Of a stretch of DNA of 34,422 nucleotides, positions 1-34,422 are shown piece after piece. A model generated the notes under the pieces. That model was not told the DNA's origin. It saw only the letters and a list, made by a program, of their open reading frames with translations, and did not search any database. Made by a program: the position numbers and the translations under genes. The DNA is from Patescibacteria group bacterium (lineage in GTDB: Bacteria > Patescibacteriota > Minisyncoccia > Ryanbacterales > GWA2-47-10b), in NCBI GenBank assembly GCA_038063855.1, contig JBBTUF010000001.1, positions 1 to 34,422 on the forward strand, in the 5' to 3' direction. Numbering within the stretch: position 1 is the first letter of the stretch; every line of letters starts with the position of its first letter.

Positions 1-48
1 TCCCTTTTAAGGAGATGGTCGCAGGTTCGATTCCTGCCGGGTGGACCA
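1..48 (+). tRNA. tRNA-Lys (anticodon UUU), 3' portion; the 5' part lies left of the window
   Basis: The window opens inside an anticodon arm: tcc-CTTTTAA-gga, a 7-nt loop C-U-UUU-A-A. This is followed by variable tggtc, T-arm gcagg-TTCGATT-cctgc, acceptor 3' strand cgggtgg, discriminator A and an encoded CCA ending at 48. Confidence 0.75.
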
Positions 49-65
49 AGAACAGTACAGCAGAC

Positions 66-212
66 TATGCAGTAGCTCAGTCGGTGGAGGCGAAGCGTCC
101 TGCGAATGCTTCGCCACTTTTAAGGAGATGGGCGAAAGACAAGCTATTGTCTTTCGCGGTCCACGATTCCTGCCCGCTTCGCTTGTGCTATAACGAGGCG
201 AGCCGTGTGGAC
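66..212 (+). ncRNA. tRNA-like / degenerate tRNA-derived structured element (function unknown)
   Basis: It has a canonical D-arm string TAGCTCAGTCGGTGGAG (73-89). It repeats the 15-nt anticodon-arm string CTTTTAAGGAGATGG (117-131, identical to 4-18) and GATTCCTGCC (165-174, identical to 29-38). These are interrupted by GC-rich hairpins: ggcgaagc/gcttcgcc (89-115), gcgaaagac/gtctttcgc (132-157), cgcttcg/cgaggcg (175-200), and an outer gtccac/gtggac pair (159-212). I could not draw a complementary acceptor stem or anticodon stem, so it is not a normal tRNA by inspection. Confidence 0.3.
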
Positions 213-257
213 AGCATTAAATTATCTTGTTAATATTTACCTTGGAAAACCTTTCGA

Positions 258-671
258 GTGGAAGCCGGAAAGGAGATGGCGATGAGGGCAAACGCGGATG
301 TATATAATAGCTTGAATGACTGTGCAAGCATTTTGCCAGCACAATTCGAATGCATCAATCGAGCTTCAAGCGACACAACACCGGAAAAACGTCTTATGAT
401 TGCAGTACTCACGAGCGCGATCCTTAGCTATTCCAGAGGACCAGAAGACAGGCATTTCATGGAGTCACACAGGTGGTTTTTTTCTGACGATGGCGCCGGT
501 TGGCTGTACTCCTTCAGAAACATCTGCGAAAGTTTGGGGTTTGATCCTGATTTTCTTCGGAAGGGTTTGCTCTGTTTCGAAGGCAAGTTCACGCACCGGT
601 CAATCCGGATTCGTTTTAAAACATGTGCAGTTCCAATGTATCTTGTGAGATCGCAAAAAAGAAACAGGTAG
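258..671 (+). CDS. hypothetical protein (more likely start is ATG 282 or 276, just after GGAAAGGAG)
   Basis: Only long ORF in this interval, with an RBS-like AAGGAG at 270-275 and a strong terminator immediately downstream. No recognisable motif. Confidence 0.5.
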   Translation: MEAGKEMAMRANADVYNSLNDCASILPAQFECINRASSDTTPEKRLMIAVLTSAILSYSRGPEDRHFMESHRWFFSDDGAGWLYSFRNICESLGFDPDFLRKGLLCFEGKFTHRSIRIRFKTCAVPMYLVRSQKRNR

Positions 672-681
672 TCTTCGCCCA

Positions 682-712
682 AGAGCTCCTCACACAGGGG
701 CTCTTTTTTTTG
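682..712 (+). terminator. rho-independent terminator
   Basis: 8-bp stem agagctcc (682-689) / ggggctct (697-704), 7-nt loop, then a T-run of about 8. Confidence 0.7.
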
Positions 713-747
713 TTGCCTCGTGCCATGCAATTTGATATTCTTGCCGC

Positions 748-1869
748 ATGGATCGAGCAGGCCTCAGAACGTGGATTGAGGTAGATACGCGCTTGTTGCG
801 CAAGAATTATCGTATTTTTCGTACGCTTATTCCTAAAAAAACTCGCCTCATGGCAGTTGTAAAATCAAACGCCTATGGCCATTCGCTAATTGATTTTTCG
901 CGATCTCTTGATCGGTTTGGCGCACAGTGGTTCGGTGTAGACTCGATTGTGGAGGCACGAAGTCTCCGTCGAGAAGGTATTCGAAAACCAATTCTTGTAC
1001 TTGGCTCGACATTGCCCGAATGGTATGTGGAAGCCGCACAAAATAATATTAGTGTTACAATTTCTAATTTCGAAAGTCTTGAAAGAGCGTTAAAACAAGG
1101 AACCGTCCGCAAACCACTAAAGGCGCATATCAAAATTGATACTGGAATGCACCGGCAAGGGTTTATGCCCAACGAAATTGAGCGCGTGCTCGGATATTTT
1201 AAAGAGAAGCAAAATTTTTTAATACTTGAGGGTATGTACACACATTTTGCGGCAGCTAAAAATCCTGCATTTCCTCGCGATACGCAAAAGCAGATTGACG
1301 AGTTCACACGCGTTGCAAGTCTGGTAGCAGAAGCCGGTTTTAAACCATTGCGCCACGCAGCTGCCACTTCTGGCACAATTCTTTTTTCATCAGCGCATTT
1401 CGATATGGTACGCATTGGTATCGGTATGTTTGGGCTTTGGCCAAGTCGTGAAGTGCGCGCATTTGCTGAGCGTCGTCTTGGGCTTGTGCCGGCGCTTACC
1501 TGGAAAACGGTTATTAGTGAGTTAAAAGATCTTCCCGCAGGGAGTGCTGTCGGGTATGATTTATCGGAAACGCTTCACAAGCCTTCTCGTGTGGCTATTT
1601 TACCGGTAGGATATTGGCATGGGTACCCACGCGTACTCTCAAGCATTGGGTATGTGATAATTCGTGGGAAGCGTGCAAAAGTAATTGGTCGTGTTTCTAT
1701 GGATATGCTGGTAGTTGATGTCTCGCGCATAAAAAAAGTGCGCATTCGCGATGAAGCGGTATTGTTAGGCCCCGGCATGTCAGCTGACGAACTTGCAGAT
1801 TTAACGGGTACGAGCAACTATGAAATTGTTACCCGTCTTAACCCTTTAATAAAAAGAATATATACTTAA
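748..1869 (+). CDS. alr: alanine racemase
   Basis: PLP-lysine motif AVVKSNAYGHS near the N-terminus. Length 373 aa with overall Alr layout (..DTGMHRQGF.., ..VGYWHGYPR.., ..GRVSMDM..). Confidence 0.92.
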   Translation: MDRAGLRTWIEVDTRLLRKNYRIFRTLIPKKTRLMAVVKSNAYGHSLIDFSRSLDRFGAQWFGVDSIVEARSLRREGIRKPILVLGSTLPEWYVEAAQNNISVTISNFESLERALKQGTVRKPLKAHIKIDTGMHRQGFMPNEIERVLGYFKEKQNFLILEGMYTHFAAAKNPAFPRDTQKQIDEFTRVASLVAEAGFKPLRHAAATSGTILFSSAHFDMVRIGIGMFGLWPSREVRAFAERRLGLVPALTWKTVISELKDLPAGSAVGYDLSETLHKPSRVAILPVGYWHGYPRVLSSIGYVIIRGKRAKVIGRVSMDMLVVDVSRIKKVRIRDEAVLLGPGMSADELADLTGTSNYEIVTRLNPLIKRIYT

Positions 1870-1872
1870 CAC

Positions 1873-2184
1873 ATGCCACAACCCGCAAAAAAATTTACGC
1901 GTGTTATTGAGAATTTTCGTTGTGAAAAATGCGGTCTTGAAGTAATTGGTGGTGGCTACACAAATCATTGTCCGCGATGTCTTTGGTCTAAACATGTTGA
2001 TCAAAACCCAGGCGACAGAGCCGCAGTCTGCGGTGGCGCCATGGAGCCCATTGGTGTTGAGATGAAAAGTGGGGAATATATCATTACGCATAAATGTAAG
2101 GCATGTGGTCTTGTGCGGCATATTACGTCGGCACCTACTGACAACATTGAGCGTATTATTGAGCTCTCGGCTCGTCCTGCATAA
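1873..2184 (+). CDS. RNHCP-domain zinc-ribbon protein
   Basis: FRCEKCG...YTNHCPRCLWSKHVD...CGG...HKCKACG. Cys pairs and the (R/T)NHCP signature. Starts 4 nt after the alr stop. Confidence 0.65.
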   Translation: MPQPAKKFTRVIENFRCEKCGLEVIGGGYTNHCPRCLWSKHVDQNPGDRAAVCGGAMEPIGVEMKSGEYIITHKCKACGLVRHITSAPTDNIERIIELSARPA

Positions 2185-2204
2185 ATTCTTGCTATACTTT
2201 ACAT

Positions 2205-3401
2205 ATGGATATTGCCGAATTTTTAAAACGCCCGGGCGGTGCGCACGATACCAAACCTATTATTTTTGATCTTTCTGTTGAAGCCGATCGCACACAGGTA
2301 ACGGTGCTTGCTTCAACGCATGCAATACAACACATATCCGATGACTACCTCGAGCAACTCAAAGAATATTTTCAAATTCAAAATCCATCAAAAGTATATA
2401 CACCAGAATTTCTCACACTTTTTGAAGCGTATATAAAAAATATTGAATCGCAAACTCCGCTGTGGCAACATGGTCGGTGGGCATATTTTCCGTGGAATTC
2501 CACAATAGTTCATGTTCTTGAAGATGACTCATTTCAGCAAGTTCGCACTGCACGAAATAAAAACTTGATTACCGCTGGTGAGCAGAGTAAGTATTATAAT
2601 GCCGTCATCGGTATCGCAGGTCAAAGTGTAGGGCATGCGGTTGTTATGGCCATTGTGCTCCAAGGTGGTGGCAAACATTGGCGTATTGCCGATCACGATG
2701 CTTTGGCACTTTCAAATACCAACAGAATCCGAGTAGGTGTTGATAACCTTGGGCTTCCAAAAACAGTTATGACCTCTCGGCAAATCTATCAAACGAATCC
2801 ATACGCAGTAGTCGAACTATTTGCAGACGGACTCAATAAAAAAAATATAGACGTATTTTTTACGGGGCAATCTGGCGGACCAAAGCTCGACATCATAATT
2901 GATGAAATCGACAATCTCGCCGTAAAATATCTCATTCGCGAGCAGGCTAAAAAAAACAAACTGGCGGTAGTTATGGCCGCCGATAACGGCGACAACGCCG
3001 TGATTGATATCGAACGATATGATCTTGATCAAAATACACCATTTTTCCACGGTCGCATGGGCGAGGTAAATTATGAGATGCTTGCCGGGCTCGATAAATT
3101 TGGCATTGGTAAAATGATAACCAAGCATGTAGGTCCCAAAAATGTAACCGAACGCATGCAACAATCACTCGTGGAAGTGGGCAAAACTATTGTTTCCTGG
3201 CCACAGCTGGGTGGTGCGGCTCTCGTTAACGGCGCGGCGGTCGCATATTGCGTACGAAAAATTTTAAATGGCCAACCACTTGAAAATAACCGCGTGCTTA
3301 TTTCGCTCGATGAAAAATTAATCCCCGACTACAACTCGCCCGAACAAATTGAAAAACGTACGCGCATTGCCGACGATTTCCGTAAAATGTTTGGATTATA
3401 A
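2205..3401 (+). CDS. ThiF/MoeB (E1-like) family protein, Rv1355c-N-terminal-like
   Basis: Rossmann segment VIGIAGQSVGHAVVMAIVLQGGG followed by IADHDALALSNTNRI, corresponding to the E1 family D-x-D-x-v-x-x-SN-l-nR motif. 398 aa. Confidence 0.7.
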   Translation: MDIAEFLKRPGGAHDTKPIIFDLSVEADRTQVTVLASTHAIQHISDDYLEQLKEYFQIQNPSKVYTPEFLTLFEAYIKNIESQTPLWQHGRWAYFPWNSTIVHVLEDDSFQQVRTARNKNLITAGEQSKYYNAVIGIAGQSVGHAVVMAIVLQGGGKHWRIADHDALALSNTNRIRVGVDNLGLPKTVMTSRQIYQTNPYAVVELFADGLNKKNIDVFFTGQSGGPKLDIIIDEIDNLAVKYLIREQAKKNKLAVVMAADNGDNAVIDIERYDLDQNTPFFHGRMGEVNYEMLAGLDKFGIGKMITKHVGPKNVTERMQQSLVEVGKTIVSWPQLGGAALVNGAAVAYCVRKILNGQPLENNRVLISLDEKLIPDYNSPEQIEKRTRIADDFRKMFGL

Positions 3402-3463
3402 ATACAACTACCATCAATTCCCACAGTCTGATATACTAAACACATACATATCCGTAATTGATT

Positions 3464-5011
3464 ATGTCAAAAAAGATTGTACTCGATGGCAAGAGCTTAA
3501 AAATTGAAGACATTGTTGCAATTGTACGCGACACTAGCGTTTCGGTTGAGGTTTCCGAAAGTGCTTTTTTATTGTGTAAAAAAACTGAAGACTATCTTCA
3601 CAGCTCACTCAACGGTAAAATAATTTATGGAATTAATACGGGTTTTGGCCCTATGGCAACGCATGTAATCAACGGCGGCCAGCTTGAACAACTTCAAGAG
3701 AATCTTATCCGAAGCCATGCGGTGGGCATGGGGGAGGCAATTTCAAACGATTATGTACTCGCGGCAATGGTGGTACGCCTCAACACCCTTGCTCGAGGAT
3801 ATTCAGGAGTGTCGCGCGAACTTCTCGAGCGCTTACAATTTTTTATCAACAACCGAATTCTTCCGATTGTTCCCGAGCACGGCGCAGTTGGCACCAGCGG
3901 TGACCTCGTACAACTTGCTCACATTGCGCTCGCACTTCTCGGCAAAGGCGATGTTGTGTATAAAAATGTGCGCCAACCAGTATCAAAAGTACTCGCAACG
4001 CTGTCACAGCCGACGACATACAAACTAAAAATCAAAGAAGGCTTAGCGCTCATCAATGGCACCTCAATGATGTCAGGTATTGCGGCACTCGAAGTTACGC
4101 GTGCTGAAAATCTTTTACAAATCTCTGTACAAAATGGCGCGATGGCCATGGAAATGGTTCATGCGTTTGCCGATGGTGTCGCGGTGGAGCTTCACAATCT
4201 TCGTGCACATCGCGGGCAGGGGATAATTGCGAGCCGCCTTCGTGAAATCTTCGCTTCCTCAAAACTTCTCCGAAGTAGAAAAGTACTCCAAGGGGGTGAT
4301 GCTTTTGATGAAGAAGTTCATAAGCTGCCTGAAAGTGTGCAAGAAATTTATTCACTGCGGTGCATTCCGCAAATTTTAGGACCCGTGCATGATGCAATAG
4401 AAACTGCCGAAAATATTATTGGTGTTGAAATCAATTCGGTGACCGACAATCCAATCATCGATGTGGAGAGTGATTATATTTATCATGGCGGCAATTTTCA
4501 TGGTGACTATATTGCGTACGCCATAGATCAGTTAAAGATGACCATCGTGAAGCTAACAATTCTGTCCGAACGGCGCATTAACTTTTTCCTCAATGAAAAT
4601 ATAAACAAGCATTTTCCACCATTTATGAATCTTGTTCAGCCAGGTCTTACGCTTGGCCTTCAGGCGTTACAATTTGTAGCAACCTCAACCACAGCCGACA
4701 ATCAAACATTGGCATACCCACATTACGCGCATTCAATTCCAACCAATGGCGACAACCAAGATGTTGTGAGTATGGGCACCGATGCAGTGTTGTTTGCCGC
4801 AAAAGTTATTCAAAACGCATATATCGTGCTTGCGATAGAACTTATAACACTCGGGCAGGCGGTAGATTTTTGCGATGAGCGTGATCAATTATCAAAACAA
4901 TCTCTCGCATTGTATAATACTCTTCGCGAAGTTTTACCAGCAATAAAAGAAGATCGGGTATTAGTGTATGAGCTTCCAAAAGTGGTAGAAATATTACAAA
5001 AAGTAATGTAA
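3464..5011 (+). CDS. MIO-dependent aromatic amino acid ammonia-lyase/aminomutase family, histidine ammonia-lyase-like
   Basis: IYGINTGFGP, NLIRSHAVG (Ser-His as in HALs) and GAVGTSGDLVQLAH (MIO tripeptide position reads Thr-Ser-Gly). About 515 aa. The ORF track starts at TTG 3458; ATG 3464 is preferred. Confidence 0.85.
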   Translation: MSKKIVLDGKSLKIEDIVAIVRDTSVSVEVSESAFLLCKKTEDYLHSSLNGKIIYGINTGFGPMATHVINGGQLEQLQENLIRSHAVGMGEAISNDYVLAAMVVRLNTLARGYSGVSRELLERLQFFINNRILPIVPEHGAVGTSGDLVQLAHIALALLGKGDVVYKNVRQPVSKVLATLSQPTTYKLKIKEGLALINGTSMMSGIAALEVTRAENLLQISVQNGAMAMEMVHAFADGVAVELHNLRAHRGQGIIASRLREIFASSKLLRSRKVLQGGDAFDEEVHKLPESVQEIYSLRCIPQILGPVHDAIETAENIIGVEINSVTDNPIIDVESDYIYHGGNFHGDYIAYAIDQLKMTIVKLTILSERRINFFLNENINKHFPPFMNLVQPGLTLGLQALQFVATSTTADNQTLAYPHYAHSIPTNGDNQDVVSMGTDAVLFAAKVIQNAYIVLAIELITLGQAVDFCDERDQLSKQSLALYNTLREVLPAIKEDRVLVYELPKVVEILQKVM

Positions 5012-5012
5012 C

Positions 5013-6584
5013 ATGAAAAACCCCAAGGATGTTCTTGCGGCGTTTGACTTTAGTAAAAAGACCGAGTGGGTTGGAGATTTTTTAAAATTTGATATTCGCA
5101 CTCTCGAGCATCTTCTTACAACAAAGCCCGAATCTTTTTGGCTTCAAGAGGGTGAGTGGCGCGCGCTCAAGTTATTTCACCAAGCCGCCATTCGAGTGCC
5201 CGCGTACAAAGATTTTTTAGCGCGTCACAAAATACGACCCAATTCTATTTGCACCATCAAAGATTTCACCCAAGTTCCACCAACCGACAAGAAAAACTAT
5301 ATCAATGCCTATCCACTTGAAAAGCGCTGTTGGGATGGTAATCTTTCTCGCCTTAATTTACTTGCCATAAGCTCGGGTACCACCGGCGAGCCAAAGTTTT
5401 GGCCACGGGGAAATTATCAAGAATTTGAAGCGGGAATAATTCACGAGCTTATCTATCGCAATAGTTTTGATATTGAAAAATATCGAACACTACTGATAAT
5501 CGGCTTTCCAATGGGCGTGTATGTATCGGGTGTGGCGACGCTGTTTCCAAGCCTGTTGGTTGCAAGCAAAAATTATAATATGTCGATCGTAAGTCCAGGC
5601 AACAACAAGGCCGAGGTACTTCGTGCTGTACAAAACTTACAAAAAGATTTTGAGCAAATTATTTTAGTAGGCCACCCATTTTTTATAAAAGACGTCGTTG
5701 AGACGGGTCGGACACAGGGCATTCACTGGTCGCAAAAACGTCTACACATGATGTTTTGTAGCGAAGGGTTCAACGAAACCTGGCGCCGCTATGTGATTGC
5801 GGAGACCGGCCAACGTTTTGGCCTTCGTAGCACGGTAAGCACCTATGGATCGAGCGAACTTTTATTAATGGCGCACGAAACCCCGCTTTCTATTTATGTG
5901 CGAAGCCTCATGGATAAACATGCAAAATTCAAAGAACAACTCATATCAACATCATGGATACCGAGTGTATTTCAATACAATCCCGTTATGCGGTACATTC
6001 AGCAAGCAGGAAGCGATCTCATATTTACCTCACCGAGTGGCCTGCCATTAATTCGATACAACTTGCACGATGGTGGTAGTATCATGACGTTTCAAAATAT
6101 TCGCGCAACACTTGATCTGCAACACTCTTCATGGCAACGCGAGCTCCATGCCGATTCAAAATCAAATGCACTATGGCAATTGCCGTTTGTGATGCTTGGA
6201 AGCCGAACTGATCAGACAGTAATATTTTATGCGGCAAACATTTACCCCGAGCATATCCATTTGGCACTTAATTACGGCCCGTACTTGAAAAAACTCACGG
6301 GTAAATTTACCATGCACAAGCACTATCTCAAAAACCTCGATGAGTTTTTAGAAATAAATGTTGAACTCAAACCCAACATGCTTGCGAGTAAACTACTTGC
6401 AAAGTCGATTGAATCACATGTTGTACAAAGACTGCGCGAAATAAACTTAGAATATCTCGACATGTCGACAAAATTTGCTCACAAAAAAAACATTCGCCCC
6501 GTCATAAAACTCTGGCCCTATCAACATGAAAAACATTTCAAGGCAGGCCTTAAACCGAAATATATCATTACATCAATGAAATAA
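5013..6584 (+). CDS. adenylate-forming enzyme, PaaK / coenzyme F390 synthetase / CapK-like (ANL superfamily)
   Basis: ISSGTTGEPKFWPR (the SSGTTG-x-PK AMP-binding loop of PaaK-type ligases) and N-terminal VPAYKDFL...VPPTDKKNY. The ATG is 1 nt after the lyase stop, suggesting translational coupling. Confidence 0.7.
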   Translation: MKNPKDVLAAFDFSKKTEWVGDFLKFDIRTLEHLLTTKPESFWLQEGEWRALKLFHQAAIRVPAYKDFLARHKIRPNSICTIKDFTQVPPTDKKNYINAYPLEKRCWDGNLSRLNLLAISSGTTGEPKFWPRGNYQEFEAGIIHELIYRNSFDIEKYRTLLIIGFPMGVYVSGVATLFPSLLVASKNYNMSIVSPGNNKAEVLRAVQNLQKDFEQIILVGHPFFIKDVVETGRTQGIHWSQKRLHMMFCSEGFNETWRRYVIAETGQRFGLRSTVSTYGSSELLLMAHETPLSIYVRSLMDKHAKFKEQLISTSWIPSVFQYNPVMRYIQQAGSDLIFTSPSGLPLIRYNLHDGGSIMTFQNIRATLDLQHSSWQRELHADSKSNALWQLPFVMLGSRTDQTVIFYAANIYPEHIHLALNYGPYLKKLTGKFTMHKHYLKNLDEFLEINVELKPNMLASKLLAKSIESHVVQRLREINLEYLDMSTKFAHKKNIRPVIKLWPYQHEKHFKAGLKPKYIITSMK

Positions 6585-6595
6585 TAAGGGTCTTT

Positions 6596-7405
6596 CTATT
6601 TCGCTTTTATAGATTTAATAAAAGCTTTTGCCTTATTTATATCGATGCGCTGTTGATAAGATTTAATATTGTGTTTATGAAACGCGCCCCCGTCTTTTTT
6701 CAGAGATGTACTTACAATAACGCCATTCGCGTAATGCAAGAGTCGACTAATATTCATCACGTCAGCTCCACTGCCTACAATAATCGCAGTTGATGGAAAT
6801 GCTTTACGAACCATTTCTAGCTCTTTCAATATGGGCGCATCACCAGTCCAACGCCCAGTCACTATAAGAGCGCTGGATTTAAATTTTACTGCGCGGCGCG
6901 CAGATTCAATAAGGTTATGGTGTGAAAATAGTTTTGCATGCTTAACATGGATATCTGAAAAAATGAGAATATTTTCAGCTCCTATGGAGCGCTTATATTT
7001 CAAAACTTCCGATGGGTTACCTTTGATTACTCCGTATGCCGTTTTTACAGTATCTACAAAGACAGGGATACGCACGAAGTCTGCTCTAACAATTTTTGCT
7101 ATGGATAGCGCTGACTTATAGTCATTCCAAAGAACACTAATGCCAAGTTTTATCTTTAAAGATGCCTTGACGTGTTGTGCGATAACAGTCATTGCAGAAA
7201 TAGTTGCCGGGTCTGTGAATTCCTTGTGTGGGATATCGTAATTATTTTCAATTATTACAGCATCAAAACCAGCTCGTTGGAAAGCTATAGCATCAGCTAA
7301 CGCATTTTTTGTAGCAATATTAAGCCCTGGGAATCCTGCGTATCCGGGCAGTGGTGGAAGGTGTACTGCACCTATAGTCAATATATTTTTTAGTTTATCT
7401 CGCAT
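6596..7405 (-). CDS. BtpA/SgcQ family TIM-barrel protein
   Basis: GAVHLPPLPGYAG..., AVIIENNYDIPH, DFVRIPVFV, SDIHVKHA, LIVTGRWTG, IVGSGA, VIVSTSLKKDG. Colinear with the BtpA family consensus as I remember it. Confidence 0.8.
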   Translation of the reverse strand: MRDKLKNILTIGAVHLPPLPGYAGFPGLNIATKNALADAIAFQRAGFDAVIIENNYDIPHKEFTDPATISAMTVIAQHVKASLKIKLGISVLWNDYKSALSIAKIVRADFVRIPVFVDTVKTAYGVIKGNPSEVLKYKRSIGAENILIFSDIHVKHAKLFSHHNLIESARRAVKFKSSALIVTGRWTGDAPILKELEMVRKAFPSTAIIVGSGADVMNISRLLHYANGVIVSTSLKKDGGAFHKHNIKSYQQRIDINKAKAFIKSIKAK

Positions 7406-7433
7406 TTCTATGTAGCATAATATATCGTATTTA

Positions 7434-7468
7434 AATAAAAAAAGCGAGCCAAAGAAATAAGCTCGCTT
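7434..7468 (-). terminator. rho-independent terminator of the amidotransferase/TrpD-like operon
   Basis: Minus strand reads agcgagc-ttatttctttg-gctcgct followed by TTTTTTTATTT. Confidence 0.6.
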
Positions 7469-7482
7469 TTGGAATTTCCATT

Positions 7483-8646
7483 TTATTTGGGAAGCCTTGA
7501 TCGAACATTTAGCATCTTCTCAAATGCTTGGCCACTATCATAAACGTCTTGTGCCATGGTATAGCATTTCTGCAAGTTATTAGCTTTGTCAGCAAGATAA
7601 AAAAGAAGTGCTGCATTAGCGAGGATCATCTTCAGAGGAGGTCCGGAGATCTCTCCCTTTAAAATTCCTAGGGAGAAATCGCCCTTACTCATTCCGCATG
7701 GGGGAGATATTGCCACAGATGAAATTGGATTTAAGCCGAAGTCCGCTGCATTTAGGCGATATTCACGGATTTTATTGTCTTGGAGTTCTGCGACTTGAGT
7801 GCCCCCCTCGCATATAGACACTTCGTCCACGCCTTCGTATTGGCTACCGCCAATGAATCCACGAACAAAAATGCCATGTTGAAGATCCGTAACACCGTGT
7901 TCGTTAAGAATTTGGTATGCTTCAGCAACTATACGCGGAGAAACAAGATGGTTTACTCCCAACACTCGCCGCGTCAAGAGACGAGGAGATAGGGGATTTG
8001 TTATGGGCCCAATAATGTCATTCATATGTGGGAGCATTGCGACTTTGTGGGTTTGGAGGTGAATCTGTTTGTATCGAGAGTCTAGAGCTTCCGTGTATCC
8101 AAATCCATCGGTTTCAATACACTTTTCGACTTCATTTTTTGTTGCGCACGTATTAATGCCGAGCAGAGAAACAAAGTCCGAACTACCATGACGACCGTTA
8201 TCTGCATTTGCGGGTGATCCATGCTTACACATCGAGATTCCTGAAGCCGCGGCAATAAATGCGGCTATTGTACTTACATTGGCCGTCACAATGAGATCTC
8301 CCCCCATTCCACAATTATCCATTGCGTAAGGGACATTAGGCTCGAGAAACCCAAATTTCGAAATCGCGATGTCACTACGGAATACTGCAGCACAGACGCC
8401 GGCGATTTGCTCCGCAGCATTTTTTGGCAAACGATGCCTGTGATTATTATGCTCTGATCTATTGCTTCGTTGCCAGGCATAGGTAGAACGAGTATGTAAC
8501 GCGGAGAGAGTTGCGATGCTCTGAATCTGTGCAAGTTGGTTCCCTGCACATCCCTCCAGAGCGTACTCTCCTAATGAGTACGCTTCGTCGAATGTGAGTG
8601 GTACATTCTGGTATGCATGATCTTTTAGAAAATGTTTGATTTCCAT
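7483..8646 (-). CDS. anthranilate phosphoribosyltransferase-like (glycosyl transferase family 3, TrpD-like)
   Basis: DNCGMGGD...NVSTIAAFIAAASGISMCKHGS...GSSDFVSLLGI parallels the TrpD pattern DTCGTGGD..NiSTaaAfvaAaaG..vaKHGnr..s.sGsaDvLeaLG. Start chosen at ATG 8646 (AGAAGGAGGGTGAAATG), which overlaps the upstream stop; the track start at 8700 is rejected. Confidence 0.75.
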   Translation of the reverse strand: MEIKHFLKDHAYQNVPLTFDEAYSLGEYALEGCAGNQLAQIQSIATLSALHTRSTYAWQRSNRSEHNNHRHRLPKNAAEQIAGVCAAVFRSDIAISKFGFLEPNVPYAMDNCGMGGDLIVTANVSTIAAFIAAASGISMCKHGSPANADNGRHGSSDFVSLLGINTCATKNEVEKCIETDGFGYTEALDSRYKQIHLQTHKVAMLPHMNDIIGPITNPLSPRLLTRRVLGVNHLVSPRIVAEAYQILNEHGVTDLQHGIFVRGFIGGSQYEGVDEVSICEGGTQVAELQDNKIREYRLNAADFGLNPISSVAISPPCGMSKGDFSLGILKGEISGPPLKMILANAALLFYLADKANNLQKCYTMAQDVYDSGQAFEKMLNVRSRLPK

Positions 8647-8647
8647 T

Positions 8648-9385
8648 TCACCCTCCTTCTCGTAGACATATTTCGAGAAAATTCCGAAAGACTTCCGCAC
8701 CGTCTGGGCAATCCTTAACTGTCTCTAGAACATTTCGAAGACGTTTGGCTTCTTTATAGTTACCAGATGTTTCAAGTTTTTCTGCTCGTCCACCGAGAAG
8801 TTTGTGGAATATTTCAGGTGTAATTTCGGGATGAAACTGAACGCCCCACGTTGTGCCAATTCGAAATGCCTGAATGCCAGAATGATCGTTTTCAGCAAGA
8901 AGTATTGCATTTGATGGTAACTCAACAACATGATCGCCGTGCGACATCTGAACGAAACCTATCTCTGGGAAAGATTGAAATAATGAATCTGCGGCTCCTG
9001 CTGTGGTTCGCCGAATAGGTACGGAGCCAACCTCTCTTCCTTGTTTATGTCTTTCTATTTTTCCCTCAAGAGCTTTTGCGATAGCATGATGACCAAAACA
9101 AATCCCAAGGATGGGAACTTATCTATGATACTCGCGAATAATTGCCAGCAAACTATCGAACCATCCTGACCATGGCAAATCAGAAAAATTATGGATTGAA
9201 CCAGAAATAATAATTCCGGCTAAACAATCGATGAATTTTACATCTTGGATTGATCGAATACCGTCTACTTTCACCAGACAATCTCTAGAGAAACCAACTC
9301 GAGACGCCAAATCTTTATAGATCTCGACTATGTCAAAAAATGAATCGTCGAGAATATCGATAACAACTACTTTTTGCTGGGTCAT
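8648..9385 (-). pseudogene. class-I glutamine amidotransferase (GuaA-N/COG0518-like) interrupted by one in-frame TAA
   Basis: Track ORFs 9119..9469 and 8648..8947 are in the same frame (171 nt = 57 codons apart). Reading through the TAA at 9119-9121 gives ..EYHR*VPILGICFGHHAIAKAL.. (nucleophile elbow GICFGH), then ..GVQFHPE.. Start is ATG 9385, after GGGAGG. Confidence 0.8.
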
Positions 9386-9436
9386 ATTTGCCTCCCTTTT
9401 GTCAAAGAACTCTCGGGTTGTTTTTGTCCGCACAAT

Positions 9437-9672
9437 GCAAACAAAAATCCCGTCCTTTTGGTACAACAAAAAGTTATACTAAAAGGACGGGGTTCTGCCG
9501 TGGTGCCACCTTTCTTTCTCCGCATTAAAACGGAGACACTTTCACTGCCGCATACCTTTACATGTCTGCAAAGAGATAACAGTTATCCTATGGTTACGGA
9601 GGAAGCCGTATTCTCACTTACGCAAAAATCACCCTGCCCGCCTAAGCGAGCGATCAAGGCCCAACCCTTATA
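9437..9672 (-). promoter_or_regulatory. T-box riboswitch leader including its intrinsic terminator (9437-9492)
   Basis: Minus strand reads AGAAAGG-UGGCACC-ACGG-CAGAACC-CCGU-CCUUUU. This is the T-box sequence with the canonical 7-nt UGGNACC antiterminator bulge flanked by helices AAAGG/CCUUU and ACGG/CCGU. The competing terminator CCCGUCCUUUU...AAAAGGACGGG plus AUUUUUGUUUG shares the CCGUCCUUUU strand. A stem III-like hairpin UCUCCG..CGGAGA lies just upstream. A TATAAT box sits on the minus strand at 9681-9686. Confidence 0.78.
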
Positions 9673-9754
9673 ATGTTTGTATTATAAGGACCAAAATCAG
9701 GGGTTTTTCGATTTTGCAAGTTTCTATATATTAGACTATCTATTGTCAATTTAT

Positions 9755-9782
9755 TTGTCAAGTTGCAAATATTTTATATAAC
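9755..9782 (+). promoter_or_regulatory. putative sigma70-type promoter for the chorismate-mutase-like::MTase - trpS unit
   Basis: TTGTCA (9755-9760), 16-nt spacer, TATAAC (9777-9782), in the AT-rich divergent intergenic region. By eye only. Confidence 0.3.
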
Positions 9783-9833
9783 TCTAGTCTATAGGAAACA
9801 CCATCTTTAACAACGGCCAAAGGAGGCCAGCAT

Positions 9834-10991
9834 ATGAAAAGCCATGACGACCTAGAGGCCGAAAAGAAACAAATCGGCAAGCTCATCGAGACGGGAGACG
9901 AGCAGCTGTTTGATTGGATCAGGCGACGAATGACACTGGCCCTTCGTATCGAAGAGGTCAAACGGGAACTGGGCGAGGAAATCGTTCGAGTAACCGTTGA
10001 GAGTAAGCGATTGGATGCTGCAGCACAAGTTGCAGAACGGTGCGGTTTGAATCCGCATTTTGCTCAAGCTCTGTTGTACCTCATTATTGGCGAGTCCTGC
10101 AAAATGCAACTTATGCAATGGCAGGGCCATCACGATCAGGATTGGGAAGAACTCAACGAAGAACAGCAGTACGATGTTTTAAAGCGCAACCTATTGTGTC
10201 TGACTGAGGCGATTGCTTCAAGATATGATGCGGACTATGTAGTTCGACCCTCAGCAACACACATCTATCTGCAATACGAAAAGAAGTTTATACGGCAACA
10301 ATTACAAGGCTTAGTCGATCGGTCACTGGCCGTAGACATCGGTTGCGCTACAGGTCATAAGACCTTAAAGCTATTGGAAAAAGATTTTGGGAGCTTCCAG
10401 CGGGTTATTGGGTACGACATTAGCCCTGCAATGATTCAACGCGCCATGGAAAACGCAAAAATTCGTAACATTAGCGAGCAGCAAATCGCTTTCAGCGTTG
10501 CTGACATGGACGAGGGTATTTCACTTCCTGATTCTTCGGTCTCCTTCGTCCTTATGAATCTTGGTACGGCGGGGGATATCCGAAACATCACACAACTCAT
10601 CCAAGAGGTTAAGCGAATTCTTATACCTGGCGGAAGAGCTTGTTTCTCGTTCTATAACAAGGAAGCTCTTTTGTACCAACTAGGCTTCTTGCCATGGTCA
10701 GTAAGTCTCGCTGCGGAAATCGACCTACGAAGGCATTATTTGAATGTGCATGCCGGAGGACAAATCTACCCCGTATATGCGCGTGCATATACGGTACCTG
10801 ATGCAACAAACCTCGTTCAGCGCGCACTTAATGTCACGAGCGCTACCACATACCCAACAATCTGCTCAATATTGCCCAATGCTATCTTTGAGGGTGAGCA
10901 GATAGTAAGAACCCTCAAAGATGTTGACCATAGTGTAGCTAACCTCAACTTGGGCGCATATATTCTAATTTGCGCCGAACGAAATACATAA
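9834..10991 (+). CDS. fusion protein: AroQ-type chorismate-mutase-like domain + class I SAM-dependent methyltransferase
   Basis: The N-terminal ~95 aa is a three-helix AroQ pattern (..RRRMTLALRIEEVKRE.., ..VESKRL.., ..FAQALLYLIIGESCKMQ). The C-terminal part has VDIGCATGHKT (motif I), GYDISPAMI and ILIPGGRACFSF. AAGGAGG lies 7 nt upstream of the ATG. Confidence 0.72.
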   Translation: MKSHDDLEAEKKQIGKLIETGDEQLFDWIRRRMTLALRIEEVKRELGEEIVRVTVESKRLDAAAQVAERCGLNPHFAQALLYLIIGESCKMQLMQWQGHHDQDWEELNEEQQYDVLKRNLLCLTEAIASRYDADYVVRPSATHIYLQYEKKFIRQQLQGLVDRSLAVDIGCATGHKTLKLLEKDFGSFQRVIGYDISPAMIQRAMENAKIRNISEQQIAFSVADMDEGISLPDSSVSFVLMNLGTAGDIRNITQLIQEVKRILIPGGRACFSFYNKEALLYQLGFLPWSVSLAAEIDLRRHYLNVHAGGQIYPVYARAYTVPDATNLVQRALNVTSATTYPTICSILPNAIFEGEQIVRTLKDVDHSVANLNLGAYILICAERNT

Positions 10992-11000
10992 GGAGGACAT

Positions 11001-12032
11001 ATGCCTACACGCATTCTCACGGGAGATAGACCAACAGGTCCGCTTCATTTGGGTCACTACGCAGGTTCTCTTTCTGAACGTCTTCGTTATCAAAATGAAG
11101 TACGGGCGGAATGCTACTTTATCATCGCCGATTATCAGGTGATGACAGATCGCGAAGATACCTCGGAAGTAGAAAAAAACATCTTCGAGGTGATGCTCGA
11201 CTACCTTGCAGTAGGAATCGTACCATATCCTTTTCAAGAGCCCTCAAAAGGAACATCTGTTGTTTTCATTCAGTCGAGAGTCCCACAGCTTGCAGAGTTG
11301 TTTATGTTTTTCTCGATGATTACCACAATGGCAAAAGTTGGTCGCAACCCGACAGTAAAAGAAGAAGTGCGCGCCGCTGGACTTGAATCTCGAATGTCGC
11401 TTGGCATGTTTAGCTATCCCGTATCTCAAGCTGCCGATATTCTTTTATTCCAGCCGGACTACGTGCCCGTGGGAGAAGATCAGGTTCCTCACATCGAAAT
11501 GACTCGTGGGGTGGCACGAACTTTCAACAATCTGTACGGTGAAACATTTAAGTTGCCCGAAGTAGTCATCAGTAATGTTCCTCGGCTTCTCGGACTTGAT
11601 GCCTCACAAAAGATGAGCAAGAGTCGTGGCAATGCCATTTACTTGAGCGACGATGCCGATACGGTGCGCGCGAAGATCAAAACCGCCGTAACTGATTCTG
11701 GTCGCGAAGTAGTTTTCGATCTTGTAAACAAACCGGCCATTAGTAACTTGCTCGTGATGTATCAACTCGCTACTGGTACCGATATGGCAGACATTGAACA
11801 TGAATTTGCCGGAAAGGGCTACGGCCATCTCAAAGCACGGCTGACCGAGGCGTTGAATTCATTCCTAAGCCCAATTCGAATGCGACGCCGAACGTATGCT
11901 GGCGATAAGTTGATGGTTGCCCAGCTCTTAAAAGCTGGCACTGAACGAGCAATTGTCGAGGGCGAAAAAACAATGCAACGTGTGAGGGAAGCTATGAAGT
12001 ACAACTACCCACACATTTTTGACAATCGGTAA
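11001..12032 (+). CDS. trpS: tryptophan--tRNA ligase (GDRPTG..HLGH type, resembling auxiliary TrpRS-II-type enzymes)
   Basis: LTGDRPTGPLHLGHYAGS (HIGH motif reads HLGH), KMSKS present verbatim (QKMSKSRGNAI), 343 aa. TAAGGAGG RBS. Confidence 0.9.
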   Translation: MPTRILTGDRPTGPLHLGHYAGSLSERLRYQNEVRAECYFIIADYQVMTDREDTSEVEKNIFEVMLDYLAVGIVPYPFQEPSKGTSVVFIQSRVPQLAELFMFFSMITTMAKVGRNPTVKEEVRAAGLESRMSLGMFSYPVSQAADILLFQPDYVPVGEDQVPHIEMTRGVARTFNNLYGETFKLPEVVISNVPRLLGLDASQKMSKSRGNAIYLSDDADTVRAKIKTAVTDSGREVVFDLVNKPAISNLLVMYQLATGTDMADIEHEFAGKGYGHLKARLTEALNSFLSPIRMRRRTYAGDKLMVAQLLKAGTERAIVEGEKTMQRVREAMKYNYPHIFDNR

Positions 12033-12042
12033 AAGAAATCAA

Positions 12043-12072
12043 GGAGGTTACTTAGGTAGCCTCCGTTTTTTA
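12043..12072 (+). terminator. rho-independent terminator after trpS
   Basis: 9-bp stem ggaggttac / gtagcctcc with tetraloop ttag, then GTTTTTT. Confidence 0.75.
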
Positions 12073-12153
12073 TAAGTTCAAGAGATAAATTGGCAACCAT
12101 ATTGCCGATTTGGTAAGATACAGCCAAGAGTTAAAAGCAATTTCAGCAAATTT

Positions 12154-13179
12154 ATGAAACAAAACTTTAACGCATGGGATGTGAAGATAGAAGATTTTTT
12201 TGAGTTACAAACGGCTCAAGAAAAACTTTCTTTTCTTCTCAATTTTGCGGTTCTCGCACCATCGAGTCACAATAGCCAGCCGTGGTCGTTTCGCGTAACG
12301 AACAACGAGATAAAAATCTATGCCGATATGGCACGAAGTCTACCCGCAAGCGATACAAACAACCGCCAACTTTTGATTAGTTTAGGCTGTGTACTTGAAA
12401 ACATTTTAACTGCCGCAGAATATTATGGCTACGAGGTAAAAGTATCACTTCTCTCTGACACTGCCGACAATTCATGCATTGCAAGCATTGTATTTTCGGA
12501 AGCGCAAAACTATATTCGCCCCAAACATCATGCTATTTTTACAATACCAAAACGCCGCACCAATCGAACAAAGTACGACAACCGCCCACCCGAAGAAGAT
12601 TTTATTCAGTGGGTATCGAGCCTTGCGTCTGAAAACACCCAGTTTTTTTTAATTACCAACAAAACTAATAAAGATGCAATCGCAGATATTGTTATTGAAG
12701 CAGGCATCTCCGCAATGGAAAGCACAGACTTTCGACACGAATTGTCGCAATACGTAAAAAATAACTATACAAGCTCACCAATCGGAATGCCGCTGTATGG
12801 TTTTGGAGTACCCGGCCCAATCTCGCTTATAGCCCCTTTCATGATGAAATTTGTGAATATGAACAAAGTAAACGCAAAAACCGATAGCGATGTATTAAAA
12901 AACTACACGCCCGCAGTATTAGTTATTGCCACGCGTGACGATACTCGCAAAGAATGGCTTGAAACGGGGGCTCTCTACGAACGAATTGCGCTTGAAGCTG
13001 AACGCCGGGGTTTGAGCACTGCACCAAGTGCGGCGGTGATTCAAATAGGGGAGTTATATAAAAAACTTCAGGAAACACTCAAAACAAACTATCGCCCACA
13101 ATTCTTTGCGCGCGTTGGGTATGCTAAAGATACCACCAAACCAAGCCCACGCCTTGCGGCTAATATGGTTTTGAAATAA
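12154..13179 (+). CDS. Acg-type (tandem) nitroreductase-family FMN oxidoreductase
   Basis: LAPSSHNSQPWSF near the N-terminus, ~340 aa (double nitroreductase length), C-terminal ..ERRGLSTAP.. Confidence 0.7.
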   Translation: MKQNFNAWDVKIEDFFELQTAQEKLSFLLNFAVLAPSSHNSQPWSFRVTNNEIKIYADMARSLPASDTNNRQLLISLGCVLENILTAAEYYGYEVKVSLLSDTADNSCIASIVFSEAQNYIRPKHHAIFTIPKRRTNRTKYDNRPPEEDFIQWVSSLASENTQFFLITNKTNKDAIADIVIEAGISAMESTDFRHELSQYVKNNYTSSPIGMPLYGFGVPGPISLIAPFMMKFVNMNKVNAKTDSDVLKNYTPAVLVIATRDDTRKEWLETGALYERIALEAERRGLSTAPSAAVIQIGELYKKLQETLKTNYRPQFFARVGYAKDTTKPSPRLAANMVLK

Positions 13180-13188
13180 GTGTAGTTA

Positions 13189-13695
13189 TTAAATTCTCAC
13201 TCCTACTGCAGTTGCAAAAACTATCGCTACTGAAAGCAGTATCACCGTGTCTGCACCAATCCATAATGCTAAAAATCCGCCGCCTATCATGGAGAGTCCT
13301 ACAGCTACCTGTACAAAGCTATTATGCACTCCAATTTTCCCAGTAGCCCCGCTCGAGTAGTGAGCTATGAGTATTTGCTGCAGCGTCGCGAGAGAGGCTC
13401 CCAAAGCACCATAGAAAGTTTGCAGAACGTAGAGTGGAGCGTTAGGTACTAAATAGGCAAGCATCACCAACCCCTGCAACACAAGAGTCCACGAAAGCAC
13501 TCTTAAAGGATTTCTGTTCTCACAAGCCCATCCTACAAGGTATGTGGACGCTATTGACCCAAGCGACATAAGCCCAAAGAGCAACCCAAAAGCCTCCAGA
13601 CTATTGCCACGTCCTATAAGAATTTTGTACCACGCAGGCGTAAAAAGCCCAATGGCGAAATAAATAGCGAACTGAATATATGTGATTTTTTTCAT
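13189..13695 (-). CDS. small polytopic membrane protein (looks like half of an MFS-type transporter)
   Basis: Start taken at MKKITYIQFAIYF (ATG 13695). Five or six hydrophobic spans. The upstream 43 codons of the track ORF overlap the neighbouring gene and are rejected. Confidence 0.5.
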   Translation of the reverse strand: MKKITYIQFAIYFAIGLFTPAWYKILIGRGNSLEAFGLLFGLMSLGSIASTYLVGWACENRNPLRVLSWTLVLQGLVMLAYLVPNAPLYVLQTFYGALGASLATLQQILIAHYSSGATGKIGVHNSFVQVAVGLSMIGGGFLALWIGADTVILLSVAIVFATAVGVRI

Positions 13696-13777
13696 AATTA
13701 AATAAGATGAGAGGTGTTGGAAGGGACATTTAGTAACTAGATAAAAAGATTTAAAAAAAAATTTATAAAAAATATCT

Positions 13778-14449
13778 CTAGAGACCGCTTCCTTCCAAGA
13801 TTTGTTTTGAGCTTGTTCTGGCAAGTTTGTCGAGAGTAATATGATGTTTGCTCATAAATTTTTGAACAATTAGATACCCAAGTCGGTAGCCAATCCAGTT
13901 TGGTAATTCTCCTGACGCGTAAAACCATTCTCCTTGAAGTTTTAACTGCTCAGATATACTTCTTTTTTGAAGAAGTTGTTCCTTTACTTCATGCCAAAGG
14001 GCTTGTTCATTTTTAATTTTTTGAATATACAAGATTTTCCGTTTTGGCAAAATAGATTGTTCAATAAAACAACCTATGCCTTCATCTATAAAAATATCCA
14101 GAAGAGTGTTCCAATCACCGACGGCTTTTACTCGAACAACATGAGAAACTTCATGATACATAGTTAAAGGTAACTCAGTCTTAATTATTGTATCAATGTT
14201 CTTTTTCGAAAAACAAATCTTAAAATCTATGCGCGATGATCCACCGAATGTAATTGCCGCAAGATGCATTTTGGGATGGATTTCCCACGCTTCAGCTCCA
14301 AATATAGCCACATTAATATGCTGTTTGTATTTTAAAATTTGCATGGCTTCACTTAACCCCTCGAATGCATGAACAGAAACTGCTAAACGATACTTCGCAG
14401 GGATTCCAATAAGATGAATATTGCCATTTTTACAAACACGATTAGTCAT
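13778..14449 (-). CDS. predicted Zn-dependent protease (HExxH, DUF2268-like)
   Basis: LTMYHEVSHVVRV (HExxH) followed by IDEGIGCFIEQ, a possible third-ligand Glu. 223 aa. Confidence 0.55.
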   Translation of the reverse strand: MTNRVCKNGNIHLIGIPAKYRLAVSVHAFEGLSEAMQILKYKQHINVAIFGAEAWEIHPKMHLAAITFGGSSRIDFKICFSKKNIDTIIKTELPLTMYHEVSHVVRVKAVGDWNTLLDIFIDEGIGCFIEQSILPKRKILYIQKIKNEQALWHEVKEQLLQKRSISEQLKLQGEWFYASGELPNWIGYRLGYLIVQKFMSKHHITLDKLARTSSKQILEGSGL

Positions 14450-14478
14450 ATGTTCTATATATAATATAAAATAATATT

Positions 14479-14506
14479 CCCTGTGGTGCCCTTCGTCACC
14501 ACAGGG
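14479..14506 (-). terminator. perfect 10-bp hairpin after the precursor ORF (terminator or mRNA-stabilising stem)
   Basis: ccctgtggtg / caccacaggg with an 8-nt loop, 9 nt after the precursor stop. The minus-strand tail AATATTATTTTA is A/T-rich but not a clean U-tract. Confidence 0.5.
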
Positions 14507-14515
14507 ATTTTCTCG

Positions 14516-14650
14516 TTAACCTTTTCCGCAAGTACCACCGCCACTGCAAGCGCCACCACTACGAAGTGAGTAAACTTGTTTATCGCCCGTGTATGGCCGA
14601 ACCTTTGCTGTGACTTGCGCGGCTGTTTTACGCATTACAGACTTTTTCAT
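14516..14650 (-). CDS. RiPP precursor peptide, 44 aa, TOMM/LAP-type (MKKSVMRKTAAQVTAKVRPYTGDKQVYSLRSGGACSGGGTCGKG)
   Basis: Hand-translated from the minus strand: ATG at 14650, TAA at 14518-14516. AGGAGGTG lies 8 nt upstream. It begins 39 nt after the stop of the SagB::YcaO gene on the same strand. The core-like tail contains only Gly, Ala, Cys, Ser, Thr and Lys. Confidence 0.7.
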   Translation of the reverse strand: MKKSVMRKTAAQVTAKVRPYTGDKQVYSLRSGGACSGGGTCGKG

Positions 14651-14689
14651 AAGCTTCACACCTCCTATCAGGCCTTGTTGGCGTTTACT

Positions 14690-16900
14690 TTACGCAAAGA
14701 AGTGTGGAATTGAAGGGTATTCCATATTCCACTTTAATCCTACTACAGCCATTCTTGGATGTCCAAAGTGCTCGCTACCATAACCAAAATTGATAGGCAT
14801 GAGTTTTTCAGACAATACTCGAACAACTGTGAGTCCACAGTCATACTCCTTAGGAGTGATATTAACTACGATTGGATCAAAGCGACTTAAATCACCACTA
14901 AAATCTTTAGGAGGAATCTGATTTCCATTTGCCTCAAGGAGCCACTCGGCATATACAAGGTTCTTGGGATCCGAGTAGAAAAGTCCATGATCGTCGGGGC
15001 TTTGTACATCCCTTATATCCATGTTGCGCTTTTGCTTACGCCCATGCCATGTCATTGCCATAAATTCTGCTTCATTAAATGCTCTTTCTGCGGCGTCAAT
15101 AAAAATTGATCTACAACTTGCCCCAGAAAATAGCGCTGGCCGCTTATCTCGCGACCAAATGACAACCAATATAACTGGCTGGCCATCAAGCGTTAGGTCA
15201 AGAAAAGATACTTTATAACCAAGCTCCTCCCAAACCAAAACTCGCTCTCTTACAGTATTCGAAAAGTATTCATGCGAAATTGCATTGACATGGCGCTTGG
15301 CATACCAAGTCACACTAATTGCATCTCTTTCGATTAGCTCACAGAGAGCCGCCTCAACCGCTAATTGCTTTTCAAAGTGAGCCGCAACGCCGCTTGAATT
15401 GGCGCGATAGAAAATTTTTCTATCACCTTGGATGCCAGTACATGCATAGAATACGAGCTCTGTAGGAACCCACACCCTAGCACCAGTAACTTCGCGTGCT
15501 CCAATTACCCATCCAATTTTTTCCCGAGGATCAAATCGTTTGATATCTTTCAAAATTTTGCCTTGGGCTGGCATGTATGGCACGACAGTGCGCGGGTCAA
15601 GAAACGCCTCATTAAGCTTTAGCGCGCATTCAATGCGATCATTTCGCTGCTGTTCTAACGAATACCGCTCAAAACCTTCGGCCAGCACCTTGACAACTGC
15701 TTCGCTCGACGTAGAACCCGTCGCAAATGCACGACACCTTTTCTTCGTAGGAGTGGCAGCATATTTATAAGGAGGGGAATACAACGCAACCGCTCCCCAT
15801 TGAGACATTACATTACCATTTACTTCTGGCTCCCAAAAGAAAACGCTCCTAATAGGCTTGTTATGCCCGACGAGTGTACGGCGAAGATGATTTGCACTTT
15901 CAACTATTTCTTGATCGGCTCTATGGGCTTTTATTCCGCTACGATCTTTGGTTCCCACAATAAGGGTTATAGCAACAACCTCATTGGAAGACTGCAAACC
16001 AAGCTCTCGCGCTAATGCTTTATCATTGAATCCGCTATACTCGACAATACCTAAGTCTTGTTCGGCACAAAACAGATACGCATTCTGAGCAGCATGTCCA
16101 GCTTCAAGCATAATGTGTCGATACCCACGATTAGCATATTTCGATATAGTGCGTTTAAGATTTACTGCGATGCAAAGTATGTACGCGGCATGCTCCAAAA
16201 GCATTTTTGTATTAAATACTTTTGTGAGCCACACATTTGGATTTTTCTCAGAAATGACCGTCACTACACGATCCTCAGGATTCCAACGATATATCCCTAT
16301 TGGAAGTGACTGGCTGTCTCCATGGACAATTAGATATAGATCGAGCGGATACATCGCACCGCCCGATGGTACACTCCAATGCCCATTTTCTCCTATGCCA
16401 TATGTCGCTTCAAGTAGCCCCGATAATTTATTTCCTGGGATCTGACCGTCTTGGAATTGTCGAATAGATTGCCGTTTATGAATAACATCCAAGGTGTTAC
16501 TTTTATCTGGCACTGGAAGCCGAATAATTCTACCATCACGTTCGCGCAGACGTTGAGATTTCATGATTAATGCTGCATCATTCACGCCAAGATCATATGA
16601 GAAAATTCCAGGATTTGCGGAGTCTTCATGAAACCCAATATGAAGTTCTCGGCTATCTCGAACGATTCCTTGAGTTTCAAGGAGCTCTAATAATTTGAAG
16701 ATCTCTTCGGTAGTCATTGATCGTAATTTATCCACAATATCGCGAACACTGGTCATTCCAGTACAGAGACGAAGAAGTTTTCTGATCTTCACTGCCTTGC
16801 CTGAGAGCGTAATGATTCCTTTACGCCCGATAAACTGAAGCTCGTTTCTCTTGCTTGAATAGCCATAAAGTACGACAAGAGGTTGCGAATTCGCCTGCAT
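14690..16900 (-). CDS. fused SagB-type FMN dehydrogenase :: YcaO cyclodehydratase with an N-terminal wHTH (RRE-like) segment
   Basis: Nitroreductase/SagB motifs: KRQSIRQF, VPSGGAMYPLDLYLIV, MLEAGHAAQNAYLFCAEQDLG. YcaO motifs: AFATGSTSSEAVVKVLAEGFERYS, NSSGVAAHFEKQLAVEAALCELIERDA. Start set at ATG 16900 (AAGGAG 7 nt upstream) rather than the track start at 17002. Confidence 0.88.
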   Translation of the reverse strand: MQANSQPLVVLYGYSSKRNELQFIGRKGIITLSGKAVKIRKLLRLCTGMTSVRDIVDKLRSMTTEEIFKLLELLETQGIVRDSRELHIGFHEDSANPGIFSYDLGVNDAALIMKSQRLRERDGRIIRLPVPDKSNTLDVIHKRQSIRQFQDGQIPGNKLSGLLEATYGIGENGHWSVPSGGAMYPLDLYLIVHGDSQSLPIGIYRWNPEDRVVTVISEKNPNVWLTKVFNTKMLLEHAAYILCIAVNLKRTISKYANRGYRHIMLEAGHAAQNAYLFCAEQDLGIVEYSGFNDKALARELGLQSSNEVVAITLIVGTKDRSGIKAHRADQEIVESANHLRRTLVGHNKPIRSVFFWEPEVNGNVMSQWGAVALYSPPYKYAATPTKKRCRAFATGSTSSEAVVKVLAEGFERYSLEQQRNDRIECALKLNEAFLDPRTVVPYMPAQGKILKDIKRFDPREKIGWVIGAREVTGARVWVPTELVFYACTGIQGDRKIFYRANSSGVAAHFEKQLAVEAALCELIERDAISVTWYAKRHVNAISHEYFSNTVRERVLVWEELGYKVSFLDLTLDGQPVILVVIWSRDKRPALFSGASCRSIFIDAAERAFNEAEFMAMTWHGRKQKRNMDIRDVQSPDDHGLFYSDPKNLVYAEWLLEANGNQIPPKDFSGDLSRFDPIVVNITPKEYDCGLTVVRVLSEKLMPINFGYGSEHFGHPRMAVVGLKWNMEYPSIPHFFA

Positions 16901-17066
16901 GGTCTTGCTCCTTTCGATAAATTTTAAAAATACAGGCCTTAGCACGGAATCCAATAGAATATAAGCAGGTTTAAGACAAAATATCCAGCTTATCGGCACC
17001 ACTCCATTTGATGCACATTCAGCTTTAATATTTTTGTCACAATAATCTTTATGTTAAACTATCCAT

Positions 17067-18011
17067 ATGCCCCAAGCGCGAACCCAACAAATCAATGAGA
17101 TAATAAAAGACCTCGAAGACCTCAAAAAACGGGGTTTTGAGAACATGTATGCGCTTGATGAAAATATAGAATTTTTTGAAGCAATGCACTCGCCGATACA
17201 ATATATACGATGGTTTTTAAATGAACGGCCAAAAATTGACGGCTCGCGACTTTTAGAACTTTCGGATTTTCCTCTCGGGCATGGTCGGTGGGAGGCGATA
17301 TTACAAGCCGAACTTTTAGAAATTGAACAATGGAAATTTCCCGACAATCTTGCTCGTTTTCGTAAATCAATGCTTGGCGTATTAGAACATCTTAAATCTG
17401 ATAAGAGATTAGTTTTATTGAATCTTGGATGTGGCCCAATGGAGTTAGAGCGGCAAATTATTAAAAATTATCTTGAAAACAAAAATCAGCAGAAAGTTGT
17501 TTTTATTGGCATCGACATGTCAGACGCTTCTCTTGCTCTGGCCGAAAAAAATATTCAAAGCATACACATTCCACTCGAAAAAGTATCGACACTCAATACC
17601 ACTGTGCTCAATGAACTTAGCGCCAAACATGCTCATGATCAATTTTATACTGTTTTATTCAAGGGTGATGCAACAAAGGCCGATCAGTATTTTAAAAAAG
17701 GCGAAGTAGATATATTATTGTATACAAAATTCAGGCATCATTTAACTCCTGACCAAAGAATCAATTTTGATAAAATGGTCACGGATATATCAGATCATGT
17801 TATTGAGGACGATCTTTTAAATAATCTTTTTATGTTTACAGTTCCGTTGATTGGGCGTTCTCAATGGAAACACTCTGTTCTGCTAAATGGCGGAATGTTT
17901 AGTGCTCTGCGATGCCCTACAAAAAAAGATGTACAACAATTACTGCCGGGCTGGTCTATCAAAACTGCACCAGATGGCTATACAAAGGTGTACGATGTGT
18001 GTTTAAAATGA
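17067..18011 (+). CDS. class I SAM-dependent methyltransferase
   Basis: VLLNLGCGPMELE (motif I) and VVFIGIDMSDASL (motif II acidic residue). Divergent from the SagB::YcaO gene. Confidence 0.65.
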   Translation: MPQARTQQINEIIKDLEDLKKRGFENMYALDENIEFFEAMHSPIQYIRWFLNERPKIDGSRLLELSDFPLGHGRWEAILQAELLEIEQWKFPDNLARFRKSMLGVLEHLKSDKRLVLLNLGCGPMELERQIIKNYLENKNQQKVVFIGIDMSDASLALAEKNIQSIHIPLEKVSTLNTTVLNELSAKHAHDQFYTVLFKGDATKADQYFKKGEVDILLYTKFRHHLTPDQRINFDKMVTDISDHVIEDDLLNNLFMFTVPLIGRSQWKHSVLLNGGMFSALRCPTKKDVQQLLPGWSIKTAPDGYTKVYDVCLK

Positions 18012-18081
18012 TGATATATTTTGTAGCAAACATCTAGCTCGGATAAGACACAATATTCTTCAAATCAGGTTAAAATCAAAT

Positions 18082-18849
18082 ATGCTTGCAATTATTATTT
18101 CAAAATTAGAACCATTTGAAACTGGCGCGCGCATAATAGCAGATGATTGTAAATCAGTATCTCTTAGTGCAAAAATTCTATTTTTAGAGGATATTATTCT
18201 GGGGAGTAACGCAATTGAGTTGCTTGATGGCGTCAAGATCCTTTATTTTTTAACAAATGATTCGTCTCTTGAACGATATGTCGAGTACTTCGTTCGTAAA
18301 AATATATTGGTAATCAATAAGGATTTTTATCGTTGGAATAGATCAAAGTTCTCAATTCAAGATCGTCTTAAGCTTGCTGGTATACAAATTCCGAGATCTA
18401 TCGCCACTCAAAATTTCTCGATTTTACTTTCCGAGAGTCGGTTTTTGGATTTCCCTCTATATATAAAGAGTCAGAATCAATCTAGTTTGGTTATTAAAGT
18501 CGCAGACGAAGAAGCGCTCAGACGCGCTTTGTCAGACATAACACAGCGAAATGATTTCTATTTAGAACAATCCGTTGATGCTGAGTGCGGCTCTGTAACA
18601 AAATATTATTTCGTAGATAGATTATCGTGCGGGATAAATGGGGATTTGTCTCCACCAATAATATCATCTGTATTAAAATCTATTTCTACAATTCTGAGTC
18701 TTGATGTTTTTTCAGTCGATCTATTTGTGGGAGATGATAAAAAGTCTTATTGGTGCATCGATGTAAATCCTGCGCCCGGTCTTTTTAATTCAAAACATGG
18801 CCGCTCAGAATTCATTAAATATGCTCAGCGCTTAGATCATCACTTATAA
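18082..18849 (+). CDS. ATP-grasp fold enzyme (small, RimK/ITPK-like)
   Basis: KFSIQDRLKLAGIQIPRS, FPLYIKS..SSLVIKV, FYLEQSV, and C-terminal FSVDLFV..YWCIDVNPAPG (the ATP-grasp E/N Mg-binding region). Confidence 0.6.
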   Translation: MLAIIISKLEPFETGARIIADDCKSVSLSAKILFLEDIILGSNAIELLDGVKILYFLTNDSSLERYVEYFVRKNILVINKDFYRWNRSKFSIQDRLKLAGIQIPRSIATQNFSILLSESRFLDFPLYIKSQNQSSLVIKVADEEALRRALSDITQRNDFYLEQSVDAECGSVTKYYFVDRLSCGINGDLSPPIISSVLKSISTILSLDVFSVDLFVGDDKKSYWCIDVNPAPGLFNSKHGRSEFIKYAQRLDHHL

Positions 18850-19354
18850 CAAGACGTTCAATCATCGGTTGTACTATCATAAAATAGCGTTTAAGATTAT
18901 CATATTTTAGTATAGCAACAACCTCATTAATCGGAACCCATTTTAATTGATCTCTTTTGTGTTCCGCCTTGAATTTACTCCTGTTTACTGGGCGCATGAG
19001 GTACATATGTGTCAAAATCGTTCGACTATCGTTATGGAGATATTCAAGTGGTATTAATTTCGCAAAAATTTCAACAATAAGACCAGTTTCTTCTTCTACC
19101 TCTCTTTTTGCTGCTCTAGCTGGCGTTTCTCCAGCTTCGATGTGACCTTTTGGGAAAGTCCAATCTTGTTGTTTCGCGCGATATAATAAAGCAACTTTAG
19201 GAATTTTATTTTTTTGTATTACAATACCGCCCGCCTTATAGACGACCTGTTTTTCTGGTCTTTCGGGTATATACATAAGGTAGATTAAAAAATGTCCTCT
19301 CTTGTAAGATTTTACCAGAGAGGACAATCGGGTTTCAAGTGCAAAGCGATCCAC
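18815..19354 (-). CDS. NUDIX hydrolase
   Basis: Complete Nudix box GHIEAGETPARAAKREVEEETGL. An alternative start at ATG 19276 would remove the overlap with the upstream gene. The 3' end overlaps the ATP-grasp 3' end by 35 nt (convergent). Confidence 0.85.
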   Translation of the reverse strand: MDRFALETRLSSLVKSYKRGHFLIYLMYIPERPEKQVVYKAGGIVIQKNKIPKVALLYRAKQQDWTFPKGHIEAGETPARAAKREVEEETGLIVEIFAKLIPLEYLHNDSRTILTHMYLMRPVNRSKFKAEHKRDQLKWVPINEVVAILKYDNLKRYFMIVQPMIERLVISDDLSAEHI

Positions 19355-19880
19355 TATTATTAGTTAAATGCGAGATGAGAGCTGCGCATTCTTGTACCTG
19401 AAGCTCGTCGTTATTAGTACCAGTAAACGCCCACTCAATTTCTGACATTAAGCAACGAAAACTTTCATCAAAACTAGCATGCCAGTAATGAGTTCTCTTG
19501 ATATCGAGGACTCTATCGAGAGGGCTATTTCTGGCATTTCGCACTATCTGTGGCGTAAAAACCCCTGTAAGAATTGCTCTTCGCCCCGATGACTTGATTA
19601 CGTCCCATTCAAGAGGATTGTGGACAGCATCAAGAACAATTTTAGGCACAGACACTATCTTCGCAAGTACCATTGCCATCAATTCTGAAGAACCAACTGT
19701 TCTGTAAATATTTCGATACCATTGAATTGACTCGATCGATTCAGGTGAGGAAAAACTTTTACCAAATAGCTCTTCAAGGATATGGCGCTTGTTTACGTGC
19801 GTCCATTCAAAATAAGTTTCAAAAATACGAGACAAATGACTCTTGCCACACCCGTGTAGCCCTGTTAAAACTATAATCAT
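19335..19880 (-). CDS. P-loop NTPase / small-molecule or nucleotide kinase-like protein
   Basis: N-terminal Walker A MIIVLTGLHGCGKSHL, 181 aa. The start overlaps the radical SAM stop by 4 nt. Confidence 0.65.
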   Translation of the reverse strand: MIIVLTGLHGCGKSHLSRIFETYFEWTHVNKRHILEELFGKSFSSPESIESIQWYRNIYRTVGSSELMAMVLAKIVSVPKIVLDAVHNPLEWDVIKSSGRRAILTGVFTPQIVRNARNSPLDRVLDIKRTHYWHASFDESFRCLMSEIEWAFTGTNNDELQVQECAALISHLTNNSGSLCT

Positions 19881-21061
19881 AGAGCATCCCTTTCTTGTGC
19901 GTTCGTTGACTCTTGTTTAACAAGTGCAATCGCCAAACAATTTGTACAGGGACCATTGGTGCTGGCATTATGTATCGGCAGATTACGACGGAGTGCTGAA
20001 ATATGGTCTGACTTAACAAGCCGTTTCCATATTATGGTAAATTTTTCTTGCAGCAAATTTCCAACGTTTGCTTCTCCGAGAGGGCCAAGGAATCCACACG
20101 TTTGTACTTTTCCATTTGGCAGAATAACGAGACCGCGATGACCCGCACTACAACTGTGACGAGTGAACGGTAAAACGACTCGCGTTTCTATTATTTTCTC
20201 GCGAAAATAATGACCATGAATTAACCCGCGAGAATCTGAAAGATAATATGAGAGTTCCGATTCAAGTTTCATATAATCTTTTTTTGTTAATATTTCGGAC
20301 ACATCGTAAGCAGACCTTCCTGAAGGGATAAATCTCCGAATGAAGACTGCAACGCCGAGACCATGGAGATATTCTGTGAGTGTGATGATATCGTCCATAT
20401 TGGATCTCATAACAACGGCGTTGATCCGAACACTAATTCCGTACGACTGCAGAGCGTGAATACCTTCCATCGCACGATCGAAACTTCCTTGTCCTCGTAT
20501 CTTATCATGGACTTTTTTGGTGCCATCAATACTAACGATAGCAAGGTGAAGTAACTTCGATATCCTCTCCATCCTTAACCCCTTTGTTAGAATGCCATTT
20601 GTACCCAAGGAGATACGTAAATGACTTTCCGAGGCAAAAATCATTAGATCTTCGAGATCTGCTGAAAGCGTCGGCTCCCCACCAGTAAAACGAATTTCTT
20701 GGACACCGCATGCGATAAGATCTTGAATTATTTTAAGACGCTCTTTTAGAGAAGCTTCATCTACTAATTTGATGCCCGAGCTATTAAAACAGTGAGCGCA
20801 TCGCAAGTTGCATGCACGAGTTATTTCAAAGAACACCACATCAGGAGCACTAAAATTATCATTTGGAAGCCATTCGGGGTAGGTTATATGTAGTTCACCT
20901 CCCATACCTAACTTAAGCAATAACTCCTCTGCTACTGGGTCGTTACGCCTTGCCACCGTTTCAAATTCGAGTTGGTCGAGATAGGTGCGTAGTCCAGTAT
21001 GCGGCGCAAAGAGCGTTCCCCCAAAACATTCTTGTCTGAGCTTCAGTATTGGTCGCTTCAT
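19877..21061 (-). CDS. radical SAM / SPASM-domain maturase
   Basis: EITRACNLRCAHCF (CxxxCxxC), FTGGEPTL, and a C-terminal Cys cluster CSAGHRGLVILPNGKVQTCGF...NGPCTNCLA (SPASM-like). About 80 aa of N-terminal extension precede the cluster. AAGGAG RBS. Confidence 0.85.
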   Translation of the reverse strand: MKRPILKLRQECFGGTLFAPHTGLRTYLDQLEFETVARRNDPVAEELLLKLGMGGELHITYPEWLPNDNFSAPDVVFFEITRACNLRCAHCFNSSGIKLVDEASLKERLKIIQDLIACGVQEIRFTGGEPTLSADLEDLMIFASESHLRISLGTNGILTKGLRMERISKLLHLAIVSIDGTKKVHDKIRGQGSFDRAMEGIHALQSYGISVRINAVVMRSNMDDIITLTEYLHGLGVAVFIRRFIPSGRSAYDVSEILTKKDYMKLESELSYYLSDSRGLIHGHYFREKIIETRVVLPFTRHSCSAGHRGLVILPNGKVQTCGFLGPLGEANVGNLLQEKFTIIWKRLVKSDHISALRRNLPIHNASTNGPCTNCLAIALVKQESTNAQERDAL

Positions 21062-21099
21062 GGATCGTCTCCTTATTGGGTTGCGATATTCAAACTTCC

Positions 21100-21700
21100 A
21101 GCGTTAAGAGTACACCATAAAGGTAGGCTGTGTCAACTACCACGGCCTCACGGCCGTGGCTTGTTATTGAGATTTGGAGTTGAATGCAGGCTTCGCCTGT
21201 CCGCCATCCTCTCTGCCTTGCATGTCTATGTACTTCCGAATCATTGCTTCGTTGATGCCTACGGTGGAAACAAAGTAGCCTCCTGACCAAATACCGTCCT
21301 CTCCCCAATAGACATCTTTGAGAAAAAGAAACTTCTTTCGCATGGCACGGCCAGTATTGCTTTTGATAATATTGATCACCTTGCTTACTGAGAATCGTGG
21401 TGGAATAGAGACGAGGAAATGGATGTGGTCCTTGTCTGTCCTGGCTTTCTCTATTCGTATGTCAGGATAGTATTTCGAGATCTCCTTGAGTTGTTGTGAC
21501 GCAATACTGGCCTACTCCCTCAGTGAAGATTTTACGACGGTATTTGGTCGTCATGACTACATGGTATTCGGTTCCATAGACACAATGTCCCTGACGGCGA
21601 TACTCCATTGTTCAAGAATACCATGAGGATGGCGGATCCTATCCTTCCCCAGCCTCACGGCTGGGGCTTGCCGGTGGAAGAGTCAACGCGTCGTAATGTA
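21100..21700 (-). mobile_element. IS200-type (IS200/IS605 family, tnpA only) insertion sequence; ends approximate
   Basis: Y1/HUH transposase gene flanked by two subterminal perfect hairpins with identical TCAC loops: ccacggcc-tcac-ggccgtgg (21140-21159) and ccccagcc-tcac-ggctgggg (21647-21666). No terminal inverted repeats, as expected for this family. Confidence 0.7.
21164..21608 (-). pseudogene. tnpA: IS200 tnpA (Y1 HUH transposase) with a +1 frameshift
   Basis: N-terminal frame: MEYRRQGHCVYGTEYHVVMTTKYRRKIFTEGVGQY.., which hits TGA. C-terminal frame: ..SIASQQLKEISKYYPDIRIEKARTDKDHIHFLVSIPPRFSVSKVINIIKSNTG...GYFVSTVG..RKYI. The frames join if one G is removed from GGAGTAGGCCAG (about 21505-21516). 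Confidence 0.8.
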
Positions 21701-21903
21701 TCATAAGGCACACTTCTGATTCTTCAAAAAAGAGTAAGTTCAAATGCCTTTATTAAAAACATTGTAATATGTTAAAATGGAAACCGTGGAGATAGAATGC
21801 AAAATTATAGATCGCTTAAAGGGAAACAATATCTCGCAGATGCGCAACCAATTAGATATGTCGATTAAAGGCATCTCAAAGTGGGCGGTCAAGTTATTCA
21901 TTT

Positions 21904-23586
21904 GTGGGCATTTACGTATTTACAATGCAATTTGACGGTTCATTTTTTACTCTGATTGTCGCTGCCTTAGCTATAGCAATAAATTTATTGCTCGGTTTAG
22001 TCGTATATATAAATGACAGACGCAGTGCCACTACAAGAATATTTGGCCTTTTAAATATAGTACTCGCTTTATATCTACTAACAAACTTTCTTAGTATTAT
22101 TCGCACTGATTATTACGAAAAACTTCTCTGGGTAAGATTGACGATATGCGCTGCCGTATTGCTTGGAACAACTTTTCATTATTTTATTAGAGCCTTTCCT
22201 GAAAAAATTCTTAAAGTATCTCTTACAGAGAAGATAATTAGTTTTTTTATAACCACAGGCGTTGCAATGCTAACACTTACGCCGTATGTGTTTTCTGGCA
22301 TTGTTATCACTGACCCGAAAGGCGTACCAACACCTAATGTTGAATTCGGTATTATTATTTTTGGAATTACGGTATTTATTTATACGCTGAGCGGGATTTC
22401 TCTGTTGATAAAAAAATATTTATATTCGAAAGCTTTAGCAAAAAATCAGATCAAGCTACTTTTGATTGGTGCGGGAATAATGTTTTTTGCATTTTTGCTC
22501 TTAAACTTTATCGCCGTTGTAGCCCTGAATACAACATTTTTTATTAGCTTTACTCCTTTATATACCTCGATATTTATTGCTTTTGCAACATATGCAATCA
22601 TAAAGCACCATCTATTCAATGTTAAAGTAATCGCGACCGAAGTACTGGTATTTGGTCTTTGGTTATTGCTTCTCGTTCGAGCTATCACAGCAAATTCTAT
22701 AGGCGATCAAATTATTAGTGTATTAGTATTTTTAGGATCGATTATTGTCGGCATTTTACTTATTCGTTCAGTTTTTAAAGAAGTAAAAATACGTGAAGAA
22801 ATGTCGCAACTAGCGCTTGATCTTGAAATTACAAACAAGGAGCTCAAACAGCTCGACGAGGCAAAGTCTGACTTTATTTCGATTGCGAGCCACCAACTGC
22901 GCACACCACTCTCGATTATCAAAGGGTATATTTCAATGATGCGCGAGGGCACATACGGCAAAATAAATGAAAAAATTGCCGACCCATTGCACAAAGTATA
23001 TGTATCGAACGAGCGCCTCATAAATTTGGTAAGCGATCTTCTCGACCTCTCACGTATGGAGCGCGGCAAAATGCAATACGAATTTTTGCCAATTCGTCTT
23101 GCAGAAGTTGCCGAGGGCATTGTGCTTGATTTTGAAAAAGTAGCGAAAGACAAAGGCCTCACATTCGAGTGGGATCGCGGAAAGGTAAATGATTTAATAA
23201 AGGGCGACGCCGGCAAACTCCGCCAAATAGTGCTCAACCTTGTCGACAATGCCATAAAATATACTCAAGCGGGCGGTATTCGTGTTGCGCTCGAATCAGT
23301 ACCCGGAAATAAAATCCGCTTTTTGGTGACCGATTCAGGGCCGGGCTTAACTACCTCCGAAGCACATGCGCTTTTTCAAAAGTTTTCGCGTGGGCAAGAA
23401 GAAAGCAAGACACACACCGAAGGGCTTGGGCTTGGGCTTTATGTCGCAAAACTTATCGCAAGTGCACACGGCGGAGAACTTGCGGTAACTTCTCCTGGAA
23501 AAGGCAAGGGGAGTACCTTCTCGCTCACCCTGCCAATCTATAGCGAATCTGCCGAAAGCTTCAAAAAATTCGCCGGGGATATTTAA
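21904..23586 (+). CDS. sensor histidine kinase with a multi-spanning membrane N-terminal half
   Basis: HisKA H-box SDFISIASHQLRTPLSIIKGY; N-box LVDNAIKYT; G-boxes DSGPGL and GLGLGLYV. Eight or so hydrophobic spans in the first ~290 aa. Start uncertain (GTG 21904 vs ATG 21925). Confidence 0.88.
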   Translation: MGIYVFTMQFDGSFFTLIVAALAIAINLLLGLVVYINDRRSATTRIFGLLNIVLALYLLTNFLSIIRTDYYEKLLWVRLTICAAVLLGTTFHYFIRAFPEKILKVSLTEKIISFFITTGVAMLTLTPYVFSGIVITDPKGVPTPNVEFGIIIFGITVFIYTLSGISLLIKKYLYSKALAKNQIKLLLIGAGIMFFAFLLLNFIAVVALNTTFFISFTPLYTSIFIAFATYAIIKHHLFNVKVIATEVLVFGLWLLLLVRAITANSIGDQIISVLVFLGSIIVGILLIRSVFKEVKIREEMSQLALDLEITNKELKQLDEAKSDFISIASHQLRTPLSIIKGYISMMREGTYGKINEKIADPLHKVYVSNERLINLVSDLLDLSRMERGKMQYEFLPIRLAEVAEGIVLDFEKVAKDKGLTFEWDRGKVNDLIKGDAGKLRQIVLNLVDNAIKYTQAGGIRVALESVPGNKIRFLVTDSGPGLTTSEAHALFQKFSRGQEESKTHTEGLGLGLYVAKLIASAHGGELAVTSPGKGKGSTFSLTLPIYSESAESFKKFAGDI

Positions 23587-23595
23587 TAGTTTTGA

Positions 23596-23970
23596 CTAAT
23601 TAATATATCCTAAATTTTTCCACAAAGCGAGAAGAAAGCTTAATATAAACGCGATATCAATGGCAGTTAGCCCTGCCATTATGGCCTTTTTAAATTTATT
23701 TTGAGTAAAATTTCTTGCCCACCAGTAAACTAATATAAACGAAGAGATTAAAGTGGCAAGATAAACAAATACAGTCAAGGTTTTTGGCGCGACAAACAAA
23801 GTTAGCGTTAGCGCCGCATATAAATCAGCATCTTTCGGCCAAAATTCGTCAACAAATATATTTCCGTTAAAGAGAAACATCGCTATGGCGCAAATGGCAG
23901 CCAGCATCACTAAAAAATTTAATTTTGCCTCAGATTCCAATATGTCCCTTTTACCTACATTCATAACCAC
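23596..23970 (-). CDS. small membrane protein (4 predicted spans), unknown function
   Basis: Hydrophobic segments throughout. Overlaps the upstream gene by 10 nt. Confidence 0.45.
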   Translation of the reverse strand: MVMNVGKRDILESEAKLNFLVMLAAICAIAMFLFNGNIFVDEFWPKDADLYAALTLTLFVAPKTLTVFVYLATLISSFILVYWWARNFTQNKFKKAIMAGLTAIDIAFILSFLLALWKNLGYIN

Positions 23971-24323
23971 GAACTAATTGATAACGCATAAAATGTTAAC
24001 ATCCATTCCAACAAAAACAACCATGCAACAGCAAGGAAACCTCCCATAAATAACACGAAGGCATGCCTATCCTCGGTAAAATAGATTTTCCATGTCGTAT
24101 ATATCGTCAGGAAAGTACCGATAATTTCATCGAATCGTATTAGATAATAAATAATATTTTGAATATCTGGTCGTGACTCTTCGGAGCGCCATTCTATGGC
24201 ACGAGACGTATTCATCGCCCAGTTTGTAATCAATAAAAGAATGATAAGCACCAAGCCCAATCTGAGCCATTTATTTTGATATATTCGTTTTAGCTTTTGC
24301 ATAATACTATACAGCGCCATCAT
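23961..24323 (-). CDS. small membrane protein, unknown function
   Basis: Hydrophobic segments. Tandem and overlapping with 23596..23970. Confidence 0.45.
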   Translation of the reverse strand: MMALYSIMQKLKRIYQNKWLRLGLVLIILLLITNWAMNTSRAIEWRSEESRPDIQNIIYYLIRFDEIIGTFLTIYTTWKIYFTEDRHAFVLFMGGFLAVAWLFLLEWMLTFYALSISSWL

Positions 24324-24380
24324 TTAGTGGTAGTCTTTAGCGTAACAAATTCCTTAACAATTTCATAGGAGGTGACTAAA

Positions 24381-26348
24381 ATGCTGCAAAAACTCACGTT
24401 TTTGGGGATGTTTTTTTGGTTGTTCATGAACACAAACTTGATATTTGCTGAAGAAAAACGCGAAGTTCTAGTCATTCCAGGAATTACAGGATCGATGTCA
24501 ACCGAGATTGCCTGCAATAATAGTGAGGCAGTTTCAGCGATAGAAGAACTGTTTAAACTAGCTTCACCAACGCACCTTACGCAAGAATGGGTTATTGATC
24601 CAATGTATGGAACGTATACCGAACTTCAAACAGAATTAGTAAGAAATGGTTTTAAGCAAACGCCTGTAGCTTATAACTGGCTATTGCCGATAAACCAAAT
24701 CGCAGAAGATTATTTGAAGCCAATTATCGATGAAGTTATATTCCGAGATAGGGAAGTTGATATAGTTGCTCACAGCATGGGCGGTTTAGTAGCACGATCT
24801 TATATAGAAGTCTATGGCAGTAGAGGGATTCGTAAAGTTGCATTTTTAGGTACGCCTCACCGAGGATCCGTCTCGGTATATAAATACTGGGAAGGCGGAG
24901 AACCATTTGCTGACACAATTCTCAAACGCCAAGGCATGAAAACCCTCCTAAGGGCTATGGTCTTTGGTTGCGGATGTCGAGATGTTAGTACCGTTGATTT
25001 TGTTCGTCACGGTTGCTCTGACGGCATAACGGGACCAATATCTTCCGTGCAATATTTACTGCCAGTTTTCCCTTATTTGTGGAAATCGAATAGTCTCATT
25101 GATCCTGAGTCGATGTGTGAACAAAATTTCTTTTTGCGGTTACTGAACGCCAATGCAGATAAAATGTTTGGTCTGCCAATTCAATATCGTATTTTTGCGA
25201 GTTCTACAGAAACAACAGCACGATACGCAAAGATCGGCAAAAATACACAAAAAAACTGTTCAGCAAACGCATGGCAAGATGGCAAACCAACTATTGTAAG
25301 TATGACAAAAAATGGCGATAACCAAGTACTTTTTAACGAAAGTGCTTGTCCTAAGTCGTACATCCCTGCGTTCGCAAATATCCCATGTATAACAGAAGAT
25401 TCGATCCACCCGGGACAAAAAAAACCTCTAACTCATATAGAGCATGGCGCATTGCCAACTATTTTCAAGGAAGAAATTGTCGCCTACCTCAAAGAACCGA
25501 TGTGTGGCGATTCGTACCTTGAAGGTAATGAGCAATGCGATGACGGCAATCTTGCTGGTGGCGACTGTTGTGATTCGCAATGTAAATTTGAACCTGCCGG
25601 ATCACAAACGTGTGGGCAGGGTGCATGCACAAATCAAGTAGCTCAATGCAACGGCGCAACACGCGTATTATGCGCGCCACTTGCACCACCTGAACCAAGC
25701 GGTGAACAGTCGTGCGCCAATGGCGCTGATGATAATTGCGATGGATGGATTGATTGTGATGATGAAAATTGCACAGGAAAAGACGGCTGTCCTATGCCGA
25801 ACTATCCTGGGTTTTTTACAATCACGCATAATCCATTACCAGAAGAAGACCCAGCACTTGGCAATTCTAACCCCGTCAATTGTCACACCAACAATCTGCT
25901 CTGTACAAGTCCACACTACTGGCCAGATGCACGACTTCCTCGCAGAGTATCAACCGATGTTTTCTTGACTATTAACAGTCATGAGGGATTCGATGAACAA
26001 GTAGTTATTAGCGTTGAAGCATTTAATGCCGATACCATGAAAAATTCGACCGCTTGCCCAACTGGAGTTGAGGTGCCATGCGCTGATGGCATTCCTGACG
26101 GTACTCCATTTGTAGATCCGCTCCATTCCGGCCTCTTCTTTTATTTTGAAGGCGACTACTCAAAAACAGTTTCAGACCCAATCGCGCCAGGCTCTTCAGT
26201 GTTGTTCAACGCCGTTTATCAAGACTATCCCTATCTTCCAAACGGCAGATATTTCATCTTCCTCAAGGGCACTGGCGTAACCACTGGAAAAACGTATACG
26301 AACCAACTCTTGATAACCGTGTCTCAAAGTACAATCATTTACCTGTAA
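24381..26348 (+). CDS. secreted alpha/beta-hydrolase (lipase/esterase-like) with a C-terminal Cys-rich repeat module
   Basis: Signal peptide MLQKLTFLGMFFWLFMNTNLIFA; nucleophile elbow VAHSMGGLV; CGDSYLEGNEQCDDGNLAGGDCCDSQC (myxococcal-type Cys-rich repeat pattern). ATG 24381 sits 7 nt after AGGAGGTG; the track start at 24372 lies inside the RBS. Confidence 0.65.
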   Translation: MLQKLTFLGMFFWLFMNTNLIFAEEKREVLVIPGITGSMSTEIACNNSEAVSAIEELFKLASPTHLTQEWVIDPMYGTYTELQTELVRNGFKQTPVAYNWLLPINQIAEDYLKPIIDEVIFRDREVDIVAHSMGGLVARSYIEVYGSRGIRKVAFLGTPHRGSVSVYKYWEGGEPFADTILKRQGMKTLLRAMVFGCGCRDVSTVDFVRHGCSDGITGPISSVQYLLPVFPYLWKSNSLIDPESMCEQNFFLRLLNANADKMFGLPIQYRIFASSTETTARYAKIGKNTQKNCSANAWQDGKPTIVSMTKNGDNQVLFNESACPKSYIPAFANIPCITEDSIHPGQKKPLTHIEHGALPTIFKEEIVAYLKEPMCGDSYLEGNEQCDDGNLAGGDCCDSQCKFEPAGSQTCGQGACTNQVAQCNGATRVLCAPLAPPEPSGEQSCANGADDNCDGWIDCDDENCTGKDGCPMPNYPGFFTITHNPLPEEDPALGNSNPVNCHTNNLLCTSPHYWPDARLPRRVSTDVFLTINSHEGFDEQVVISVEAFNADTMKNSTACPTGVEVPCADGIPDGTPFVDPLHSGLFFYFEGDYSKTVSDPIAPGSSVLFNAVYQDYPYLPNGRYFIFLKGTGVTTGKTYTNQLLITVSQSTIIYL

Positions 26349-26366
26349 CCGCAGTTTAGTTCTTGC

Positions 26367-26402
26367 GACTCCCTTACCGTTGTAGGGGAGTCTTTTTTTT
26401 AT
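26367..26402 (+). terminator. rho-independent terminator
   Basis: gactccc...ggggagtc stem followed by T8. Confidence 0.75.
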
Positions 26403-26404
26403 TT

Positions 26405-26445
26405 AAAAAAATAAAAAAAGCCGGGTCGTGAATATGTGACCCGGC
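26405..26445 (-). terminator. rho-independent terminator for the minus-strand small gene
   Basis: Minus strand reads gccgggtc-acatattcac-gacccggc followed by TTTTTTTATTTTTTT. Confidence 0.65.
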
Positions 26446-26476
26446 AGGCATCGTTTTTTGCTCGCTTGCAATAAGG

Positions 26477-26704
26477 CTACTGCATGGTATTGCGCAATCG
26501 CTCGCACATTTCGTTGCTCATTTGAAATTGGTGATTGAACATCGCGTACAACACCAGTACATGAGCCATCTGGTCGAGCGAAAGGAGTATATTGGGAAGA
26601 TCGATGAGCAGTCGTGGGATATACAGCAACGTGTTGAGGTAAAGATCGAATTGCTCTGCCGCTTGCTCCCCAAGGTCTGTTAATACTATAAAAGATAATA
26701 TCAC
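26477..26704 (-). CDS. hypothetical small protein
   Basis: An ORF bracketed by an intergenic region and a good terminator. GTG start, no clear RBS, no motif. Confidence 0.35.
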   Translation of the reverse strand: MILSFIVLTDLGEQAAEQFDLYLNTLLYIPRLLIDLPNILLSLDQMAHVLVLYAMFNHQFQMSNEMCERLRNTMQ

Positions 26705-26746
26705 TTTTGTACAGATTAGTACGTAAAAATTGACTTTTTTGTAAAA

Positions 26747-28591
26747 ATGGGCTACTCTATGGTTGACGCTGTTCGGAACGGCATTAGTAATTGCAAGGGA
26801 AGTTGCATAGCTGGTTTGTGTATGGAAAACAAAAAAATACCCACATTAAAACGAATTGGATTTTTTCTCAAAGATCGTAAACGAACGATTGTTTTTTTGC
26901 TTGTTATAATTACCATTTCGCAAGTGGCAAGTATTGTGGTGCCGTTCATTTCAAAAATACTCATTGATGCGCTTACCACATTTTTGCAAAACCCCGGAAG
27001 CGTGCTGCCATGGAATATTTTAGCTTACACCACTTTGGGAATTTTAATTACCACGCTTATCAGCAGTGTTTTGCAATCAATTTATAACTACTATTTATTT
27101 GAGATGGTTACAAAAGCAGAAGATGATCTGCGAACTCAAGCATTTGAAAAATATTTACAACTTCACTCGCTTTTTCACCATGGAGCATCGAGCGGGCAAA
27201 TCATCGGCCGTATTGAGCGCGGTGGCGTTTCGTTTTACACCATTATTTATGACATTTTTGGTCAAAATTTAATTCCGCCGTTCATTATATTTATTGGTTC
27301 ATTTGTGGCGCTTTTGCACGAAAATGTGTGGATTGCTCTCGCAATTCTTGTACCGTTCCCGATCTATCTTTTGGCAACGCGCAATATCGCCAATAAAATT
27401 TATTATGTCGAACAGCAAGCAAATGATGCCTTTGAAAGTGTCTCGCGTGAACTCTACGATGTCGCAGGCAACGTACTTACCGTAAAAAAGTTTTCACAAG
27501 AAGAATCTGAAATACTAACCCACGAAAAGCTCATTAGCCGAGCACGCGAAATACAATATAGCGCCGAGCGCCTATGGGCGCGCATCGAGATGATTCAGAC
27601 AACCATTGCCACTATTGGTCGCGTGGCTGTGCTGGGGTTGAGCGCGTGGTTTGTGTTGCGAGGTGATGCAACGATCGGTCAATTTGTGCTCTATGTAACT
27701 CTCCAAAACATGGCATATCATCCGCTCACATCGCTTTCATCAATGTTTACACGTATTCGCCGAAATATTACACGCGTAGAACGCTTGTTTACTATTCTCG
27801 ATGAACCAATTTCTGTTGTCGATAAACCCCATGCATCAATTTTGCCGCCACTACACAAAGAAATAAAATTTGAAAATGTATCATTTTCATATCGAGATGA
27901 CGAACAGCAAGCTCTTAAAAATTTGAATGTTACAATCCCGGCAGGCACAACGGTAGCGCTTGTAGGGCGGTCGGGGAGTGGTAAAACAACTTTTATTAAT
28001 TTATTGTTGCGCTCGTATGACCCACAGGAGGGAGCAATCTCGATCGATGGCATAGACATTCGTGATATCACACAAGCAAGTTTGCGCAAACAAATCGCTG
28101 TAGTCCCTCAAGAGGTTGATTTATTTTCGCGAACGGTTGCCCAAAACATTGCGTACGGACGAGAAAATATCGACCAAGACCAAATCGAAAATGCGGCAAA
28201 AACAGCTCTCGCGCATGATTTTATCGGCAAGCTCGAAGATGGTTACGAAACAGTGGTGGGTGAGCGTGGTATTAAATTATCGGGAGGCGAGCGCCAACGC
28301 ATTGGCATTGCGCGTGCAGTATTGCGTGACCCACGAATATTAATTTTGGATGAAGCTACAAGCCACCTTGATACTGAAAGCGAGAAACTTATTACAAAAG
28401 CAACCGACGCGCTTATTAAAAATCGCACGTCGTTTATTATTGCGCACCGGCTTTCTACGGTTATTCATGCAGATTGTATTCTGGTATTCAAAAATGGAGA
28501 AATTGAAGCTATGGGCACGCACGCAGAACTTTTACACTCAAGCCCCACATACGCCCGCCTCCATGCGCTCCAGTTTGCCGATGAGGAATAA
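26747..28591 (+). CDS. ABC exporter, fused permease/ATPase (MsbA/type I exporter-like)
   Basis: Six-TM N-terminal half; Walker A GRSGSGKTT; signature LSGGERQR; Walker B ILILDEATS; H-loop AHRLST. Start may be ATG 26822 (MENKKIPTLKR). No C39 peptidase domain. Confidence 0.9.
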   Translation: MGYSMVDAVRNGISNCKGSCIAGLCMENKKIPTLKRIGFFLKDRKRTIVFLLVIITISQVASIVVPFISKILIDALTTFLQNPGSVLPWNILAYTTLGILITTLISSVLQSIYNYYLFEMVTKAEDDLRTQAFEKYLQLHSLFHHGASSGQIIGRIERGGVSFYTIIYDIFGQNLIPPFIIFIGSFVALLHENVWIALAILVPFPIYLLATRNIANKIYYVEQQANDAFESVSRELYDVAGNVLTVKKFSQEESEILTHEKLISRAREIQYSAERLWARIEMIQTTIATIGRVAVLGLSAWFVLRGDATIGQFVLYVTLQNMAYHPLTSLSSMFTRIRRNITRVERLFTILDEPISVVDKPHASILPPLHKEIKFENVSFSYRDDEQQALKNLNVTIPAGTTVALVGRSGSGKTTFINLLLRSYDPQEGAISIDGIDIRDITQASLRKQIAVVPQEVDLFSRTVAQNIAYGRENIDQDQIENAAKTALAHDFIGKLEDGYETVVGERGIKLSGGERQRIGIARAVLRDPRILILDEATSHLDTESEKLITKATDALIKNRTSFIIAHRLSTVIHADCILVFKNGEIEAMGTHAELLHSSPTYARLHALQFADEE

Positions 28592-28650
28592 ACTGATTTG
28601 ATATAAGTGCTGTTATACGCTATAAATAAAAACAGAAGGGAGGAGGCATT

Positions 28651-28824
28651 ATGCCAACGATCTATGTAGCGGAAGTCGAACCTGGTGGCCCGTACTACAC
28701 ATCGTTTCAACGTGACCCTACCGACATGCCATACTACGCTGTTGGTAAGACGCCAGACGATGCGATCGCGCGCCTGAAAGCCGAGCACCCAGAAGCCACG
28801 GATGCTCTAATCGAGCCTGAATGA
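28651..28824 (+). CDS. small protein, 57 aa, HicB/UPF0150-like fold suspected
   Basis: Hand-translated: MPTIYVAEVEPGGPYYTSFQRDPTDMPYYAVGKTPDDAIARLKAEHPEATDALIEPE. GGGAGGAGG RBS 5-6 nt upstream and a strong terminator downstream. Below the ORF-track cut-off. Confidence 0.55.
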   Translation: MPTIYVAEVEPGGPYYTSFQRDPTDMPYYAVGKTPDDAIARLKAEHPEATDALIEPE

Positions 28825-28841
28825 TTAAGCAAGCCAGCTGA

Positions 28842-28877
28842 CCCGCCTAGAGAAATTCTAGGCGGGTGATTTTTTTA
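28842..28877 (+). terminator. rho-independent terminator
   Basis: cccgcctag / ctaggcggg 9-bp stem, 7-nt loop, T7 run. Confidence 0.75.
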
Positions 28878-28966
28878 TGCTTGACTTATTGCTTACTTTT
28901 ATTGTTAAGTATAGTGAAGGCCGCTCTTTGACATCCTAACCTCAATAGAAAGGAGGGCATACTGCC

Positions 28967-30808
28967 ATGCCCAAGAAAGCAATACTAGGGAGTCTGTTCT
29001 TATTCGTATCTATACTTGTCGCGTCTTTTGCAGAAGGGGCAAACCCACCTCTTCAGAAATGCGAGAGAGGAATTGCACGCGCTACAAAGAATTTGGTTGA
29101 TAGGAAACTCTTAGTACTCGGACAGTGCTCGGATAAGCTATTTGCTTGTTCTCAGAAAGATCAATTTTCTAAAATAGAATGTCTTACTAAGGAGGTGCTT
29201 AATTGTACTATCCGCATAAAGCTTTTGTTTGACGAAGCAAAAGGTTTGCGTGCAAATTTTCGAAAGAAAATTTTTTCTGAGTGTAGTAATGCAAGTATCG
29301 CTGACATTTACAGTACCTATGGACTTGGCTTTTCGCTCATCGATGGCGTAGGATTGAACAATCTTTATAATCTTGCTGACATCCTTTACGCGAATCAGGC
29401 ATGTTATATAGATGTTTTGGTTGGCACCCAGATGCCTCGCACTGGGGAATTACTGGTGTCGAATGGTATTGATATTGGGCAATTTCCATGTCTACCTGTT
29501 TATGCAACTCCTATGCCGACCATATCATCAACACCTATTCAAACTCCAACACCGATTCAAACTGTCACGCCAACGCGTACACCTATGCGCACCGCTACAC
29601 CAACCGCAACAAGAACACCAACTGTTACGCCAACGCGTACACCTACGCCGACTATTACCGCAACACCTACATTGGGTTGTGGCGGACGCGATCTGTACGA
29701 GAAGTTTGATACGCTTAAATGGTGTTCGTATTCCCCGACTCACTTCAATCCAAACATAGGGATTTATCCGGACGAATTTAATATCCGCGAGGATCTTCGA
29801 ACTGCAAAGAGCTTTGGCTGCGAAGGCATTATTACGTACGGTTCCGACAACACACTCGGACAAGTGCCACGGATTGCACATGAAGAAGGTTATTCTGGAT
29901 TTATCATGGGCATTTGGAATCCAAAGAGCACGGAAGAAACATCAAATGCGCTTCTTGCGGTATCATATGTTGATGGCTATGTCGTCGGGAACGAGGGACT
30001 CACATTCCCGTATCCCTACGGGCTTGCGTATACCATAAATGATTTACTCGCAACAATGTCGAGCATAAAGTTGGCTACTGGGAAACCAGTAACTACTTCT
30101 GAGCCATCCACGGCCTACGTTGAGCATCCCGAATATCTTGATTTTGGAGATTGGATTTTTCCAAACGTACATTCGTATTGGGCGGGTATTACTAATCCTG
30201 CCGATGCCGTGTCTTGGACAATAAACACATACTATCAATTGCGGAATGCAATGCCTGGCAAATACGTTTTCTTGAAAGAGGCTGGCCAACCTACTTGCGG
30301 TGATGCAAATGTTAGTGAAACAACACAATCCGAATTTTATCGGCTCTTATGGGCTACTGAAGTAAAGTTCTCTTTCTTCGAGCTTTTTAATCAGCCATGG
30401 AAAAATTCACAACCAGTAGAGCCATGTTGGGGAATCTTCAATTCTGATCGCTCGCCAAAGCAAATCGTAATCGATTTTGCATCGTTTGCGCATATTCAAT
30501 ATGTTTGTGTGCCTGCGATCTATACGTATACGAATCTTTATGGTCGTGTGCATAATGTAGACACATCAAATTATCGCGCGGTTGTTTACATTAAAGTGCG
30601 CGGTGCTTGGTGGGTAAAGCCTTATGCAAGCGCGCCTTTGACTTCATTTAATCCAAGTGGTATGTTTGTGACCGATATTACAACTGGTGGCGTGGATCAG
30701 GAAGCGACAGAAATTGACGTCTTTCTTGTTGCGCCAGATTATCCCGCCATGCTTAACACCCCACCCGCACTGGGTGAATACGTAGCAGTCAAGAAAGTTC
30801 TGAGGTAA
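28967..30808 (+). CDS. secreted glycoside hydrolase, GH17-like (beta-1,3-glucanase-like) with an N-terminal Cys-containing domain and a Thr/Pro linker
   Basis: Signal peptide. VVGNEGL (acid/base region), FLKEAGQPTCG (nucleophile region, cf. sEtGWPs), FELFNQPWK...WGIFNSDRSPK. GAAAGGAGGG RBS. Confidence 0.68.
   Translation: MPKKAILGSLFLFVSILVASFAEGANPPLQKCERGIARATKNLVDRKLLVLGQCSDKLFACSQKDQFSKIECLTKEVLNCTIRIKLLFDEAKGLRANFRKKIFSECSNASIADIYSTYGLGFSLIDGVGLNNLYNLADILYANQACYIDVLVGTQMPRTGELLVSNGIDIGQFPCLPVYATPMPTISSTPIQTPTPIQTVTPTRTPMRTATPTATRTPTVTPTRTPTPTITATPTLGCGGRDLYEKFDTLKWCSYSPTHFNPNIGIYPDEFNIREDLRTAKSFGCEGIITYGSDNTLGQVPRIAHEEGYSGFIMGIWNPKSTEETSNALLAVSYVDGYVVGNEGLTFPYPYGLAYTINDLLATMSSIKLATGKPVTTSEPSTAYVEHPEYLDFGDWIFPNVHSYWAGITNPADAVSWTINTYYQLRNAMPGKYVFLKEAGQPTCGDANVSETTQSEFYRLLWATEVKFSFFELFNQPWKNSQPVEPCWGIFNSDRSPKQIVIDFASFAHIQYVCVPAIYTYTNLYGRVHNVDTSNYRAVVYIKVRGAWWVKPYASAPLTSFNPSGMFVTDITTGGVDQEATEIDVFLVAPDYPAMLNTPPALGEYVAVKKVLR
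29510..29672 (+). repeat. in-frame Thr/Pro-rich tandem repeat (linker) inside the GH17-like gene
   Basis: PMPTISSTPIQTPTPIQTVTPTRTPMRTATPTATRTPTVTPTRTPTPTITATPT. Near-identical 30-mers actgtYacgccaacgcgtacacctaYgc at 29561 and 29621. Confidence 0.7.
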
Positions 30809-30813
30809 TTTTC

Positions 30814-30848
30814 AAAAACCGATGAGTGTAATTGCTCATCGGTTTTTC
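30814..30848 (+). terminator. rho-independent terminator
   Basis: ccgatgag / ctcatcgg stem (30819-30842) followed by TTTTT. It lies inside the 5' extension of the aspS track ORF, which argues for the later aspS start. Confidence 0.7.
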
Positions 30849-30890
30849 CTTTGCTGTTTGCCTTTCCAAAACATCATTTTTTCTGCTACA

Positions 30891-32294
30891 ATGAAACCTA
30901 TTATGGCTCGAATTGCGGTTAAAGATTGTGCAACAAAAGTTGGTGAAACGGTTGAGCTGGCAGGCTGGGTTGATATTCGTCGCGACCATGGAAAATTGAT
31001 TTTTATCGATTTGCGAGACGAATCAGGCATCGTACAGATGGTCATAACACCCAAAAATGAAGCCTTGCATAAAGAGGCTGATCGCGTACGCCCCGAATGG
31101 GTTATTTCAATAAACGGCGAAGTAAAAGCACGCCCCGAAGGCATGAAAAACGACAAAATCGCCACAGGATCGGTAGAAATTGGCGTCACCCAACTCATTG
31201 TGCTTAACCCTGCAGAAACTCCACCATTTGATATCACGAGCAGTGGTCTCGAAATTGGCGAGGAAGTGCGGCTTGAATATCGATACATCGATTTGCGACG
31301 CGCACGTTTGCAAAAGAATTTACGCCTTCGCGCAAAACTCGGTAAGAAACTTCGTGAATATCTTAATGCTAAAAACTTCGTAGAAATCGAAACTCCGTAT
31401 CTCACAAAATCAACACCCGAGGGTTCACGCGATTTTTTGGTACCATCGCGCCATCAGCCTGGCAAATTTTATGCACTCCCACAAAGTCCCCAACAATACA
31501 AACAGTTGCTCATGGCAAGTGGCTTCGAGCGATATTATCAATTTGCACGTGCCATGCGCGATGAAGATTTGCGCGCAGATCGTGGCTTTGAACATACACA
31601 GCTCGATATAGAGATGAGTTTTGTATCTCGCGAGAATATTTTAAATCTTGTTGAAGAAATGGTTACTCGTGTCGTTGAAAATCTTGGCTTTACAATACAA
31701 ACAAAACCATTCCCACGCTTCACCTATGCTGAAGCAATAAAAAAATTTGGCGCTGATAAATTTGATATGCGCACACCCGAAGAAAAAGAAAAAAATATTC
31801 AAGCATTCGCATGGGTTACCGAATTCCCGTTTTTTGAAAAAAATACAGAAGGGAAGTGGACGTTCACTCATAACCCATTTTCAAATCCAATCCCCGGACA
31901 CGAAGAAAAACTTTTGTCTGGCGAAATCGAACATATTATCGCCGATCAATATGATCTCGTGCTCAATGGTTTTGAAGCGGGTGGCGGTAGCATTCGCGCA
32001 CATAAGTCAGAAATATTAAAAAAAGTACTGGAAGTTATGGGGCACTCTAATGAACATATCGAAAAAGAATTTGGTCACATGCTTCGCGCATTTACGTACG
32101 GCACTCCACCGCACGGAGGAATCGCGCTCGGATTTGAACGCATTCTAATGTCGCTCACAGGCGAAGAATATTTACGTGAGTTGCAAGCATTTCCCATGAC
32201 CTCGGGCGGTAGAACTGCCGTAATGGATGCCCCTAGTGAAGTATCAAAAGCGCAACTCGATGAACTTGGACTTGAAATAAAAAAGAAAAAATAA
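30891..32294 (+). CDS. aspS: aspartate--tRNA ligase, bacterial-type sequence but lacking the GAD insertion domain
   Basis: OB-fold N-terminus (VELAGWVDIRRDHGKLIFIDLRD); FYALPQSPQQYKQLLM; motif 2 AMRDEDLRADRGFEHTQLDIEMSF; motif 3 region GGIALGFERILM. Start at ATG 30891 or 30903; TGCTACAAT (extended -10-like) overlaps 30891. Confidence 0.9.
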   Translation: MKPIMARIAVKDCATKVGETVELAGWVDIRRDHGKLIFIDLRDESGIVQMVITPKNEALHKEADRVRPEWVISINGEVKARPEGMKNDKIATGSVEIGVTQLIVLNPAETPPFDITSSGLEIGEEVRLEYRYIDLRRARLQKNLRLRAKLGKKLREYLNAKNFVEIETPYLTKSTPEGSRDFLVPSRHQPGKFYALPQSPQQYKQLLMASGFERYYQFARAMRDEDLRADRGFEHTQLDIEMSFVSRENILNLVEEMVTRVVENLGFTIQTKPFPRFTYAEAIKKFGADKFDMRTPEEKEKNIQAFAWVTEFPFFEKNTEGKWTFTHNPFSNPIPGHEEKLLSGEIEHIIADQYDLVLNGFEAGGGSIRAHKSEILKKVLEVMGHSNEHIEKEFGHMLRAFTYGTPPHGGIALGFERILMSLTGEEYLRELQAFPMTSGGRTAVMDAPSEVSKAQLDELGLEIKKKK

Positions 32295-32296
32295 CA

Positions 32297-33022
32297 ATGG
32301 TATACCATGTCCGCGTAAAAGAATTTGACGGTCCGCTCGAGCTTTTACTCGGTCTTATTGAAACACGCAAACTCTCTATCAATGAAATTTCTCTTGGATC
32401 GGTTACTGAAGAGTATTTTCAATACCTTGAAACGCTCAAGCAAGAAATGGGGGAAACCTATCACAAAGAAATCGCAGCATTTTTGGTAATTGCCGCAACA
32501 CTCATGCTGGTAAAATCGCGCTCGCTATTGCCAGGGTTTTCGATAACCCTCGAAGAAGCGTCTGATATTAAAGAGCTTGAAGACCGGCTTAAAACATACA
32601 AATTAGTAAAAGACGCCGCTTTACTTCTTGGAGCACGATTCAAAAACCGAAATTCGCTCTACACGCGAGCTCCATTTGTGGCGGTTGCCCCATCATTTTT
32701 ACCTCCATCAAAACCATTAGACCTCTCGCGTCTATTGGGTATATTAAAATCAGTACTTGAGACTATTCCCGTAAAACAAGAACTTCCGCAAAAAACAGTC
32801 ATAAAACTTATATCTATTGAAGAAAAAATTAAAGAGCTTGAACGGCGAATCGCAGATGGTATTGTAAAAACATTTGAAGATTTTGTAGGTGACAAGAAAG
32901 AAAAATATGACGTCATTGTAAGTTTTCTCGCAATGCTTGAGCTGGTAAAGCTTGGAACGATTGCAGCCGAGCAGTCGCTACCATTTCATGGAATTCAAAT
33001 CGAACATGGAACTCGCTCGTAG
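32297..33022 (+). CDS. scpA: segregation and condensation protein A (kleisin)
   Basis: FDGPLELLLGLIETRKLSINEISLGSVTEEYFQYL and AAFLVIAATLMLVKSRSLLP match the ScpA pattern. Confidence 0.87.
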   Translation: MVYHVRVKEFDGPLELLLGLIETRKLSINEISLGSVTEEYFQYLETLKQEMGETYHKEIAAFLVIAATLMLVKSRSLLPGFSITLEEASDIKELEDRLKTYKLVKDAALLLGARFKNRNSLYTRAPFVAVAPSFLPPSKPLDLSRLLGILKSVLETIPVKQELPQKTVIKLISIEEKIKELERRIADGIVKTFEDFVGDKKEKYDVIVSFLAMLELVKLGTIAAEQSLPFHGIQIEHGTRS

Positions 33023-33524
33023 TCTCGAGGCATTATTGTTTATATCGGGCGAGCCTGTAGCACGCAAAGATATTTTGCGTCTACTCGCGTGCGATACAAA
33101 AACCCTCGACGAGGCAATCATAAAACTATCGGAAGATTTACAAACGAGAGGCATCCGAGTATTACAGCATGAGGATACTATTACACTTGCTACCGCGCCC
33201 GAAAATTCTGAAATTGTCGAAAAAATTACACGAGAACAGCTTGAAGGAGATCTGTCGCGATCAGCACTCGAGACATTGGCAATAATTCTATGGAAAGGTA
33301 AAGTGTCGCGCTCTGGCATCGATTACATTCGTGGAGTAAATTCTGCTTTTGCACTTCGAGCGCTTTTAATCCGTGGGCTCGTGGAGCGCAGTCAAGACGA
33401 AAAAGACGCACGTGTATACATTTATCGACCAACAATTGATGTATTAAAATTTCTCGGTATTACATCGCTAAAAGATTTACCCGAAATTGAAACGCTATCG
33501 AGCCAAATGAAAGAATATGATTGA
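33006..33524 (+). CDS. scpB: segregation and condensation protein B
   Basis: LEALLFISGEPV...; SRSALETLAIILWKGKVSRSGIDYIRGV (wHTH). Start at ATG 33006 overlaps the scpA end. Confidence 0.85.
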   Translation: MELARSLEALLFISGEPVARKDILRLLACDTKTLDEAIIKLSEDLQTRGIRVLQHEDTITLATAPENSEIVEKITREQLEGDLSRSALETLAIILWKGKVSRSGIDYIRGVNSAFALRALLIRGLVERSQDEKDARVYIYRPTIDVLKFLGITSLKDLPEIETLSSQMKEYD

Positions 33525-34419
33525 AACATTTGGAATTTTTATAGCGCTCGCACTTTCTTTTTTCCCGGCACGATCTCCCTCAAATGCCGAGGTTGCTCCC
33601 GCGCATACAATCCAGCAAGAGCCACATATTATAATTGATGATTCGTACACGGCGCACTCTGTGCTTTTGTTTAATTTTGACGACGACAATAAAATCGCAC
33701 AGCGTGCGAGTGACACGGCACTGCCAATCGCAAGTATTACAAAAATTATGACAGGGTATATTGCACTAAAGAATCTTTCGCCCGAATCCCAGATACGCAT
33801 GAGCAAGGAATCTATCGAGACTGAAGGAACAATCGGCAAGTTTCGAAGCGATGAAATTTTTTCTTTGCCTGGCATTCTAGAAGCTATGATGACAGCCTCA
33901 TCAAACGATGCCGCCATGGCTCTTGCCGAGCATATTGGACGCGAACGCGGTGGTAAAGATTTTGATGAGTCAATACAAATTTTTGTAACCCTCATGAACG
34001 AAACAGCGCACGATCTTGGCATGAGTCATACAACATATATAAACCCAACAGGCCTTGATACAGTTGAAAAAAATCCGAGCAATTACTCGACCGCAGATGA
34101 TCTTGCGATACTATTAAAAACAACGTCGATAGAAACCCCACTCTTGTGGGATTTATCACGAGACTCAAATACCACCATACTTTCAGATCGTGGAGTACCG
34201 CATGATTTTTTTAATCTTAATATTTTAGCGCCACACATTATGCATTTTATTGGAGGAAAGACTGGCTCAACCGATACCGCTCGTGAATCAGTCGTAGAAA
34301 TATTTGAAGCGCCCCTTGGGTTTCGACGTGGGCTTATTGTGCTTGGAGCAGATCCGGGAGGAAAGCGCTTTGAAGAAGCTACTCTCATTATCAATCAAAT
34401 AACATCCGTATTACCATAA
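33517..34419 (+). CDS. D-alanyl-D-alanine carboxypeptidase (S11, PBP5/6-like)
   Basis: SxxK = ASITK; SxN = SSNDAA; KTG = GGKTGST; N-terminal signal/anchor. Confidence 0.85.
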   Translation: MIETFGIFIALALSFFPARSPSNAEVAPAHTIQQEPHIIIDDSYTAHSVLLFNFDDDNKIAQRASDTALPIASITKIMTGYIALKNLSPESQIRMSKESIETEGTIGKFRSDEIFSLPGILEAMMTASSNDAAMALAEHIGRERGGKDFDESIQIFVTLMNETAHDLGMSHTTYINPTGLDTVEKNPSNYSTADDLAILLKTTSIETPLLWDLSRDSNTTILSDRGVPHDFFNLNILAPHIMHFIGGKTGSTDTARESVVEIFEAPLGFRRGLIVLGADPGGKRFEEATLIINQITSVLP

Positions 34420-34422
34420 AAT

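Follow-up and report, generated by a model that had tools for sequence, protein, structure and literature searches.

Does the short open reading frame (ORF) that lies directly behind a dehydrogenase-YcaO fusion gene in a Patescibacteria genome encode the substrate of that enzyme and, if so, what could be made from it? We addressed this question in a window, meaning the whole stretch of DNA analysed, of 34,422 nucleotides from a Patescibacteria group bacterium (GCA_038063855.1, JBBTUF010000001.1:1-34422), in which the ORF occupies positions 14516-14650 on the minus strand. An initial annotation had proposed it to be a leader-plus-core precursor of a YcaO/SagB system. Synteny, selection on the core, intact catalytic motifs and the predicted RRE fold of the enzyme all favour that proposal, and we consider it highly probable that 14516-14650 encodes the precursor in a LAP/TOMM-type RiPP system of three genes, whose product would be a linear azol(in)e peptide.

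The precursor ORF and its signals

The putative precursor gene (14516-14650, minus strand) comprises 44 codons plus a stop, and its assignment draws on the translation, homologous small ORFs, a leader HMM and the pN/pS of the core. The translation from ATG 14650 to TAA 14518-14516, MKKSVMRKTAAQVTAKVRPYTGDKQVYSLRSGGACSGGGTCGKG, agrees with the one first proposed. Roughly residues 1-30, including the recognition motif AKVRPY, would form the leader, and the core would be (R)SGGACSGGGTCGKG; in this tail, as had been claimed, every residue beyond Gly, Ala and Lys is Cys, Ser or Thr. A Shine-Dalgarno sequence, AGGAGGTG, can be read on the minus strand at 14666-14659, with 8 nt between it and ATG 14650, and the stop codon of the fusion gene (TAA 14692-14690) leaves 39 nt between the two coding regions; both spacings are those described initially. 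An in-frame GTG at 14659 would give an alternative product of 47 aa, and is a less likely start because it lies inside the Shine-Dalgarno sequence. On the 3' side, the perfect hairpin that had been noted behind the ORF was recovered at 14478-14507 (minus strand) as an 11-bp perfect stem with an 8-nt loop and an A/T-rich run behind it. The hairpin folds with a dG of -21.7 kcal/mol (z = -5.4), equalled by 0 of 200 shuffled sequences, and is a probable intrinsic terminator, possibly leaky, or an RNA-stabilising stem.

The ORF is exceptional in composition. Among the 397 small ORFs of the window (25-80 aa) it has the highest density of Cys, Ser, Thr and Gly with at least two Cys (12/14), and in 30 shuffled windows, with 12,248 ORFs between them, this score was never reached. 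An Rfam scan of the precursor region returned nothing above gathering score, and a match of the cyano-S1 leader ncRNA over the hairpin was rejected, as it scored 26 bits against a gathering score of 39.9 and lay on the opposite strand. The promoter scan was uninformative (16 sites versus 16.1 expected), and no curated precursor family was matched when NCBIfam and Pfam were searched with the window peptide.

Conservation of the peptide and its neighbours

Comparative data were drawn from 79 loci with relatives of the fusion protein, taken from species-representative genomes. These are mostly Patescibacteria (Taylorbacteria, Paceibacteria, Saccharibacteria, Nanosyncoccus, Gracilibacteria, Kerfeldbacteria, Magasanikbacteria and Yanofskybacteria), together with some Proteobacteria (Variovorax, Achromobacter and Cupriavidus); precursor synteny was counted over 52 loci, each with a full-length fusion gene. 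The initial annotation had named a small ORF beside orthologous enzyme genes as the thing to look for, and such an ORF, co-oriented and with a C/S/G-rich tail, adjoins the homologous enzyme gene in ~46 of the 52 loci, typically with a [KR]-x-x-P-Y leader. In ~29 loci, which include the window-like lineages, it lies directly 3' of the fusion gene on the same strand and combines a basic leader with a C/S/G-rich tail (for example …VSVRSYKDIPGTRCTRSGGACPGGGTCGK; …VQVKPYEGTKLSSIYACRSGGACPGGGTCGGR; …VKIRPYEHAQQSGSGSSTSGCAGSGSCGH…); counted within these 29 are eight loci from more distant clades with an F-S-W-x-V leader and three with a Variovorax-type leader. The Saccharibacteria and Nanosyncoccus, including oral TM7, account for 17 loci with the precursor ~200 nt 5' of the fusion gene, again on the same strand (e.g. 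MKKLLDVKRTPYDVNVAAAGNCGGAGCGSGCGGGCGGGGGSCGGG…), and the remaining six of the 52 loci, one of them at a contig end, have no precursor candidate. This adjacency spans enzyme identities from 25% to 76%, and the type of leader (PY-type, FSW-type or Variovorax-type) tracks the clade of the enzyme.

The leader itself is a specific marker of these loci. When an HMM of a 16-residue block (…K-V-x-V-[KR]-P-Y…) was run over the 26,445 six-frame segments of loci plus window (1.04 Mb), its best 34 segments were all small ORFs adjoining the fusion gene, including those of loci that had not been used in training. A score gap follows, and the next match (9.7 bits) comes from a further copy of the precursor in one of the loci (L001). 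Relatives of the peptide numbered eight among 5.8 billion predicted proteins, none of them functionally named, and gene calls for the identical 44-aa product exist on three public contigs (P0121). Across the family, a conserved leader is combined with hypervariable cores of differing length, which is a RiPP-like pattern.

Within the tight subgroup around the window (the eight protein relatives plus loci), the core reads R-S-G-G-A-C-[S/P]-G-G-G-[T/S]-C-G-[K/R]. A codon alignment of the core from eight loci gave a mean pS of 0.72 and a pN of 0.074 (pN/pS ~0.10): synonymous sites are near saturation, third positions vary freely, and the codons of core serines switch between AGY and TCN while the amino acids stay. 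A pN/pS of this size with near-saturated synonymous change points to a translated, constrained product, and the core is under strong purifying selection. When the flanks were read by eye, a purine-rich, Shine-Dalgarno-like sequence was seen 5' of most homologous ORFs, and a hairpin with a T-run 3' of the precursor stop in most of seven homologous loci. The ORF could still be viewed as an open frame that arose by chance between two genes and encodes nothing, given that it is short, missing from the supplied annotation track and, with only the eight relatives mentioned above, rarely called. This view is already refuted by the comparative data and we give it practically no credence: it is at odds with the selection on the core, with the conservation of Shine-Dalgarno sequence, position and strand, with a composition unequalled in the shuffled ORFs and with the specificity of the leader HMM. 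On these comparative grounds, the 44-codon ORF is a genuine, conserved gene and not a chance frame.

The pattern of conservation also bears on which residues may be modified. Ser31, Cys35, Thr/Ser40 and Cys41 are conserved; at position 36, roughly half of the close homologues have Pro instead of Ser. The initial annotation had suggested that the adjacent C-S and T-C pairs could each give a fused bis-heterocycle. The T-C pair is conserved and this part of the suggestion stands; the C-S pair is not, and because Ser36 is often Pro, the T/S-C pair is the sole credible conserved bis-azole site.

We then delimited the module by tblastn of the window proteins against the 79 related loci, as a test of neighbour co-conservation. 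A gene for a DUF2268 predicted Zn metalloprotease (13778-14449, minus strand; Pfam PF10026, 1e-19; HEVSH at residues 99-103) has homologues in 31 of the 79 loci, and the 25 among the matches listed all lie within ~1.5 kb of the fusion gene, on either strand; the pairing was also confirmed in annotated neighbourhoods. The DUF2268 protein is the likely leader peptidase, and the genes for the peptide, the RRE-SagB-YcaO fusion and the DUF2268 protease make up a conserved module of three genes. The other flanking enzymes that had initially been joined to the system fared differently: the methyltransferase (17067-18011) and the ATP-grasp-like gene (18082-18849) were each found in 0 of the 79 loci and were rejected as tailoring enzymes, so that of the proposed flanking set only DUF2268 is retained and the stretch 17067-18849 is not. 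The radical SAM/SPASM gene (19877-21061), the half-MFS gene (13189-13824) and the Acg nitroreductase gene (12154-13179) were not co-conserved in the 79 loci either and were likewise rejected as members of the system. The flanking non-conserved genes may nevertheless act in lineage-specific tailoring. No exporter or immunity gene, ABC type included, was conserved in the 79-locus tblastn or in the annotated neighbourhoods.

These data also weigh on a second rival reading, in which the peptide is an unmodified, conserved Cys/Gly-rich mini-protein, with a metal-binding or regulatory role for instance, and the enzyme acts elsewhere, for example on a housekeeping protein as has been proposed for E. 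coli YcaO. Some sources indeed name the homologues 'ribosomal protein S12 methylthiotransferase accessory factor', and the module is unusually widespread in genomes otherwise poor in biosynthetic clusters. In addition, peptide and DUF2268 are not always accompanied by the fusion gene: two loci (L086 and L087) carry both with no fusion gene within 4 kb, which also counts against the LAP reading. We nonetheless judge the mini-protein reading very improbable, as it would have to accommodate the co-oriented adjacency in ~46 of 52 loci across the full range of enzyme identities, leaders that change in step with the enzyme clade, and an enzyme that bears a predicted peptide-binding RRE (see below); RiPP precursors, unlike folded mini-proteins, moreover typically join a conserved leader to hypervariable cores.

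The fusion enzyme and its likely chemistry

The presumed partner of the peptide is encoded at 14690-16900 on the minus strand by what Pfam, NCBIfam, AF2 and Foldseek together indicate to be a trifunctional maturase gene (736 aa), combining an RRE, a SagB-type FMN dehydrogenase and a YcaO cyclodehydratase. We place its start at ATG 16900, which has AAAGGAG 5' of it and gives a protein of 736 aa like essentially all homologues; GTG 17002 was rejected as a start since it is ATG 16900 that yields the homologue length. The fusion belongs to a large, uniform family, with 323 clusters at 50% identity (E <= 1e-30), and among the best 150 of these most members are 700-750 aa long and align nearly end to end. 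The full-length AF2 model (pLDDT 91.5, pTM 0.89) has LynD/TruD, MusD, BmdC, archaeal YcaOs, McbD, McbC and ThcOx as its Foldseek neighbours.

At the N-terminus, a winged-helix RRE is predicted by AF2 and Foldseek at residues ~7-82 (16655-16882, minus strand). Searches with the sequence of the first ~95 residues gave just weak wHTH/PqqD matches in family members with Pfam and nothing meaningful in a PDB profile search. The AF2 model of residues 1-137, with a pLDDT of 80 overall and >90 over the RRE part (residues 1-90), was more informative: 16 of its 17 top Foldseek matches in the PDB are RRE-bearing RiPP proteins (best E-value 1.5e-3), among them TruD, LynD, the PbtF RRE, TigE, TbiB1, McbB and ThcOx, the exception being the NRPS oxidase BmdC at rank 11; PqqD follows at rank 20. 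The modelled N-terminus is thus an RRE fold and a candidate leader binder.

The middle of the protein (residues ~140-316; 15953-16483, minus strand) is a SagB/McbC-type FMN dehydrogenase domain, supported by the Pfam Nitroreductase model (6e-19) and by TIGR03605 (SagB; 99.9 bits, above the cutoff of 78.4). The C-terminal part (residues ~394-736; 14693-15721, minus strand) matches Pfam YcaO (PF02624, 1e-40) over profile positions 3-320 of 325, and its ExxER and ELIERD ATP/Mg motifs align with those of MusD and LynD. Across 86 homologues, K254-Y255 of the dehydrogenase and E408/E411/R412 and E521/E524/R525/D526 of the YcaO domain are invariant, and the strongly conserved C-terminal tail YPSxPHFFA, which differs from the canonical PxPxP that azoline-forming YcaOs insert into their active site, has an invariant H733 and nearly invariant P732 and F735. 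In microcin B17 biosynthesis, the counterpart of Lys254-Tyr255 is the catalytic pair Lys201/Tyr202 of McbC, and the terminal prolines of McbD are important (PMC6395948).

Taken together, these features suggest a mechanism, which we infer from the RRE/YcaO/SagB paradigm of LynD-PatE and McbBCD-McbA. The N-terminal RRE would bind the leader motif V-x-x-K-V-R-P-Y in the form of a beta-strand. In an ATP-dependent reaction, the YcaO domain would cyclodehydrate Cys35 and Cys41 to thiazolines, probably along with Thr40 and possibly with Ser31 and Ser36, these three giving (methyl)oxazolines. The fused FMN dehydrogenase would then oxidise the azolines to azoles via Lys254/Tyr255, such that Thr40-Cys41 could become a methyloxazole-thiazole bis-heterocycle, and the DUF2268 metalloprotease would cut off the leader. 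Azole formation by the fusion enzyme is likewise an extrapolation from that paradigm. In effect, the model depicts a single-polypeptide azole synthetase, probably homodimeric, in which the dehydrogenase stands in place of the LynD-type E1-like domain.

Several features sit less comfortably with this picture. Azoline-forming YcaOs of the canonical kind depend on a partner that is E1-like or of the Ocin-ThiF type, and the LAP reading is weakened because no such partner is present here: the 736-aa protein leaves no room for an E1-like domain (RRE 1-95, SagB 140-316, YcaO 394-736), and no ThiF/E1-like gene was found in the annotated neighbourhoods of related loci. The sole ThiF-family gene of the window (2205-3401) lies 11 kb off, is absent from 79 of 79 related loci and was rejected as a partner. 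Two further observations count against the LAP reading. The best YcaO-type NCBIfam match of the protein, TIGR03604 (SagD), reaches 150.7 bits, under its trusted cutoff of 219.25, which suggests that the YcaO domain is a divergent subfamily relative to SagD, and the nearest solved relative of this domain by plain sequence is the thioamide-forming archaeal MJ1094. By predicted function the system is of LAP/TOMM type, yet it lacks the classical C/F partner and falls below the SagD cutoff.

A third rival reading builds on these same points, together with the close structural neighbourhood of MusD, a YcaO with peptidase activity: the peptide would be a genuine substrate, and the YcaO domain would perform a chemistry other than azole formation, be it backbone thioamidation, amidine or macroamidine formation as in bottromycin, MusD-like, ATP-dependent peptide cleavage, or the making of azolines that are left unoxidised. 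We regard this as unlikely. In every member of the family, the YcaO domain is covalently joined to a dehydrogenase of the SagB type whose catalytic Lys-Tyr pair is invariant, an arrangement that would be sensible only with azolines as products. The conserved core residues are, furthermore, exactly the cyclisable ones (Cys and Ser/Thr), the TIGR03604 score is far over the 62.4 bits obtained with the thioamidation model TIGR03266, and no TfuA or sulfur-donor gene is conserved in the annotated neighbourhoods.

Relation to known systems and meaning for Patescibacteria

Of the characterised systems, microcin B17 offers an instructive parallel to the proposed LAP system, as it too joins a leader and a Gly-rich core to two enzymes, the YcaO protein McbD and the FMN dehydrogenase McbC with its catalytic Lys-Tyr pair, which turn Cys and Ser of McbA into thiazoles and oxazoles. 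The G-S-C-G site of microcin B17 becomes an oxazole-thiazole, and the conserved T/S-C pair of the window peptide presumably matches this site. The Saccharibacteria precursors (…GNCGGAGCGSGCGGGCGGGGGSCGGG…) are strongly McbA-like in composition, whereas the window peptide has no detectable homology to McbA and a core of only ~14 residues with two Cys. The machinery differs as well: the window synthetase is one polypeptide while McbBCD is a B4C2D2 octamer, the E1-like McbB has no equivalent and the RRE is instead fused to the dehydrogenase, a dedicated DUF2268 protein is the likely leader protease where microcin B17 uses TldD/E, and the module is without McbEFG-type export and immunity. We rejected membership in the microcin B17 family, given that there is no McbA match, no three-subunit synthetase and no conserved export or immunity genes.

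In domain order, the fusion resembles LynD/TruD/PatD (RRE, E1-like, YcaO), which are the best structural matches to both its RRE and its YcaO domain and likewise use a single chain with an N-terminal RRE for the leader and a C-terminal YcaO for the core. The identity to these proteins is just 13-20%, the SagB dehydrogenase replaces the middle E1-like domain so that oxidation would be built in, and there are neither PatA/PatG proteases nor macrocyclisation. The junction of an N-terminal RRE-like domain with a SagB/McbC-type FMN dehydrogenase is itself shared with ThcOx/CyaGox; ThcOx, however, has two RRE copies and no YcaO, and works beside a separate RRE-containing heterocyclase. Dehydrogenase-fused RREs are thus known, but they are suspected to be vestigial (PMC7470986), which counts against the LAP reading. 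In contrast to those, the window RRE is the sole RRE of its module and is well conserved.

Precedents for a YcaO that acts without a partner may be found in the standalone YcaOs of bottromycin and trifolitoxin, which have been proposed to be C-protein-independent (Cox 2015, PMC4603692). The window YcaO would resemble them in apparently acting without a C/F partner, although they are fused to neither a dehydrogenase nor an RRE, and bottromycin involves a follower peptide, a macroamidine and a single thiazoline. The Gly/Cys repeat cores, for their part, recall heterocycloanthracin and sonorensin (TIGR03601). Two distant family members match this model below threshold (27 and 13.7 bits versus a cutoff of 35), and the window peptide has no match, so membership was rejected; heterocycloanthracin systems also differ in their leader and in their enzymes, an Ocin-ThiF F protein and a cyclodehydratase that is CD-fused.

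The initial annotation had called the system apparently uncharacterised. This holds experimentally, but the system has not gone unnoticed. According to the excerpted text of Sharrar 2020 (PMC7298704), genome mining of CPR bacteria yielded 110 LAP clusters, in 89 of which a nitroreductase adjoins the YcaO, and the clusters of Microgenomates and Parcubacteria comprise a YcaO, a nitroreductase, a peptidase and a small precursor. This set and the present family probably overlap. The example in the excerpts of that paper has separate genes and an 84-aa precursor, whereas the window has a fused enzyme and a 44-aa precursor, and the excerpts are silent on the fusion architecture, on the RRE and on the family with the [KR]xxPY leader and RSGGAC…TCG core. 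Within an incomplete coverage of the literature, we found only genome-mining mentions and no description of the dehydrogenase-YcaO fusion, the precursor family or the product. We see here a real, coherent and experimentally very tractable variant of the LAPs and no new category.

Gene finders hardly ever call the precursor, and with just eight relatives in the 5.8 billion predicted proteins the family is invisible in standard annotation. If the fusion works alone, no known machinery for installing azoles would be more compact: a single gene would serve to recognise, cyclodehydrate and oxidise the peptide, which would make the enzyme attractive for peptide engineering. The system also bears on whether an azoline-forming YcaO can dispense with an E1-like activator domain, and on whether dehydrogenase-fused RREs are functional. 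The product would most likely be an antibacterial or interference molecule, if the analogy with microcin B17, klebsazolicin and phazolicin holds. A bolder version of the proposal, to which we lend tentative and not quite even belief, is that the fusion represents an undescribed class of minimal, E1-less azole synthetases with a functional dehydrogenase-fused RRE, making a mini-LAP with a (methyl)oxazole-thiazole pharmacophore that Patescibacteria, including oral Saccharibacteria, use on competitors or hosts. As far as the sampled genomes indicate, this little-studied system is widespread among Patescibacteria with tiny genomes, human oral Saccharibacteria among them; it was found, for example, in Candidatus Nanosyncoccus nanoralicus (TM7 G3 HOT-351) and in MAGs labelled ORAL. 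The oral carriers, in CPR genomes that hold few other clusters, suggest that the system may have a role in the interactions of these episymbionts with their hosts or competitors.

Half-size transporter and flanking genes in the window

An ORF on the minus strand at 13189-13824 matches an MFS transporter profile along the N-terminal half alone (positions 4-166 of 347). The ORF shares 47 nt with the 3' end of the gene for the predicted DUF2268 metalloprotease, stops 10 nt from where the nitroreductase gene converging on it ends, and may be the remnant of a truncated exporter. At L083, one of the loci holding relatives of the module genes, an MFS gene of full length lies four genes past the DUF2268 gene. 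On the plus strand, consecutive genes at 2205-6584 encode a ThiF-family protein, an aromatic amino-acid ammonia-lyase (match at 5e-151) and a 523-aa protein for which Pfam gives no match; apart from these, also on the plus strand, 12154-13179 encodes an Acg/Rv3131-type FMN oxidoreductase, with a further match to the nitroreductase portion of ThiF fusions of the Rv1355c type. These genes may form a small-molecule pathway, and no co-conservation with the YcaO module was found for them.

A radical SAM/SPASM enzyme is encoded on the minus strand at 19877-21061, followed by genes for a P-loop-like protein (19335-19880) and a NUDIX hydrolase (18815-19354). Its top matches are peptide and cofactor maturases, with mycofactocin, NirJ and sactipeptide families scoring best, all of them below their cutoffs, and a search upstream of the gene gave no convincing precursor ORF; two readings are possible, another RiPP-like locus or a cofactor-related gene. 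Between this gene and a histidine kinase gene, two neighbouring small minus-strand ORFs (21164-21608) represent the N-terminal and C-terminal parts of one IS200-like Y1 transposase (PF01797, 4.7e-5 and 1.3e-8), and make up a split, probably decayed insertion sequence.

Module variants at related loci

At the related locus L001, a second precursor copy, MEKQESKTTIAKVAVTITPYEGSFQAFSLKSGSGCGGGSCSGGGSCGKCGK, lies after the DUF2268 gene (9151-9432, plus strand) and is preceded in frame by a remnant of the YcaO C-terminus (…EHYGH…YPPTLYFFA), which suggests that the module was once duplicated in tandem and that the second enzyme gene then decayed. L086 and L087 each carry a precursor (…ACRSGGACPGGGSCGR) and DUF2268 gene pair (4001-4841, plus strand), with a YceG gene on the opposite strand as upstream neighbour; within 4 kb there is no gene for a SagB-YcaO enzyme. 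Two explanations offer themselves: an enzyme gene at another site, or a module in decay. All three genes are present in the Taylorbacteria loci L080-L082 (10301-13264, plus strand), followed directly by genes resembling those of type IV secretion (PrgI, TraC-like, TraG P-loop and a possible T4SS pilin), a proximity that may be coincidental or may reflect a tie to a mobile or secretion island.

Precursor core variability

Two precursors encoded directly 3' of the fusion gene have cores strikingly unlike the others: that of L037 (…DSDNCGCDCECDSDCQCDCGCGCNCDCAGDCGQD) is a Cys-Asp repeat, while that of L036 (…CGNCGQCGGGGGNCGGQCGGGKCGGGK) gives a sub-threshold match to heterocycloanthracin. As judged from these sequence differences, the family is one in which hypervariable cores are carried on a conserved enzyme scaffold.

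What the first reader, a model, noticed from the sequence alone, without database searches (positions are those of the whole stretch)
14690..16900. Single-polypeptide SagB dehydrogenase :: YcaO cyclodehydratase with an RRE-like N-terminus and no adjacent E1-like partner
One 736-aa ORF carries three parts. First, a helix-rich wHTH-like segment (GKAVKIRKLLRLCTGMTSVRDIVDKLRSMTTEEIFKLLELLETQGIV). Second, a SagB-type nitroreductase-fold domain (KRQSIRQF, PSGGAMYPLDLYLIV, MLEAGHAAQNAYLF). Third, a YcaO domain (ATGSTSSEAVVKVLAEGFERYS, AAHFEKQLAVEAALCELIERDA, tail ..YPSIPHFFA). In the characterised azole-forming systems I know, B (dehydrogenase) and D (YcaO) are separate proteins, and D is partnered with or fused to an E1-like C protein. 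Here B and D are fused, and the only ThiF-like gene in the window (2205-3401) is about 11 kb away. Leader recognition may therefore reside in the N-terminal wHTH of the fusion.
Basis: partly seen in the sequence, partly recalled or inferred. Interest (0 to 1): 0.75.

Follow-up and report, generated by a model that had tools for sequence, protein, structure and literature searches.

The report
One-protein azole peptide synthetase cassette
A single 736-residue protein joins a peptide-docking domain, an oxidising domain and a ring-forming domain, and sits next to a small glycine/cysteine-rich peptide gene and a protease gene, so this looks like a stripped-down three-gene factory for a thiazole-containing peptide, an unreported layout of a well-known pathway.

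Summary
ORF 14690-16900 (minus strand, 736 aa) contains three domains. The N-terminal domain is predicted, with high model confidence, to have the RRE fold. The middle domain is a SagB-type FMN dehydrogenase with the catalytic Lys-Tyr pair. The C-terminal domain is YcaO.

The fusion is not an assembly artefact. All 150 best 50%-identity clusters found in 1.84 billion proteins span the SagB-YcaO junction.

- A 44-aa precursor gene lies 39 nt downstream (14516-14650, minus strand): MKKSVMRKTAAQVTAKVRPYTGDKQVYSLRSGGACSGGGTCGKG.
- A terminator-like hairpin follows it.
- A DUF2268 HExxH metalloprotease gene comes next (13778-14449).

The fusion, a Gly/Cys-core peptide and DUF2268 co-occur in about 20 independent loci, down to 25-30% protein identity. 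No E1-like or ThiF gene does. The ThiF-like gene 11 kb away is the N-terminal half of an Rv1355c-type protein and is unrelated to the cassette.

Best reading: a minimal linear azole peptide (LAP/TOMM) cassette, in which the fusion's own RRE docks the leader. This is a new architectural variant of a known kind. YcaO + nitroreductase + peptidase LAP clusters in CPR bacteria, and RREs fused to dehydrogenases, were already described. No chemistry has been shown.

The parts
14690..16900 (-). Gene for the 736-aa tri-domain protein (RRE - SagB dehydrogenase - YcaO cyclodehydratase), including the stop codon at 14690-14692
   Evidence: ORF and translation. Pfam and NCBIfam domains. 82 full-length homologues. 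AlphaFold model with pLDDT 88.9 and pTM 0.84. Foldseek matches to LynD/TruD/MusD, BmdC, McbC/McbD and ThcOx.
16908..16912 (-). Shine-Dalgarno AGGAG, 7 nt before the ATG at 16900
   Evidence: Read directly from the sequence.
16655..16900 (-). aa 1-82: RiPP recognition element (RRE; beta strands followed by three helices, winged helix-turn-helix)
   Evidence: Model of aa 1-104 has pLDDT 91.2, with strands 7-9, 12-15, 20-25 and 28-33 and helices 36-44, 52-58 and 64-76. Best PDB matches are the N-terminal RRE region of TruD (E 8e-4), LynD, the PbtF RRE domain (TM 0.73 on target, rmsd 2.8 A), TigE, ThcOx and McbB. A sequence profile gives only weak hits to wHTH regulators, MusD 41-81 and PbtF.
16496..16654 (-). 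aa 83-135: helical connector between the RRE and the nitroreductase fold (conserved DSRELY..FHEDS.NP motif)
   Evidence: Alignment A1 with D82/S83/H91/P97 nearly invariant. Helices 83-95, 97-100 and 106-114 in the model. BmdC aligns from query residue 51 onward.
15941..16495 (-). aa 136-320: SagB-type FMN-dependent azoline dehydrogenase domain
   Evidence: TIGR03605 scores 99.9 bits against a cut-off of 78.4. R143/S145/R147, K254-Y255 and E266/G268/H269/N273 are invariant or nearly so. K254-Y255 aligns with McbC K201-Y202, which are the catalytic residues per PMC6395948.
15866..15940 (-). aa 321-345: inter-domain linker (the least conserved segment)
   Evidence: Mean pairwise identity is 0.23, against 0.37-0.41 for the catalytic domains. 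Helix 327-343 in the model. In L030 the gene boundary of the unfused relatives falls here.
14693..15865 (-). aa 346-736: YcaO cyclodehydratase domain ending in the conserved tail YPSxPHFFA
   Evidence: PF02624 scores 140.7 bits. TIGR03604 is the best NCBIfam hit. Invariant residues are K404, E408, E411, E521, E524, R525, D526, E610, E612, P732 and H733. Structural matches to LynD, TruD, MusD, McbD and archaeal YcaOs.
14661..14665 (-). Shine-Dalgarno GGAGG, 10 nt before the precursor ATG
   Evidence: Read directly from the sequence.
14516..14650 (-). Precursor peptide gene, 44 aa: MKKSVMRKTAAQVTAKVRPYTGDKQVYSLRSGGACSGGGTCGKG. Basic leader with a K-V-R-P-Y motif and a Gly-rich core with two Cys.
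   Evidence: ORF. Positional and sequence homologues lie downstream of the fusion in L002, L006, L007, L008, L019, L089 and L090 with the core RSGGAC(S/P)GGG(T/S)CG(K/R). Core codons differ mostly synonymously: 9 synonymous against 1 conservative change in 13 codons between the window and L089 (counted by eye on the DNA). More distant family members carry other Gly/Cys-rich cores.
14478..14507 (-). Intrinsic-terminator-like hairpin (11-bp stem, 7 G-C pairs) followed by a T-rich tail, directly after the precursor stop codon
   Evidence: I read similar hairpin-plus-T-run sequences after the precursor gene in L009, L089, L090 and L091 (sequences); the terminator scan was not run on those loci.
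13778..14449 (-). DUF2268 predicted zinc metalloprotease (HEVSH ... EG); candidate leader peptidase
   Evidence: PF10026 scores 71.3 bits. Homologues lie next to the fusion in about 20 loci (Pfam annotation). In the alignment the two His and the Glu of HExxH are invariant in all 17 rows. The downstream Glu-Gly is kept in all but the two most divergent rows, L091 and L030.

Best explanation
The region is a compact three-gene cassette for a linear azole-containing ribosomal peptide (LAP/TOMM class).

Proposed steps:
1. The 44-aa precursor is translated.
2. The beta-strand-like K-V-R-P-Y stretch of its leader docks onto the N-terminal RRE of the 736-aa enzyme.
3. The YcaO domain uses ATP to cyclodehydrate the two core cysteines to thiazolines. 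It may also act on the Ser or Thr next to them, in A-C-S and G-T-C-G.
4. The covalently attached SagB domain oxidises the rings to azoles with FMN, through the Lys254-Tyr255 pair.
5. The DUF2268 zinc protease removes the leader.

The expected product is a short, glycine-rich bis-azole peptide that resembles a miniature microcin B17.

In this view the E1-like or Ocin-ThiF partner of classical systems is replaced. Its docking role is taken by the RRE fused to the dehydrogenase, and fusion of the dehydrogenase to YcaO provides the scaffold.

Shown here: domain identities, the catalytic motifs, the RRE fold (predicted), conservation of the fusion, and the conserved neighbourhood of precursor and protease.

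Inferred: leader binding by this RRE, independence from a partner, azole chemistry, the protease's role, and the product's activity.
For: - Domain calls.
- Lys-Tyr aligned with McbC K201-Y202, which are catalytic per PMC6395948.
- Invariant YcaO acidic motifs and the P-H-F-F tail.
- RRE fold, with the best PDB matches being RREs of azoline-forming systems.
- High-confidence full-length model, pTM 0.84.
- A precursor with SD and a terminator-like hairpin in the window, and an SD also in L009, L089, L090 and L091. Its core is conserved under purifying selection.
- Gly/Cys-rich cores next to relatives of 25-40% identity, including a 77-aa peptide with 13 Cys, and a recurrent leader motif (KVRPY, VRSY, TRRPY, KRTPY, TRVPY).
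- DUF2268 is the only other gene co-conserved with the fusion. ThiF, MFS, methyltransferase, radical SAM and kinase genes never are.
- Unfused relatives in L030 have RRE-SagB and YcaO as overlapping adjacent genes, together with a precursor and an HExxH protein.
- The literature describes LAP clusters in CPR with YcaO, nitroreductase and peptidase (PMC7298704).
Against: - No biochemical data exist for any member.
- The YcaO domain scores below the curated SagD-family cut-off (150.9 against 219.25 bits), so it is a divergent branch.
- RREs fused to dehydrogenases have been called possibly vestigial (PMC7470986). Here the RRE is less conserved (0.31 mean identity) than the catalytic domains.
- A partner encoded elsewhere in the genome cannot be excluded with at most 10 kb flanks.
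- No exporter or immunity gene is conserved with the cassette.
- The most distant branch (Paraburkholderia-like L092) has a Cys-free neighbouring peptide, so the chemistry may differ across the family.
- The precursors match no curated family.
Confidence: 0.72

Rival explanations
1. The cassette is a LAP pathway, but the fusion still needs an E1-like or Ocin-ThiF partner encoded elsewhere in the genome. The N-terminal RRE would be vestigial, or would serve only the dehydrogenase step.
For: RREs on dehydrogenases of cyanobactin, LAP and thiopeptide clusters are described as possibly vestigial. Most characterised azoline-forming YcaOs are potentiated by a C or F protein. Only 10 kb or less of flank could be examined per locus.
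Against: No such gene is co-conserved in any of about 25 loci with usable flanks. The RRE is retained in all homologues, with invariant G48/S83 and a well-folded model. The leader motif is conserved across distant members, which implies a reader for it. CPR genomes are small, and the cassette is otherwise self-contained.
Confidence: 0.15
2. The YcaO domain carries out a different amide activation (thioamide, amidine or peptide cleavage). Alternatively, the SagB domain performs non-azoline chemistry, as proposed for the trifolitoxin/tiarin TfxB/TfxC enzymes. Either way the product would not be an azole peptide.
For: The YcaO superfamily catalyses several reactions. MusD, a YcaO with ATP-dependent peptidase activity, is among the structural matches. 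The SagD-family score is sub-threshold. TfxB/TfxC are RRE-bearing SagB homologues thought to make a fluorophore. The L092 branch has a Cys-free peptide.
Against: The SagD family is by far the best YcaO-type match: 150.9 bits, against 62.5 bits for the thioamidation family. No TfuA appears among the neighbours. The azoline-oxidase Lys-Tyr pair is invariant. Cores have Cys flanked by Gly, like microcin B17. There is no paired TfxB/TfxC arrangement and no conserved Gln motif.
Confidence: 0.08
3. The enzyme acts on a housekeeping protein rather than on the adjacent small ORF (for example a ribosomal protein, as some database names imply: 'ribosomal protein S12 methylthiotransferase accessory factor'). 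The small ORF would then be fortuitous.
For: Some sources give that generic name. The flanking genes are mostly housekeeping.
Against: That name is the generic one attached to YcaO proteins (my knowledge). The small ORF is conserved in position, has an SD, and its core evolves under purifying selection across loci. A dedicated protease co-occurs with it.
Confidence: 0.03

Closest known systems
Microcin B17 synthetase McbBCD with precursor McbA (E. coli)
   Same: Both have a YcaO cyclodehydratase plus a SagB-type FMN dehydrogenase with the same catalytic Lys-Tyr (PMC6395948). Both use a leader-guided precursor whose core consists of Cys/Ser in glycine runs. The window's GGGTCG and its relatives' GGGSCG resemble McbA's GGSCG sites (from my knowledge of McbA). 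Leader removal is by a metalloprotease that is not a catalytic part of the synthetase.
   Different: McbB (E1-like, bearing the RRE), McbC and McbD are three separate proteins in an octamer. Here there is no E1-like protein, the RRE sits on the dehydrogenase, and B and D form one chain. The peptide is much shorter, with two Cys. The protease is DUF2268 encoded in the cassette, not TldD/E.
Cyanobactin heterocyclases LynD/TruD/PatD with the oxidase ThcOx
   Same: The domain order RRE - middle domain - YcaO in one polypeptide resembles LynD/TruD, and Foldseek aligns the query over about 840 columns with LynD. The N-terminal RRE is the best structural match. ThcOx is a SagB-type oxidase carrying N-terminal RRE-like domains.
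   Different: In LynD/TruD the middle domain is E1-like and catalytically inert. Here it is an active-looking nitroreductase-fold dehydrogenase. This system shows no macrocyclase, no PatA/PatG proteases and no cassette-type precursor.
Trifolitoxin/tiarin clusters (TfxB, TfxC, TfxE)
   Same: The only RREs in the cluster sit on SagB-type FMN dehydrogenases, and the YcaO (TfxE) has no E1-like partner (bioRxiv 10.64898/2025.12.02.691738; PMC4603692).
   Different: TfxB/TfxC form a pair of separate proteins thought to build a Gln-derived fluorophore, and the YcaO is a separate accessory enzyme. Those precursors share a conserved Gln motif. Here there is a single SagB domain fused to YcaO, and the cores are Gly/Cys.
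LAP clusters reported in CPR genomes (Sharrar et al. 2020, mBio, PMC7298704)
   Same: Same organisms (Parcubacteria, Microgenomates) and the same gene set: YcaO, nitroreductase, peptidase and an adjacent precursor. [quoted passage not shown]
   Different: That paper describes the nitroreductase and YcaO as neighbouring genes, and its example precursor has 84 aa. The text I read does not mention a fused RRE-SagB-YcaO polypeptide, its RRE or the absence of a C protein. Some of those 89 clusters may nevertheless belong to this family.
Partner-independent YcaOs of bottromycin biosynthesis
   Same: YcaO enzymes that work without an E1-like or Ocin-ThiF partner (PMC4603692).
   Different: Those are stand-alone YcaOs that use a follower peptide. 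They have no fused RRE or dehydrogenase, and one of them forms an amidine macrocycle.

Membership tests
LAP/TOMM azole synthetase | YcaO-superfamily cyclodehydratase domain with intact nucleotide/Mg-binding acidic motifs | tested here: met
   PF02624 scores 140.7 bits over profile positions 3-320 of 325. K404/E408/E411 and E521/E524/R525/D526 are invariant in 34 homologues. Structural matches to LynD, TruD, McbD and archaeal YcaOs.
LAP/TOMM azole synthetase | Score above the curated cut-off of the SagD-family model TIGR03604 | tested here: not met
   150.9 bits against a cut-off of 219.25. It is the best-scoring YcaO-type family but sub-threshold, so this is a divergent branch.
LAP/TOMM azole synthetase | SagB-type FMN dehydrogenase with the catalytic Lys-Tyr pair | tested here: met
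   TIGR03605 scores 99.9 bits, above the 78.4 cut-off. K254-Y255 is invariant and aligns with McbC K201-Y202.
LAP/TOMM azole synthetase | E1-like C protein (discrete or fused to D) or an Ocin-ThiF-like F protein in the cluster | tested here: not met
   There is no room for an E1-like domain between aa 320 and 346. The only ThiF-like protein in the window is Rv1355c-type (NF005901, 323.5 bits) and gives no TOMM C/F model hit at E<=0.001. No ThiF homologue occurs in 91 related loci. None is annotated in the loci.
LAP/TOMM azole synthetase | Adjacent short precursor gene with leader and a Cys/Ser/Thr-containing core | tested here: met
   Window 14516-14650. Conserved counterparts across the family.
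LAP/TOMM azole synthetase | Azol(in)e rings in the mature peptide | not testable with these tools
   This requires expression and mass spectrometry.
RiPP recognition element (PqqD-like RRE) | N-terminal beta-sheet followed by three helices (winged helix-turn-helix) resembling known RREs | tested here: met
   Model with pLDDT 91.2 and the topology strands 7-33 then helices 36-76. The nine best Foldseek matches are RRE-containing proteins: TruD, LynD, the PbtF RRE domain and TigE.
RiPP recognition element (PqqD-like RRE) | Significant sequence-profile match to a known RRE family | tested here: inconclusive
   Only weak hits were found: wHTH regulator E 0.014, MusD N-terminus E 0.41 and PbtF E 1.1. 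Pfam wHTH families are sub-threshold. RRE-Finder/HHpred models were not available.
RiPP recognition element (PqqD-like RRE) | Binds the leader of the cognate precursor | not testable with these tools
   Structure-prediction jobs were exhausted, so no complex was modelled. This needs a binding assay or a complex prediction.
Trifolitoxin/tiarin-type cluster | Paired TfxB and TfxC RRE-SagB homologues and a conserved Gln motif in the precursor | tested here: not met
   There is a single SagB domain per cassette. The precursor cores are Gly/Cys with no conserved Gln.
Thioamide-forming YcaO-TfuA pair | TfuA gene adjacent to ycaO | tested here: not met
   No TfuA was found among the window neighbours or among annotated genes of related loci. 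The thioamidation family TIGR03266 scores only 62.5 bits.

The most novel reading that the evidence does not exclude
This family is a self-sufficient, single-polypeptide azole synthetase. The FMN dehydrogenase domain, together with its N-terminal RRE, has taken over both jobs of the E1-like C protein: docking the leader and activating YcaO. Cyclodehydration and oxidation would then be channelled within one chain, probably a homodimer.

Together with a roughly 40-aa precursor and a DUF2268 protease, it forms the smallest known complete LAP pathway, about 3.1 kb. The cassette is widespread in ultra-small CPR bacteria and produces miniature microcin-B17-like peptides. These peptides could be weapons against hosts or competitors, or signals. 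A 7TM histidine kinase recurs within a few kb of the cassette in several lineages.
Probability: 0.5. Interest if true: 0.65.

Novelty: new variant of a known kind. Interest (0 to 1): 0.55.

Why it matters
Azole installation normally needs two to four cooperating proteins. How the non-catalytic E1-like partner activates YcaO is still debated. A natural enzyme with the partner absent, and the dehydrogenase covalently attached, would show that the partner's role can be supplied in another way.

It would also give a one-gene tool for putting thiazoles into designed peptides. The leader tag would be short: the conserved motif lies within about 20 residues.

It would further define the main, and very compact, ribosomal-peptide pathway of CPR/Patescibacteria. 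These organisms have almost no other secondary metabolism, and their interactions with hosts are poorly understood.

A distant member occurs in a cultured Paraburkholderia (WP_342946556.1), and the cassette is small enough to synthesise, so the questions are directly testable.

Tried and rejected
- **Assembly artefact or frameshift between the domains.** Rejected. Eighty-two homologues have both domains, and 150 of 150 top representative clusters span the junction.
- **The ThiF-like gene at 2205-3401 as the missing partner.** Rejected. It is the N-terminal half of the Rv1355c family. It never co-occurs with the fusion.
- **Window-specific neighbours as part of the system.** This covers the methyltransferase-like gene 17067-18011, the RimK-like gene 18082-18849, NUDIX, the P-loop kinase-like gene, radical SAM/SPASM 19877-21061, the MFS fragment 13189-13824 and the Acg nitroreductase. 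None has a homologue near other fusions. They are therefore treated as unrelated, or at most strain-specific.
- **Sequence-only identification of the RRE.** Pfam and PDB profile searches gave only sub-threshold hits. Structure prediction was needed.
- **C-terminal tail compared with solved YcaOs by sequence.** Nothing useful came back. The comparison of PHFFA with the TOMM proline-rich tail therefore rests on my memory only.
- **Precursors against NCBIfam.** No family matched.
- **Genome-collection scan with the single protein.** Only four Taylorbacteria loci were found. The profile scan of metagenomes was far more productive.
- **Literature.** A search for hyphenated terms such as YcaO-SagB or nitroreductase-YcaO found zero papers. 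The Chem Rev 2017 YcaO review could not be opened.
- **L061-type locus.** No DNA was available for it.
Full report
**1. Observation**

The window has a 2,211-nt ORF on the minus strand at 14690-16900, encoding 736 aa. A longer GTG-initiated version reaches 17002.

The ATG at 16900 is preceded by AGGAG at 16908-16912. It coincides with the N-terminus of all homologues, so 736 aa is the real product.

Domain calls:
- Pfam finds Nitroreductase at aa 140-316 (69.4 bits) and YcaO at aa 394-696 (140.7 bits, nearly the full profile).
- NCBIfam places the middle domain in the SagB family, TIGR03605, at 99.9 bits against a cut-off of 78.4.
- NCBIfam's best match for the C-terminal domain is the SagD family, TIGR03604. 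Its 150.9 bits is below the strict cut-off of 219.25.

**2. The fusion is real and common**

A word-indexed search of 5.8 billion proteins returned 82 homologues. All carry both Pfam domains, and almost all are 710-750 aa long. Where named, they come from Taylorbacteria, Uhrbacteria, Parcubacteria, Minisyncoccia and other Patescibacteria.

An exhaustive profile search of 1.84 billion cluster representatives listed 150 best hits, all with E < 1e-135. Every one spans the SagB-YcaO junction, and 135 are at least 623 aa long.

A distant branch includes a protein of cultured Paraburkholderia ferrariae.

Relatives with the two halves as separate, overlapping adjacent genes also exist. In L030, RRE-SagB is 4998-5972 and YcaO is 5969-7492. 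These align to window residues 3-318 and 339-717 respectively. The gene boundary falls in the least conserved segment of the fusion, aa 321-345, where mean identity is 0.23.

**3. Anatomy of the protein**

An AlphaFold2 model built on 34 homologues is confident, with pLDDT 88.9 and pTM 0.84.

*N-terminal domain.* Residues 1-82 form beta strands followed by three helices. A separate model of aa 1-104 has pLDDT 91.2. Its best matches in the PDB are the following:
- the RRE-bearing N-termini of TruD (E 8e-4) and LynD;
- the isolated RRE domain of the Ocin-ThiF-like protein PbtF (TM 0.73 on the target, rmsd 2.8 A);
- then TigE, ThcOx and McbB.

Sequence alone gives only weak hints.

*SagB domain.* It keeps the RxSxR phosphate-binding motif (R143, S145, R147). 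It also has an invariant Lys254-Tyr255. This pair aligns exactly with Lys201-Tyr202 of McbC, the residues that deprotonate the azoline (PMC6395948).

*YcaO domain.* It keeps invariant K404/E408/E411, E521/E524/R525/D526, E610/E612 and a C-terminal P-H-F-F-A. From my knowledge of the family, the glutamates are the Mg-ATP ligands. Also from memory, a conserved C-terminal tail is typical of azoline-forming YcaOs. I could not verify the tail comparison.

*Whole-model comparison.* The full model matches LynD/TruD/MusD, the NRPS azoline oxidase BmdC, McbC, McbD, ThcOx and archaeal YcaOs. There is no space for an E1-like domain.

**4.

Thirty-nine nucleotides downstream of the stop codon, on the same strand, lies a short gene preceded by GGAGG at 14661-14665. 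An ATG at 14650 opens a 44-codon ORF:

MKKSVMRKTAAQVTAKVRPYTGDKQVYSLRSGGACSGGGTCGKG

An 11-bp G+C-rich hairpin with a T-rich tail follows at 14507-14478. Next comes a DUF2268 gene, annotated as a predicted Zn-dependent protease, at 13778-14449 (PF10026, 71.3 bits).

*The same arrangement recurs.* The order fusion, a gap of about 250 nt, then DUF2268 is seen in Taylorbacteria and other contigs. In each case the gap holds a homologous peptide gene. Examples:
- MKTKKPPNPPKGVKVSVRSYKDIPGTRCTRSGGACPGGGTCGK
- ...KVRRYKSSSLGHSCRSGGACSGGGSCGR
- ...VKISPYEGNQHSVFSCRSGGACSGGGTCGR

*Purifying selection.* The core codons differ mainly at synonymous sites, including switches between AGY and TCN serine codons. 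By my count on the DNA, the window and L089 show 9 synonymous changes and 1 conservative change over 13 codons. This indicates selection at the peptide level.

*More distant relatives.* Fusion relatives of 25-40% identity have other small ORFs beside them. These also have Cys embedded in glycine runs. Examples:
- ...SRGNGGGQGCNGHSGGGGNGGGQGCGRGR
- ...ACVTGGGGCSCDDGTSE
- a 77-aa peptide with 13 Cys

A leader motif recurs in these peptides: KVRPY, VRSY, TRRPY, KRTPY, TRVPY.

*Co-conservation.* A phmmer screen of all ORFs in 91 fetched loci found DUF2268 next to the fusion in about 20 loci. It found no homologue of the window's ThiF-like, Acg, MFS, methyltransferase-like, RimK-like, kinase-like or radical SAM genes. 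In an alignment of 17 DUF2268 proteins the His, Glu and His of HExxH are invariant. A downstream Glu-Gly is kept in all but the two most divergent rows.

**5. The ThiF-like gene**

The protein encoded at 2205-3401 matches the N-terminal half of the Rv1355c family (323.5 bits). The Acg-type nitroreductase at 12154-13179 matches the C-terminal half of that family. Neither matches the TOMM C or F models. They are a separate, split pair and not partners of the fusion.

**6. Mechanism proposed**

- The leader's beta-strand-like motif docks on the RRE.
- YcaO cyclodehydrates the core Cys, and possibly the adjacent Ser or Thr, using ATP.
- The tethered SagB domain oxidises the azolines with FMN.
- DUF2268 removes the leader.

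Only the parts list and its conservation are shown here. Binding, chemistry and partner independence are inferred. I put 0.72 on the cassette being an azole-peptide pathway built in this way, and about 0.5-0.6 on true independence from any E1-like partner.

**7. Comparison with what is known**

The reviews and genome surveys that I could read describe these arrangements:
- separate B, C and D proteins;
- C-D fusions;
- F-protein systems;
- PatG-oxidase fusions;
- C-less YcaOs in the bottromycin and trifolitoxin pathways.

RREs fused to dehydrogenases are known and have been called possibly vestigial. In trifolitoxin/tiarin clusters, the only RREs sit on the SagB homologues TfxB and TfxC, while the YcaO TfxE has none.

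LAP clusters with YcaO, nitroreductase, peptidase and a precursor have been reported in 93 CPR genomes (PMC7298704).

I found no paper that describes a fused RRE-SagB-YcaO polypeptide. The library is incomplete, however, and I could not open the main YcaO review.

The finding is therefore a new architectural variant of a known system, not a new kind of system. The defining E1/Ocin-ThiF feature of classical TOMM synthetases was tested and not met. The curated SagD cut-off is also not reached. I therefore file it as [quoted passage not shown].

**8. Verdict**

The system extends to a conserved three-gene cassette. Interest is moderate, at 0.55. The pathway class and its presence in CPR are already known. 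The single-chain, partner-less architecture with the sole RRE on the dehydrogenase, the very small cassette, and the conserved leader and core families appear unreported and are directly testable.

Noticed in passing
window 2205-3401 (+) and 12154-13179 (+): The ThiF-like protein matches the N-terminal half of the Rv1355c family (profile positions 9-345 of 722). The Acg-type FMN nitroreductase matches the C-terminal half of that family (profile positions 371-654). The two genes lie 9 kb apart, so they form a split version of a protein that is fused in mycobacteria. Between and around them lie an RNHCP-domain gene, an aromatic amino-acid ammonia-lyase, a PaaK-like ligase, BtpA, a TrpD-like phosphoribosyltransferase, a chorismate mutase-methyltransferase fusion and TrpRS. 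This may be an aromatic-metabolite gene neighbourhood.
   Followed up: partly
window 21164-21379 (-) and 21462-21608 (-): Two short ORFs match the C-terminal and N-terminal parts of the IS200-like Y1 transposase PF01797. They represent a disrupted transposase gene in the 840-nt gap upstream of the radical SAM operon.
   Followed up: partly
window 18815-21061 (-): A radical SAM/SPASM protein (394 aa, with about 70 aa ahead of the radical SAM core) lies in one co-directional, overlapping run with a P-loop kinase-like protein and a NUDIX hydrolase. Its best matches are mycofactocin-, sactipeptide- and NirJ-type maturases, all far below their cut-offs. This may be a second peptide- or cofactor-maturation system. 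No precursor was identified, and it is not conserved near other fusions.
   Followed up: partly
window 21904-23586 (+); L091 6279-7937; L030 9024-11219; L089 5542-7209; L006 5067-5891 and 9183-10874; L085; L043: A histidine kinase with an N-terminal 7TM region (HisKA_7TM) recurs within a few kb of the fusion cassette in several independent loci. No response regulator was seen next to it in the window. The association could be chance, or the kinase could be a sensor linked to the peptide.
   Followed up: partly
L009 2770-2930: The peptide gene after the fusion has a family-typical leader in one frame (MSASRKKAGKLSIRVTFRPYRGTDP...). A Cys-rich, core-like sequence (GLCDDCSDDCGGSCQYSG) lies in the +2 frame. 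This is probably a one-base assembly error near a homopolymer run. A real frameshift was not excluded.
   Followed up: no
L092 7782-7913 and 10202-10876: In the most distant branch (25% identity), which includes Paraburkholderia ferrariae WP_342946556.1, the neighbouring 43-aa peptide has no Cys (MKKEVTPPQGANKDAKRFTWSATFKQRQEQGKQVPAGSGGGGK). A 2OG-Fe(II) oxygenase follows the fusion, and there is no DUF2268. The chemistry may differ in this branch.
   Followed up: partly
L030 5969-6250: The unfused YcaO of L030 carries an extra N-terminal stretch of about 90 aa. It has no Pfam match, and one segment (DIQETISDLIKQGILQ) resembles helix 3 of the RRE. It may be a second RRE on the D protein of split systems.
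   Followed up: no
window 13189-13824 (-): A truncated-looking MFS transporter ORF (211 aa from a TTG start) matches only the first half of the MFS_1 profile. It overlaps the 3' end of the DUF2268 gene by 47 nt. It is not conserved beside other fusions. It may be a remnant or a strain-specific exporter.
   Followed up: partly
window 24372-26348 (+): A 658-aa secreted-looking protein combines a lipase/LCAT-like alpha/beta-hydrolase N-terminal half with a Cys-rich DUF4215 repeat region. It is unrelated to the finding.
   Followed up: no
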